DNA of 64,000 nt from Penicillus capitatus (Eukaryota > Plantae > Chlorophyta), in assembly GCA_965649825.1 (NCBI GenBank), contig OZ287696.1, forward strand, positions 1,097,101 through 1,161,100. Direction: 5' to 3'. The notes beneath the pieces are model-generated. The model made no database searches. It saw only the letters and a program-made list of their open reading frames with translations, and was not told the DNA's origin. Numbering within the stretch: the stretch's first letter is position 1; the number at the start of each line of letters is the position of its first letter. Below are positions 1 to 64,000 of this stretch, in pieces. The translations under genes and the position numbers were made by a program.

Positions 1-346
1 GAGAGCCACTGAGACAAGAACGAAGACACACAAACGCTTGCCGCTTGCCATAGTGCTCGGTCAACACTGCCTCGAGAACTCGAGAAAAAATCAGAGAAAC
101 AAAGAAACACGCAAAGCGACAAATGGCCTTTGATTTATAAGGTCGCCTAGACAAGAATAGCACAATTCTCTGCGTGTTGTGCTGCTAGGCACTGGGGCGT
201 TTTCGTCCATAAGCCATGTGCGTACTGTGCTTAGTGTAGACGAATGTCCTTTGGATGCCACGTGTTTTGCACGGCAGTACAGTCCGAGGCAAACGATGCA
301 ATACTGCATCTCCTTCGACGCGCGAAGAGGTGTGTTAACAGAGCCT

Positions 347-920
347 TCATGAAAAGCGAGTGACGTCTTCGCTCTGCGGATACCGTATTCCGCGCTTAGC
401 GGGCAACAGACCTTGCAAAGAATTCACTCTGTCACTCGGTATGGGTATCATCAAACATTCTTCGGATCGAGAGAGAGATATCTGTTTCAAGTTTTCTGCG
501 TTCGGAACACAGGACAATCCGTGAACCACCTCGCTCTGACATTCATATGTTGCCATGGAGGGAGGTATATTGCAGCAGCTGTTGATGCGATGTAACGATG
601 CAGAATAGCATTTTCTGCGTATCATGCCACCATCTTGCTAGGTCGATTCTACCGTGAATTTTTTTCTGTTCGTTTTGTGATTGTTCGTTTCTTACCGCCG
701 ATTTCTGTTGTCACTCACAACTTGCGTCTCCGCACCGAGTCTTGGCATCTATCGATTGCTTGATTTGGAATCTTCGAACTCTTTATCGTAACTTACGTCG
801 AACTGTGAGATTTATAACGGGTCGGAGGAGAAATCCTGGAACGTCGCTGTCTTTTCCATTGCCAAGACAAGCGGCTCCCTTTGCGAGGAATGTGTGATTG
901 TGCAGAAGACATCTTCCTGA
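347..920 (-). CDS. Possible spliced hypothetical gene; frame and extent unresolved, may continue toward the left edge
   Basis: Minus-strand canonical donors GTAAGT (796) and GTAAGA (695), each with an AG acceptor ~47-48 nt away; ORF 347..625 lies downstream. No family recognised. Confidence 0.3.
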
Positions 921-1650
921 CATCACTGTGTCTATTTATCAATCTGTCAAATCGCGACGCATCTAACACGCCCGGCCCGATTACGCACATGACAGAAAAT
1001 GCATAAGCTCGGCACAGATCACCCAGAAAACACTTTCGACAAGAGTTGTCCAGTGAACGCTAAATTCTGGGACAATTCTTCCTGTGTCGACACACACTAA
1101 ACACTGCGTTCTCCAAAGTTGTACCTTGATATCATGTCATCGATGCGTACAAAAGCCGTATAAGCAATAACGAATCGAAAGCAACAATGAAAGCGACTTC
1201 GATCGATCGCACTTTAGATCTGTCCGATTGTTGTCGAGAGCACTTTTATTCAATCGGGCTTCCTCGATTGTTTTGGTAGTCTGTCGGATTTCGAGTACGC
1301 GCAATCAGATGTTCTTCTCTCTAGTTGATTCGCAGCGAGATCCGATGCGCATCTCTCTTGCTATGCCCAATGAGCGCCGAGAAGTCGTTTTTCCGATCCC
1401 ATTACAACATGTCAACGTACAAGCAAGACTCGGATGCTCATCTCTGCGCATAGAAGGAAAAACATGTCTTTCGAATCAAGCCATCGCTTCAAGGGATTGA
1501 GAGCATCTGCGAACCGTTTGTACACATGCCCACCAGACGCGGGCGGTTTAGAGGACGCGTTATCGCATCAGCGTCCTCTTGTCGTATTTATGACACGCGT
1601 CTCCGATATTGCATTGTCCCTTTGTCTTTTTTGCTGTCTCCGAGAAAACG

Positions 1651-2190
1651 ATGGCGTGCATGGCATGCAAAGCGTGTGTCTGGCTCTACTGGTTTATCCT
1701 TACAGTGCTCACTGGAACCTATGCTGCGTTGAGCCTTGTCACCTTCTTCAACATCTATCGCGCCTATGATGACGAAAACAACGACAGCAACGAGGAACTC
1801 CGTGCCATTCTCGCAGCCACCATCTTCGGCTGCGTCCTCGTCGCCGCATTCGCCGTCTTCAGTTTTCTCATCCTCGTCGGGAAGACTTTGATGGCAACCG
1901 GCGCCGGTTTTGGCTATGGTCTCCTCCTCTCATCTTCCCTCCACATGGCAGTGACCTCCCTACTCTGCGCGCTCGTGATGCACGGATTCGAAGACGCTGT
2001 CAAGGATGAGCTGGAAAAAGTGGAAGACATCGACTGGCAGGGACTCGAAACGAACACCTACGAGGCCACCTGGTCTTTCGCCTATATCTCGGCAGGCGTT
2101 TATCTCGTCTTTTTCATCTGGCTGTTCTTTGCTCCAGGCGCCTTCCGCAAAGAAGAGCGGGAGCGAGACGAAAAAGATGAGGCAGCATGA
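1651..2190 (+). CDS. Intronless ~179-aa four-TM membrane protein, family unknown
   Basis: Clean ORF from ATG 1651 (AAAACGATGG context) with four hydrophobic segments, acidic loops and a charged tail (KEERERDEKDEAA); C/G-ending codons dominate. Confidence 0.75.
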   Translation: MACMACKACVWLYWFILTVLTGTYAALSLVTFFNIYRAYDDENNDSNEELRAILAATIFGCVLVAAFAVFSFLILVGKTLMATGAGFGYGLLLSSSLHMAVTSLLCALVMHGFEDAVKDELEKVEDIDWQGLETNTYEATWSFAYISAGVYLVFFIWLFFAPGAFRKEERERDEKDEAA

Positions 2191-2360
2191 ACATACCGTA
2201 CACGCATCTCTGGAGTTTGGAACAGGTGCATATCGCGGAATCAAGTTGCAATTTTGACAAGCCTTCTTCATATGAGTTGTTGCTGGCTCCAGTCATCTGC
2301 ATCACACATCAATCATTCGCACTCTCATCACAGAAGAGCGATGTTGGCTCTGCGATTCTG

Positions 2361-5300
2361 ATGAACTTTATTAACAACGGAATGGAAGCTGCTTGCGTTC
2401 GAGAAACGTTGTTTATCGATTTCGACGCGCCGACAGCGATTGCTTGGTCCGCGAATGGAAATCTGATCGCCGTCGCCTTTCCGCACCGGGACCAGACCAC
2501 CGCACGTGTCATTCTCCTGGAACCCGACGTTCTGCATGTATTGTCCAGGCGGTACAGGAGACACCCGCCTTTAACGACGCGGTCTTCTGCAGGAACACAC
2601 GGTGCTCGAAGTCCCCCTTCAATCCCCTTCCGACTTCGTCGCCTTCCTGAGCTTCTCTCCTCCACACGCATCTCTGACGCTCATAACGGCGACCAAACAG
2701 GGGAAGATACTGTTGTGGACACCACGTCAGAATTCCCATACCTACCAGCCTGTCGCGCTCAACACCTGGGCTGCTGAGCATGTGATGCTTCCGTGGTTGA
2801 GCAGAGATGTTGATCGATCTGTACGTTACATTAGGTGACAATCGAGACTGGAGAGTTGCTCTTCTGTCGGTTTCTCTCGCCGCCGTCGTCTTTCCAATGG
2901 CCACCAAAAGACCCTCAATACAAACCTGTTGCGCAAGGGGCACCTCTCGAACAGCGTTTCTGTTCAATGGAACATATCGTGATAGACGATCCGGCCTGGC
3001 TCAGGGTCGGCATTCTTCATTTCCTGACCCTGGATAGATCTGGTGCGATGCATGTGCGATGCTTGATGGTTATCTGTATCTTCAGCGTCTCACTCTTGCT
3101 TCTCAGGTGCATCAGAGCGCGTTGGATAAATGGATCGTAACGCAGGGACAGAGTGTGGGCGACGTGCTTCCTGGAGAGCTACGGTGCGCGGACGTCATCG
3201 GTGGACGTGGCTCTTTTCTCACGATGGCCGTCGTTACGGAATCCAATCCGTTCATTGCTGTGCTTTTGGAGATTCGTGGACATCCGAATGGCGCAGATCA
3301 GCTCGAGACGCCTTCTTTCTCGGTGAGATCCTTCGGAGAGCATCGCGAATCCCACGAACAGCCTTTGTGTGTTCGTATCTAAAGATGGAGATGCTGGCTA
3401 CGGTGCGGCCATCGATCGAGCATCCCATCTGCGACGTGCAGTTTCGTCCTGCATCACTGGGCGATGGACTGGTCATTCTACAGAGAAGTTCCGATCGAGT
3501 TGGCGTCTCGAAGCACACGGCCGTCTCACACGATCCCGTTGGCTATACAGGTAGACAATGCATTCGTCAATGACTGCGCCTGCAATTCTGTTGCTGTGAT
3601 TGTAGAAGCCAAAAGACTGATCCTGAATCTCGACAGCATCGATTCTGCGAACGTCGAGAAGATTTCGATGGTTCTGTCCACAGACAACACCTGTGTTGGG
3701 CTGTGGGTGCCGGGGACAGCGCTATCGCTCATTTCGTTACACTCAATGTCGATCACAGATCGACTCGATCGGGGAAACGCATCCTCCTGTCTTGCGGGTG
3801 TTTTCAGTCCAAACGGCGTCTGCTTTGCCGGAATCTTTCAAGCAGAAGGACGGCTGTCCCTAGAGATTTGGAGCCTGCCTGAGGCCTCCATCGGTTCCAA
3901 TGGCGTTTTCGAGAATCTGAAATCATTCTGTCTGTGGGACTGCATGCGTGCCGTCTGGGCACTGCTCACACATGCCGATCCATGGGATATCAGCCAACGT
4001 ATCCAGAGGCATGCCCAGGCACTTCCGGAATCTCTGGCATACTTTTCTCTCTTCTACTTGGACGGAATGCTTCACCGCCATCCACACTTCAGTCGTCCCC
4101 AGTACGCCGATCTGCTCGACAGAATCAAGATTCGAGTCTTTCTCGAGAGTCGAGATCCAACGATTCAAGTCGAATGTCCCCTATTGGTAGATGCGCTCGA
4201 GGTGCTGCTCTTCTGCAGGTCGTGCTGATGGACTTATATTCAAGGCGCATGATTTTCAATCTCTATCACGCCTTCGCCTCGACATTGCTGTCCAACTCTC
4301 AGGCGGCGCACATCAAAATCTCTTTGGAAGAATGGACAGAGGGAGACAAAGAGAGCTGCAGGAGGTGGATGCACTGGATCGAGGAATTCTTTCGGCTTCT
4401 TTGCACAGTGAGGCTTGCCTTTCCTCCGGTACAAGATAGGGATACCGTTTGGCGCGTAGTGTGTCAAGACATGGTGTGTCCGAAACATCAATGCTGCCGA
4501 GAAGACAGCAGATGACGTTCCTTTCGTTCGTCTCCTCTGCGATTCGCATTTCATAAAGCGTCTCTGCACACTCCTGTACTGTTTTTGCGAATTCTCAAAA
4601 CTAAGTCTGTCATCATCGCAGTCCAATGGTCTGCTCCCTCTTCGAGATCTGGATGTCAATGGACGTCTATTTGTCTGTCTTAGAGAAGCACAAGTTCTTC
4701 AAGGATACCTGTTGCGATACCGTCAGCCAGATTCACCTTGTTGTAAAGAAGGCCAACAAACATGGGAGCATCAAGGATCAAGAATCGTGTGAAGGCGTCG
4801 AAGCTTTTAGGGACTTGGTCAGTCAGACCAGGAAGACATGTGGAGGACCAGTTCATCTGCACTATGCTCGATTGGATGGGCCCATCACAGAGGAGGTCAA
4901 CGAACAGTAGATTCGCAATCAATGATGCAGAACTGTGCAGGTCCTCCGAACGCTTCATCATCAAATCCCGATGATTCGTGAATCGACGCCATGGGATCAG
5001 ACGGCGATCGAGACGAAGGCCAGAGAATTGGGACTTCTGCCGGATCGAGCCTTGAAGGGACTGCTCTTGATGAAAGAGAAGGAAAAACGACATCCGTTCC
5101 AAATGTCGCCAAAACGCTACATACCGTACAGCGAGCGACATGAACATCATCTCTGCACCGCATCCATGTGTTTGTTTGTAGTAAGCGATTGCCTCTTTTC
5201 GATTGCATGAAGGGGAAGCCATTTACTGAGAACCGACACATTTTCTACGCAGGAGATCAGTCTTGCATCGCCGGCTTTGGCACTGTCATCAAGGTATCGG

Positions 5301-5467
5301 GTGCAGTTGACATGCGCAGCGTTTCATGTCGGTATTGGATACAGGAGGACAACCCGGAAACAAGTCGATTGGATCTGACACTCCTTAAACAGTGCACCGC
5401 ACGTTCTCCTTTCACTGGATGCATGTGGAAAAAGCTGCATGCGTTCGACGACCCTGATCGATTGTAG
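2361..5467 (+). CDS. MED16: Mediator subunit 16 (SFR6-like), multi-exon
   Basis: N-terminal AIAWSANGNLIAVA and SPSDFVAFLSFSP..LITATKQGKILLWT..NTWAAEH resemble plant SFR6 (SPRDSVQFIEWSP..LLIANFHGRITIWT..SWQCEHEW). The C-terminus (SPFTGCMWKKL) resembles the CPxCGGxW end. ORFs 2187, 2602, 3464, 4626, 4935 and 5168 link through short introns. Confidence 0.7.
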
Positions 5468-5577
5468 GCCATTGGATCGGTATACGAGTAAAGACAATGC
5501 ATCTCCAGCGTTTTCTGTTTGTATTCTTTTGGCCACTGAGCGATGGACCTCTCGAAGTAATCGTACGAATCCTCATT

Positions 5578-5982
5578 TCATCGATCTGCGAAAAAGAATG
5601 AAGATTCAAAGATGATATGTTCGATGGAAATGTGTAGAATGGTCTGTTTTTATGGAACAGATTTTTGAGGGTCAAAGGTTAAATGCTGAATACGTCTCCA
5701 TCCGTTTCAAGCGTCGTGATTGCGAGGCAATGACAAGGACTTGTTCCGTCGGTGTCCTTTTCTAATTGCCATCTTGCAACTCAGAACACAGTTAGTTGTG
5801 CTTTTCATAAAGGACAGTTCGATGTGCTGCTCTGAGTTTTCAGAAGTTGATGAGTATTTACCGTATCCTCTTAGAATCATCTGAGCGTCGGAGTCTGCCC
5901 TGCTTTCAAAAAGTTTCATCGATCGAGACACATAATGCGGTATCGACTCGAAGCCTCCGCATTCATAACGTCGATCGGTCAT
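5578..5982 (-). CDS. Possible small spliced hypothetical gene (~90 aa)
   Basis: ATG 5982; a GTAAAT intron ending CTAAC..AG (82 nt) and a 50-nt GTATTC..ACAG intron give an open frame to TGA 5578. No homology recognised. Confidence 0.25.
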
Positions 5983-6368
5983 CGAAAACAGATAGATACC
6001 TCTGATCGCATCGCATCGATTGTCCTACGATCTTGTATCGACATTCACTCTAGGATTGGGCGCTTTCGATCGCAACGTATTTCCTAAAAAGACGCTCATT
6101 CCGGCACAGAAGGTCGCCGATCGGAGTCATCCTCCGACGTCAAAATGAAATGTGCGCATCGCAATGCAGCAATTGTCGCGTCCTTCTCTTCACACGATGT
6201 CCATGATGTCACAGCAAAGACGATAGAAAGCCGTTTAGCAGCATCTCCCTATGCACGGGGTGCCTCATCTTGGCCAACAGGCTCTGCATGGATGGATGAT
6301 GGTCATGTGTGTTGAGATACGGGATCTCAGAAACGTCGATCATAATCGGGGTGTTATCATCGTGCGAG

Positions 6369-7408
6369 ATGCCGTTATTGCGTGCCATGTCGATGATTGC
6401 TCTGCGAACGCCTTTCGTCCGAACGCGAATCGACGCGGCCTCGCGTCGCGGAATCGCGAGAGCGACGGCGCATGACCGTTTGCTTTACTGGGGGTCGGGA
6501 TCTGTCTACTGCTGGCGAGCGATGATCGTCTTGGAAGAAAAGGGGCTTCCGTACGAGGGCAAACTTCTCGAATTTTCAAAGAGTCGCATCCTTCTCCCCA
6601 TCTCTGTCACAGACAGCATGTTGTAAAATCTAGAGGAGCACAAATCACCAGAGGTCATGGCGTTGAATCCGAGAGGACAACTTCCAACGTTTAAAGATGG
6701 AGATGTCGTGCTGAACGAATCGGGTGCCATCGTCATGTACTTGGAGAACCAGTATCCTGAAAAACCGCTTCTCCCGTCGACTCCGGTCGAAAAAGCAAAA
6801 GTCGTCGTTGTACGCACATCCCCTATCCTTCGACGGATGCTCGGCTTAGGTGTTACAGCGATGCTTCGAAGCCATCGTAACAGACATGAAGCAACGAAAC
6901 TACACTTATTCCATGGTAGGGTATCGATCTGTTAACCAGAAGGAAGCATCCGAATCGTGTCACAGAGGAAGGAACTGGAGAATCAACATGCGCAGCAGCA
7001 GATCGAAGAAATCAAGGTATGGTCGACCGACTGGAGCATCAGATCGGCACTGCGTGCCTCCAGGCAGAGATGGCCCTGTGGGATGCATATCTGGGTGCGC
7101 AGAGATACGCAGCAACAGACGCATTCACTCTCGCAGGTACTGCTCCTTGGCAACTGTATCTTTCTGCAAGTGCCACGTTTTGCCAGATGCGATGTTGGCG
7201 CCGATGCTCTTGATTCTGGCAAGGTTTGGAATGACATTCAAAGACTATCCTAACGTAAAAAAGTACTGCGAGATGATACGGGCAAGCACGGATCTCGCTT
7301 GTTCGTCCCTGAGCTGTGTGTGTTCAGGACTATCCATCTGTGACGAAGACCTCTCCCCCACACTGGGTTGGCGCCGAACCTGCATACTCGTTCATGAATT
7401 TTCTGTAG
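6369..7408 (+). CDS. Glutathione S-transferase, rho-like class, with N-terminal extension
   Basis: LYWGSGSVYCWRAMIVLEEKGL..EHKSPEVMALNPRGQLPTFKDGDVVLNES; C-terminal FTLAD-type motif and PPHW..; 51-nt intron 6583-6633; stop TAG 7406-7408. Start codon uncertain. Confidence 0.85.
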
Positions 7409-7922
7409 TCTTGGATATTCTTTCTTCGATTTGAATGACACTCGGCAAGAGATGCCATTGGAGTGGCAGTAGTATACAATGAAACTTCTTTGTGGTTCTC
7501 TGAGTCCTGCATGTTTAAAGCGAGTCGATCGAACACACCTCTAGCAACCTGGACTGGGATGCATAAGGGACGTCTTATACTGCGTTTTCGACGCGTTCGT
7601 TATCGCGAGCTATATCGTCTACTGTGCCTGTACAGTCGTAACAAATGAGATGCCCTAAACAGCTTAACAGGTGTCTGTACATTTGCCACCAATGAGATGG
7701 CCTAAACAGAGAATCCCTCTTTTTATTAAACAGAACGGGACAGAATGCAATCGAATCAGCACTACATCATCAAGGTTATAAAATCTAGTTTGTCAAGTCC
7801 AGAATTTTTAAATGCCCAAAAGATATGCAAAAACGCCATATAATTATTCGTCCAGAGGTAATTGATAGTATCGCCCAACAACTGAAATGCACGCGATCGG
7901 CTTGATAAAAGGCTGTCTGCTG

Positions 7923-8148
7923 ATGTCAGATCGAAAATTATATGCTGCTGGAGGCTTCATCTCAGGTAAGTCGTCTTCGTCACAAACGGTCGAATGTCAG
8001 ATCAGAAATGTTGTATGCTGCTGGAGGCTGCTGGAGGCTTCATCTCAGGTAAGTCGTCTTCGTCACAAACGGTCGAATGTCAGATCAGAAATGTTGTATG
8101 CTGCTGGAGGCTGCTGGAGGCTGCTGGAGGCTTCATCTCAGGTAAGTC
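7923..8148. repeat. Nested tandem repeat: three units of a 73-nt core carrying 1, 2 and 3 copies of GCTGCTGGAG
   Basis: Units start at TATG 7941, 8014 and 8097 (periods 73 and 83). Core CTTCATCTCAGGTAAGTCGTCTTCGTCACAAACGGTCGAATGTCAGATCAGAAATGTTG is identical in units 1 and 2. Confidence 0.95.
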
Positions 8149-8239
8149 ATCTTGTCATAGCTGTTGGATATCGGATCGAATAGGTTGTCTGCTGCTGGAG
8201 GCTGCTGCTGGCTTCGTCATTAGATATTGGACGCTCGAT

Positions 8240-8620
8240 CGCAGGTCTTGGTCTTCATCGCACGCTCTCGGATGTTCGATCGAATGGTTGATCGTCTTCT
8301 CTATCGCATGTCCTGGTCTTCATCATAGCCCTCGGATGTCCGATCTGATAGGTAGTCGTCTTCATCGCACGCTCTCGGATGTCCGATCTGATGGGCAGTG
8401 GTCTTCATCGATGGCTCTCAGATGTTCGATCTGATGGGCAGTGGTCTTCGTAGCAGGCTGTCGTCTTCATCGATGGGCTGTCGAACTTCGGATCATAGAT
8501 CATCGGCTGCCGAGTGCTTCATCATCGGTCGTCGTCTTTATCGATGGGCTCTCGGATGTCGGATCGTAGGATGTCTGCTGCCAGATGCTTTATCGTAGGT
8601 TGTCGGATGTCGGCTTCGTC
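8240..8620. repeat. Degenerate ~42-43-nt minisatellite, about 8 copies
   Basis: Recurring GTCTTCATCG(CAC/ATG)GCTCTCGGATGT(T/C)CGATCTGATGG at ~8251, 8316, 8358, 8401, 8463 and 8533. Confidence 0.85.
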
Positions 8621-9220
8621 ATGTGTCGTCTCTTGTTAACACAGCTGATCATGAGAGAACCTACAGTAATTCTCTTCAACGACGCCCTTTTTGGCCAGCA
8701 TAATGAGATTGCTTCCTCGGCACATTTCTCCAGGTCTTTCAGAGCTTCACAGAATTCACCGGCTGTTGAACTAAGACTCTGACCTTGTAAGACATCTTTT
8801 CTTGATGGGCAACACTTGTGCCAATAGACCAGCTGTTAACGTAACTGAAAACCTTTGCATCGGCTGGTTTGGATTATGCTGAGCAGAGATCAATCGATGA
8901 ACTGATCTCTACAGGCGATGCAGTGATGCTGATCGAGACAGTCATCTGTGTTGACTTCTGTCCGTATCAAATCTCGGTGACCAGCCAAATCCTCTCAAAC
9001 GGTAATTTATTGATCTTCCACGACAAGACTTCACACATCAATTCTCCACAGTGTCCTCCACAAAGATCCGAATCTTCTGGCCTGTCTGGAACATCGCATT
9101 CAGCTTTTTTGCATTCTAAGGTTCCATACCTTTGGCATTATATATCAGGGGAAGAACAGCTGCTTCGCATTTACGGAAGACGACTCGCGTAGTCACGTTG
9201 CTCCAGGCTTGGATAGTTAT

Positions 9221-9433
9221 GCCATGTGCAGGACTGCGCCGATCTGCATCAAGGCAGATCGACGGCAGTCTCATGCACATGGCAGTAGCTATGGCCTCTT
9301 GAGCCGCCTCCATGTGCAGGACTGCGCCGATCTGCATCGAGGCAGATCGACGGCAGTCTCATGCACATGGAGTAGCTACGTACAGGTCTGCCGTCGATCT
9401 GCATCGAGGCAGATCGGCGACAGACTCATGTAC
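9221..9433. repeat. Three tandem ~55-65-nt palindromic (hairpin) units
   Basis: 9221-9283 GCCATGTGCA..GATCTGC-atcaag-GCAGATC..TGCACATGGC; 9308-9372 CTCCATGTGCA..TGCACATGGAG; 9380-9433 GTACA..GATCTGC-atcgag-GCAGATC..TGTAC. Units 1 and 2 are each followed by AGTAGCTA. Confidence 0.92.
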
Positions 9434-9539
9434 ACGCCGCATGTTGCCCATGGGCTGACGTCTGCATGCTTCATGCGTCTTCTCTGACCTTTTCGGCCGC
9501 TCCAGATCCGTCCTGCGTCGCACGCTGGACTCGCTCTCT

Positions 9540-10900
9540 ACTCCGGAGACTGCATCCTACGTCCTGCGCACAGAGTGAGGAGAGGGATCCCTGGCAGAAT
9601 GGATGGACACCTCTTGGCAAACCTCTTCGGTTGCTTGTGTTTTGGCTTCCTGGCAGCTCGAGGTGCGGCTCTGCCGCGCCTTCTCGTCTTCTTTGTCTGC
9701 TTCGGCTCTCTGGCAGCCTTCAGCGATCTCTTGCGGCATCAATCGCGCTTCAGTCGTACCACCTGCTGGTAGGCGACATTCATCTTCTTGGCGATGTCCC
9801 TGCACTTCTTCCAGTTGAGCGGATCCACGTCGTCCATCAGCTCCTGGAGTGTCAGCCACTTGGACGTCGTCATCGTCTTGGGCTCAACCAGTTGCCGATG
9901 ATGCACGACGCCTCCGACACCGCTGCAGCCGGAAAGCAGGACTTCATCTTTAGCTGACGGTGCTGCGAGAACACGAACTCTAGTTGCATCCAGTACTCTT
10001 CGAGGCCCCCCGCTGTGTCGAGGCCGCATCGAACGTGCCGCCTTGGGGTCGGATCCGATCCTTCGACTGCTTCGGGCTCCTCGATGATGCCTAGAAACGC
10101 AGTTCTGTAGACTGTCCTTCGTCTACGGAGGCACAGAGAGAACCTGTTTCGTGTGCGATGAACCTCGAGGATTCCAGCAGCCGGCAGAGGAGGTCCAGCA
10201 GATCCGCCAGCCGGTTGCGGGACAGCCCATCGACGAGGAGCTCGAGGTCCTCCGGCGGCACCAGGTCTAAGCCGATCGCGGCGGGCGATGGACTCGATCC
10301 CTACCGACTCCTTGCTCGTTCCCACCACCTGGAGGTAGAGGTCGACCGGGAACGAGTCTCTGAAGCTGCCGGGTCTCGAGCTTCTTCCCAGGACGCTGGG
10401 AAAGCACGACCCGGCTGCACAGGTGCTTCTACCCTACGGCGCCGCAAAGCCGCCGGCCTTCCAGTTCTACCAGACACACCCCCAAGTGAAACCAATCCAG
10501 ACTATCATGCATGCACATACCTTGGTGACGCCGACCGGGAAGGAGTCCCCGAGCTGCCGAGGGGTGAAGGGTAGTCCCACCGCGAACAGTGGACGTGCTC
10601 CGTCGACCCCTCCTCCACAGACACCGCTTCTCTCTTGGCCACGGTTGTGTGTCTGTCGAAGAGGTAGGTCTTGAACTCGGCCGAGACGGAGTCACTGAAG
10701 CCGCTGGCCCTCGAGCTTCTTCCCATGACGCTGGGAAAGCACGACTCGGCGGCGCAGGTGCTTCCCTCCGGCGGCGCAAAGCGCCGGCGTTCCAGTTGCT
10801 GCCAGACACACCCCCATGTAAGACCGAACCAGAGTGGGAGAGCACGTACCTTGGTGTCGAAGAGGATTTCTTGTGGTTGGAGGACCGCACCCGAAGAAAG
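9540..10900 (-). pseudogene. GTF3C1: Decayed internal fragment of the TFIIIC B-block-binding subunit (GTF3C1/tau138-like)
   Basis: Manual reconstruction: FPVDLYLQVVGTSK/AIGLDLVPPEDLELLVDGLSRNRLADLLDLLCRLL/[53-nt intron]/IIEEP..GLEEYWMQLEFVFSQHRQLKMKSCFPAAAVSE..NWLSP/KTMTTSKWLTLQELMDDVDPLNWKKCRDIAKKMNVAYQQVVRLKRD*CRKR. This follows the plant TFIIIC B-block subunit (VELFLEVVGST..RLSMLIDILRRL..VDEYWLTLEYCY..AFPGSVVQEV..W..RVMT..KECEKIAKDLNL). At least two frameshifts and in-frame TAG and TGA. Confidence 0.75.
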
Positions 10901-11059
10901 TTGTCTTCGGGGGGTCTTTGAGTGCGCGCTTCGGAAATCGGCGCACAGTTTGGAAAAGCAGAAATGCGAAAACTGCTATGGCGCCTCGCGTTTTATGGTC
11001 GAGGATGTGACAGCTGCAACAAATTCGACCGCGGTTAGCCAATCACAATGCGCGATTCT

Positions 11060-11640
11060 CTCCGCGGCAGTCTGATGTCAGACGAAAATGGGTCGAACGT
11101 CACTTCGCTCGGCGGGCAACCTACCACATCGCCAGTGGACTGATCTCACAGTGGAGAGACATCGAGACGATGAGGGTCGGCATGGCCTCTTCCAGGAAGA
11201 CCAGATCCCTTGTCTTCTCGTGCTGTATGGGCAAGCGAATCTGCTCACCAGACCTCTTTGCTCCCGAGCGACGGATGGAGGCAAAGAGCATAGAGGATGT
11301 GACCGACCTTTGCTGAGGCTTCCCCGTCCTTCTGGGACGCGTCGGGAGCACAAAATGGTAGCCATCTGTGTCAGACGTGCGAATCTCTCTCGGACTGAGC
11401 TCTGATAGATCTCGGAGAAGTGCGAAAGTAGCAGTCGGCGCTTTGCGACCGCATGACACAGTTGCCAGATACCAAATTCGGCAGGCATTAGCATCCGACG
11501 GTCGAGGTCGTCTTCCAGGGCTTCCTGTGCATTGGACATGAACTTGCCCATGAAGGATCATCATCCAGCGAGGAGGACTTTCAGCAGCCAGTAGTTCGGA
11601 GCATGGGCGTAGAGCATCGCCGCATCGCGCATTAACGCCA
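11060..11640 (-). pseudogene. COG4: Decayed C-terminal fragment of COG complex subunit 4
   Basis: LLLSHFSEIYQSSVRERFARLTQMATIL matches COG4 ALVSHFSGMTQRTVRDKFARLTQMATIL. Upstream DDDP/MGKFM and downstream W/RLPAE remnants lie in shifted frames, and the intervening conserved segment appears shortened. Confidence 0.7.
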
Positions 11641-12017
11641 GACAGTGCTCGGGAACGCATTCCCTGTACACCCAGACGGTCTGACGCGGGATTCGTTTTG
11701 ATCATCTTGTTATCAGTAACAGAAGCTGGGTACTGAATTGTATCATCATCTGGGACCTTCTGAAGGATTTGCAGACCGAGACGCCTTTTCTCTGGCGTAT
11801 CTTGGAAAGATCTACATATTGGGGACAATTACACCTATTCATACAGGATCTATATCTGTGGGGTTTTGTGGATATCATCTGCTTTAGCATAGATGGTCAC
11901 ACTTTCACTTTTTATGAACTCGTTGAATTGTATTGGCGGCGACGAGGTCAAGGAACCAGATGTAACTCGAGAGATATCTGTTGAAGCCGTTTACCTTATG
12001 AATTCTCGCAGCCCTTT

Positions 12018-12243
12018 ACATGTGGAGCTGGACAATGTGTGGGTGCTTTGACCTTTACTAGATCTCCACCTCTTGCCACGGCTGGCACTCGGCCTTGTCT
12101 GCCAACACATACTACTTGCCTGTACGCTAAACGCGATACAAGCCCTCTAAAAAGACGGCCTGTCTTTCGTGGACCATCCTGAGGGCAATGTGGACGTGCA
12201 TTTCGAAGCGACGTAGATGTGACCAAACTTGTTCTCAGCCACA
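12018..12243 (-). pseudogene. Decayed N-lobe fragment of an Aurora-like Ser/Thr kinase
   Basis: ENKFGHIYVA/HIALRMVHERQ/[probable intron]/DKAECQPWQEVEI**RSKHPHIVQLH resembles Aurora [35 protein letters not shown]; one frameshift and tandem TAG TAA. Confidence 0.55.
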
Positions 12244-12537
12244 TGAGGTTATCATTTCATGCTCTTTAAATCGTTGGTGATCGTCTGGGCGATTCAGAGG
12301 TCAGACCGGAAGCGTTCTCGTCGCGTCGAGACGCCTTCCACAGCTCCACTGACGACTCTGAAGATCGTTTGGATCAAGGGGATCCGAACGGACGTTTCCA
12401 AAAACGGCTCAGCCTGTGGCGGCGAGGGGCTAGATCGCTCCAGCGGTCACACCGCTGCGATTTGGGTTTCTGCCTCTGCAACGCGTGGTTGCATGAGATG
12501 GAGTCTGACAATGAATGACAGAAATCCAGGCGTCCAG

Positions 12538-15500
12538 ATGGAGTCGTCTGGTCCATCAAATGCGAGTTACGTTCGTGCGGCGTCCAATGATGCGCAGTCG
12601 ACTGCCCTGTCGAGTGCGTTGCGCGCTCAGCGTCCGAGTCGCCCCTCGACGTCCAACAGCTCGACGTCGGCTGTCGTCGCGAACGTCGACGCGTGAGGGC
12701 CGTCCCGTTCACTGCTCAGAAAAGTACGCGTTGCCCTCTGCATTGTGGGGCTTTCGTGAAGAGGCGCGACAGGAATCTCATCTCCGTCTCCGTTGTCGAG
12801 AATGAAGTCGAGAAAAGCAAAGAAGAGAAACCTAGACGTCGATCTGTGAGTCCAAAATCACGGATGAAGGCCGTGGCCGAAAAAGTGAGCGCGGCAAGGG
12901 AACTGGCACGGCGACTTGCAGAAGAGAAAGAAGCAGCTGTCAAGACCGGAAAACAATACAAGTACTCAGATCGATCCCTCATGTTACCTGACATTTTACA
13001 TGTCTCAGTGAACGGATTCTGAAATCCACAGAGGCGGCTGCTACTGAGGCAGCCATACAAGCAGCTGAAGCAGATGCTATGAACAGAGCTGTAAGGTTGG
13101 CAGAAGCGGGAAAAGAAAAGGTCGCTCCACGATTCTGTCGTACACGCCCTCGGCAGCTGTTTTCAGGACGCCGAGTTGCGTTATTTGAAAAAGTTCAACA
13201 AAGCTTTGAAGGCAATGGTATTGGATGTTGCCGTGGATAAAGATGAAGCAAGGAATAGACTGGATGAACTGCTTCAGGAGTTCAAATCCGCCGAACTGGT
13301 GACAGAGGTGCATCGTCTGACCGTCGCTATGCCCGAACTGTTTTTTATCATTCTTAAGGAGGAAAGATTGGCAACAGAGGAGGAAGAAGCAGAAGAAGTG
13401 GTAGAAGCAGCGCCAGAAGTGGAAGTCCCCTCGCCACTCGTCCCGGAGGTCAGAATCAAACTGCCAGGCCGTAGTCAGAAGGAATGCTGTTCAGGTCCCG
13501 GTGGAGGAACCTAAGTTGGATACCCTCAAAGTCGCGGCAGATGCTGCTCTGCAGTCGGACACACCTTTCTTCACCGTGCCTTCTGAGCCACCGATCGGAA
13601 AACCTATTCAGTTTCTATACAATCGTCTGGCCGGTCCTTTGCCAGAAACGGATTCTGTTTCTATCAAGTACGGAATCAACAAGTGGGAGAACATTGGGCA
13701 TATCAAGATGAAGCGAAGCGAGACGTTAAGTGACATAGCGGGTGAGTGGTGGGAAGCGGACCACGATTTGGAACTATTGCTCTATCGATTCGATTTTGTC
13801 GTTGTGGATGACGTCTCTGGACTCGTGGATAACAACAACTCCAAGGATTTCTATCTGAAGCTCAAAGGTGCGCTGACAAAAAGTCAGCTCTTGGAGAAAC
13901 GTCTGGCGCTCTTCGATGAGATTGAACAGAAACGAAACGCCGAGTTCGAGGCCGAGATTTGTAGACTCAAGTGACACCACTGCTTTGTCGTTTTTGGTAT
14001 CGTTCATGGAAGATTTCAAGGCAAGAAGCCGAAGCTAAGGCAGAGGAGGCAGGCAACGAGGCTCGAGAATCTGTCGTTGCTGAATGGGAGGCAGAGCTGA
14101 CGGAACGCGTTCTAGAGACGATCGGAGATCGAAGAGCTCAGGCCATCAAGGCACTAGGACGAGAGGAAACGATCAAGGGACCACGAGTGGCCTGGTTTGG
14201 AGATCTGACGCCTGGAAGTCGCGTCCTATTGACCTACAACTCGAACGAAGGGCCTCTGAAGAATGCCACTACCATCCGGGTGCATCTGGGAACAGACAAT
14301 TGGTACAAGGAGCAAATTGACGTAAGGGATCTGCCAAACTGTGTGATCGAATTGAGGTGTCGAATTCAGATAAGAGAATTGAAAAAACTGTCCGCGGAAG
14401 AGATACAGAAGAACAGAGTGGAAGAGGAATGTGGACCAGGTAACTGGTGGGGCATCCCGATCGACATTCCTGTAGAGATTGCCGTGATGAATTACGTATT
14501 CGACGATGGAAAATCTGCCGAGTGGGACAACAACAATGGACGTGATTACACGACTCCTATCTCTAATCCCTTAACACACGATCAACTCGTCGAAAAGAAA
14601 AAGGACGATGTGCGAAATGAGTTGACGGAAGAAAGGACACAACGCGTCGAGGGAGCCGCCACAGCCGCCAGAGACCGCATTCTCTCACGCGTAAGGCCAT
14701 CGATAGACGTGGTGCATGGCTGATGTGACGTTGATGTAGTTCGATTCGAGAATCCATCGCTGGCGTTCTCAGTGGCAGTACCTCTACACCGATCCCATTC
14801 GAGTACAGGCTGGACAGTCTGTCGAAATCTGCTATCGCCCGGATCTGACGGTCTTGCGCGGTCGACCGGATGTCTATGTCCGTGTGGGGTTCAATCATTG
14901 GAGGCATCCAACGGGTATCCGTGCTATTAAGTTGGAGCCGATGATTGCCAATAACGTTGGATTTGAGCGTGCTGTTATCGATGTGCCAGAGGATGCACAC
15001 GACATGGACTTTATGTTTTCTGATAATCCTGATCTCCACGGCGGTTTTGTCGACAACAACCATGGCTTCAATTATCATTTCCCTGTCCATGGCAGCTCCG
15101 TTGCCCCACAACCGTTGAAGATCGTTCATGTCACGGTGGAAATGGCGCCGATTGCAAAAGTGGGCGGGTTGGCCGATGTGGTCACCGCACTGGGCAGAGC
15201 TGTGCAAGAAGAAGGGCACAATGTCGAGATCATCATGCCCAAGTATGACTGCATCGACTACGGCCAAGTGGAGAAGCTGGAGAAGCGTCGCAGCTTTAAT
15301 TTTGCTGGAAGCCATGTTCAAGTCTGGGCCGGTTTTGTGGAAGGACTGAATGTGACGTTTATCGAACCGGACAACGGCATCTTCTGGGTCGGGTGCATTT
15401 ATGGAGAGCAAAATGATGGTCAGCGATTTGAATATTTCTGTGGAGCCGCCTCAGAGTATCTCCGCATTTTCAACCTCTCTCCAGACATCGTTCACTGTCA

Positions 15501-16489
15501 CGACTGGCAAACGGCTCCCGTGATCTGGAGTGATCTGGCAGGGGCAAGAACCGTGTTCACGATACACAACATGAACTACGGTGTGGAGTTGATCGGTCGA
15601 GCAATGCATGCCACGACGGTTGCTACGACCGTTTCCCCAACCTATGCCACAGAGATCAGCGGGATGCCAGCAGTGGAGTCCAATTTCGCAAAGCTCTACG
15701 GTGTGCTGAACGGCATCGATGTTGACATTTGGGATCCATCTCGAGATCGGTTCTTGCCCATGAACTACAACGCAGAAACGGCCGTCGAAGGCAAAGCTGC
15801 TGTGCGTCAAGAACTCAGAAAGAGACTCAATCTCGCACAGATCGATGTTCCCATTGTGGGTGTCGTCACCCGCCTCACTCCACAGAAAGGCATCCACTTG
15901 ATCAAACACGCTGCGTGGAGGACACTCGAACGCGGAGGACAGTTTGTCCTGCTGGGCTCTGCTCCAGACCCCAAAATAGAGCACGACTTCAATCAGTTAG
16001 CAATGGATTTGAAATCGCAGTACCCTGATAGAGCATCTCTCATGTTTACGTATGACGAACCCCTGAGTCACATCATCTATGCAGGATGCGACTTCTTCCT
16101 CGTGCCATCCATCTTTGAACCGTGTGGTCTGACACAGATGATCGCCATGAGGTACGCGCATTTCTTCAACCCTGTTCGGCGACCTAGAGTGCATTGGCAG
16201 GTATGGCACGATCCCGATTGTGCGAAGAACAGGTGGACTCAATGATACCGTCTTCGATGTCGATACCGATGAGGATCGTGCTCAGTCGAAAGGCGTGGAT
16301 CCCAATGGTTTCAATTTTGAAGGAGCTGATGAAATGGGCTTGGATTATGCTCTGAATCGAGCATTGGGTTATTTCTTGAGCGATCGTCCAGCGTGGAATG
16401 CATTATCGCAATCTGTCATGCGTCAAGACTGGAGCTGGAGTTTGCCAGCTCTCGATTATCTTTCTCTCTACTACAAAGCGCTCAGCTGA
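12538..16489 (+). CDS. SS3: Soluble starch synthase III (CBM53 repeats plus GT5 domain), multi-exon
   Basis: Three CBM53-like modules (..DFVVVDD..DNNNSKDF; MNYVFDDG..WDNNNGRDY; MDFMFSD..DNNHGFNY), then VEMAPIAKVGGLADVV, HCHDW, RLTPQKG and PSIFEPCGLTQMIAMRY; TGA 16489. Start and first intron uncertain. Confidence 0.93.
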
Positions 16490-17595
16490 GCTGCGTTTAT
16501 GATGTGCGGTATTGATGGACGGCGGTTCAATTCTTTTTTCATGGATGATGTGACAGGACGGGTGTGAGACGCCGAGGTCTTGTTATTGACACACGACATC
16601 TTAGACAACTTTGGTTCAAGATTCGGCATTTTGTTGACACCTCTCTCATAACGCGCTGTTCTGTTCTTTCGCTGATATGCCTTGTTGACATTTCGTGCAC
16701 TCCTCCGAGATCATGCCGCAGTCGATGGGCAGGCAGTCAATGAAAATGGCATATTCAGCGGCGATGATCTCTCGAGGGATGCAGATTCGATCTGAGCAAT
16801 GGGTGATCTCCGCGGAGACGCCGATGGATCATCCTTCGGAGAAATAGCGAGCTGTTTCTTAAAGGCCCGCGTGACAGATCATATGGACGATCGAGAACAG
16901 CGGCGACGGATTCGTAAAGACGCGGCGTCGTCAATTTAACCGTTTCTTCGCGGCGACCGCCATCAAACGGTTGAAATTAAGCGGCAGACACATCGAAGAT
17001 TAAGCGAGGCACTGGGCAAGCAGATTGTGCGAATCACAGCGTTGGTCGCTTTGATGGCGTCGGAGTACTCAGAAAGACAGCGTGTGTATCGGTGGGCAGA
17101 TCTCTGATTGCAAAGGACGGCATCCGGTTGAAGAACAAGGTCTCCCGTCCAGTAGGATGCTCCCAGGGTGATAAATCTGTCGAAGAATGAAGCACTATGA
17201 CGTTACCGTCAGGACAACTCAACAGCGAAGACATCCCTGAAAGAGTAGATTCAGTTTCGGAAGCTTTACTCAACGCACAGGCAGCTGACGTGCGCAGAGA
17301 CGTTCGAGGAAGTCGCTTCCTATAAAGAGATCCCGTCACTGTCGTGCACGCGAAGAAGCTGCAACGAAGCTGCTGCTGTTTGCCGAGACAGGCGCGTGAC
17401 ATTAATGACCGTCGTTCATCATCATCCTCGCGTTCATCGAAGCAGATCAGCCTCGATCAGTATCCGACGACGAATAAAGTATCTCTGCCGTTGCGCGATG
17501 GGACGTTCGGTCATGTCAGCCTTATTTAATGGCCCAGGCATTAGTCGCGTAGACGCGTTTTTGGTTCGTCACATTTCACAACGCACTGACTCCGT

Positions 17596-18220
17596 ATGGC
17601 AGAAACTCTCAACGTGACGCCGCAGCCCGTGAGGCATCCTTATAGAGAAGAGCATCGGAACAACGCGTTATTGTTTGTAGGTGGCCACTGCCGAATCGGC
17701 AACGCCATCCATCGATGCTGTGACCGAAACGGCGACCGAGACAATCGCAAAGGAGAAAGAAACGACGGAGGCTGTCGCGGCTAAGGCCGAAGAAGTGAAG
17801 GCGGCCGTGACGGAAGAGGTGAAGGAAGAGGTGGCGGCAACAGAAGCAGAGGAGGCAACGACAAGTACAAGCCCTACAGCCGAGACGCCACGCAAAAAGA
17901 GAGCCTGGCGACGATTGCTCGAGGCCGTCAAGGCCAAACTGCGGAGAGCAAAGAAAACCGTCGGGCCTGCCGAAACGTCGCCTGGACCGTCCGCCGAAGC
18001 GAGCGCTTCTGAGCCAATAAAACAAACGGACGAGAAAAAAGACGAGGACGTCAAGGAAGAAGTCGCTGCCGAGACGTCGCCGACAGAAGAGCAGAAGAAA
18101 CAAGAAGAGACACTTGTGCCCGAACAGAAGGAGGAAACATCTCCTGCCCCCCAAACACCTGCCGCCCAACCTGCTACACCTCCTCAACCTGCCACACCTG
18201 CCGCCGAGAAGACAGAATGA
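17596..18220 (+). CDS. ~190-aa acidic E/A/T/P-rich disordered protein with one central basic amphipathic segment
   Basis: ATG 17596; a 52-nt intron 17629-17680 (GTGAGG..TTTGTAG) joins ORF 17681..18220; strongly biased codon usage. Confidence 0.8.
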
Positions 18221-18751
18221 GCTTGCATGCGGACAAGCATGGCGTTTTCATGCAGTCTCTTTCACACGTATACTTACTTACACACACCACACCACACCAC
18301 GTCCATCATAAGTTGTATGGCTTCATAAAGATTGGTCGTATCCATTTGTCGTTGTTGTTGCTGCATTGTTGTTGTCTTCCTCGCCGATGGATTGCACACG
18401 TTTGCATTTCGGCGTGAAGAGTGTGAGGTTGTTACCTCGTGCTTCGCTGTTGACTGTATTTTCTAGTACATTGCGCATGTGGGTATCGAGAATTGATGAC
18501 GAAGTATCTGTGTCCATAAGAGATGGGCCGCTGGGGTTGTCACACTTGGCAATTCTTGACGCATCTGGATCTACAATATCTTGTTTTGAAAATCGAAGAG
18601 TATTCACTCTCAGATGTGACGACTTTGTTTTTGATCCGAGGGATTGTGAGTTCTCCTTCCCTGTCTTCCTCATCGTTCGAGTATGAAACTCAAATCCAAT
18701 GTCATCTCGTTGCGGCAATTCACTGTGCTGTCATCAAACGCATGATGTCAG

Positions 18752-19827
18752 CTATTTAAGCATCTGTGGTTCCCCTGCTTTGCTGCAATCGTATACGCGT
18801 CGCTGCGTCACCAAAGACGTCAATTGCCGATCCGTCGGTCCAACAGGAACAGGACGCGCAAGAAGCTGACACTCGAATGCCAGCCCAACTGTAAACAGAG
18901 CACCCAGTGAGAGAGGAAGAGAGGGGTCATGGTGACTCGAATGTGGTGGCGGTCTGTGCTGCTCTCTGGCTGCTTCTTCGCAGGCATGGAGAAAGGCATC
19001 ATAGTATCTGATCAGGATCGACGGATCTGAGAGGACGATGTTGGATGGAAGATGTCTTACCCGCCGCCGCGGCCAAGTCGTCCTCCAGAACGATCGAAAC
19101 CCAATCCTGGCACCAACAATACATCCAATCCCGCCTCCAACGCTGCGACGCAAGTCAAGGAGTGACGCTGGATGTGTGCGATTTTCAAAGGATGCACCGT
19201 TTTGACGTGGTCTGTTACTGTTTAGGTAATGAGGCCCGGGTTCGAGAATGCCAAACGGCGGAACCTCTATCAACTCTTCGACAGACTCTGGATTCCACAC
19301 ATCTCATACTTAACGGTATACAAACAGCAATGGGTCGCTCGGACCGACGTGCAGCAGTTCCATGTGTGCATTGGAATCGATCACTCTTGGACAGAAACAC
19401 TGTTTGCCTGTGACCGGGTCGTTGTCTGACGGACCCAAGGGTCAAGAAGATGAGGGTCACCTTGATCCAGGGCTTCTGCAACGATCCATGAGGTGTTGAC
19501 TTCCCTCAGTCGTGCACAGTGGATGTAGATTCCGATCTTCTCAGCCGATTTGAAGACATCCATGTCCAGAACATTCATACAGATCCTGGAACCTAACCCA
19601 ACACTCTTGTCCTTCTCCCTGACACCGTTTTAGGGACGATCCGCACTCTGTTCATCCATATCCTTGGTTTCCATGTTCCTTAAGGACTCCTTCAGCGAGG
19701 CCCGCAACTGACGTTTGGCATCGGGCAGAGGCGTGGAGCGCTCTGTGTGGGAGGTTGCCATGACAAGACGTCGTTGGGCACCCGAAAGTCGTGCAAGGCG
19801 GTGTAGAGAGAGCAATGCCACGCGCAT
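18752..19827 (-). CDS. MTHFS: 5-formyltetrahydrofolate cyclo-ligase with N-terminal presequence
   Basis: AKRQLRASLKESL, IGIYIHCARLREVNT, PPFGILEP, RLGRGGG/YYDAFL and VGLAFECQ..VPVGPTDRQL across short introns. Confidence 0.88.
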
Positions 19828-20003
19828 CCCACTGTCCGTATCGATCACACGGTGGCAATGTCGCATCGCGTCCCATCACCCAGACCAGCGGTATCTGATA
19901 CCCGCCAGGATGACGGGTGTTTCTATCTCAACAACAGCCCTCTTTGCGCCTGGCGTCTCCTCGTGGCGACGAACGGACCTGCACTGCAGGGACCGCAAGA
20001 CCC

Positions 20004-21801
20004 ATGTCGAGCAGTAGCTTAAACGTCGCTGACTTTCGCGGGGATGATGCCCCATCAACGAAAACCGATGCGGAAACACCTCTCTTGCCATTGGCAGAGA
20101 TGGTCACCTATTCTGTGGACGAGGCACTGTCTTACATAGGACATGGCCTCATGCAGCATCTCCTGCTGCTTGTTCTCGGCGCGGCCTATGCCGTCGCCGC
20201 TGCCAACACGGTGTTCATGCTCTATCTGACGCCAAATGTGCATACCCTCCTCTGCCTCTGCCTTAAACAACACCTTGTGGGGTGGATAGGTGAAGTGTGA
20301 GTGGGCAATAGACAAAACACAGCAGACATTCGTCATGTTGGTGTTCTTTGCGGGAACGTGTTTCGGAGCCAACATATGGGGAACAATGTCGGATCGCTAC
20401 GGCCGCCGTTTCGGCACAGCACTCTCTCTTTTTGTGCAGGGGGCCGGAGGCGTCATGACATCACTCATCACTGATTATGTATGGCTCCTGGTGGCTGCTG
20501 GTATCGTCGGGCTCGGCATCGGCGGTGGAAGCGTCACACCTTTCTCCATGTTCTCCGAATTCTTGCCATCTGAAAAGCGTGGCACACAACTGAGCATCTA
20601 CCAGTTGGCTTGGTCTCTGGGAGCCGTTCTAGAGATCGGCATGGCATGGCTCATCGTCCCATCCCACGGATGGCGTGCGTTAGCATTGGCAACGGCTCTT
20701 CCTGAACGTATGTATCCCCTGTCCTATGATTTCAGCTGTCTGTTTACTGACCAGATTGCTGAACCTTGTAGTGTTTCTACTTTTCCTTGTGGTCTTTTTC
20801 CTGCCCGAATCGCCGCGCTATCTGATGGTGATGGGACGGCCAGAACGTGCCGAACGTGTTCTGAAGAAGACCGCCTACGTCAATCGAAAATCGCTGCCCT
20901 ATGGGAACCTCATCACCACGCACGGCACAGAAGATGCACATGAGGTTTCGTTCAGCACAGCGTTCATGAGGTGGCACTCTATCCGCTTAAAGAAGAGAGA
21001 CGCACTGACCTAGGGCTGTTCTTTGATCCAGTCTGTTTGCTCATACCTTTCGCATAGTGACACCCACTCTGTGGTTTTTGGCTTTCACTGCTGGCCTTGG
21101 CTATTACACCTCAGTCATGCTGGCCTCACATCTCCAAGAAAACAACGAAACATCACCCTGTGATGAGAAGAGCATGCGCGCCGCCGGCAACATCGACGCC
21201 TCTACTTTGTTCGTCGCCTTTGGCGAAGTGCCCGGCGTGTTGCTAAGCCTCTTCACCATCGACAGACTCGGACGCGTCAAGTACGAGCGATGCTTGATCG
21301 ATGTGAGGATGGATGTAAAGGGAGGGGTGTTGCTGCAGATCTCTTGTGCTTGGTTGGTGTGGCTGCTCCTGTGCGATCTTTCTGTTGTTGCTGTTCCCGT
21401 CCAAGACAACGATCTTGCTTTTCATGGCACGCCTCTTTCTGATCTACACCCAAGTCTTCATCTTTGCCTTCACACCTGAGGTCTATCCATCTTCTTGTCG
21501 CTGTTTGGCATTTGGTCTTGTGGCTTGCTTGAGCCGCATAGGAGGTGCTGTTTCACCGTTTGTGGCCTTGACTCTATTCGATAACTATGGCCAAGGTATC
21601 GTCTCGATTGTGTGTGCTTGTCTCTTCTCAGTGGCGACAATTGTCTCCGTTTCATTGATGCCTTTTGAAACAGCAAACAGAGCTTTGGCAGATGACATTC
21701 CAAAATCACAGGATGATATCGAGGAAGATGTCCACGTTAACGTCGCTCCAAACGAGGTTGATTTCGAGACAGATGATCCTGCGTGCCCTCTTCTTGTCTG
21801 A
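20004..21801 (+). CDS. MFS transporter, SVOP/OCT7-like
   Basis: YSVDEALSYIGHG, WGTMSDRYGRR, FSEFLPSEKRG, LPESPRYL, IDRLGR, FTPEVYPSSCR and PFETANRAL motifs; multiple TM helices. Confidence 0.9.
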
Positions 21802-22596
21802 TAATTGCTGTGATCTGTCCGTCCGTTTCGGAAGTGTTTTGGAGAATCCTCTCGACCTTAACAGATCAAGCAGTACTTGAATTTGATTGCTGTGGATTCT
21901 CTCAGGCCGGAGATTTGATCCGCCAGTTCTCCGTGCCTCTTTTTTAGTTTCTGGTCCCGATCTGTTCGATCTCTGAAATCTATGAGCTTGAGACAGTTGA
22001 TAGTTGGACGTATGTTTGATGAAGTGGTGTCCATTTTATGTTTTTGAGCGCTGAAAACCGTTATCTATTGGCTGTCATGACATATCAATCTTATTGAAGT
22101 GTTCTTGATCACATTTAGTATTACGTATGAAGCATGAAGCAAGGATAACGTTAGAACCGTCAATTGAGTCGGAGGAATGGAATGGTCGTAGATGATGCAT
22201 TTCAATGTGTAAACAGGGATAAACTTGCGCTCACTTAAAACGTCTTTAAATCGACTCGTACAGGAAGACAGACACATAGAGACAGGATGCATCCTGCAGA
22301 ATCCAAGCTCGATTGGATTTTGCTCAGGGTGGATGGATGATACATGCTCCGATTGCCCATTCGGCTATAGATCTGAAACGATCGGGGCTTTGGTTACCTA
22401 TGGCCGATGCAGCGATCCTGTTTTGGTCGTTTCACATCAGATAGAGGATCGCGATATCATGACAGATCAGTTGTCATCGTTTTGAATAGTTCGCAATTTG
22501 ATTCAAGAGAATTTTTTGGGGTTGCGTCACTCCTACCTTCCCAGGTCATCATCCCAATCGTCGCGGCACACGCCCTCCCTTGCATTGCACTGCCCG

Positions 22597-23748
22597 TTAC
22601 AAATTCGGCAAATTCCCCTTTCGCAAATTCTCGGCCATAGATCGAATTCTTGACAATCCCTAAAAAATACTCGCTTAGAAAACGCCTTGTCGCAAAGGGC
22701 AGACCGGGTTGATAAGAACAGCTTGATCAAATGCTTTCAAAGCTTGTTCGTTTTGCTGCAAATGATAATGGCAGAGTCCCATGCCTGCCAGGGCCAGAAA
22801 ATGATACGGCTACAGAACAAACATGAGAGACATGGGCACGGAGAGCATCTTCGTCATTGCTTACCTGCAATTCAAGCACCAGATGGCAGACCTGGATACT
22901 CTCTTGGTACTCCTTCATCAGGTACAGTGTCGTAGCTTTCTTATTGTGACCCTTTTATACAGTTGCCTTGGCAAATGACACAGCACACAATGTCGCTCTC
23001 TACCTCTGCGAAGGAAGGATCTCGTTGCGTAATGGATTCGAAGATATCCAGTGCTCGCAGTAGAGAGCTCTTACGTAATGCCTCTATTCCTTCTTCCATC
23101 AAATTTTTGATCTCTGGATTGGAATGCTTGTGAAACAAAGCGAGGATGCAGTTTTCGGCGTCTCTGTAGAGGGCTGGGTCCCGAAGGTACGTGGCAACGT
23201 CAGGCACCACATGGATGTCGCCCACTTCAACTGAAGGAACGGCATCGATCCGCGTGGCAAGGAACAGACTGTACCAAGGGTCAGCAGGATGTTCGTTCGT
23301 TCAGCCGCGGACAGAGATGTGTGCAAGGCCTCAATCAATCTCAACGAGTACTGCTCGACAGCGGACATAGATCTCGTCAACAACTGCACACACATACCCG
23401 TCAATGGTCACACATGTTTTCTATAGAAAGAGTGAGAGACATCAATCGAGTCTCGAAGAGAGGCTGCTTCAACGAAATCTTCCTCGGCCACAGTGATACT
23501 GAGTTTTCTGTGGGGCACCGTTCTGATGCGTGTCTGGAGATGGGCTATCGTTCTTGCCTTTTGAGAAGACGCATATCTTGCCATCTCTGTTCGCGGTGTA
23601 TCGCGATTTCGACAACGTCTTTGCGGCGCTCCTGTTTGTTCTCCGACTGACTGCGCAACTCAGATCCCGACGGACGACGTCGTTTCTGTTTCAGAACAGA
23701 TGATCGCAGTCCCAGAGACCGCGGGACAAAGTGCCCGAGTGCCCACAT
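22597..23748 (-). CDS. TPR-repeat protein, probably organelle-targeted
   Basis: HKHSNPEIKNLMEEGI..DPSFAE, LMKEYQESIQVCHLVLELQ|PYHFLALAGMGLCHY..ALKAFDQAVLINP; TAA 22597 after a short final intron. Confidence 0.75.
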
Positions 23749-23889
23749 AACGCAAATAACGATGACGTGACAGCGGCCGCGTAGACAACGAGGGGGCAAA
23801 TCGCAATTTAATCTCAATGCCAAAATACAGCTCCCTTGCTACATATGAACGGCATTTGTCCAACAGCCCTTCTCCTGAAAACCCAAATC

Positions 23890-25745
23890 TCATTCTTGAA
23901 CAGCAGAAGGGCCAAGGACAGTCATGTCAGCAAAGGTTTTCCCAGAACAGTGACGTGCCAGGTCCTCTCCTTCGTAAGAAAGGAGTGGAGAGATTTCGAC
24001 GGTGTGGCCATCGGGAATGACACCTCCCTCCGCTTCGATCCATCTGACATCTCGCATGGAGATATCGATGAGGACAGACAAAGGATCATACCTCTTGTGC
24101 AGTCCAAGCAGCGCCTTTCGACCTGTATCTGGCGAATCGATCTCACTACCAGGGGCGTTTTTGACAGGAGCATGCTCGGACGCCCTTTCCACTTCCATTA
24201 AACAAACGGACGCTGCAAAGGGGAAGACATCGAAAATGAATCTCTCCAGCTTGATGCCCTACAGCAGCGTGCAGGTGTCCTGAGAGGAGACTGGAAATTG
24301 TATGTGCCTGCACATCGGTTCCGCAAGAGGGAATGCGTTTTCGGGCGATGTGATAAGGGAGTGGCATTTTGTCAGCCTTCTCGAGAAAAAACACCCGAAA
24401 ATAATGCATGCAGATGTTGCCCCAATTGAACTGCAGCTGATTCGATGACGGCTCTCTGGCACGGGCCATTTCAGAACTGAGCTCGGAATACTCAACCACT
24501 TTAGTCCGGCCACCCGATGTCACAAAGACGCCCACTTTTTCTTCGGGGTGGGTCTTGGAAACCACACGCCCACCTGGCACGTCACATCAGAAGAGCAGCC
24601 CAAAATCAGATATACGTTTGTATAACCGCAAGGTGCAGCCGATTCCCAACAGTATCCAAGAAAGAGTGGATCAGCCGCCTTAGCCAAAAGATTGTCGACG
24701 GAGAAGCAGTCCACACATTCGATGCCCAGCCGTTCCATCTCTTCCAAACATCCCGAATCCCTCAAGGCAGCATAGACACCTCCGTTGCCATTGGGAGACA
24801 TCGCCATCTAAGCCACAGGACTGTCCTCACTCCCTGCATCGGCCAAGGGGGCGCCCGGCAGCTGTTACCTTTGATGCCGTCTCGAGGATCACTTTGCCAT
24901 CTTCGGTGAAGCATGGCAGGAGACCCTGTTGAAAGAAAGAGACCTGATCTGGATCCAATCCAAAAAAGTCGTTCTCAGTGAAGAACTGTATTGTATGTTC
25001 GTGCGTGTGGATGCTTGTCATGAGGTACAGTCGAAGCAGCGTCTCCTGCTTGTCCTTCTTCTGTGCATTCGCCAGATACTGAATTCTCTGAATTCTTTCT
25101 GCATGGAGTTGAAAGAGTGGACTCTTAGAAGGCAAACCCACATCATAGCATCCCTACAAAAAAGTCTGCCCGTATGGATTGCTGCGTCTGGATGGAGACT
25201 TTTGGTTTGTTGCTGCCAAGCCTCGTCCCCTGGCCTCCGGACAAGATGAGCACCGCGACCTTGCCCTATCAAACGATCCTGTCGTGCTCCATCGTGAACA
25301 TCGAGACGCACACTTCCTATGAGATCGAGGCCCATAGCTCTCCATCTGCTCTTGTCTTCTTCCATCATGTTCTACTGGATCACATACAAAAACTGGACGC
25401 TAATAGATAGAGTCTTCATGCCTTCAACTGAAGGACATCTGTAGCCGGTTGCAACACCTCGTCTTCCATTTCTATCTCCAATATACAAACAGTCATGATG
25501 ATCACGCGAGAGGAGATTGAAGAAGGAGGACCCGTTGAATGCATGGTTGCCTGGAACGTGGCATTGAGCCCTTCAAAATCCAATCTCTGGAAAGAGGTGC
25601 TTCGGAAGGAAAATGGAATGAGGTGGTGCACTTGAATGTCTGCCACCAATGTATCTTTCTCTTGTGGACTGAGATTTGGCCATTCCTTGAAGAGATGTCC
25701 CTGGCCGGCAGCTTCAGCACGTTTTTGAATCTCCTCAAACGACAT
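23890..25745 (-). CDS. UAP1: UDP-N-acetylglucosamine pyrophosphorylase
   Basis: GQGHLF, GLPSKSPLFQLHAERI, SPNGNGGVY, SVDNLL, VVEYSEL, GNICMHYF, APVKNAPG, VEISPLLSYEGEDL. Confidence 0.93.
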
Positions 25746-25893
25746 CCCTTCCCTCTTCGCCTTTTTCCTGTCGACTCCAGAGATCTGAATGTGTCTGTGT
25801 CCTTTTCTTAATGCTCCCCAAGACCAAAGGCCACAGAATTTGGTGTGGGGTTTTGGCAGGCAAGGCGTTCGTACGTGCGGTATCGCACATCGC

Positions 25894-26676
25894 ATGATGG
25901 AACTCTTTCGACAGTCTCCCGGCGACATCCACCCACGTTCGACACTCGTGGTGGCCTCCGTATCTGTTGGCAATGTTGGTCAGCTGTCCTGTGAGCTGCT
26001 TTTGGCGAACAACGACCACCAACGCGTCGGCTATCTACTGGATCCCAATGTTCTGCCGTGTTTTGGACACGATCCATTGAGCCATGGCTCTTCTGCACTC
26101 AGTCTAGAGCTCTATCTACTCAAAGAAGCATCCCCACCGACGTATGTTCTGCAGCAGAGAGCCCCGGCGCATGTCGGGCGTCAGAGGGCATTTGCTGCCA
26201 ATCTGGTGCAGTGGATCATGCAATGCGGTTTTGAAAAGGTGGTGCTTTCGAGTTCTATCGAGTTAGAGGCACGTGGCGAAGCCCAGTTGCGCCAACAGAG
26301 ATGTTGGTACGTGCAGACAAAGCAGACATCCATCGATGCCTTCGAAGCGATCGGCGTGCCATCCCTCTTGGCACACTTGGACATACCAGAGAAGGTCTGT
26401 CACGTCACCACGGTCAAATCGATCCATAAAACAGCGTCTATCTATCAGGAGTTTCTATCTAGACGGCTCTCTCCATGGTCTGTGCTGGCCGAGTGCCAAA
26501 AACAGGACCTCCTGGCAGTCGCATTGCTGTCCTTTACTGTAGAGGGTGATAATCTGCAGGATGGTATGGAACAGACCCGACTCTTACAGTCCTTTCTGGG
26601 ACTGAAACACGTGGAGCACCTTCAGATGCCTGTCACCGTTCGGACGGTATTCGGGAGCCGCCTGAGCGTTGTCTAG
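25894..26676 (+). CDS. PSMG2: Proteasome assembly chaperone 2
   Basis: LVVASVSVGNVGQLSCELL, LDPNVLPCFG, SLELY, VLQQRAP, EGDNLQDG; one in-frame intron likely. Confidence 0.88.
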   Translation: MMELFRQSPGDIHPRSTLVVASVSVGNVGQLSCELLLANNDHQRVGYLLDPNVLPCFGHDPLSHGSSALSLELYLLKEASPPTYVLQQRAPAHVGRQRAFAANLVQWIMQCGFEKVVLSSSIELEARGEAQLRQQRCWYVQTKQTSIDAFEAIGVPSLLAHLDIPEKVCHVTTVKSIHKTASIYQEFLSRRLSPWSVLAECQKQDLLAVALLSFTVEGDNLQDGMEQTRLLQSFLGLKHVEHLQMPVTVRTVFGSRLSVV

Positions 26677-26690
26677 AATGGATACTGTGT

Positions 26691-28070
26691 TTAACTCCTT
26701 AGTCTTTTGGCAATGGTAAGAAGATCGGAGAAAACACCCATCGCCGTTACGTCAGCCCCGGCACCGGGTCCCTGAATCACGAGCGGCTGTTCATTGTATC
26801 TGGCTGTCCTGAAGATGACCATATTATCTGTCCCATTCAACCCGCCTAGCGCATGCTGAAGAGGATATCTGCACAGCAGTGCTCACGCAGATGGCGGCTG
26901 CGTAGCGTTTTATGGCTGACCTTTTCAGGGCGACATCGCATTTCTGCTCGTGGATGTTGACAATGCCGACATAGCGGAGCACTTCGTTGGCGGCATCTGC
27001 CTCCAAGATCTGACCCAACATCTCCTCGTCATGCTATAAACCGATCGTATGCATTCGAAACTGATTGGAAGGCAGACCTTTGGGAGTTCTTTCAAAAATG
27101 ATACTGCGTCTGGTATAGACTGCAGTTCTTTGGGCACCAGGCTCTCGATATCGAGGTCCTCCAATTCGATGTCCAATCCACACTCGCGTGCCAACACCAC
27201 CACTTTTCTCGCGACATCCATCCCTTCAGCATTCCACCCGATATCGAGTATGGATGGGAGCATGGACACAACCGGCAAGGTCATCTCGTGGATCCGGTTC
27301 TGTAAAGCCCAGGTCCTTTGCTTTCGAAACAACACTGGAGAATGGATTGTCTTTTGAGACTTGATTAAAGATGTATGACAGCGTTCCGCTGAAGACCCCT
27401 TCGATCGATCTGATCTCGTCGCCTGTGTCCAGAAGCGAACGCAGTGTCGAAAGCACAGGCAGCCCCGCACCCACTGTCGCCTAGAACAGTCGATGAGCAC
27501 GTGCTTCGATCGAGACGCAACTTCGTAAAGAAACTGTGCCCCTTGTGTTGCACAAAGCTCCTGTCCACGTTTGTATCGTTCCAGTGATCCCGATCCAAAT
27601 TTCTTATTCGGTGTCACGACATGGCAGCCTGCTTCCAACCATCGGGCGTAGTGATCAGGAACGTCATCCGATGCCGTGCTGTCGACGAAGATGTGACTGG
27701 TATAGGCATCACTCTTTCTCACGCTATCGAAGAAAACGCTTAAGTCCGCTTCTGTTCCCTGTCAGAAATCTTTCCATCGATCGATCAGAAGGACGTGTCG
27801 ATCGAAGGACTTGATTTTGGTAGATCTCGCTCCAGGTCTCGAAATCGATGCCGTGTGGATCGATCAGCATTCGACGCGATCCGATGACGCCGATCACGCG
27901 TGCATCGATACGATGTTTCTCCATCAGGGTCGGCGACTGACGCGTCTGTAAAATCGACGTCGCAGAAATCGATCGAATCGCACCTGTACAACGAGTTGTT
28001 TCATAAAAGTCCTGCCGATGGCTCCAGGACCGATCAGACCGACTCCGATCTTGAGTCCTGGAAGCGACAT
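26691..28070 (-). CDS. Monofunctional homoserine dehydrogenase
   Basis: MSLPGLKIGVGLIGPGAIG, FVDSTAS, HVVTPNKK, TVGAGLPV, IEGVFSGTLSYIF, GFTEPDPRDDL, GMDVARK, GPGAGADVTA; TAA 26691. Confidence 0.92.
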
Positions 28071-28116
28071 GGTTGCTGCGATAGACGTACGAGATCGCAA
28101 CTCAGATTTGCATACG

Positions 28117-29652
28117 ATGCTCCATCAAGCCGTTCGACGACTCAGCGACCCGCAAGACGAACAAGCCGCTCGGCTGGTCTCTCGACTCTTGCTTCTGGGC
28201 GAAACGCTGCTCTGTTCAGCCATTCTCTACAGAGTTCCATGTGTCTTCACATCGACACAACACACGCAGTCCATGCATCCATCACCGAATGGTTCTAGAT
28301 ACAAAAATCGATTGGGATGCATACATGCAGCAAGTCACACAAGTCCGAGAGGTACTGCGCGGAAAGCAATGCACATGGGTAAGCAAACGGAGAGGCAACA
28401 TCTAGGGCGAGAGAGACTATACTGAGCTGATGGGCGAGACAGGGCCTTGTGTTTATCCGGCCGGGTTCATCTACGCATTCTGGTTTTTGCAGTGGGCAAC
28501 AGGTGGCGGTGATGTTCCCACAGCACAGGTATGCCCCCTGTATCATCCTCACCTTTGCAACCGCATCATTTCAGATCTTCTTTGCTGTTATCTACATCTT
28601 AACGCAGGCTATTGTCTTTGAGATGTACATCAAGTAGAGCACTGCCTGGTGTTGAGGCTTCTTTGGAAGAGATCGTTGTGTAGGAGTCGTCGGATGCCTC
28701 CCTGGTCGTTGTGTCTGCTGTGCTTATCGAAGAGGCTCCATTCAATCTATCTACTGCGTCTGTTCAATGATGGTCTGGCAATGTTTGTTGCCTACGGAGC
28801 GCTCTTTGCATGGATTCAGTCATTCCCCCGTCTCTCTGTCACTCTCTTTAGCCTGGCTGTCTCGATCAAAATGAACGTCCTGTTGATGGCGCCTTCTGTC
28901 TTTATCCTTCTACTCCAGGTAATAACCGTCTTTCCCCTCAACAATCCGCTCAATAAAGTACTGAACAACAGACAGAGACCGTTGGTATTCTTCTTCAGTC
29001 TGTTGGCCTCGGAGTGATACTGCAGATCGCCTTGGGCCTCCCCTTTCTGATGCATGCCCCTCGATCTTACATCGTTCAAGCATTTGATCTCTCGCGGTCT
29101 GTTCTTTATCGAAATTGCAGATGATGCGATCGACACATGTCTTTTAGGGTGTTTACTTACGAGTGGACCGTGAATTTGAAGTTCCTTCCCGAAGCCATAT
29201 TCGTCTCGAGACCTCTGGCAACTGCCTTACTCGTTGCACATGCGATGATGCTCTCTTTCCTCGTAAAGAAATGGTGCCCGCGAGAGAGGGGGCTCCTCAG
29301 CCGCACCATTGAGCGTTTTGTCAACCGGGAGCAACGCGAGATGCGAAATGTCTCTGCAGATCATATCCTGTTCGTTGTTTTCAGTGGAAACTTTATCGGC
29401 ATCCTCTGCGCACGCAGTCTGCATTACCAGTTCTTCAGTTGGTACTTTCATTCATTGCCTTTCCTGTTATGGTGCCGTAAGCGAATCTCCGTTCCCATTA
29501 AGCTCATCGTTCTCCTCTGCATCGAGCTGTGCTGGAATGTCTTTCCGAGCACTTCGTTTTCATCCCTGACACTACTGTCTATGCATCTCTTGATTCTGAT
29601 AGGTCTGATGACCCACAAGGCGCGCGTGTTAGCTGATTCAAGAACGGACTGA
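28117..29652 (+). CDS. ALG3: Dol-P-Man:Man5GlcNAc2-PP-Dol alpha-1,3-mannosyltransferase
   Basis: IDWDAYMQQ, GETGPCVYPAGF, KRLHSIYLLRLFNDG, SIKMNVLL, WTVNLKFLPE, ARSLHYQFFSWY. Confidence 0.95.
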
Positions 29653-30032
29653 TGTCTCGGCAGTTATTCAAACGACATTGGAGGATGCGATACAGCGATG
29701 GCCATTATTTAAATAGCTCTCATGGAAAGCAGTAGTCTCATGCATGATGTGGCTCAAATCGCGGAGCGCGGGGCTGTGGATGAACACATTGGGATAATCG
29801 TCTAGATCACACACCCACCATGCCGCTGGCGTCTTACAATCAAATACACTCTCTGTCTTGTCTCCACTAAGAGACATTTCGCCAACAAAACAGGTCTGTT
29901 TATCATGCATGAGCTGTGCGGCTCATCACATGGTTTTTCAGGAAAGGAGAAAATCATAACCATGCATAAAGTGTCACGCCTTTCAGGTGCTGAAAAGGCC
30001 AATGAATGAAAAAACGTGTTCCGCGTTAGTTT

Positions 30033-30580
30033 TTGGACGCCTCGTTCGTCGACGGATGGGTCGCCGTGCCGAGTTTAGCACTCTTAAACTTCGGCGGTGT
30101 CTTCGATGTAAAGGAACCACGACGACCGTCCTTGACGGAGAAGTCAGGCACTTCTTCTGTGATCACGGGAAGATGCACGAGTGGCATGCTTTTGGTTCGG
30201 CAGTGTCGACTTAATTTTTTCTGAAGTCCTACGTCGATGATGCCTCGTCAGCCAGCCAACGTCGACAAAAGGGAGAACTTACGCGCTGCGTATTTGTAGG
30301 TCATATCCGGGTCTTTGCCCTGGGATTGAAGACAGGTTGGCATTGTGTTCGCGAGTCAGAAAGAATAACGCCTTTCAGGCTACAGGACGTTGGGAGGTTT
30401 GCACATGCACCGAAGCAAATACAACAATCTATTTATACGCCGGAGACGTTTGGATCGTTCCATCGGATGTCGTTGTTAACCACGATGTTCAACGATGCAT
30501 TGGCTGTTCAACAAGGCAACGCTATCGACGTTCCCAGCCGCAAAAAGGCAAAGGGATACTCGTATACAATGAACACCTAG
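30033..30580 (+). CDS. Possible hypothetical spliced gene
   Basis: Protein-like open frames 30033-30180 and ~30227-30580 separated by a plausible GT..AG intron; no family recognised. Confidence 0.25.
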
Positions 30581-31205
30581 TGAATACACTCAGGCAGGAA
30601 ACATCACTCGATGTGAGCAGCCAATACCGAGATACTGTTAAGCATGACTTCAGTTAAGCGTATTAGGTGGCGTAGATATCTAACAAGGTGCTTCCTGCGA
30701 TTAGGGGTTCGTAGAATTTGATAGTCCATTGTCGATGAAACAACTGAGCAATGCTTAAAGCTGAAGCCTCTCCTTATGCAGAAATCGAAACGACAACGAA
30801 ATGCTGAGCAGCATAGACACGTCTCTGCCGCTCCAACCAACACGCCCACACAGTCTCCTATCTGTACGGACGGTGTCATCTGCTCACAACACACAGCCTA
30901 TGAATGGCACTGCATCTTTCATTCCAGCTTCAGTGCTGTCAGCTTCTGTGCGTTACTAAGAAGATATCGCGCAGTCATGGGGTGCTGCTCCATGGATAGC
31001 TTCTCTCTCATGTCTTACATTTGGATGGATTGCAGCTAGAATCATCAGACCATGGGGCACTCACTCATTACAGGAGATGTTATAGACAGGCTCTGATGTG
31101 ACTGCTGGCTGCTACATATGTATGTCTTTGCCTCGCTATACAAAATGGGAAACTTCACAGCACCATCGTCCCATCAAATCTCACACGAAAGATCAGCGAA
31201 CCTAT

Positions 31206-31517
31206 TCATTTCTTCCCCTTCTTTGTGCTTCCTCGCACAGCCACGCCAACAGTCGTTGCTCCCATGACTTCATGCATGTTAATGCATTTGTCGGAATCAA
31301 ATTTCTCCTTAGGGTGTTTGGACTCAAAATGCGACTGCATGCTCTTCAGACTCGGTGCTTGTAAGCCGCATATGTAACACTTGAATTTTGCATGTCCTGC
31401 GTTGCCTCCTTTACGGTCGTTGAGACCAGCTCGACCGCCTCCTTGATTTACAGTTGACGCTCGGGCCTTAGCCACGAGCTCCTTCGATGTATGCTTTGCG
31501 GGTTTGGCCTTACCCAT
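31206..31517 (-). CDS. Small basic C2H2 zinc-finger protein (ZNF706/At2g23090-like), 103 aa, intronless
   Basis: MGKAKPAKHTSKEL..GGGRAGLNDRKGG..CYICGLQAPSLKSMQSHFESKHPK. Confidence 0.88.
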   Translation of the reverse strand: MGKAKPAKHTSKELVAKARASTVNQGGGRAGLNDRKGGNAGHAKFKCYICGLQAPSLKSMQSHFESKHPKEKFDSDKCINMHEVMGATTVGVAVRGSTKKGKK

Positions 31518-31579
31518 TAGACTGAAAGACACCGTACAGATGGGCGAAATGATGCGTTCAGCTTGTACACATTCGGGAA

Positions 31580-34500
31580 ATGATGTGGCATCGTCTATGT
31601 TCGCCAAAATGCCGTATCCTATTGCCAGAGCCGAAACTCACTCGGTTCTTTCAGCCCATCTCGCTAACGCCGCCACTGGAAGAGCGACGAAACGGCACAT
31701 CGCGATCTGTGGGGATCATGACCCAACGGGCGACGCGTTCGACCAGCGAAGCTCCAGTCGAATCGACAGGAGTCTGTCCAGAAATCTGTACACCCTTGTC
31801 GACATCACACATGCTCAAACTGAGTCCAAAGATGCATTCTGCTAGTCAAGGAGACGTTGTCTAGTCTGCCAAAGAACTTTGATCCTGCTTTCTCTGAAGA
31901 GAAGATCTATCAATGGTTGGTTGGCTGCATGATCACGTGCTTCGATGTGTCCATGCATTTTCGTAGGTGGGAAGAGAGTGGGTTCTTTGAACCTATTGCC
32001 GATGCCGATTCCTGTTTCGTGATCCCGATGCCGCCGCCGAATGTCACTGGGCGATTGCATATGGGCCATGCCATGTTTGTGGCGATGCAGGATGTCATGA
32101 TCCGTTTTGCAAGGATGCGAGGAAAGAGTGCTCTCTGGCTGCCAGGCACAGATCATGCAGGCATTGCCACTCAAGTTATTGACAACGACCACATGAGCGC
32201 CCTCTCACACTCTGGATGTTCCAGATGGTCGTGGAGAGAATGTTGAACGAACAGGGACTTCAACGCAGAGATCTTGGCAGAGAGCGATTTGAAGAAAGAG
32301 TCTGGGAATGGAAGGCCGAGTACTTAACCTCTCGTCTCTTCTCCAACGTCTAAGCAGTTGAGGATTGTTAGGTATGGAGGATTCATCACCCAGCAGCTTC
32401 GCCGATTGGGGGCGTCCTGTGATTGGTCTCGGGAAAGATTCACACTGGATCAGAAGCTCTCGAGTGAGATGAAGCTGAGCAGATGCAGATGCATAAATCG
32501 ACTGTTCTCTTAGCTGCTGTCAATGAAGCTTTCGTACGGTTGCATGAGAAGGGGCTCATTTATCGAGGGAGTTATCTGGTCAATTGGTCACCCTCGTTGC
32601 AAACCGCCGTCTCCGATTTGGAAGTGGAGTACTCGGAGGAACAGGGAACGCTTTACACTTTCAAGTGAGGACGAGGCCACAAAGTCTGTTGAATGCATCT
32701 AACGTGCTTTTTCGATTGACAGATACCCAATTGCAGATGCAGACAAGCAAGATCATATTCCTGTTGCCACGACTCGACCGGAGACGATTTTGGGCGATAC
32801 AGCTGTCGCTGTCCATCCATCCGACCAGCGCTATCAACATCTGATCGGAAAGAAATGCATTGTTCCCATGACCGATCGGCAAATTGAGATCGTTGCGGAT
32901 GATTATGTGGATATGGAATTTGGCACGGGCGCATTGAAGATCACACCTGGGCACGACCCTAACGACTACGAAATCGGACAGCGTCTTCATCTAGAGATCA
33001 TCAATATCTTGAACAAGGATGGAACGCTGAATGAAAACTCGGGAAAGTATGCAGGGCTGGATCGCTTTGAAGCACGAAAGGCATTGTGGTCTGACATGGA
33101 GGCGGCGGGACTGACCTTGAAGACGGAGAAATACCAGATGCGTGTTCCACGGAGTCAGCGAGGAGGTGAAATTATCGAACCCCTTATCAGCAAACAATGG
33201 TTCGTAAAAATGGAGCAACTGGCAAAACCGGCTCTCGATGCCGTTCGTTTGGGCGACGTCAAGATCACGCCGTCTCACTTTGAACAGATTTTTAACAACT
33301 GGCTTGAGAATATCAAAGATTGGTGCATTTCTCGTCAACTCTGGTGGGGCCACAGAATTCCGGTATGGTATGTCAGATCCGATGCCTCGCCGACCACAGC
33401 TGACAGCTACATCGTTGCTCGATCTTACACCGAAGCCCTGTCAGAAGCAAAGATGCTCTATGGTGATACGGTCGAGCTGGTTCAGGATCCTGACGTATTG
33501 GACACGTGGTTCTCATCAGGTCTCTGGCCTTTCAGTACATTGGGCTGGCCAGACACCTCAGATCCTGATTTCCAGAGATTCTATCCGACGGACGTGTTGG
33601 AGACAGGACACGACATCCTGTTCTTCTGGGTAGCCCGGATGATCATGATGGGTATCGAGTTTACAGGCAAGCCTCCTTTCTCTCTAGTCTATCTTCACGG
33701 TCTGGTGCGGGATGAGAAAGGAAGGAAGATGTCCAAATCGCTGGGCAATGTGATCGATCCGATGGACTTGGTATCACAGTACGGTGCCGATCCCCTCAGA
33801 TACACCATGGTCACAGGCATCGCAGTGGGACAAGATCTCAACTTGAATCTTGAAAAGTTCACATCCGCGCGGCATTTTGCTAACAAGCTGTGGAACATCG
33901 GAAAATTCATCGGTATGAATCTGCCCAGCCATCCAAATGAGCGTGGGAGCTTGGCGGATGTCGATTTCTCGACAGGAGACAGTATTGCGTCATTGCCTGT
34001 CGTTGAAAGATGGATCCTCAGTCGATTGCATCAGCTTGTCGACCGGATGACCGATTTGCAAGAGCGATACGATCTGAGTGAAGCAGGAAGAGAACTGTAC
34101 GAGTTTATCTGGTTTGATTTTGCAGATTGGTATGTCGAGGCTGCCAAAACGCGCCTTGGCACAACAGCAGATCCTTCCCTCAAACGACAGTCGCAGTGTG
34201 TCTTGGTCTACTGTTTCGATCGCATTCTGAGAATGATGCATCCTTATATGCCGTTCATAAGCGAACGTCTCTGGCAAGCGATGCCGCATCGAGGCATCTC
34301 TTTGGCAATGCGTTCGTGGCCAGAGACAGAAGCTGCTGTCGATGATGATGCGCTGGCGGTGGTCGATGCCCTGCAGTCAACTGTTCGAGCTGTCAGAAAT
34401 GCTCGTGCCGAGTACAATGTCGATCAGGGACGCAATATACCTGGCAGTGTGGTCGTTCCGGATCGGCAATTGCTGGAAGTCCTTCAGTCCGAGGCAGATG

Positions 34501-34844
34501 TCGTGACACTGCTGGCCAAGATGCGCCGAGATCAAACAGCTTTTGTCGCATCTCTGCCGAACGGCGCCACATCGAAAGAAGAGATGATCACATTGATCGT
34601 GAAGTATGGCATCGAAGTGGTATTGCCGATGTCTGGACTCTTCGATCCGGCCAAAGAACGCGAACGGCTTGAGAAACAGAAGGCAAAGGTGGCGAAAGAA
34701 TTCGAGGATCTGCAGAAGAGATTGCAAAACCAGAGTTTCCTACAGAAGGCGCCAGCAGATGTGGTGGATGGCGTACGATCCAAGTGCAACGAAGCAGAAG
34801 CACAGTTGGCGCAAATCTCTCTGAAGATTGCATCCCTTACATGA
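31580..34844 (+). CDS. valS: Valyl-tRNA synthetase, organellar (bacterial) type
   Basis: [14 protein letters not shown] (HIGH), [36 protein letters not shown]-terminal coiled-coil arm; N-terminal transit-like peptide. Confidence 0.97.
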
Positions 34845-34919
34845 CGCCGAGATCTGGACGGATCTCTGGACACCGATCGCGTTTTTGCACAGATATTTTT
34901 TGGTGTGTTCTTCACATCA

Positions 34920-36643
34920 TCATTCTTCTTCTTGTTGTTCGTCTTGTAACAGATGAAGCAAATCGGGCGATACCATGGCAGGTATGGCATGTTCTTTGAG
35001 GACAGCTGCCGTCGATGACCACGCCGTCTCCGACGAAATCACGACCACGAGATCGTAATCGAGGTCGAATTTCATATACTTTGTACGGCAGGTCTTCACC
35101 ATATGGACAAGTTGCTTAATATCATGCACCTCCTCATTGTTAAAACGCAAAACCTAAGAAGCGTGTGCACCATCAGCAGACATACAGGACAGAAGGTGCT
35201 TTGTTTGACCTGAGCATTTTCCAAGTCTTCGTATCCCACTGAGAGATCGCACGCCAGGACTTGTGATAGAAGAACGACCTGATCGCCCGTTTTCTTCGGC
35301 CGTCCAAAGAAGAGATTGTTCAGGAGCTTAACAGGAGACTCGGTATCGAAGTCCATTCCATACTCGCTGACGAGATAGGGTTCATTCAGGGTGGTGAACA
35401 CAAAGCCGGCTAGAATGAAGTAAGAGGGAGCCCCGTTGTCCAGATGCGCCGGCACCAGATTTTCCAATTTCTGTAACCTGACACCGTGGATGACGGTTAG
35501 TGTCACGTCACTGAGCGCAGAGATCTCACCGGATCTGAAAGGAATGTTGCGTATTGTCTCTCAGAATTGTTACGGTTGCAACATCTCCGACGTATTTCTG
35601 GGCCACGAGATAGGTGAAGGAGATCCGCTCGTCCGTACGAAAAGGAACGGTCCCATCGTTTGCCAAATTCACTCGGTCGAATTCCAGCAGAACATCTCCC
35701 GGAAGAAGCACACCATGAGAACTCGATGTTGGATTGACGGAACGAATCAGCACGCCCGACTGATCAGACGTTAGGCCGTATGCCTCCCTCAGATCAGCAG
35801 ATTCCAGTTTCTGCCATTGGATGCCTAGACTTGGGAATCCGGTAAACGCTTTATTGCGTCTGTAGTCCAGAAGAAAGTGTTGAATGACGGGAGTGGGGAC
35901 GACGTAGCCAATGTTTTCGATATCCGTTCCAGCATAGGACTGAAAGGCAATGCCAACACATACACCGTGTTCATCGAAAACGGGCCCACCAGAATTGCCA
36001 CTGTTGATCGCTGCATCGATCTGGACTCCCAGTAAATCACAACTGCCGTGCAAGTACTGTGTCACTTCGACACGTGAGACCACACCAGATGTGACCGAAA
36101 TGGTATCACCTCCTACTGGATATCCCACCACAGTCACATGGTCTTGCAGATTCGGCAAGGGTCCGAGACACAGAGGACTGATGCCTTCCCAGAATTCCGA
36201 TTCGTCTACGGTTAACAGAGCGATATCGCAATCGGTGCCGATGGACAAGACACGTGCAATAAACTTGCGATCCTTGTCCCTTCTCTTCACCTGGACCTAA
36301 CAGCCGACGATACAGATGCGGTCAGCGTCTTAAGTACAGAAAGAGTGCGAACTTGGGAGTAGTACGAAACGGAATGGGCATTGGTCAGCACCCATCGCTC
36401 CTTTCCCTGTGCCACCATAAACCCGCTACTGCTGGACGCGTACTGACGCTTTCGCTGCCAGGGAAGCGAGAAGTTCGGCTCTGTGTGTTTGCAGAACACT
36501 TTGACAACGGCATTGAGTCCAGCCTGAGATCAAGATACCGATCTGCACATGGTTGGTCACACTTTTGAAAGAATGACCTGAAATTCGATGTGTTCCTCCT
36601 CATCTTCTTCGCCCTCCTCGTCAACGTCGATGCCTCCCGGCAT
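34920..36643 (-). CDS. Deg/HtrA serine protease (Deg2/Deg9 group)
   Basis: [22 protein letters not shown]; triad TNAHSV, CDIALL, GNSGGP; PDZ region and C-terminal second PDZ. Start uncertain. Confidence 0.92.
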
Positions 36644-37231
36644 GAGGGAGAAGAAATACCTCCCAGGTTTCGCCGCCGTCAATCGACGCGTGCGTTCGTC
36701 ATCAGGTTTGAAGGCCGATGACGTCAAAAGGCCTTTTCGGCCGTCGCGTCTCGCGAAGAAAGGTCTGGTAGGGTACGCAGTCGGGATCCTGTCAACACCC
36801 CTTTGATCTCTGCACTCGCCTCGTGGTTAAGAGGACGCACTTTCGAACAGCAGAAGAGAGTGTAACGTGCTGCACGAGCAGCCGCTGCAGACAACCCCGC
36901 AACATATCGATTTTAGCAATCCTGCTGCATGACACGTATTCGAATCTGCGCGTACCTGCCACCGAGTCGATCCGTCAAAGACAACCATACACAACGAGAC
37001 ATTATTGCATAGACATCGATGATATCCTCACATGAAAATGACAGACTTGTAAAGAAAAAAAGCACAACAACAGCAAAGAGCGCACACAGCGACGCATCTT
37101 CCTTTCTTGACGACACGTACATCATCATCATCGACTTACTAGATTGTTTGTTGCCGTTGTCGGGCATGGATAGGCTGAAAGGGTTCAGTAGATAATAGGG
37201 TGGGTGATGTGAGTGGGATAATAAAGAATCG

Positions 37232-39548
37232 CTAATCCTGCTGTTGCTGCTGCTGCTTTTGGGAAAGATGGAGGATGGTATGGAAGGTTGGGTGAAGGTC
37301 TTGATAGTTCAAAACGGCAACGACCCCCATTCGCTTGCAGTGATGGTAGATGCGGCCAATTTTTCGACGCGACAGGGCAACAACGACTGGGACACTGTGT
37401 TCCTCTGCGATTTGGTAGAGTTTATCGAGCTTTGGCTGAATAGTGGCGTCCAGATTGTTGGCAACAATAACTAACTTAACTTCGCCCTCTCTCTTCAAGT
37501 GCCGGCTAACTTCAGCAAGTCCACTGATGAGCCACTTACGCGCTGGCTGCTATACCACAACGAAGCTCACACTAAGCGAGAATAATACGAAGGCAGACCT
37601 CTCCGTTATTGGACTTCATATGGCTGTGCTGCAATTCGTTGAGTCGAGTGAGCAAGAAATGCACGGCATCATCGAGCGTCTCAAGGGGTTGAGAGGGGGA
37701 GGAGTCTTTGTTGTTTTTCGGGCTCTCTGTACTGGCCGGTCTATCACTTAGCGGTCCATCAGGCGAGGAAGGCTGCTTCTTCTTCCTTGTCAACTTCTCT
37801 CGCCTGAGTGTGTTGTAAGATGGGAGAGGATCAGACTCAGTTTTGGTAGAAAAAGCAAGATGCGGACGAATGAAAATGCATCTGGACTTCAGTAACTTCT
37901 TATCAGCTTCCGCATGCCACGTATCTTTGCCCCCTGGATGCAAAACGTGATGTGACGTCAAGAACGATGGTGTTCAGATAGACGGACCTTGGACTGTCTG
38001 AGCATGTTGGGTTTCGGAAGGCTTATCATCATTTCGGCCAATGTGGATCACACGAACATCAGAACTCTGTGCATCGTCACGATCGTCATCGGCGCACGGA
38101 CGGTACATTGTTTCTGTGTGCGCTGTTGTCTCATGATCCATTTGATCTGTGTCGAAAAAGTGTGAGACAATAGGTGGTGTTTCTCTCATGTTGTGTCGCC
38201 GTGTTTGTTTCGCCCATTCCGCCAACACGTCACTAAATCCCAGCATCTCATCTCCTCCATCCGAACTCATTTCTGGAGAAGATAGAAAAGGATCGCGGCT
38301 ATCTTCCTTTCGCATCTTGTGTGGTTCGTCCTCGTTCATTCCTTCTGCTGGTGCAGCTTCCTTTTCTCTCTCTTTCTCCTTTTCCCCCTGCTCAGTCACG
38401 TTCTGAGATGCACTGCCTTCGGTATGTGGCACAAATGCGTCTTCGACAAACACTGGTTGTGGAATAAAATTCTTCTGGGGTGATGCATCCTTTTGCGTTT
38501 CGATAGTTTCTCTTCGATGCTCTCTTCGACCTCTGTTACTTCCTTGTGTCTCACGTGAATCAAATATGATCTGTGCGAGCTTGTCGATCTCACGGTATAG
38601 TTCCAAGACGTTATTATCTGTTTCGGGTTGCATGGCATTAGTACATGTATCATCATTGCGGCCAACCTCATCATCGGCAAAGCCCTTTGACGAAACGGCG
38701 GCGGCCCCTTTATGGAATACGCTGTCCATTAATTTCAGATGGTTGGTCAGGTATTCTATCATCACGAGTTGACGAAACGTGAATTTGCGATTGACTGTTG
38801 TCAATGCCATCTGCAACTCACAGGCAGTGGAATTGATACAGCCTCGTAGTTTCTTCACCTGTCATGCACCACATCACGTGTCTCTACATGAAGAGCCCTC
38901 CCTCCCACGCACCTCTTTCTTCGTCACATCGGAAGTACCATCTGTCCGTCGGTGTTGTCGTTTGGACAACGATCCGAGGTCCTCCTGCAGAGATTGTAGC
39001 TTTGTCGTGAGGGACAACACTTGTGCAATTAAGATGTTCCGTTTCATCGGTGTTGTCTTATTCTTCTTCTTCGGCGTGGATTCTCCACAGCAATAATCTA
39101 ATCTCACATGACGCATGGCGCGCTGTCTATGCTCACCTCGGCGATCCTCCTTCCTCGTTGCATTCTTCGAAGACGACGTCTCCACTTTACCCGTTCCATT
39201 CTTGACATCTTTTTTCTCCGTCTGACTCCGCGGCTCTGTTCGCAAGGCGACATTTACAAAGTCGCCAAGCTGCATGGCAGCGGGCCGCGCAACAGTATAT
39301 CGATCGTAGGCTTCAGAACTGGCGCCCACGATTCGAGAAGGACAGTAATCCACCGAGTTCACGCCATCGTGTTTGCGAAGATGGTCAGCAAGTGCTCGAA
39401 GCGAACGGACGACATGTCCACACGACAGGCATCGGCACTTTCCTGTTACTGGGTCGACAATACTCTTGTTCGCTTCCGCAGTAAGAAGAGCCAGTTCTTG
39501 TTGTCTTTTCTCTTTTCTGCTTTGGATATCGATGACGCCTACATCCAT
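37232..39548 (-). CDS. SECISBP2: SECIS-binding protein 2 (SID plus L7Ae) with N-terminal C2H2 finger
   Basis: KKKNKTTPMKRNIL (SID-like); DDAVHFLLTRLNELQ; WLISGLAEVSRHLK..VKLVIVANN..IAEEHSVPVVVALSRRKIG..VVAVLNY matches the SBP2 L7Ae module. Confidence 0.82.
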
Positions 39549-39606
39549 GTTACAAACGATGCACAGAAAATATGTCTAGAGCCGCGTGGGTCACGCGCCT
39601 ACGTCG

Positions 39607-40942
39607 TCATACGCGACCGACAAGACGTTCCTCCTGACGTTGCACGGCTTGGATGAGATCAAAGGAATGCACTTTGCCTTCTCGGGCGCGTCTTTGGAAG
39701 AGAACTTTGCTCATGAGATCTGCCGGACGCCTTCGATGCCGGACAAAACTGACAAACTCCAATTCCATGCCAACCATCGCATCCGGCTGCCAGCAGAAAC
39801 GCAACAGGCGTTGAGGCCTGAGCTGCTCTTTGTGCATGAGATGGTCCAAAGAACAGTGCTGTAGGTCGGAGAAGCGCACGGGTGGATCGTCTCCTGTGTA
39901 CAGACCTTCGTCTGCGGACAGCCTCAAGGCAATGCTCTGATGCTCCAGCGGTTTACCGTCCATGTCCGTCTCGATCAGATATCGACTGCATGTGAGGTCC
40001 TTCCACAGAAGGGAGAGCTCATTCGGTCCGTGCGTGTAGGATCCTTCCTTGTGCTGAAGCACAATGCCATCGCGAACGAACGGCACAAAATCATACATGG
40101 ACGAGAGGAGTCCTTGTTCACGACAGTCATGAAACGCCACGGCATCGAATCTGCGACGGAACATGGGAGAAGCCGCCCGTCAGAGGATATGACGCACTTG
40201 AAATGTGTGTCTTCCTGATGTGACAAGTCACACTCTGCAAGCTTCGTCTGTATCCAGTGCCATCGAAAGAGCGTTGCACATTCTGTTATCCAAACGCCGT
40301 TCCAACACAGGAGATCCATAATATAATACATATCATTGGGTTCGTGATAGATGCAATCCAACAAAGACTGGCGGTCCAGGTGAGATGACCCACCCGGCAA
40401 ACAAGAGATGCCTGAATGCAGAACGCTTCCGTTCTTGAGACGACTGACGGTCCGTCCCCTCGATGCTTCGACCAAACAGCGTTGCCCTTCTGGCCGTGGC
40501 ATGACCAACCTGCACACCATCGCACGTCCAATTGGCATATTGGATGTGCGACAGAGTCACCAGTTCTCTGCCAGATCTTCAGGTGGTTCCAACATCCACA
40601 AGGATTGCATCAACTCTATACCCTGCCCTGGATATCGCGGTTTTGAATCACTGTCCAGATGCGACAGATCTAGCGCGTCCGCAAATGCGCTTGACAAATT
40701 CTTTTCCTCTTGACTGGCCCAAAGACGCTAAGACGGATAGAAGAAGTCGCATTCAAAGGGACTGGAGCTGGAGTCGCCAGCCATACCTCGCTTGTTTGCT
40801 CAAAGGTCTGAAGCTGAAGCTGTCTGTTCGTGTCAAATCGTTTAGCCTGCTGTCGCAGCTTCGTCAGCGCTTCGTCTCTTCGTTTTGCTTGAGAGTAGGT
40901 CCCATGATGTGGTTTGTGATCTCTAGGCGGCCTGGTGGACAT
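39607..40942 (-). CDS. SNUPN: Snurportin-1 (m3G-cap import adaptor)
   Basis: N-terminal IBB-like QAKRRDEALTKLRQQAKR; PEDLAENW..RPEGQRCLV, LDCIYHE..YIMDLLCW, DGIVLQHKEGSYTHGPNELSLLWKD. Confidence 0.92.
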
Positions 40943-41041
40943 CACAGACGTTCTTTTTTTCGCCTTCCGCTCTGTGGCTTTCAGTATAAACGTCGCATCG
41001 CGCTATAAAAGGGCCCGACTGTACGGTTATGAAAACATTCG

Positions 41042-44000
41042 ATGGCGTCGGGACCTCAGAGTGAAGTCAAAGAGAAGTACCCGACCTGCTCCTCCATTCC
41101 CTTCGCCTACATTTCGCACTTTTTTGATAATTTAACCAATGCCAAGAAGCCACAGCAGAGGAAGCAACATTTGAAGGCGTTTCGTAAGCATTACGTCAAC
41201 CGAGAGGCCGATGATATTTTTCAGCTCTATCGCCTTCTGCTGCCTCACGTACACTTGTGAAATTTGCGGAGAAAGAGTGGGGGAATGTGTGATCGGTTTG
41301 TATGTAGCTTGACCGTATTCGTGGATCTTATGGACTGAAAGAGAGCAAACTGGCGGCAGCCCTCGTTGATGCCTGCAGCGAATCACGCAAGTCGAAAGTT
41401 GGAGAAGCGGTGTTCAATTGGAGGGATCCACGTTCGGAACATGCCGGAGATTTTGCTGCCGCTATGCACGAAGTGCGTTTCGTTGTTCGATCCAGAACAG
41501 CTAGAGTGATCCATGTGATCTCCAGCATCTGCTGAAGCACTTTTGCGGAAGGAAAGATGAAACCATCAGATCCATTGAGTACAACGTCGGCGAGCTCAAC
41601 GAAGACTTGGATAGACTGGCGACAGAGAGAGGAAGCACCAGGGCACTTGTACTGAGAGAGATGATTCTGAAATCCACGCCTTCCCAGATGATGTGGATCG
41701 TCCGGATGATCCTCGGCAGTCTGAAGGTCGTCTTCCTATGCAATGTCCTCAATACCATCTGCGCTCATGTATGGCCTGCAGGTTGGGTTATCCGAATCAA
41801 TGGTACTGGCCGATTTCCACGAGGATGCAGTCAAGCTTTACGATGCCACGACAGATTTGCAAAGAGTCTGTTCGGTGTTGAAGAATCCATCTGTTCGCCA
41901 CAACATCCAAGTGCATCTCCTACTAGCTGAAGGAAATGGACATTGAGCGAGTGTGTTTACACGTGCCAGGATATTGAGCTTGGCAGTTCTGCCCAGCCGC
42001 AGAGGGTGATGAGAAAGAGCTCTCTGAAGGCGGTGCTGTCGTCCATGGGTCTCAGAGAATTTGTCATCGAAGTCAAGTTCGATGGAGAACGTTGTCAGGT
42101 GGGGGTCTGGGTAGTCGAAAAGAAATGCATTTCTCTGTGTTGTGCAGCTGCACAAAATGGGAGATACTTTTAAGTATTTCAGTACCAGAGGTGTCGAACA
42201 TGGCGAATACTCTTCCTTCAAGATCTTTAACATTGTTGCCAAGAGACAGATCCTGAAAGAAAACTGCATTCTCGATGGCGAGCTCGTTATCTGGAACAGA
42301 ACCAGGTGAAGTAACATATGTGTCTTCCCGGCGATCCTAACAAGACCTCTGTATACCAGTGGCTGCTTTGAACCCTTTGGCAGTCTTCGTGCGACGGTTA
42401 ATGTGGCAGTGGAGGGTGTGAGGAAGGATGAGCCTGTTGAGTATGATGATTTTCGAGAGGAGGGCGATGACAAGAGGGTCCATCGTTTACCAAACCTGGA
42501 GGAGTTAGAGCTGGTGTACATCGTATTCGATGTGCTGTTTGTCGATAACCGTAGCGTTCTCTCTCTGCCTTTGTCAGAACGCCACAAGATATTGAGATCT
42601 GTCATCAAGGATGCACCGCTGAATGGCATCCCTATGGGAAACGGTCTCAAAGGAGCTCTGATCCCCCTTATACCGGACAAGACATTTCTCGGCGAACAGT
42701 GCCTGTCAAAGAAGGGTGCTTCGCTCGATGATATCGTCGAAATGTTCAACCGTGCTATCTCTATGCAGGTCCCTCTGAGATTCTTTGCTTTTGCGCTGTA
42801 TAAAACACAATGTGTCAAAAGGAAGAAGGAATCGTCGTGAAAGCGTTGGATTCTCCATGGACAAGTAATGACAGGAGTGACAAATGGGTCAAGATGAAGC
42901 CAGACTATATATCAAATCACGAGATCGATGCCGTCATCATTGGAGGCTACTATGGCAAGGGGAAGCATACGAGAACAGTATCAGAGTTCTTATTGGGCAT
43001 CCTGGATACCACTGAACGAGAAAAGAGATATGTCTCATTCTGCAGGTCCGACCGACAATAACACCTGTGACACTCTGCTATCTTTCTGTCCCTGTCCACA
43101 ACAGAGTCGGAACAGGACTGTCAGAACGAGAAAGACTTCAGCTGGAGAATCTCATCTGCCCCAACCTCAAGAAATTCAAAAAGGCTCCTAAGTATTACAG
43201 GGTGAGCGGTCACCACAAAGAGACACCCGATGAGTGGATGGCCGAGCCACAGTCCTCTGTTGTGCTGGAAGTATGCCCTTTGTTCTTAAGCAAGCAGAAA
43301 AGGTACCTGTGTCTTGGCTGTTAGGTAAAGGCTGATATCCGTACCATTCCGAGTGAAGTATTTGCTGCGGGATATACATTGCGATTTCCTCGAATCACAC
43401 GTCTGCGATTGGACAAGGGCCCTGAAGACATCATGACCATTCGAGAGCTGACAGATCTGGTGCTGCATCACAGTGGGACGCTCTCTCGCAGGAAGACATC
43501 TGAAGACACGCCGAGCAGAACGCCCAGAAACAGGAAACGTGCTTTCTCCTTACCATCTCAGTTCAGTTTGACACCCTGCAAGACACGTCGAAAACAGAAA
43601 ATGGTATTGGATGGCATGATCGTATGCTTTACGGATTATGGACATCACGGAAAGGAGAAACTCGAAAACCTTGCACAGGAGTTGGGCGCCATCGTGTTTA
43701 TGTCTCCTTCCCGTCGCTGTCAGTTTCTGTTGGGATCGGATCGAACGGAACAGAATGTGCAGCGCATCATCAGAGACGGCAAGCACGATGTTGTGTCAGT
43801 CGAATGGCTGATTGGATGCGAAGCGCATCAAAGTAGAATAGCCCTGAAGCCACGCGACTACATTTGTCGCTCGACAGAGGCACAGCATGAAACCACGACT
43901 CCACACTTTCTCAAATTGTGGTGTGGTGTGGTGCAGGCGGTGCACAAAATCACTTCACTGTTGGTCGGCGAAGATCCTGGAACGGATCTCGAAGCACAAG

Positions 44001-45332
44001 ATATTGAACAGATTGTGGAGCATCACATGAATCAAGAGACCATAAGATTGCGACACAGAAAGGATCTCGCACATCGGACGGTGCGTTGTGATGAGTTGAA
44101 TATGGAGGAACTGTTTCCTGGGAGCACAGCACTGAACAGCTGTCGGTTCTATCGAATGAAACTCTTAGATGAACCGCGCACTGGATCCAGCAGTTGGCCT
44201 TCATCTCTAAGGTCAGAAGTCATGAATAGAACCAGAGTACTTCAATCGGAGTTGGATGCACTGGCCGTTGAATGGAAGGTGATGATCATTTCTCTCGGCA
44301 CATATGGCTTACTGTCGCCGTTTAGGTGACCCGACATGGCGGGACAATGAGTGAGATGTTTGGCCAGATGGTTACACATATTCTGTTTGATGGAGAAAGT
44401 GATGCGGCGCTGAAATCGCCAGGAGACTTCCTTGCTTGTATGTCAAAGCAAGATACCGACATCGATTTTCGATGGCTGCGGACATCTCTGGAGAAGGAAC
44501 GTTTGTTCCTGATCCACCAAAGGCAAGAACTGCAAGCTTGTCTAAGCGGCTCACAGAATTATGTGCCTTGCAGTTGGTTGCTGCAATTGGATTTCCTAAA
44601 TGATCTGAAAGAATTCTCCACGACGATTGATGGACTGCCTGTCTTCATGAAATCGAGCGTTCGAACAGATCAACAGAAGCGGGAGAAAGTTCTCTCTGTT
44701 GATCATTGGCCATGGAATGCATACATTCACGAGGATGACCAGGGATGCCCTACACCAGCCAAAAAAGCAAGGCGGGCGAAAACAACCAAGAGTGTGAGTA
44801 AAGACAGTCCTGCTGCGATGAGTTTGTCCTGGACGACGGTTCAGAGAACACCGTCCTCTGCGAAGAAAGTGCCACGGTATCATCGCCGTCCAATCGAGAG
44901 TGCCGTCTGCACACCTCAGCCAAAGAGAGTGAAATCTCTTAGGCAGGAAAAGGACTCGACGCTGCTGCCTCCCGAAGGTTATCGAACAATAATTGCTTGA
45001 CGAGAGATCTCAAATATTTACTGAACACAGGAGAGCCGTCGGGTTCATCAAAAAGGCATGGATCGAGGAGGTTAAGCTTCTTCGATGCTATCCTTGGTGA
45101 TGTGACTTCCGATGACGAGATGCAGTTGGAAGAGGAGGAGGTCGATGATGTCACTCCTGTTGTTGAAGAGACGTCCATCTATGCGAAGAAAAGACGAGCG
45201 GTTTCTGAAACACCTGAACCTGTGAGCACAAGATTGAGGAGCCGTTCATCTTTGTCCTCTACCGAAGAGTCAAAGACACCAAAGAAGAAGAAAATGAGCA
45301 TACGTGACAAGCTGAATTCGCTGAGAAGGTGA
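41042..45332 (+). CDS. LIG4: DNA ligase IV with tandem BRCT domains
   Basis: EVKFDGER, ILDGEL, VFDVL, EEGIVVK, WVKMKPDY, RFPRITRLRLDK; BRCT motifs. A 53-nt intron 44978-45030 extends the frame to TGA 45332. Confidence 0.95.
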
Positions 45333-45992
45333 GATGACCGGAGAACCCCATCCGAGAAAATGATGCATACTGAAACGGCATGTCTGTTGATGGACCGCCA
45401 ACATAGATGCTTGCGGACTGTATCTTCGCAGATTAAGTCAAACAAGGTTACGTAGTAATTTGCACGGTGCATCAGTCGAGATCCTTGGGAGATGATATCT
45501 GGCGAGGAAAGCCGCCGGGGCAGTTCGCGAGTGCGTCTATCTATTATCTCGATTGATCGATTCTATCGTTACAGTATTGTATCCCGGGTGTGCTGAGTCG
45601 GACGAAAAATCTGAAGAAGGATGCATGGAGTGCGTTTTCCTTTTTGTCTCGATTCTGACGAAACAACACTTTTGTCACCGTCGGTTCTATGGCAATGTAC
45701 TTAACCAGATCGTCGTATTGCTTCGATTAAGGTCAATCATTTCAGCTCTTTTCCTTCTGCCATTCTGACACAGATCATTGGTATTATGTACGACGTCCCA
45801 TCGCCTTGTGATCTGACGCATAAGCAACGTTCATAATGATAACAGGCCCCTCATGCATCTCCTGTCCACCGACCGGCGTCCGTTTTCATGCTGCCAGCAA
45901 AGGAATCGGTATTGGTGCGAGTCTTGATACCTGCTGTTTGTTCTGCATGGAGTACATTGACGTCATTCTGCGTTCGTACAGTGTCGTTTCGA

Positions 45993-47669
45993 ATGGGGAG
46001 TCATGCAATCTATCAAAGCGGTCCTTCAGTATTCAAGAAGCTCGCGCGACTCGTCGCCAGGACGTTTTACACGGGACCCTGTCCACCTCGTCCAGACGGT
46101 CCCACGTCTCGCAGGAAATGGGACAAAGTGTGTGACGCGCCGTCATTTCGTCCTCCGTCATCTCACACATCACTACCCTCTTTAGGTGGACACGACCGGC
46201 ATTGCCATTATCATACTAGACTACTTAACCCAACATGAGTGGGTCCGAGAAGAGCACCTTTTACAGGAGCTCAAAATTGCACCGAAGCTTCTACTACGAG
46301 CCCTACGTTACTTGGAGCAGGAACGCATTCTGAGAAGTGACAGTCGTAAAGAAGGCAAACGTGCTCAGGCTAAAGATATTGTGGTGTTGGCCACCAAGAG
46401 TGAGAAATGCTGATGTCATTGATTCAGTGACCGAATTGTCTATACAGAAGATACGCCGCAACAGCAAGATGCAACAGAGAGTGACGCCCCGCCGAAACCG
46501 CTTTTACAGTCCTATTGGGCAATCGACTATCCGTCCTTCTGGGATGTCCTGCGACTTAGACTGCATCTGATGAAGTTCAAGATTCGGGTGCGTTGCCGTA
46601 AGGATGAGCGACTGAGATGATGTGTGATTCTTGGAGAGTAGTCGGAAGTGGAGGACACCAATGCGGTCGTGGACTACGTCTGTCCTAACCCGCAGTGTGA
46701 GAGTCGATATACGACGTTCGATTTTCCGTCACTACTCGATCGGAAGACAGGACGCATGATCTGCGAGAACTGTGGAAACGAAGTGCTGGAGGAGTTTGCA
46801 AATGAAGGGAGTACAGGAAAGATGGAGGATCGCGGAAAGCGGAGAGATGTGAGATACCTATTGTCTATGCACTCATGCCATGATCTGCATCGAGCAGGAC
46901 ATGAAGGCCACACTGAAAAGAATGGATACAGAACTGAAGCTCATTTTGGATCTGATGAATCAAGCCAAGGATATCAAACCGCCGGATTTCGGCAGCCTTG
47001 CAGATTGGGCGTACGAGCAGAATGCAAAGAAAGCCAAACAAGCACAAGGTCAATTGCCGATATCGAATTGGCAGCTGTCGTCATCTGCCGTCTGACCAGG
47101 GGCGCAGCAGGACAACGCAGAGAAGGATGTGACATTTACGATGAAACTAACTGAAAAATCGCCATTGAATGGGATGGGACAGGAGAAGAGGCGTTCCATC
47201 GATGCATCCAAAGAGATACCTCCATGGATGATCAAAGGCAATCGCACAATGGTTTACGTCTAGATTCTAACGATAGCAAGGACCGTACTGTTGTGTGTAC
47301 CTATAGGAGAAGACAGCAGACAAGAATAAACAGGATACGCTCAAGAGACGTGCCGCAGATATTCTGCCGCCGCCACTCAACTTCCATCCGTCTCACTCTT
47401 CACCGTCTTCCCCGTCCGCGGCACCTTTCGTGCCTCAGATTCAATCTCCTTTGTCCAATAAGCGGATCAAACTGGAGTGGCCTAGTCGTCTACCATCCAC
47501 AACGGAAGATGATGACGGGATCGAATGGGAGGAGGCAGGAGTGTCAGAGAAAGACAGGGGAGGGGAGATGCAGCGAGACGAGATCCCGTTCGATGAAGAG
47601 GCGGCACGATTGGCCGATATCGAATCCGATCTAAGAACGAACTCCGGATGGACGACGGTGCAGAAATGA
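45993..47669 (+). CDS. GTF2E1: Transcription factor IIE subunit alpha
   Basis: Winged helix (IILDYLTQHEWVREEHL..LRALRYLE), zinc ribbon (YVCPNPQC..CENCGNEV), acidic tail with IEWEE. Confidence 0.9.
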
Positions 47670-47759
47670 GCCGATCTGTAACGACAATATTCACGTTGTA
47701 TGGGGTCACTGTGCTGTCACGTTGTCACATGGTCTCAAGCGGAATGTGATTTTTCGACG

Positions 47760-48988
47760 ATGGTCCGTTTTCAATGGTATACCGACGATGGCAGCGTTGG
47801 CCAAGTCCTTCCAGGAAATTTCGTCCAGGACCCGACGGCCGATGTCTGTTACGTCACTGCCGAAATAAAAGTGAGTGGTGCGGAAAAGAGTGACGTCGTC
47901 GGCAAGGAAGAGCGTCCTGTACAGGTACAAGGTCAACGTTCGACCGTTGAGGCGCAGATCACTCTGCCCAAAGACTTCTTAAGCGAAACGAAGGTGACGC
48001 TCTCTGACGTTTCTGAACTTCTCCTGAATGAGGGGGCGTTTCGGGATAGTCAATAGGTTTGGCTTTGGCCCTGGGTGAACGGGGGGCTCAAGGGAATTCG
48101 AAGATTCTAGCAGACCTGGCCAGCTCTTTAGCGAGACAAGGTCAGAGGCAACCGATCGAAGTTGTGGGGAAGCTATGTGTTGTTCAGGGTATGTTGTGGT
48201 GCGGCATTTGGTGAAATTCGATGAACAGAGAAAACAATCGGAGATTCAGAAGACGATCCACGCCTGTATGGCCTCTCCCTATGCTCGACACGTTGACAAA
48301 TGGATACTCATTGGTAAACAGTCTTATCGGGAGTATGCGTGTGTATTGAGTCCTTGCGTGAAGGCATGGGTGGGAGCAGTCACATCAGCAGTTCGATCTC
48401 ACCTTTCTTCAGAGACGTGTTGGCCGCGTTGATGTTTGCGGCGAGTCCATTGACGGTGGTACGTCTTTCAGTTCAGCAAAGGGAGTGCCCTGTCATGGTA
48501 TGTTTGTGCAGAAGCATGTTTCTGAACCTGAAGTATCATTGAGAGCACCAGAAGTGAGACCCATACCATTCATTCCATCCATTTCATCCCAGGAGCATAT
48601 AGGTTCGAGAAGACGTTCCAATTCTGTTCCTGCATCCCTCTGTGGCCGAGGCATGCTCTGCCGAAGAGTTACGGTCTCGGCTGAAACGGAAGTCTTCACG
48701 CTTCATCAAGTACATGAACATCCCTGTAGTGCTCATCGATGATGTAGCCTCGATCTGAATGCTGTCACATCACAGGACGTGGATCAAAACTTTAAAACAT
48801 CACGTGGGAAGAATGCCGCCCATCTGGTGTCATCATTCGTTGTGTCTGCCGTTTTGGAATTCCTAAACGTTTTGGAGAGCGATCGACTGGATGACTGTCT
48901 GATACCATCCCTCGATCAAATCCCTGTACCGGATGTGACATCCATGGAAGGAGAAGAGATGGCAACGAAATCGCCGGCCGGAGCATGA
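47760..48988 (+). CDS. Alpha/beta-hydrolase-fold protein (KANSL3/TEX30-like), apparently non-catalytic
   Basis: LALGERGAQGNSKILADLASSLARQGYVVVR, WILIG|MGG, LAALMFAASPL and DVDQNFK across ~50-nt introns. Confidence 0.55.
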
Positions 48989-49028
48989 GACGTTATACAC
49001 TGTGCATCGGCATTAAGCAGATGGCCTC

Positions 49029-49980
49029 TTACTGAGATAAGTCAAGAGACTTGGTGGGAGTGTTAGGTATGGCTTTCTCGACTCCCACTCGTTTTGTAAT
49101 TCTTTCAGATGCTCTTCTCGCTGCTGTTCTCTCTCAACTTTCCTCTCGGCTGCCTCCTTTCTTTCCTTGACCACTTTCGCTTTATCCCTCTTGAAATGGT
49201 GAGGTAATGATTGGCAATGGATAGGATGCGGGGGCAGTTACCATGCTTTGCCTCCATCGTTTCCATTTTCGCTTGAATGCGTTGCGCCCATTCGATTGGG
49301 GCTTCATCTCAAAGTAGAGTTGATGCAGATTTATGCCGGGCAGTTCTTCTAACGTTGGAAAGACGGTGCGTTTGGGTGGAATCTTTGGACGGGGTTTGGC
49401 ATCGTGAGACGTTTCAAATGTGTGATCCTTTGGGGCATAGTAGAAACGTGGGTCGCCTCTTGCTCGATAACGCCAACGTCTATGCGTCCAACAGTAACCT
49501 ATGGAGGAAGGATCACACGAATCATTAAACGCCAACGTGGAGCCGGCAAGGCACTTACTCTGTCGAACAAGTGCGCTTGTAGAATCACCAGATGTGGGAT
49601 GATGCAAGGGATTGGCACTGCGAGGGGCCATCGTCGACGGGGTTGCCAAGAACGGCACTTTGAGTTCACGCACAATTCGATATCTCCACATCTCCCAGCG
49701 CCTAATGACTTCATGCAACGCTCCGCGTATTTGTCAGTCGTTCGTATTAAAGCGATTGCCGATCGCGGACGAGGCCTTCGTTTATCACGATCCGTGTCGA
49801 ACGTCAACGTACGACGGAGGGACGCGAAAGTGAAGGTGCTGTTTGATGACGAAGCAAAATACGAAAAGCCCGAGATCGATCTGCCAACCGATTTTTTCCA
49901 CTTCTGCGAAATCTGTGGTGCGGTTTTCGTGATCTCACCTGGAGGCCAGTCAGATTCTCAGGCACTGGTGGTGGAATCAT
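49029..49980 (-). CDS. Hypothetical basic protein with C-terminal coiled coil
   Basis: ORF 49182..49718 with a GTAAGT intron; last exon RDKAKVVKERKEAAERKVEREQQREEHLKELQNEW to TAA 49029. 5' structure uncertain. Confidence 0.55.
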
Positions 49981-50529
49981 TGAATGCGAGACATGTGATG
50001 GGAAAGGATACGTTCTGACACGAGTGCGTGATGCATGACGATCGTATCGCACGTCGCTTGCTGTTCAGCCAGGAGGGGCGGGCGTCGCCGATCGACGGGG
50101 TCAAGCCCGATGCCGTGTCTGCAACGGAATGGTGTCTCGCGCGTTTTGTTCGGAATGATGAGCGATCGCCGTCGATCTAGGGGTGCATACCGTGTCCGAT
50201 GTGTGCCGGAGCAAAGGGCCGATTACGATCGCCGCGCGATCCTCGACTCGATTTTCCATCGCATCCGTTTGACACGTAAAGGTATCGACGCGATTGCGAT
50301 CGTACGGCCAGACACACAATGCGACGGTGTCGAGCTCGATCGCCGCATCGTTGTGTATCGATGGCCAATAGAAAGCGATTTTCGATGACTCGATGATGAA
50401 AACTCCAGTTTTCGAGACAGATACGGATCACATATTTCTCAGTCTTTACAACAATCCATGCAATTTGTGTCAGGGTGGCGAACGTACGCAGCATCGCCAG
50501 CGTCTGTCATACGTCTTGTCATGGAATGT

Positions 50530-51274
50530 ATGTGGTTTCATGGCGTTTCAAACATGTTGCGTCGGTTTTCGCGAACGCTTAGCGCGTATACGGCCATAAC
50601 GCCAAGCCATAGTGTTCGTCCTTCATGCACGAGTCTGAAAGACTGGACAGTGGGAACGACGACCACGATTTCGACGTCGACAGAGAGACGACATGGACAC
50701 GACGGCGATGTCGATCCAAACACTCCCACGTTGTTTTTGAAACAGAAATGATCTGTCGTAACTATTGAGTTGAGTTTAACAGTATTGGAGTGACATTTAT
50801 CGAGAAAGACGGCAGCGAACGGTCGATTCGGGCTCCACTCGGCAAGGATCTTCTCACACTGGCCCATAGCAATGACATCGACCTGGAAGGTCACACAATC
50901 TTTCTCGTGAAGATTCTGCCTCACTCTTGCGAAGGCGCTTGCGAAGGATCACTGGCTTGCTCTACCTGTCACGTTATCGTCGAGGTATTTCGATGGTGGT
51001 TCATCGATGCCCATGGAGCATGTTTCTGTGCTTGGCAGGATCAAAAGTTTTATGATCGATTGCCCGAGCCAGAAGACGACGAGAATGATATGTTGGATCT
51101 TGCATTTGGTCTGACAGAAACGTCAGGCTTGTTTTGGCATTCATTGGCTTGTCTGTTTGATAGATTCGTAACAGGTCGCGATTGGGATGTCAGATCAAAG
51201 CAACGCCTGAATTGGATGGTCTGCGAGTGCGTATTCCGAGCGCTTCACGCAATATCGGCAGAGAAGTGGCTTGA
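50530..51274 (+). CDS. Mitochondrial adrenodoxin-like 2Fe-2S ferredoxin
   Basis: LEG|[28 protein letters not shown]|RLGCQ; R/S/T-rich presequence; TGA 51274. Confidence 0.95.
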
Positions 51275-51561
51275 TGTGCAACCCACCAGAGCACATCGTA
51301 TTCGATGATGATTATTTGTCGTCCCACAAAATATTCCCGCTGAAGCTGTCCTTCTCTCAACAATCGCATGAACACTGTTAAAAAATAGAGTCATCGAGGT
51401 CATCATCGATGGAGTATATGGCACGACGCAACACACCGTGTGCAAAGTCGCGAATCAATCGGAGAATGGGCAAAGTATTTCTCTGTCTTTTTCTTTTCGC
51501 GTTCGCGGACGTTTGTTAAATTCAACGACGTCGAATGGATCAAGAGATCGAACTCTCGACA

Positions 51562-51672
51562 GATAACGATGTCTGGTGCAATCGCTTTCTCCGATCGGTC
51601 GATCGATTCTACGATTGGATAACGATGTGTGGTGCAATCGCTTTCTCCGATCGGTCGATCGATTCTACGATT
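51562..51672. repeat. 56-nt direct tandem duplication
   Basis: GATAACGATGT(C/G)TGGTGCAATCGCTTTCTCCGATCGGTCGATCGATTCTACGATT at 51562 and 51618, one mismatch. Confidence 0.95.
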
Positions 51673-52170
51673 AGAGAATAATGTATGGCGTAGATAACCA
51701 TGAAGCCGCAACAAATGATCGGCCTGTCCTCTTTATTGCCATTCTCTAGTCATTTCTTCGACGTTATCCAAGTTCATCCTGCAATATGGTTTGGCAGTGA
51801 CAACGTCATTGTCCTTCGCTTTAGAGGTCAGACGTTGAACAACACAGTTGCCGGTCACGACGGACCTTCACTTCACCGCAAGGATAGCCTCTTGCCATCG
51901 ACAGATCCAAACGATTCACCCATTCCTCTTCTTTTTTATGACATCGATGATCATGTTCCATTTTGTTGCAGCGACGTCGAACGCACAATACTTCTTAGAA
52001 CAATAACACATGCGCGTGATCCATTTCTTCAAACGTGTCGTTTAGTGTCACCGATTCCTATCGCGATAATCTTTTTGAGTTTCTGCCGATGACACATGGA
52101 ATGGCTGCGGCTTAAATGCGCTAGATGAGCATACACCTGCGTCGTCTGTTTTCACTGTTCGGTCGCGAAG

Positions 52171-53109
52171 ATGATGATGTACCAGCACCTCGACGCTCCG
52201 TACTACGATGACGAGATGGAATTGGACGACCCCGGTTACTACGACGCGGAAGAAGAGCTTTACCACGAAGCGACGCGCCCCTATCGTTGGGTGCGGCCAG
52301 GCTACGGTAACCACCGTCTCTCAGCAAACCCACTCACGATTCGTTTTCCAGTTCCCCCTGGCGAAAAACCAACAAAGAAAACCGAATTACAGGAGCGTCA
52401 GGAAGAGATAGACCGACTCAAAAACGAAATCGCCGAGAAGGAGAAACGACTAAAGTTAGCCCATCTTCAGCGGGAGATCCAAGAAATAAGGAAAGCGCTC
52501 TACGAGAAGGAAGAAATCGCTCAGAAACGACAGGTACGGCTGCACGGACCATTCCTTCACTGTCACGACGACACATGACAGGCCACCGCTCAGCAGGCGC
52601 AAATTAACGAAAGGATTTCGAAGAAACAAGAACAAGTACGTATGGTGCGTTTTCTTCGGCGCTCTCGATGCTTCGCAATTCTAGGAGCGCAAGACGAAGA
52701 TTCAAACTTCTTTCAAGCAGGTAGGTGACAACCGACTTCCTCACTGTAACCGTTTGTCTCATTGCGATGCCTGTTAGGCCTTCAACGTCCCCGATAAAGA
52801 AGCGCCGCCTGTGAACGGTGTCGCTACGAAAGAAGACATTCAGCGCATTTTGAATTGCCGGTCAGATTACGAATGCTTCCAGGTATGTCGCCATCCATCA
52901 TGAAAGATCACTCTTGAGTGCTTGACGGATGGATGAATGCTCTTCAGTTATCGCAGCCCACAATGCTGTCGACCATAAAGAAGAAATACAAGGAACTGGC
53001 ACGGATGTTACATCCGGATAAATGTCAGTTAAGAGGGGCCAACGAAGCTTTTGTCAAGATTGGTAAAGCATATGATCGTTTGATACAGCTCTATCCCACG
53101 AGCGATTGA
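52171..53109 (+). CDS. Coiled-coil protein with C-terminal J domain
   Basis: IKKKYKELARMLHPDKC..ANEAFVKIGKAYDRL; upstream coiled coil; four short introns. Confidence 0.85.
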
Positions 53110-53264
53110 TGGTACGGCACTGGCGATGATAATAAATGAAAGAGTGCTCGTCAATCGGCGAGGAGTGCCGAATGTGCTGTGCTCTGAGCAGCGATAGCAG
53201 GGTTGAACGGACAGACAGACAGACAGTCAGGCAAAAGAGACAGACAATGAAACAGACAGAGTTG

Positions 53265-53570
53265 TTAACGGGGGACCGGTTTGTTTTCGTAATGTTCTAT
53301 ATCCAGATGCGCCATCGTATCGCGCAGTTCGATGGCGAGATCGTTTCGATGGCTCGAATCTCTCGCCGATTGCGAATGCAGATCGGGATCGTGCAGTTCG
53401 AGGATTCGCGCGTCCTGCCGTGCCACATAGAACGCCGATTGGCATCGTCGTCTCGATCTTACCTTGATAGCAAATCGATCCTTGAGTAGGTGCGATAGAG
53501 CAAGCCACGATGCAATGGTGAAGAGAACGAAGGGCGCTCCCGCGACGGCGAAACGTCGGCCGCTGTTCAT
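53265..53570 (-). CDS. COX16: Cytochrome c oxidase assembly protein COX16
   Basis: Single TM (GAPFVLFTIASWLALSHL) and terminal LDIEHYENKPVPR; one in-frame intron. Confidence 0.8.
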   Translation of the reverse strand: MNSGRRFAVAGAPFVLFTIASWLALSHLLKDRFAIKVRSRRRCQSAFYVARQDARILELHDPDLHSQSARDSSHRNDLAIELRDTMAHLDIEHYENKPVPR

Positions 53571-54069
53571 GACGGAAGGATGTGTAGAACGTCACCGATG
53601 TAAATGGCCAAATGCATCGCATCACAGCATTTCAAGTCAGAACAGTTTGACAGACAGCACACGCATTCCATGTCCATTGGTATCACGCACACACATCTCA
53701 CTCTATCCTGTCTCACACTTGCCGTTCTTCTGGGAGCATCGATCGATCACCATGCAAAGACCATCCATTTCGCTAACTACTAGCGCAGCAACATTGTGCA
53801 AAAACAATAAGTGCTCTACAGCAGCACTGTGAAATCAAACAGGACCCAGGTTGGGGTGCTCGTTTCTAAGGGCGTTTCAAAAAAGGCATGAAAGCAGGGT
53901 GGAGTGCATTGAGAAGGTCAGGGAATGAGACAATGTTTCTCTCGTGTTAAAAAGAATCGAGCGACATGGCGATCCTTGGATGCCACATTCAAGAAGTGCT
54001 GCGCATCACACATGCCTTCCTCTTCTGGTGGAAACGGGGAGATCGTTTTTTATTTTCTGGACCCTCGTC

Positions 54070-54891
54070 TCATTGGAGGGGTGAAGATTTCTTCGAGGGT
54101 GGTGGCGGACTGTCGCCCGCGTACAGTCCGTTGTTGAATACATGAAGGCGTTCGGCATTTGCCGTTCGAATCCTCTGCCGTCCATAGAGATCGCTCACGC
54201 ATCCCATGGACCTTGCTCTGAGTGCTTTCCTTGCGCTTTCTTTCGGCAAGGGGCGAATGTGGAAAGGGCCACTATTATTACCACAACTCGTCTCGACCCC
54301 CATCAACTCTTTCACGGTGTACATCCCAAATGCATCGCCTTTTGTACTGCCCACATGGTAGGGTTGATAGTATGAGGAAGAATCGGCGGAATAGCTGGGC
54401 CATGTGTAACGACTCGACAGAGTATGATCATAATCAGAAAACTCCGCTTCGCCGTCAATCGTCGGGAGTGCATCCCCCTTGCCATGCTTCATGAGCCCAG
54501 AGTACACGGCCACTTCTGGCAGGGTGCTCATTGTATGCTGATCTTGCTTGATTTCGTGAAGGATGACTTCAGTCACCTCGCCATGGCGACAGGTGTTGAG
54601 AAACACGCAGAGGAAAGCTTCCGCGACGAAGGGCACAGCGTAGTTGAGAATCAGCTTCCACCAAACCGGCCAGGTCGTGTTGTTCCAGAAATCCCCTACA
54701 GAATGATATTCCGTGTCAGCCGTGCGCAACTGTCCTCGACAGAGTCGGACAGTTATGAGCAGGCAGTAAGTACCATAGTTTGTATAGGTCAAGACGGTGC
54801 CAACGAGTGCTGCGACGAAAGAGCTCTTGAGGAGCACGTTCCACTGGAACATCGCCTTTAGCAACATCTTGCACCACGCAATGTTGCCCAT
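54070..54891 (-). CDS. Protein with N-terminal NrtS-like (small nitrate/nitrite transporter) domain and long hydrophilic tail
   Basis: Removing a 78-nt intron (54773-54696, GTACTT..TGTAG) gives LKSSFVAALVGTVLTYTNYGDFWNNTTWPVWWKLILNYAVPFVA, matching the NrtS pattern ALVVGTILxxINQGD..WxKxxLTYxVPxxV. Confidence 0.6.
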   Translation of the reverse strand: MGNIAWCKMLLKAMFQWNVLLKSSFVAALVGTVLTYTNYGTYCLLITVRLCRGQLRTADTEYHSVGDFWNNTTWPVWWKLILNYAVPFVAEAFLCVFLNTCRHGEVTEVILHEIKQDQHTMSTLPEVAVYSGLMKHGKGDALPTIDGEAEFSDYDHTLSSRYTWPSYSADSSSYYQPYHVGSTKGDAFGMYTVKELMGVETSCGNNSGPFHIRPLPKESARKALRARSMGCVSDLYGRQRIRTANAERLHVFNNGLYAGDSPPPPSKKSSPLQ

Positions 54892-55191
54892 CTCTCGTAG
54901 CTAACTCTTTTCGGAAATTTTTTTCCTCTTTTTCGGAAAGGTGTTTGAAGTAAGACTTATTCTGCGAATCGCTGCCGGTTACGAAACTTAAAGTCCAGTA
55001 AGAGACGCGGAAAACGAGCGGAGTACCAGTACCTGAGTTCTAACCGCTAGAGTCGATGCGTTAAAACCTCCTGGGTCGTTAAGCTCATAGTAATAACATC
55101 CAAAATCTGTAACCGCCACGATTCGGAAGCTTGTTCAAATTCCAAGAAAAAAATAAAAACAAGGGCAGTCAGGAGTGCGTCAGATGATGAT

Positions 55192-57744
55192 CTAACCGTA
55201 CAGCCGACCAACAACTCTGCCAGTGAGTGCATAGGTTAATAGCACAGGAGTGGCAGCATCCATGAGATTGACACGCGGGTCCAGACTGTGCGCAAATCCC
55301 ACGATAATGCAGACACCGATGACCAGAGATGCATAACCACTGTCAATACTGACACTGTGTTTTCGAGCCAGACGCAACACAGACTTCATCACAGCATCCA
55401 GATCGATGCCAGCCTCGGAATGGACATCGCATTCCGTACGGAACAGACAGGACATATCTTCCACAAAGGCCTTCGGATGTGGACACTGTTGATCATCGCT
55501 CCATTGCAGCAGATGCTGAGCGGCCTGGTAGCCATCGCCCTTGGCAATCAAATTGAGGAAAGAAATGAAGTGCTTTCGGATTTTCGGTCGCAATTCTTCG
55601 GCCAGTCCAAAATCCAGCAGCACAATCTGAAGTCCTTTCTCCCCATCTTCCTGTTCCACCTCGCGCACCAAGATGTTGCCGGGATGCAGGTCTGTGTGGA
55701 CAAAGTTGTCAGACAGCAGCATTTTCAGATAGGCATCCACGCCCAATGTCACGATCTTAGTATTCAGTTCTGAAGGTGCCTTGATAAAACGCGCCACACT
55801 GACCCCCTCTTCGTACGTTTCTACGAGAACAGACTCCGACACCAACTCTTCGATGACTTGAGGAATCACAATGGCATTCTTGACCGGCTCAAAGTTTTGA
55901 CCAAATCTTCGGATGTGCGCCGCCTCTACTCGAAAATCTGTTTGAGCTGTCATTGTATTCGAAAACTGTGAAACAGATTCTCTGAGAGGCAGGTTTTTCA
56001 GTGTCGGTATTCTGGATGCCATTCCAGCGATGGGCTTCAGAATCTGAAAGTCCAGATGAATTTGTTGCCCCACATTCGGATGACGAACTTTCACAATAAC
56101 GGGAACGATATGTCCATTTCTTCTGTACAGGGCTCGATGGACCTGAGCCACACTTCCAGACGCCAACGGTTCGTGTTCGAACGCTTCGAAAATCTCTTCG
56201 ACTGGCCGGCCGAAAGATCGCAGGATTTCTCTTCGGGTCTGCTGCATGGGATGAACAGGAGCATTGTCATGCAGTGCTGACAAGACGTCACAGAATTCAA
56301 CGGGAAACAGATCTTCTCGAGCGGAAGACCATTGACCCCATTTGATGAATGCCGCTCCTCCATCTCTGCAACCCTGCAGCAATCTCTGAAAGGCGGCGAT
56401 GCGCATCCTGTTCACCCATTTCTTCCGCAGCGTCAGTTCAAAAGAACTCGATTCCTGTTTCGGACGCGACCTCTTTGCCTGCCGATGACATTTGTCCAGA
56501 GAATAGGCAATCAGCAGCAAAAAGACACCAAGTAAAATGAATGGCAGAAATGCTAAAAAAAGTCGCAAGCCACGGAGAGACAGTTCGAGCCTCTCGACGG
56601 CCGACAGTTCCTTCTCTTCGATGACGTGATCCTGTCGACCGTACAGTGGCAGCACGATCTCCATTCTTTGTCCCTGCTTTTCCATTTCCCTTGTCAAATC
56701 ACCATCATTTGAAGACATGGCTTCCAATTCTGCTTCCAGCGGAAATTCGCTGATCTCTGAAACGGGACGGGCCACATAGGATGGACAAATGACAGAAGGA
56801 TGCTTCTGCTGACTGGAAGACGCTTGCAGCGCTACGTCCAGTCTTCCGTCCACGACTCCTTGAATGGTCACACTTCTGTCACGCGGAATGTGTGGATGCC
56901 TTATCCGAGGCGCCTTAGGTCGGGGTCCAGGATTCAAATTGACAATCCACATCCATCCGTGTCCATCGGATAAAGCATGCACAGGAAGTGCACTGTCTTC
57001 TACAGCGCGTCCGTATTCAATACTATTTCTCTCACAGAAATCGATCAAGCTTTTCAGTGGCGGTGTATCTGGCAAGTCTTTCAGCAGATGGGCGACGCGA
57101 CAGGCAGCTTGTTTGTGGGCCTTCAGCCATGCCTCTTCGATGGCTTCGTTGCCGACAATCTTACCACGAGCGATCGCTTTCGCCAGTCGCTTATAGCTTC
57201 GATCTACCTCCATCAATTCCATACAGCACTCCAATGTGTGATAAGACTCGACGAAACATCTGCCCCAGATTTCGCGAATTCCGCAGTAGATCAGCACCGG
57301 TTGTTCGACCTGACCCGCGATCTCTCTCAAAAAACGCACCAGCGAAAAATCGTTCCATTCTATCAGAGGCAGTGCCGTGGATTCTGGCGTCGTTTCGACT
57401 CTTCTGGGCTGACGTGTGAACAGAGCGACAAGACTGGTGAGGCAGAAGACTTTCTCAACGAGGGGTACAATTCCGGGAACCAGCAGGCGAAGGGCGGCAA
57501 TGCCTGCGACGCGACTGGCACAGACAACAGATCTTCTCACACTTGACATCCATCCCTCACCATCCAATGTCACACTCTGTGTCATAGACTCCCCCTCGTC
57601 CACTGGAGCACCTGCCAAAAACTGAAAGGCCTGAACGCGAAGATCTGGTCGACATCCACGCCCAACGCCGATTCGGAGACTCATCGGGAACCACAGTATA
57701 GCACGCCATCCGGCCAGAAGAAAACGACATCCAGCCACTATCAA
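55192..57744 (-). CDS. ABC1/UbiB-family atypical kinase (ADCK2-like) with long N-terminal extension
   Basis: GAAFIKWGQW, LHDNAP, LASGSVAQVH, VKVRHP, QTDFRVEA, HTDLHPGNILV, LDFG; 850-codon open frame. Confidence 0.92.
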   Translation of the reverse strand: MIVAGCRFLLAGWRAILWFPMSLRIGVGRGCRPDLRVQAFQFLAGAPVDEGESMTQSVTLDGEGWMSSVRRSVVCASRVAGIAALRLLVPGIVPLVEKVFCLTSLVALFTRQPRRVETTPESTALPLIEWNDFSLVRFLREIAGQVEQPVLIYCGIREIWGRCFVESYHTLECCMELMEVDRSYKRLAKAIARGKIVGNEAIEEAWLKAHKQAACRVAHLLKDLPDTPPLKSLIDFCERNSIEYGRAVEDSALPVHALSDGHGWMWIVNLNPGPRPKAPRIRHPHIPRDRSVTIQGVVDGRLDVALQASSSQQKHPSVICPSYVARPVSEISEFPLEAELEAMSSNDGDLTREMEKQGQRMEIVLPLYGRQDHVIEEKELSAVERLELSLRGLRLFLAFLPFILLGVFLLLIAYSLDKCHRQAKRSRPKQESSSFELTLRKKWVNRMRIAAFQRLLQGCRDGGAAFIKWGQWSSAREDLFPVEFCDVLSALHDNAPVHPMQQTRREILRSFGRPVEEIFEAFEHEPLASGSVAQVHRALYRRNGHIVPVIVKVRHPNVGQQIHLDFQILKPIAGMASRIPTLKNLPLRESVSQFSNTMTAQTDFRVEAAHIRRFGQNFEPVKNAIVIPQVIEELVSESVLVETYEEGVSVARFIKAPSELNTKIVTLGVDAYLKMLLSDNFVHTDLHPGNILVREVEQEDGEKGLQIVLLDFGLAEELRPKIRKHFISFLNLIAKGDGYQAAQHLLQWSDDQQCPHPKAFVEDMSCLFRTECDVHSEAGIDLDAVMKSVLRLARKHSVSIDSGYASLVIGVCIIVGFAHSLDPRVNLMDAATPVLLTYALTGRVVGRLYG

Positions 57745-58523
57745 CCGTCACACGCCATCACGCACACAAACATGATGCCTTCCATTCTCACCCTTAAAGC
57801 GTGGAACCCGTTCGGAAAACTTCATCTGTACACTGGAGCCTTCTCGCTCCATACTTTGCAACCTTATCCACAGATCCTGTCATGTGCCAACGGGCAGAGT
57901 ATTCACAGGACCTGTCTGTTGTGATCGTCATTTCTCGACATCTATCGAGAATGGTTTCGGAAGGGAGCAGTGTAAAGCGCGCTTCCATTGGCGGTATATC
58001 GCAGCGAAATGCATCTATCACGCGTATCTATCGACACCGTGAACCCCGTCGTCAGAACCCTAGTCGTTGCAAACGACTGTCGGTACTTGCGCCGTCTCCG
58101 TTCTCGAAAATCGCATCATACTGGACGCCAATATCCTTACAGTGGCGTCGTTTTTGTGCTTCACGAAGCAAGTCGAGTGGGAGACGCACCGAGATGAGAT
58201 TCGCTCCCATTAAGGGTCGCTTTCATATACATTGGCGGTTCTGCGCTCAAAAAGGCAGCGATTCTTACTCAGTCTTGTGAAAAAGCATCTAAGGCGTCTC
58301 GTTCATCACGAGAGCTTGAAAACGACCTAGCTGAAAAAACGGTAAGAACCAAAGGATGCCAGAGATGAAGAAACATTTCCTGTACGGCGGGAGACCGCGA
58401 AGAGGGTGTCATGCCTCACTGGGTCGCGACGCCGTGACGGGACCCTTTGGGGAAGAACGCTGAATCGTCGACTGAGCGGTGAATAGGAATGCGTGATATG
58501 TTGTAGGTCGATTGGCTCCAAAC

Positions 58524-60017
58524 ATGATGCGGTTGATTGGCAACGGTCGTGTGGAGAATGAAGCACGAACCGAGATCGCACGTATAGACAGCAGAGGGCT
58601 GGCAGTATGTCATTGTGTTCGTGTGTGTCTGTACAGCTCCAGTGTTCAAGACGGGCATGGCATGTTACTTTGATGAGGATGCCATAAAGACTGCCCGTGA
58701 TCGTCGTAATCAGGTCTTGGAATTTGCAAAGACGATTCCAAAGCCGCACAGCAGAACAAAGCGGCCGTCTCCTAAGAAACGAAAAAATGCGAAGAAGAAG
58801 AATCCACAAGATCAGAGCTTTGGTTTGTTCCGGTCAACGCGTCATGTCGTACGTCCTGGATTGCCCAGAGAACTGACAAAGCTGGATCTGCATTACCCAA
58901 ATCGCGAATCCCCACCGTACAGACCAGATGATATGTCAGGGCATTTGGTGTTCTTCTGCGGTGAAAATCTGTCCAAACGTTTTAAGATACTGTCCAAGCT
59001 GGGACAAGGGAAATTTGGGATTGTACTGGAGTGCTGGGATCGACTGACACAAGATTACGTAGCAATAAAAGTCGTCCGGAACCGCGAACTGTACCGTGAG
59101 GCAGCCTTGTCAGAGTTACAGGTGCTGCACACGTTGGAGTTGAATGATCCAGAAGGAAAACGACACTGCATTCCTTCAAGGCGTTGGTTCTATTACAGGC
59201 ATCATGTTTGTCTTGTCTTTCAGAAGTTTGGACCGAATCTGTGGCAGATGCTGGAAGCAAATGACTACCAGCCACTCAACTACACGCTCGTTCACAGGTT
59301 TTGTAAACAGATGTTGGAGGGATTAGCTTACATGCATGAGCTCTCCATTATCCACACAGATCTGAAAACAGAGAACATTCTCATTACTACTGAAGATTTA
59401 GAAGGGCAAGAGGGGGAGGTGGAACAGCCGTCCATCAAGATCATTGATTTCGGCAGTGCAATATTCGAAGAAGATTACCATCCAAGCGTCATTACTACAA
59501 GAGACTATAGAGCGCCAGAAGTCATTCTTGATCTGGGCTGGTCTTATCCCTGTGATCTGTGGAGTATGGGATGTATGTTCTTCGAGATGGCAACAGGATT
59601 GCCGCTTTTTATTACCCGTGAGGATCTTGAGCACTTGGCAATGATGGAACAGGTTCTTGGTTGCATTCCTGAGTCCATTTCTCGCAAGTCTGTCCAATAC
59701 ATTCATTTCCTTACCACAGCTATGGTATGCTGGTGTGCTCGTCTAGGTGTGGCAGAAGAACGCGTAAATTTTTCTTTAGAAAGAGACTCGATTGGCCACG
59801 AGGTCCATGTCCAGAGACAATGGTCGCGAATGTGCGCAAGCTGACCAAGTTACAGTATATGATCCAGGAACTGGCGCACGACACGCTGAAGCCGCAGCTG
59901 CAGTTATTTCTTGATTTGGTCCGAGGTCTGTTAGAGTACCATCCGGAGAAACGACTGACTGCCAAACAAGCCCTTCAGCATCCATTTTTTACTGAGCCTT
60001 TGACGACGCACGAGTAA
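58524..60017 (+). CDS. LAMMER dual-specificity kinase (CLK/AFC family), divergent
   Basis: DDMSGHL, LGQGKFG, HTDLKTENIL, DFGSA, YRAPE, EHLAMMEQVLG. The N-terminus probably extends upstream through further short introns. Confidence 0.93.
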
Positions 60018-61070
60018 AATCTACGGATCCTTTGTGCCACTACGGCACGGCGATAGAAATTTTCATGATCTAGATCGACATGAGTTCCTACAGTGTCTGT
60101 CTGACACGACCGACACGTCCGACCGATGACACAATCCCCTCTCTGCCAAATATCGCAATTAGAAAATAGACTGTCCATGCGACCTTCGATCGTTCCTGTA
60201 TCTGTCTCTATGAAGAGCTAGCTGAGTGTGTATGTGTATGATCCAGACAGAACTGCAGCCTCTTTTGTATCGTTTCTTGTGGTGGTGGACGGCAAATCAA
60301 GCATCGGTGGCATCAAGCTTGCCATTTTGCTCGTTTCTGTTAGGAGAAGGTGGGCCCTACCTGCTTGCTCGCTATGAATCTCTCTCTTTCTGTGTTCACT
60401 TGTCCAAAATGGCTCACTTGTTAAGAACTCTCTCCAACATTTATTCTTAACAAAAAATGCGTGTTGGCTGAAATTCTTATCATGATTTAATTGACATTCT
60501 CGTCTGTGTCCCCCAAAGAATAAGGATGATGCATGCACACACACACTCAGCAGACGAGAAATAAAACAATGGGGGATATTCTGAGGATCTTAGCAGTGAA
60601 AGCTTCAAGTTGTAGGTCGTATCTCGGTAATAATCGCGAATCTTCTCCCGATGCAACATTGATGCAGTGCCAAGAGTACATAACATCAGCGTCACATGAG
60701 GGACGTGTAATCGGTTTTGTCTCGGCCATCATTCCATACCCCTTATTCCAAAAAACACAGTCTCTGTGTTCTCCAACGTCATTCCTTGACTCACATATTC
60801 CTCATTTTTCCAAGCTTTGTTATTTTTACGTTCGGCAATCTACAAGCTGTCTTGGTTGTTATTGGGTTGCTCATCTTGAAAGGGACGGACGGATGAATAG
60901 ACGTCCAGAAAAATGATGGATCGCGTCACACATCTGAAAGCGCACAACAGTTTCGGGACACACAAGATCTGGATTATTTGGCTATCCTGTCAATTCAACC
61001 TGTTTGATTGACTGACGTCTTGACTGTCACGATTGCGCTGGTCGTCCCCCCAAGAAACAGAGCAGCTTCT

Positions 61071-62623
61071 CTAACAGCCAGTTTTGACAGTGCCCGACAA
61101 GTGGATGCTGATGATGCGGGTAATTCCGACCGCTGACGAATGCAGAGAGCACAGGCCTGTCACACACCATCCCTCACACACCTGAGTGCATCGATAGACA
61201 AACACGCACCCCATATAGCATTCAAAGTCGGAAAGATCGGCGACAGAAGTTGGCGGTAAGTACTCGATGACTCGAATCTCAGGTGGAGCCAAAGGATGTG
61301 GGCTCTCCGATCCGTTTGGAATCATCTCTTTTATATCAAATGGGTGCTCCAAGGCACAATGAATTTCTTCAGATTTGGCATCGTGGAATCGCTTTGCCTG
61401 TTGCATTCGCAGGTGCAATCGTGCTCGTGTTGGCAATCGTGGTCTGGGACGTTGAATACAGGCCGTCATTTTTCGATGCACCAGTCGCCGTAAGACACGG
61501 TCATGCATGGCAAAGGAATCGTCTTCATCCTCTTCCTTTTCTTCATCCAATGAGGATGCAGCTTCTTCTTCTTCCATCCAACCAGCGTTGCAAATCATTC
61601 CCATAAATCCTTTTAAGAACAGGTTTGGCCGCCACCAATCTTCTGAGTCCTGAACGGGTTGGCTTGTGCATTCTGCCGCCCTGGGATCTGTCGGTGTGTG
61701 TGGCCGCATTTCTGTCGTTGTGTGCGGTTCGATACACTGAGAGGCAGGAGGAGAAAACGTTGGACTGGATGCTTTGATATTTCGATGAAGATGTTCTAAG
61801 GACCCCTTTTTGCGGGAGCCAAAAGAACTCCCTCCATACGCCGTGTCTTCCTTGTGATCCTCTGGATCATCATCTGAAAGGACACTCCATCCGTCAGATC
61901 CACTCGTCTCTCCCTTATCCCCAGAACGAGGACACGGACATGTCAGTACATCTTCAATCGTTTTCAATGGCTGCTCCTCGACTTCCAAGAAAGGTGCAGC
62001 CATATCTGCTCGCTCTTCTGCCACATTCCATTTCCTCGTATACTGTGACGGTCTCTCTGGAGGTCGATGGATGTCGTGGAAGGCTGTCGTATCCGAAAGA
62101 CTTCGATGCAATTGCCGATCCTGTCCACCACGTTTCATACTACAGCAAGCAGCATCCCATCCACTGGTCTATGGGTGGTATGGACTCGGTCTCTTGCCTT
62201 CTGAGGTTTTTTATGGGGCAATCGTTTTCGGAAGGCATCGACTTCTTTTCGAACATATCGAGTGGTGTCTCTTCAGTATCATCCACATCTCGACTTCCCT
62301 GTTCCCTCTGCATCTCTCTGACGCTATCGTCTTCTTCTTCATCTCCGAAACTCTGAAAACTCGTCCATATTGTTTTCTTCCTTTTCTCGTTCTCGTTCTC
62401 CTCTGGCATGGGCAATTGCTTCAGCCATCGCGCAATGGCACGTTTTCTCAAATCAAGAATCGCTTCCTGTTCTTGTCGCTTTTGAAAGGTATCCATATCG
62501 TATGTAGATAACATCAGCTGGACAGACCCCTTTCGTCCTACAAGCTCTGAGTACACTTATCTGCTGACTATCAACCGAGTTACCAAGGGAGCTCAGGGGA
62601 AAGTTGCGCATTTCTTCTTCCAT
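61071..62623 (-). CDS. Hypothetical largely disordered acidic protein
   Basis: Long ORFs 61071..62138 (355 aa) and 62140..62556 on the same strand with E/D-rich tracts; joining splice sites not resolved. Confidence 0.55.
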
Positions 62624-63170
62624 AGGAGGAGAGGTCAAGAGTCAACGTCAACGTCTTCTCTCTCGAACAATTATAGGACAGAAGTTTTCAGCGAACAGCA
62701 GCGGCAGTATTCAAAACCGCCACTGTGACGGTCTTCGTGTCAGCGTAGATGTGCGGGATGGTGAGAATTCTTGATAGCTATCAAGAGGACGATAAGGTCA
62801 CGAGAGACGTCTTATCGACTTCACCTACTGGCAACAACGACAGGGACAACGAATGCCATCCTATCCATCACGGCGATGCCAGATGGCGCATTGCGCGGCG
62901 TGCTAAGTGAAAAGACGGATGTGACAGGACAGTCAACAGGGGCCCTGCTCTATCTGATCATACGGTTGGAATGGACGGCCTAGGACGGCGCAGATTGTGG
63001 GGCCATGTGCCTCAAATGTGTCAGGACTGACGCGATTGTGGCTTTTTAAGCGGAGGGAGTCCCAGCTCCTCAGCATTCGCCGCCTTTTGCTTTTATCGTG
63101 TCGAGACGGGTTCCAAAATGTCGTATCTCAATGGTCTTCCAGACGGGTCGGTCGAGACCCAACTCAAGGT

Positions 63171-64000
<830 letters not shown>

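Follow-up and report, generated by a model that had tools for sequence, protein, structure and literature searches.

Dead gene pieces with two histories between the GST and starch synthase III genes of a green alga

The 4.3-kb gap between the GST and starch synthase III (SS3) genes consists of dead gene pieces that have two histories and do not form a single element. Taken as a whole, the gap is probably the product of in-situ decay of a kinase gene and of a composite copied by microhomology-mediated segmental duplication at a synteny breakpoint, with neutral decay. All coordinates below refer to the window, i.e., the whole stretch of 64,000 nucleotides that was analysed. The features listed by a first-pass annotation are present where it had placed them, far above chance expectation, and it was right that no intact gene lies between GST and SS3. 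The features of the gap and its flanks are as follows.

6462–7434, plus strand: intact-looking GST gene, several exons with short introns (exon positions by tblastn)
7944–8132, no strand: tandem array A, 83-nt unit repeated 2.2 times, 100% identical (TRF, repeat search)
8234–8605, no strand: tandem array B, related 65-, 43-, and 71-nt units with the common motif GTCGTCTTCATCG (TRF)
8606–9154, no strand: single-copy region d, 93% identity to L001 2974–3539, shared with L001 only
9155–11691, minus strand: GC-rich composite block (the core), delimited by sharp homology limits against L007 and L009
9222–9282, 9310–9370, and 9379–9435, no strand: three tandem palindromes of 57–61 nt (DNA fold)
9541–10860, minus strand: GTF3C1-like pseudogene fragment (Pfam, HMMER, alignments)
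10091–10143, 10467–10520, and 10799–10849, minus strand: GT-AG introns of 51–54 nt in the GTF3C1-like (TFIIIC) fragment (from the sequence)
10342–10530 vs 10677–10859: internal tandem duplication, ~335 bp, in the TFIIIC fragment (repeat search)
10861–11345, minus strand: stretch X2, separating the COG4 patch from the TFIIIC fragment, common to L001, L007, and L009
11346–11437, minus strand: COG4 patch from the middle of the last exon, 91 nt, 30 codons, RLLLSHFSEIYQSSVRERFARLTQMATILC
11438–11691, minus strand: stretch X1, which in L007 and L009 runs on into the sequence immediately upstream of an RRP12-like gene
11692–11989, no strand: region b, AT-rich filler that separates the core from the kinase relic, 40% GC
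11990–12425, minus strand: Aurora-like kinase relic (tblastn to the intact L003 kinase; nucleotide continuity with L002)
12693–16500, plus strand: SS3 gene (start ~12693), divergent from the kinase relic

The compared SS3 loci show the kinase fragment to be the relic of the native head-to-head neighbour of SS3, not a captured piece. In a distant relative (L003), an open multi-exon kinase gene with HRDLKPEN and DFG lies immediately upstream of SS3, on the other strand, the only intact kinase found among the compared loci; a closer relative (L002) has a full-length kinase gene in the same place, but with stops and a frameshift; and the window has exons 1 (~12207–12425) and 2 (12022–12126) only, with in-frame stops (e.g., TAGTAA at 12055–12060). 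The window and L002 show 84% identity from SS3 across these two exons, and the homology ends at ~12012–12026; the relic is cut at ~12000–12026. The SS3 region is collinear with L002 and L003, and the 463-aa catalytic frame of SS3, which carries Glyco_transf_5/CBM53, is 93% identical to P0002. As in a unitary or duplicated pseudogene that decays in situ, place, direction, and order of exons with respect to SS3 are preserved in the relic, and the three lineages form a series from intact gene through full-length pseudogene to truncated relic; this model fits the 11990–12425 part of the island only. Hence, the N-lobe of an Aurora-like kinase had been correctly assigned to the minus strand, but not as a captured piece, and the argument from three co-oriented captured fragments drops one member; the fragments point the same way because one is a native gene and the others came in together as a single block.

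The second history is that of the core, which matches L007 4916–7212 and, in two pieces, L009, with homology beginning and ending sharply at 9155 and 11691 (block ends 5′-TCCCGCGTCAGAC... and ...GCGAAGCNGCTGG-3′). L007 and L009 are parts of a single 37-kb contig, and the L007 block is flanked by unrelated genes, RRP12-like and Sua5. No other stretch of the window is as GC-rich as the core (63% vs 50.3 ± 3.2%); its GC content, 58–63%, is akin to that of the surroundings of L007 (56–63%) and unlike that of the window. It contains X1, the 91-nt COG4 patch, X2, the TFIIIC (GTF3C1) fragment of ~1.3 kb, and the three palindromes. The pattern of copies shows that the composite was already a patchwork before it spread between loci. 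A mosaic of unrelated gene pieces is indeed present, and most of it (9155–11691) was copied to another context (L007/L009); its attribution to transposon capture, however, lacks the hallmarks. Contig coverage is 36x for the window vs 20–22x for others compared, which may not all come from the genome of the window.

The COG4 patch is 96.7% identical to an exon of the intact-looking COG4 gene in L008, a 7.8-kb contig from the same sample (12x), and 93% identical to the COG4 pseudogene in L004, which lies on the window's own contig ~140–150 kb off together with a kinase exon-2 remnant. It has sharp edges on both sides and matches Pfam COG4_C with E = 0.007. The identification as COG4 stands, but not as its C-terminus: the patch is internal to the last exon and does not include the true C-terminus. 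L009 does not have the patch; there X1 switches to another sequence precisely where it meets COG4 in the other copies. An ORF of 145–153 aa covers X1–COG4–X2 in the window and L007; X2 has no Pfam match in any frame.

By its sequence, the source of 9541–10860 is the TFIIIC large subunit (GTF3C1, the B-block-binding subunit), in agreement with the earlier assignment to an internal part of GTF3C1. The Pfam domain DUF7647 is matched at 33.4 bits, above its cut-off of 27, and DUF7645 at 24.4 bits, under its cut-off of 27; the HMMER hits P0129, P0131, and P0132 carry the full TFIIIC domain set (B-block_TFIIIC, eWH_GTF3C1, DUF7599/7646/7647/7645); the UniRef label of P0132 is ‘B-block binding subunit of TFIIIC’, Ostreobium. 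The fragment spans approximately residues 700–1010 of a ~1970-aa protein, i.e., ~310 codons in native order. The closest intact TFIIIC proteins are 42–54% identical, none of them from the window's genome. Its lesions are a TGA nonsense codon (9739–9741), a 1-nt deletion near 9880, and a deletion of 15 codons that L007 retains; in L001 the DUF7647 part is gone. The three short GT-AG introns are kept, and the intact TFIIIC proteins align straight across the one at 10091–10143, confirming it. Since introns are kept, the piece was copied as DNA and not via RNA, as had been proposed; a processed pseudogene or retrocopy was rejected, given these introns and the absence of a poly(A) tract.

The three hairpins of the first-pass annotation are the palindromes within 9222–9435. 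Their DNA fold is −79.7 kcal/mol (z = −11.2), a stability reached by 0 of 200 shuffles. All four copies have them, 97% of the stem cells are paired, and no other part of the block is as well conserved. Pairing survives three double changes, and 2 of 500 shuffles match the observed score, a control that is not to be read as a probability. No Rfam family matches them at threshold.

The two tandem arrays reported earlier were recovered by TRF. Array A, which embeds a 10-nt GCTGCTGGAG microsatellite, is present in L001 at another copy number; array B is ~80% identical to L001, with indels. No recognisable gene was found in region d, and no long frame there has a Pfam match. Region b has no match in the compared loci or elsewhere in the window, nor in Pfam. 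At the GST side, the gene is supported by Pfam GST_N_3 (32.9 bits) and GST_N (25.8 bits). The claim that neighbouring genes have intact 2-kb frames holds for few of them (the 684-aa ValRS and the 850-aa ABC1), most window genes being split by tiny introns.

The larger duplications around the block point to the way of copying. Between L007 and L009 there are inverted duplicates, one of 4.4 kb (96%) and one of 1.6 kb (94%), which cross the block edges and extend into RRP12 sequence and into 2.5 kb of DNA downstream. L001 shares window 6780–11347; homology stops inside GST, and GST exons 1–2 are missing. Breakpoints thus lie inside genes, in GST (L001) and in the RRP12 region (L009), and introns and non-coding flanks are present at the other locus, as expected of segmental duplication. 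Short identities are seen at three junctions: CGACTGC (7 nt; L009, L008, window) at X1/COG4; TGCTTC (6 nt) at COG4/X2, where L001 has another left partner; and CGAGTCGT (8 nt) at an extra partial TFIIIC copy in L001. This microhomology of 6–8 nt suggests microhomology-mediated joining. Together with the larger duplications and their intragenic breakpoints, it argues for duplication and repair, not transposition. Divergence from L001 is 5–8% in the island and 2–7% in the GST exons. The copies, each with its own lesions, appear to decay neutrally, and the X1–COG4–X2 frame is not conserved, as it differs between copies (P0122 vs P0123).

Several observations were counted against segmental duplication: the sharp block ends, the Helitron-like termini, and the palindromes near one end; the union of pieces from two or more unlinked genes, as in capturing elements; and the near-identical intact TFIIIC parent, which was sought and not found. 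The most serious rival sees in the block an element of low copy number, non-autonomous and either rolling-circle (Helitron-like) or of another cut-or-copy type, which captured COG4 and TFIIIC pieces and moved between the RRP12 and GST–SS3 loci, with the palindromes as a subterminal signal; we regard it as unlikely. Helitrons begin with 5′-TC, end with CTRR-3′, insert between host A and T without a TSD, and have a 3′ palindrome of ~16–20 nt located ~10–12 nt upstream of the end; a family has common ends, varied cargo, many unrelated sites, and a RepHel-encoding autonomous partner, and in maize Helitrons carry exon–intron fragments of several genes. The block resembles them in its co-linear, intron-bearing fragments of unlinked genes, in the same sharp ends in two unrelated contexts, in GC foreign to the window locus, in palindromes that lie in the 3′ part and are conserved in all copies, and in the absence of TIR and TSD, which Helitrons are expected to lack. 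Its termini (boundaries ±1–4 nt) are A|TCCCGCG...GCAGCTGT|T in the window and T|TCCCGCG...GCCGCTGG|T in L007. Both have the 5′ TC; the 3′ end is CTGG followed by T in L007, but CTGT, not CTRR, in the window, and the L007 5′ flank is T, not A. Moreover, TC...CTRR is a 6-base criterion fitted here to boundaries uncertain by a few bases. The nearest palindrome is ~65 nt from the end, not ~10, and is 57–61 nt long, not 16–20; the cargo is identical in all copies; and there are only two contexts, one of them inside larger duplications that cross the ‘termini’. The first-pass annotation suggested a search for other loci where the hairpins flank captured fragments and itself took single-copy hairpins as evidence against capture; we found the hairpins and block ends solely inside this same composite, with no further copy in the remaining window sequence, in ~126 kb from related loci (~190 kb in total), or in JGI metagenomes.

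Searches for other transposon features agree with the earlier report of no identifiable TIR, TSD, or transposase. No inverted-repeat pair joins the areas near 9155/11691 or 7923/12243, and the block ends are not reverse complements; no common direct repeat is seen between ...CAAAACGAA| and |TTCTTCCCC in the window, or between ...CACCAGAAT| and |GTGCCACTG in L007; and no RepHel or transposase was found in the ten long window ORFs scanned, so that the block differs from Helitron families also in having no detected autonomous partner. Pack-MULEs, Mutator-like elements with gene fragments in rice and other plants, likewise combine small DNA-level fragments of several genes, including introns, into chimeric ORFs, but the block boundaries have no long TIRs or 9–10 bp TSD.

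Less likely still is that all fragments are relics in situ, COG4 and GTF3C1 having been whole genes here or at the RRP12 locus and whittled by deletions after functional copies arose elsewhere. Such a course is seen for the kinase, and the intron-bearing TFIIIC fragment with its codons in native order and the whole-gene COG4 pseudogene of L004 on the same contig would agree with it; however, whittling would not produce a patch so similar to the live gene with no trace of COG4 in its flanks, the GC content of the block is foreign to the window locus, and the exact switch of X1 at the COG4 junction in L009 indicates a join and not a series of deletions. It is very doubtful that part of the island may be functional, as a chimeric new gene (X1–COG4–X2) or a hairpin-RNA/small-RNA locus: the ORF across X1–COG4–X2 and the conservation of the palindromes, with pairing kept through double changes, are in its favour, but the C-terminal half of the ORF is in another frame in the window vs L007, L009 has no COG4 patch, Pfam and Rfam lend no support, and palindrome symmetry can be maintained by DNA itself (inverted-duplicate origin, intrastrand conversion). 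An assembly artefact, i.e., a chimeric join or uncorrected long-read errors, is the least credible explanation. The contig (ctg340460_36x_l) does belong to a metagenome assembly, ERZ25074695, in which several related strains occur at different coverages, and single-base frameshifts could be read errors; still, the same segment order, junctions, and palindromes recur in three independently assembled regions (L001, L007, L009) that are 5–17% divergent, stops and large deletions are either common to copies or confined to one lineage, in a tree-like manner, and the SS3 and GST frames on either side are clean.

Under the preferred reading, decay in place plus segmental duplication, the Aurora-like kinase gene next to SS3 became a pseudogene, and a rearrangement in the window's lineage severed it after exon 2. 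The composite may have been assembled during break repair or replication, through template switching or microhomology-mediated joining; segmental duplication would then have carried it as genomic DNA from locus to locus and placed it beside the broken kinase gene. Template switching of the FoSTeS/MMBIR type, end joining, and ‘filler DNA’ at repaired breaks are known routes to such patchworks, and the likeness includes short unlinked segments, 6–8 nt of microhomology, intragenic breakpoints, kept introns, copies within larger inverted and direct duplications, and absent transposon ends; the difference is that the process is read here from junctions that are old and lie in diverged copies, rather than from recent events, and that no parents were found for X1, X2, and region b. 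We know of no catalogue of FoSTeS/MMBIR-type events for this green alga. Later decay would have been neutral and independent in each copy: nonsense mutations, frameshifts, and deletions arose, stretches were duplicated locally in tandem, and minisatellites grew. The island need have no function.

Between the GST gene (identified by its Pfam GST_N domains) and the starch synthase III (SS3) gene there is no intact gene, as the first-pass annotation had stated, and the reading favored by comparison with related loci is that of probable debris from pseudogenes and segmental duplications, accumulated at a synteny breakpoint. The interval contains the following features:

7944–8132 and 8234–8605, two minisatellite arrays, present as described previously
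8606–9154, region d
9155–11691, minus strand, composite block
9222–9435, three palindromes
9541–10860, GTF3C1-like pseudogene piece (TFIIIC fragment)
10091–10143, 10467–10520, 10799–10849, GT-AG introns of the TFIIIC fragment
10861–11345, segment X2
11078–11539, minus strand, ORF across X1–COG4–X2 (database protein P0122)
11346–11437, COG4 patch
11438–11691, segment X1
11692–11989, region b, AT-rich filler

No Pfam match was obtained for any long frame of X1, X2, region b, or region d, and no tRNAs were found. The motif AGTCGTCTTC occurs in both arrays and in the block tail just past the palindromes (7969–7978, 8052–8061, 8354–8363, and 9176–9185); its first seven bases, AGTCGTC, overlap CGAGTCGT, the microhomology of an extra TFIIIC piece in the related locus L001. 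P0122 lies at 452,564–453,025 of the ENA metagenome contig ERZ25074695:ctg340460_36x_l (844,522 nt); the window is the reverse strand of this contig and would correspond to about 400.1–464.1 kb. The window contig has 36x coverage, and L001, L007, and L009, which may belong to a different genome, have 20–22x.

The Aurora-like kinase N-lobe fragment, previously counted among captured pieces, is present, but as exons 1–2 only and with stops inside. In L003, SS3 is directly preceded, on the opposite strand, by an Aurora-like kinase with open exons and the HRDLKPEN and DFG motifs. L002, which shows 84% identity to the window along 14 kb, has a full-length kinase with in-frame stops and a frameshift; its alignment with the window is continuous from SS3 through kinase exons 1–2, and the homology ends at ~12012–12026. 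The comparison therefore yields a series at one position, from intact gene to pseudogene to truncated relic, and the kinase fragment, judging by these alignments, is a local relic rather than cargo. Upstream of the kinase pseudogene, positions 1414–3300 of L002 hold GC-rich, coding-looking tandem repeats (e.g., EAEAARPRKDDRQPGAGRAGKE and NNNDATTASSSTAE units) with no counterpart in the window.

The internal GTF3C1 segment is borne out by Pfam (DUF7647, 33.4 bits; DUF7645, 24.4 bits) and by full-database matches, the best of which are proteins of 1076–1974 aa with B-block_TFIIIC, eWH_GTF3C1, and DUF7599/7646/7647/7645 in order; its identity is solid. It spans about residues 700–1010 of roughly 1970 and, as was noted earlier, keeps short introns, three in number, of which 10091–10143 is proven by intact proteins whose sequence continues uninterrupted across it. 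The fragment contains an approximately 335-bp tandem duplication and is disabled by a CGA-to-TGA nonsense codon at 9739–9741, the loss of 1 nt near 9880 and of 15 codons, and additional changes of frame. In a word-indexed protein search the L001 copy was the sole match, and a scan of JGI metagenomes gave none.

The piece described as the COG4 C-terminus is real, but comprises only 91 nt from the middle of the last exon (96.7% identical to the intact exon in L008), with flanks on both sides unrelated to COG4. A near full-length COG4 pseudogene is located on the window's own contig, ~140–150 kb from the island (L004, 592.5–612.9 kb of the record; locus positions 2611–10657); compared with L008, it has lost 6 nt, gained a 2.7-kb insertion, and shows an in-frame TAG and a change of frame. 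L005, a 7x sister contig, shares these lesions. L004 also has a kinase exon-2-like remnant (18481–18739), 65% identical to window positions 12021–12266; such gene debris is thus a general feature of the genome.

No other stretch of the window is as GC-rich as the composite block (up to 63% vs 50.3 ± 3.2%). The same block, with sharp ends, is found in L007, where it has an RRP12-like gene on one side and unrelated DNA on the other, and these flanks have no match in the window, L001, L002, or L004; there, its GC content matches that of the surroundings, which suggests that the window-type locus is the recipient. The mosaic order (X1, COG4 patch, X2, TFIIIC, palindromes) is the same in all copies, hence, a single assembly of the patchwork preceded its copying. 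L007 and L009 are opposite ends of one contig (ERZ25074695:ctg329487_20x_l, 37,469 nt) and carry inverted segmental duplicates, together with smaller pieces, in rearranged order. An inverted 4.4-kb segment (96%) stretches from within the block to a point 2.5 kb past the block "end", and another segment, of 1.6 kb (94%), leads from RRP12 exons over the other "end" into X1; in one copy on this contig the block is split at the COG4 junction. The homology of L001 to the window covers 6780–11347, a stretch that takes in two-thirds of GST (the 3′ part), both arrays, and region d. L001 positions 4938–6252, aligned with 6780–7957 of the window, form a 5′-truncated GST copy without exons 1–2 (the N-terminal domain), where homology stops abruptly within the gene; past the break, genes for a trypsin-like and a CS-domain protein follow. 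In global alignment of the window with L001, GST exons are 93–98% identical and the island 92–95%, so that island divergence (5–8%) is slightly above that of GST exons. An apparently higher conservation of the island than of GST (90–92% vs 83%), which would hint at selection or recent spread, was traced to the gapped identities given by BLAST and dismissed as an artefact.

A dispersed repeat of 1–2 kb, its copies 70–78% identical, was observed in L009 (8707–9725), L004 (2611–4665 and 15577–16757), L008 (1492–3552), and L002 (3281–4376), upstream of COG4 in L008/L004 and downstream of the composite block in L007/L009. It is absent from the window, has no Pfam match on record, and could be an uncharacterised transposon or a fast-evolving gene family.

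The three palindromes, reported previously as hairpins, fold far better than shuffled sequences (z = −11.2). Both arms of palindrome 1 carry paired changes relative to palindromes 2 and 3 (GTACA/TGTAC vs GTGCA/TGCAC; TCTG/CAGA vs ACTG/CAGT; sites in L001, L007, and L009), and symmetry has thus been kept despite divergence; 97% of the pairing is retained, with three double changes, and the spacers hold a small palindrome, GTAGCTAC. Palindromic DNA can maintain pairing without selection. Rfam, at gathering and relaxed thresholds, assigned the palindromes to no family and gave only sub-threshold generic hairpin matches. The frame of the 145–153-aa ORF across X1–COG4–X2 differs between copies, L009 being without the COG4 patch, and the lesions of the island are specific to each copy; at the sequence level, no evidence for any function of the island was seen.

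The junctions bear on how the composite arose. X1 switches to COG4 within a shared CGACTGC, X1 continuing differently in L009; COG4 joins X2 in TGCTTC, where the left partner in L001 differs and contains another COG4 piece; and the extra partial TFIIIC copy of L001 is joined at CGAGTCGT; at these junctions both parents are visible, and microhomology is seen. Neither terminal inverted repeats nor a target-site duplication were found at the block. It begins with TC and ends with CTGG|T in L007 vs CTGT|T in the window, an imperfect likeness to a Helitron, as the criterion consists of six bases and the boundaries may be off by a few bases; ~65 nt separate the nearest palindrome from the block end. 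Neither the ends nor the palindromes recur in the rest of the window or in ~126 kb of related loci, nor, in a scan with the palindrome core, in JGI metagenomes.

Duplication and repair are favored over a transposon because the copies lie within larger duplications, the junctions show microhomology, TIR and TSD are missing, the Helitron likeness is imperfect, the ends and palindromes do not recur, and the contig carries other debris. Microhomology-mediated joining and segmental duplication would have built and spread the composite, a mechanism read from old junctions. The gene-capturing element proposed earlier is not demonstrated. That the block is a low-copy Helitron-like element seems improbable; slightly more doubtful still is its fuller form, in which the 2.5-kb block would be what is left of a hitherto undescribed mobile element, low in copy number and loaded with gene fragments, from an ulvophyte-like green alga. 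Such an element would be rolling-circle-like, its ends resembling TC...CTRR and its subterminal signal consisting, unusually, of three palindromes; the microhomology at the junctions would then stem from template switching as the element replicated, not from host break repair.

SS3 of the window is 93% identical to the ORF of L002 (another ENA contig) and 80% to the ORF of L003 (a Logan assembly); its best match among named proteins is from Volvox (≤61%). Among named organisms, Bryopsis sp. and Ostreobium quekettii have the closest relatives of the TFIIIC fragment. The idea that the window comes from a low-GC "outlier chromosome" of a mamiellophyte picoalga was rejected, given SS3 identities of 61% to Volvox/Chlamydomonas-type vs 50% to Micromonas proteins, and Bryopsis and Ostreobium as closest for TFIIIC. 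A non-standard code (TAA/TAG = Gln, as in some ulvophytes) behind the "stops" was also discarded, since frames of 463–850 codons lack in-frame TAR and the stops do not align consistently with Gln. Genes of this lineage carry many introns of ~37–55 nt (window introns and L003 6900–7300), hence, most standard ORFs are short, and prokaryote-style ORF calls in public collections fragment every gene. One apparent GC-AG intron is seen in the L003 kinase (6900–7300). Among ten long window ORFs, the Pfam scan found no transposon proteins; these were ordinary housekeeping families, including a homoserine-dehydrogenase NAD-binding domain, or had no match. The housekeeping genes located in the window include:

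25789–26676, PAC2 proteasome chaperone
32790–34844, valyl-tRNA synthetase (ValRS)
35526–36290, DegP-like trypsin-PDZ protease
55192–57744, ABC1 atypical kinase
58615–59844, protein kinase

The feature is real but of an ordinary kind, and opens no long-standing question. An attractive reading is thereby corrected: a capturing transposon does not follow from co-oriented, intron-bearing gene fragments alone. In this case one fragment is a gene that decayed where it stood, and the others moved together as a patchwork already assembled. The locus is a small, well-resolved case of gene debris accruing at a synteny breakpoint in a gene-dense algal genome, with a three-step death of a kinase gene across lineages and junctions that still show microhomology. 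Frequent rearrangement and segmental duplication in this uncultured chlorophyte lineage, as the locus shows them, bear on the binning and annotation of metagenome-derived eukaryotic contigs.

Follow-up and report, generated by a model that had tools for sequence, protein, structure and literature searches.

Evidence for a two-exon algal gene encoding a divergent, tail-bearing NrtS-type hairpin protein in Penicillus capitatus

The window analysed here, the whole stretch of 64,000 nucleotides of Penicillus capitatus DNA to which all positions below refer, carries genes for a starch synthase with CBM53, ValRS, an ABC1 kinase, DnaJ, PAC2 and BRCT proteins, and kinases. The ABC1 kinase neighbouring the gene of interest is closest to its counterparts in Caulerpa lentillifera (66%), Bryopsis sp. 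KO-2023 (59%) and Ostreobium (56%), and the gene itself is surrounded by nuclear genes typical of green algae. These neighbours place the host in the Bryopsidales or near that order, and the ABC1 kinase matches rule out a diatom origin, which GC content had first suggested. When all six frames of the 64-kb window were scanned, the gene at 54070-54891 was the only NrtS-like match. The gene model consists of the following elements:

54070..54891, minus strand: unspliced open reading frame of 273 aa, in exact agreement with the list of open reading frames
54774..54891, minus strand: exon 1 (118 nt), encoding aa 1-39 and the first base of the Gly-40 codon
54891-54889, minus strand: start codon in exon 1, its position kept in six orthologues
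54773..54696, minus strand: predicted spliceosomal intron (78 nt, GT..AG, phase 1), starting with GTACTT and ending with TGTAG
54070..54695, minus strand: exon 2 (626 nt including the stop), encoding aa 40-247
54072-54070, minus strand: TGA stop codon at the end of exon 2
54049..54054, minus strand: AATAAA hexamer, a putative poly(A) signal read from the sequence, its first base 16 nt past the stop

Removal of the intron, which contains no stop and keeps the frame, yields a protein of 247 aa, to which exon 1 contributes the N-terminal amphipathic helix and the bulk of transmembrane helix 1 (VGTVLTYTNY). The intron falls within the N-x-G-D motif of the loop and divides its Gly codon (Gly-40) 1+2, so that the first of the two NrtS motifs that a sequence-only reading of this DNA had placed in the N-terminal part is present only in the spliced form. 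Both motifs are found there as claimed, VGTVLTYTNYGD at aa 30-41 and WKLILNYAVPF at aa 52-62. The predicted spliced junction is ...AACTATG/GGGATTTC..., which reads ...ACAAACTATG/GGGATTTCTGG... across the exons.

The related genes were rebuilt from the DNA of related assemblies, the searches having returned only partial exon-2 ORF calls. They comprise genes of the same long-tailed type as that of P. capitatus and short NrtS genes of Bryopsis. The same codon is interrupted by the same phase-1 GT..AG intron in all eight (L001, L002, L006-L010 and L067), and the lengths of these introns are as follows:

L001, long-tail: 74 nt
L002, long-tail: 41 nt
L006, long-tail: 56 nt
L007, long-tail: 52 nt
L009, long-tail: 43 nt
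L010, long-tail: 77 nt
L008 (Bryopsis GMH45163.1), short: 353 nt
L067 (Bryopsis GMH43800.1), short: about 83 nt, estimated from the gene range and the CDS length

In none of the seven relatives with an exactly sized intron (L067, being estimated, is not counted) is the length a multiple of three, so that splicing is obligatory in these seven, and translation of the unspliced L001 and L002 genes meets stop codons. By these lengths and stops, the 78-nt intron of P. capitatus is the sole one that can be read through. An alternative under which this intron is retained, giving a 273-aa read-through protein whose loop would gain 26 residues, could appeal to its being in frame and stop-free and to a 265-aa ORF call of the read-through kind present in the database. 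Nevertheless, we consider retention very improbable: seven sized introns would not preserve the frame, L001 and L002 would run into a stop or frame shift, the L001 intron differs by a 4-nt indel at 75.6% identity, and the bacterial family aligns without gaps over the junction in the spliced form only.

The exons behave as coding sequence. Compared with L001, the closest relative, exon 1 is 97.5% identical, without an indel, and exon 2 is 90.3% identical. The coding differences between the two genes are distributed over codon positions 1/2/3 as 11/8/42, a pattern which indicates that the gene is under purifying selection in this frame. An exact search of JGI metagenome contigs with the spliced exon-exon 23-mer, as a proxy for cDNA, gave no match. 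On the comparative evidence, we conclude that the 78-nt intron is real. The earlier description of a eukaryotic spliced gene with a 78-nt in-frame intron agrees with the ORF, the splice ends and the intron position in the eight algal genes.

The homology of the encoded protein was assessed at several levels. A profile of 120 bacterial NrtS sequences matches the spliced protein with 40.8 bits (E 7e-15, Z=1) over 57 residues, without a gap at the junction, whereas none of 5000 composition-matched shuffles exceeds 11.9 bits; with the same profile, L001 scores 40.4 bits and L002 26.4 bits, and the unspliced ORF is matched in two fragments of ~14 bits each. Alignment of six long-tail domains with 43 bacterial sequences by hhalign gives a probability of 99.3% (E 5.4e-20, 59 columns). 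With the spliced protein as query, phmmer returned from 1.84 billion proteins 23 matches at a library-wide E<=1e-3, namely 7 long-tail fragments, 1 repeat protein that is probably spurious, and 15 small proteins of 79-143 aa with 35-44% identity over aa ~5-73 (E 6e-6 to 1e-3). Among the four matches of the N-terminal 91 aa in an unbiased tblastn search of 7.3 Gb of plasmids, two are annotated as nrtS (Sphingopyxis, Vibrio) and a third is the terminal domain of a Ciceribacter oxidoreductase, of NrtS type but unannotated. These comparisons establish, at the level of sequence, that the hairpin is homologous to bacterial NrtS, in agreement with the NrtS-like domain originally proposed.

The result differs for the curated NCBIfam model NF038050 ('nitrate/nitrite transporter NrtS'), whose cut-off is 25 bits. 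The small phmmer proteins that were scanned with it all match (11/11), 10 of the 11 above the cut-off, but the full spliced P. capitatus protein reaches 10.7 bits (E 0.38) and its domain alone 14.7 bits, both below the cut-off, and the unspliced protein gives no match. The other long-tail members score 0-17.7 bits, compared with 100.3 for Nostoc, 49.7 for Bryopsis P0142 and 30.8 for Sphingopyxis. The model is centred on cyanobacteria (Nostoc, 100 bits), which implies that the experimentally tested type of NrtS is distant from the algal protein; the transport activity of NrtS rests on its cyanobacterial prototype, the NrtS1/NrtS2 pair from Synechococcus sp. PCC 7002, as reportedly described by Maeda et al. 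(2019, Plant Cell Physiol 60:2180). Pfam assigns no family to either the spliced or the unspliced protein (for the spliced form, none at E<=10). Accordingly, the expected match to an NrtS profile was obtained with the broader bacterial profile and not with the curated one, and we interpret the gene, on its sequence relationships, as a member of an algal NrtS subfamily that has diverged from the rest of the superfamily, bears a tail and lies outside NF038050 as curated. The suspicion that the intron masks the similarity in the raw ORF proved well founded, given the absence of an NF038050 match and the two weak fragments, as did the concern that automated calls overlook the gene, since the long-tail form is represented in the database by partial, unnamed exon-2 ORFs throughout.

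The lack of a significant match to the curated NrtS model and to Pfam, for a domain that is short and hydrophobic, might suggest that a hydrophobic hairpin resembles NrtS by chance, that the sequence is a bacterial contaminant or that the gene is a pseudogene in decay. We regard all three as having a negligible probability. Chance is excluded by the statistics of the 120-sequence profile against shuffles, of phmmer and of hhalign. Contamination is excluded by the spliceosomal intron, the eukaryotic flanking genes and conserved synteny, the ABC1 kinase being located upstream in the L001 and L002 assemblies as well (the Bryopsis ABC1 kinase gene has no long-tail copy beside it). Decay is excluded by the codon-position pattern and by intact ORFs in six orthologues with tail identity down to ~25%. 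Taken together, the gene model, its splicing, the NrtS homology and the algal host can be accepted with very high confidence.

The predicted protein is organized as follows:

54622..54870, minus strand: NrtS-like domain, aa 8-64, split by the intron (39.6-bit domain, ungapped; hhalign; phmmer)
54685..54843, minus strand: predicted transmembrane helix 1, about aa 17-43, spanning the intron (hydropathy; AlphaFold2)
54586..54663, minus strand: predicted transmembrane helix 2, about aa 51-76 (hydropathy; AlphaFold2; column comparison with 45 bacterial sequences)
54073..54585, minus strand: C-terminal tail, aa 77-247, 171 aa, predicted to be cytosolic and mostly low-confidence or disordered, with conserved islands
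54097..54234, minus strand: best-conserved block of the tail, aa 194-239 (alignment of six orthologues)

Hydropathy peaks at aa 17-36 and 53-76, that is, in just two hydrophobic helices. When provided with an alignment, AlphaFold2 places helices at aa 2-14, 17-43 and 51-92, with pLDDT 88-95 over aa 1-80 (from the single sequence, pLDDT is 38); a Foldseek comparison of the model with the PDB found no solved relative, the best E being 5.7. The modelling thus shows the first ~76 residues as an NrtS-type hairpin of two transmembrane helices. Lysines K8, K12 and K22 ahead of helix 1 suggest that the N-terminus is inside, and the loop would then be outside and the tail cytosolic. The loop contains two N-x-[ST] sequons, at N44 and N45, which are conserved only among the closest relatives.

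With bacterial NrtS, the algal protein shares the two-helix hairpin of ~57 residues, aligned without gaps at 35-44% identity to many members, the VGT-x-L...N-x-G-D motif that ends helix 1, and W-W-K..L-N-Y-x-V-P-F in helix 2. The bacterial proteins are stand-alone and ~65-100 aa long (fused forms occur in bacteria too), in contrast to the algal protein of 247 aa, whose gene is nuclear and bears an intron, and the 171-aa tail is confined to algal copies. The P. capitatus protein also carries the replacements Q39Y, V64A, A/S65E and Y67F. The resemblance to the established carriers NRT2/NNP, NPF (MFS) and NAR1 (formate/nitrite transporter) is limited to the proposed substrate: these have 6-12 transmembrane helices and folds unrelated to NrtS, and the spliced protein has no Pfam match to MFS_1, PTR2 or Form_Nir_trans.

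The replacements were placed in context by comparing columns among 45 bacterial NrtS, 2 short algal and 7 long-tail sequences. The P. capitatus protein keeps V30, G31, T32, L34, N38, G40, W51, L56, Y58, V60 and P61, columns that are 82-100% conserved among the 45 bacterial sequences (W51 in 37/45, the others in 40-45/45). Helix 2 carries WWK, N57, Y58 and P61 and the subfamily-specific A64-E65; the signature of its second half is absent (V64 to A, A/S65 to E, Y67 to F, S/G68 to L), as is the Gln/His that follows the loop Asn (Q39 to Y). These changes are common to the long-tail subfamily as a whole, which has replaced Val64, invariant in the bacterial proteins, with Ala, Ala/Ser65 with Glu and Tyr67 with Phe or Leu, and has lost [ST]-Y-[GS]. 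The short algal proteins of Bryopsis sp. KO-2023 and Neomeris dumetosa (EukProt), likewise from Ulvophyceae and with the same hairpin, differ in retaining the canonical bacterial helix 2, V-[SA]-[ST]-Y-G, in scoring 36-50 bits with NF038050, and in their short, poorly conserved tails, which are unrelated to the long tail.

The most conspicuous change is E65, present in 7/7 long-tail members at a position that is never acidic in the 45 bacterial and 2 short algal sequences. It is located on one helical face with N57 and P61, and could serve in proton coupling, changed selectivity or a new interface. How a buried carboxylate would fit an anion pathway is not obvious. One explanation is that, after duplication, the protein became a channel or carrier for another solute (a proton, cation or small molecule) by way of this Glu, and the V64A and Y67F/L replacements that accompany E65, the position of the subfamily below the curated NF038050 threshold, and the persistence of canonical short paralogues in Bryopsis, which would free the duplicate to diverge, all speak for such a change. 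However, the loop and helix-1 signature VGT..N.GD, WWK and N-Y-x-V-P-F are retained, a protonatable Glu fits proton-coupled nitrate uptake as well, and no single genome was seen with both a short and a long copy. We consider a change of solute unlikely.

In the tail, the six orthologues are 25-91% identical. Its best-conserved block reads IRPLPKESARK..R.RSMGCVSDL.GRQ.IR.AN.ERLHVFNNGLY, and the invariant residues, in tail numbering, are R150, L151, V153, F154, N156 and L158. The initial description of a Ser/Tyr/Pro-rich tail of ~170 aa was right on length but somewhat overstated on composition, the enrichment (11.7% Ser, 7.0% Pro, 5.8% Tyr) being moderate. In the AlphaFold2 model with alignment, pLDDT of the tail is below about 60. 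Pfam gave no match on six algal tails, including to the MCP signalling domain PF00015, and a PDB sequence search with the tail profile returned nothing at E<=10. The conserved tail motifs produced 129 pattern matches in JGI metagenome contigs, of which 0 were confirmed. Homology of the algal tail to bacterial C-terminal extensions was considered and rejected, the tail profile not matching the bacterial fusion proteins.

The genomic contexts of the bacterial relatives bear on function as well. Nitrate-assimilation genes adjoin nrtS in none of about 18 bacterial loci examined. Instead, nrtS immediately precedes a gene for a 4HB-MCP chemoreceptor in Vibrio, Paraglaciecola, Psychrosphaera and Aliiglaciecola; in the Alphaproteobacteria Denitrobaculum, Rhodovibrio and Geminicoccaceae (L040, L048, L054), hairpin and MCP signalling domain form one fusion protein; in Ciceribacter and Sphingopyxis, NrtS is fused to or adjoins an FAD-oxidoreductase, with an ECF sigma factor after it; and nrtS adjoins Crp/Fnr regulators in three other phyla. 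We know of no published description of NrtS-hairpin::MCP fusion chemoreceptors. The NrtS hairpin thus recurs as a module joined to chemoreceptors and oxidoreductases, and these contexts suggest that the blanket label 'nitrate/nitrite transporter NrtS' may be too narrow.

Such associations raise the possibility that the algal protein is a sensor or signalling adaptor, in which the hairpin senses a ligand or state in the membrane and the cytosolic tail relays it to partners. The MCP fusions resemble the algal protein in combining an N-terminal hairpin with a long cytosolic extension, the MCP-adjacent nrtS genes and the neighbouring Crp/Fnr or ECF-sigma genes point in the same direction, and the islands of conserved short motifs within the disordered algal tail are typical of interaction motifs. 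Yet the extension of the fusions is PF00015, to which the algal tail has no detectable similarity; the tail is homologous neither to MCP nor to any bacterial extension and is without a recognisable signalling domain; and adjacency to MCP genes is equally compatible with a transporter that feeds a sensor. On balance, a role as a sensor or adaptor seems rather unlikely. The helix-2 changes and the genomic contexts of the bacterial relatives, taken together, also weaken the case for the proposed role in nitrogen uptake.

The history of the family in algae can be traced in part. Seven copies of the alga-specific long-tail subfamily were found, all with the intron common to the short Bryopsis NrtS genes. 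Three of the small NrtS matches are themselves algal, namely Bryopsis GMH45163.1 and GMH43800.1 (annotated as 'hypothetical protein') and a transcript of Neomeris, a member of the Dasycladales. In the short Bryopsis NrtS genes, the intron likewise divides the Gly codon of N-Q/Y-G in phase 1, at the identical position. Because this position is common to both Bryopsis genes, the family bore the intron before the split between short and long forms, and the presence of the same intron in canonical short Bryopsis NrtS genes means that the family is old in these algae. The view of NrtS as a bacterial family therefore holds with respect to its many bacterial members and has to be extended to the Bryopsis genome and the Neomeris transcript. 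We found no discussion of NrtS in eukaryotes in the literature searched.

In a neighbour-joining tree (56 columns, 78 sequences), the long-tail clade was recovered in 192/500 bootstraps and all algae together in 0/500. In a set-pattern scan, bacteria with motifs of the algal short type were mostly marine Alpha- and Gammaproteobacteria (42-62% identity), and Nostoc, the single cyanobacterial sequence obtained, was the most distant sequence. The gene was probably acquired by transfer from a bacterium. The earlier suggestion of horizontal or endosymbiotic transfer can be kept in its first part; an endosymbiotic or cyanobacterial origin is not supported, nothing pointing to such a source.

These observations can be combined in a simple, tentative model. 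Under this model, the hairpin would oligomerise as in bacterial NrtS and line a narrow path for nitrate, nitrite or a similar small anion, formed by the conserved polar face of helix 2 (N57-P61-E65) together with T35, N38, G40 and D41, where helix 1 ends. The alga-specific disordered tail, with its conserved short motifs, would regulate or localise the protein. The gene would have passed from a bacterium into a lineage ancestral to the siphonous green algae, gained the intron there and subsequently been duplicated. A nitrate/nitrite pathway with a regulatory tail is, in our estimate, the single most likely mechanism, although its probability stays somewhat below even; a sensor or adaptor and a changed substrate are each, as discussed above, improbable by comparison. 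The statement as a whole, that this is a two-exon nuclear gene of bacterial origin for an NrtS-type hairpin protein that forms an oligomeric small-anion pathway and carries a regulatory tail, is likewise tentative, and we would not place it at an even chance. A more specific form, under which bacterial NrtS gave rise in siphonous algae (Bryopsidales, Dasycladales) to a nitrate/nitrite transporter or 'transceptor' found only in eukaryotes, Glu-bearing and coupled to its tail, is possible but doubtful; if true, it would represent a new and very small eukaryotic class, unrelated to NRT2, NPF and NAR1.

Irrespective of function, the locus illustrates how an in-frame intron combined with ORF-style gene calling can conceal a family, and it provides a clean example of what is probably an old transfer from a bacterium to an alga, dated by the common intron. 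To our knowledge, all known eukaryotic nitrate/nitrite carriers are large multi-helix proteins (NRT2/NNP, NPF, NAR1, CLC). If functional, the algal NrtS hairpin would add to eukaryotes a minimal transporter class of bacterial origin, in a group that includes the giant-celled seaweeds Caulerpa and Bryopsis, whose nutrient uptake is relevant to ecology and aquaculture.

Canonical NrtS homologues are encoded by two nuclear genes of Bryopsis sp. KO-2023 (GCA_030272585.1), both labelled 'hypothetical protein', which score 36 and 50 bits against the curated NrtS model NF038050 and are interrupted by an intron at the codon where the NrtS-like gene of the window has its own:

L008, 6001-6785: Bryopsis NrtS gene (GMH45163.1)
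L067, 3001-3470: Bryopsis NrtS gene (GMH43800.1)

A third canonical homologue is a Neomeris dumetosa transcript (EukProt). An 85-aa NrtS-like protein (P0141, EukProt) is also listed for a picozoan single-cell genome, Picozoa sp. SAG31 (18.9-kb contig), and could represent either bacterial contamination or a further eukaryotic copy. Among the long-tail genes, that of the AT-rich relative (L007, 245-961) seems to contain at least one additional intron, with the tail carrying on in a second open reading frame (665-961) similar to the central part of the tail at L006, another long-tail locus.

Two further genes of the window provide genomic context:

14854-16245, + strand: SSIII-like open reading frame; its domains are CBM53 (starch binding) and starch synthase (catalytic)
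55192-57744, - strand: ABC1/ADCK atypical kinase, a single 850-aa open reading frame immediately 5' of the NrtS-like gene

The former is consistent with a green-plastid lineage. The adjacency of the kinase and the NrtS-like gene is retained at two loci with long-tail relatives (L001 and L002) but is absent at the Bryopsis kinase locus (L066).

In bacteria, NrtS is repeatedly joined to, or found beside, chemoreceptors. In three Alphaproteobacteria (Denitrobaculum, Rhodovibrio and Geminicoccaceae), an NrtS-type two-helix hairpin forms the N-terminal membrane module of proteins of about 390-420 aa, whose C-terminal portion consists of an MCP chemoreceptor signalling domain (PF00015). A small nrtS is followed directly by a chemoreceptor gene (4HB_MCP_1 and MCPsignal) in Vibrio, Paraglaciecola, Psychrosphaera and Aliiglaciecola; in Vibrio, the nrtS stop codon overlaps the chemoreceptor start codon.

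L048, 2983-4143; L054, 2944-4122; L040, 2962-4215: hairpin-MCP fusion genes
L005, 3986-5145; L033, L016 and L025, about 3001-4890: nrtS-chemoreceptor gene pairs

Other bacterial associations involve oxidoreductases. In Ciceribacter, an NrtS domain, unannotated in the plasmid record, is fused to the C-terminus of a 446-aa FAD-dependent oxidoreductase, and in Sphingopyxis the two are separate neighbouring genes; an ECF sigma-70 factor gene comes next in both.

L004, 2864-4204: Ciceribacter fusion
L003, 2874-4816: Sphingopyxis gene pair

On a Nostoc sp. C052 plasmid (L063, 1596-6206), the cyanobacterial nrtS neighbours alternative oxidase, GMC oxidoreductase, tyrosine-coordinated haem protein and globin genes, a redox or NO-like setting rather than one of nitrate assimilation. 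The nrtS-chemoreceptor pairing is conserved, and the label 'nitrate/nitrite transporter' leaves it unexplained.
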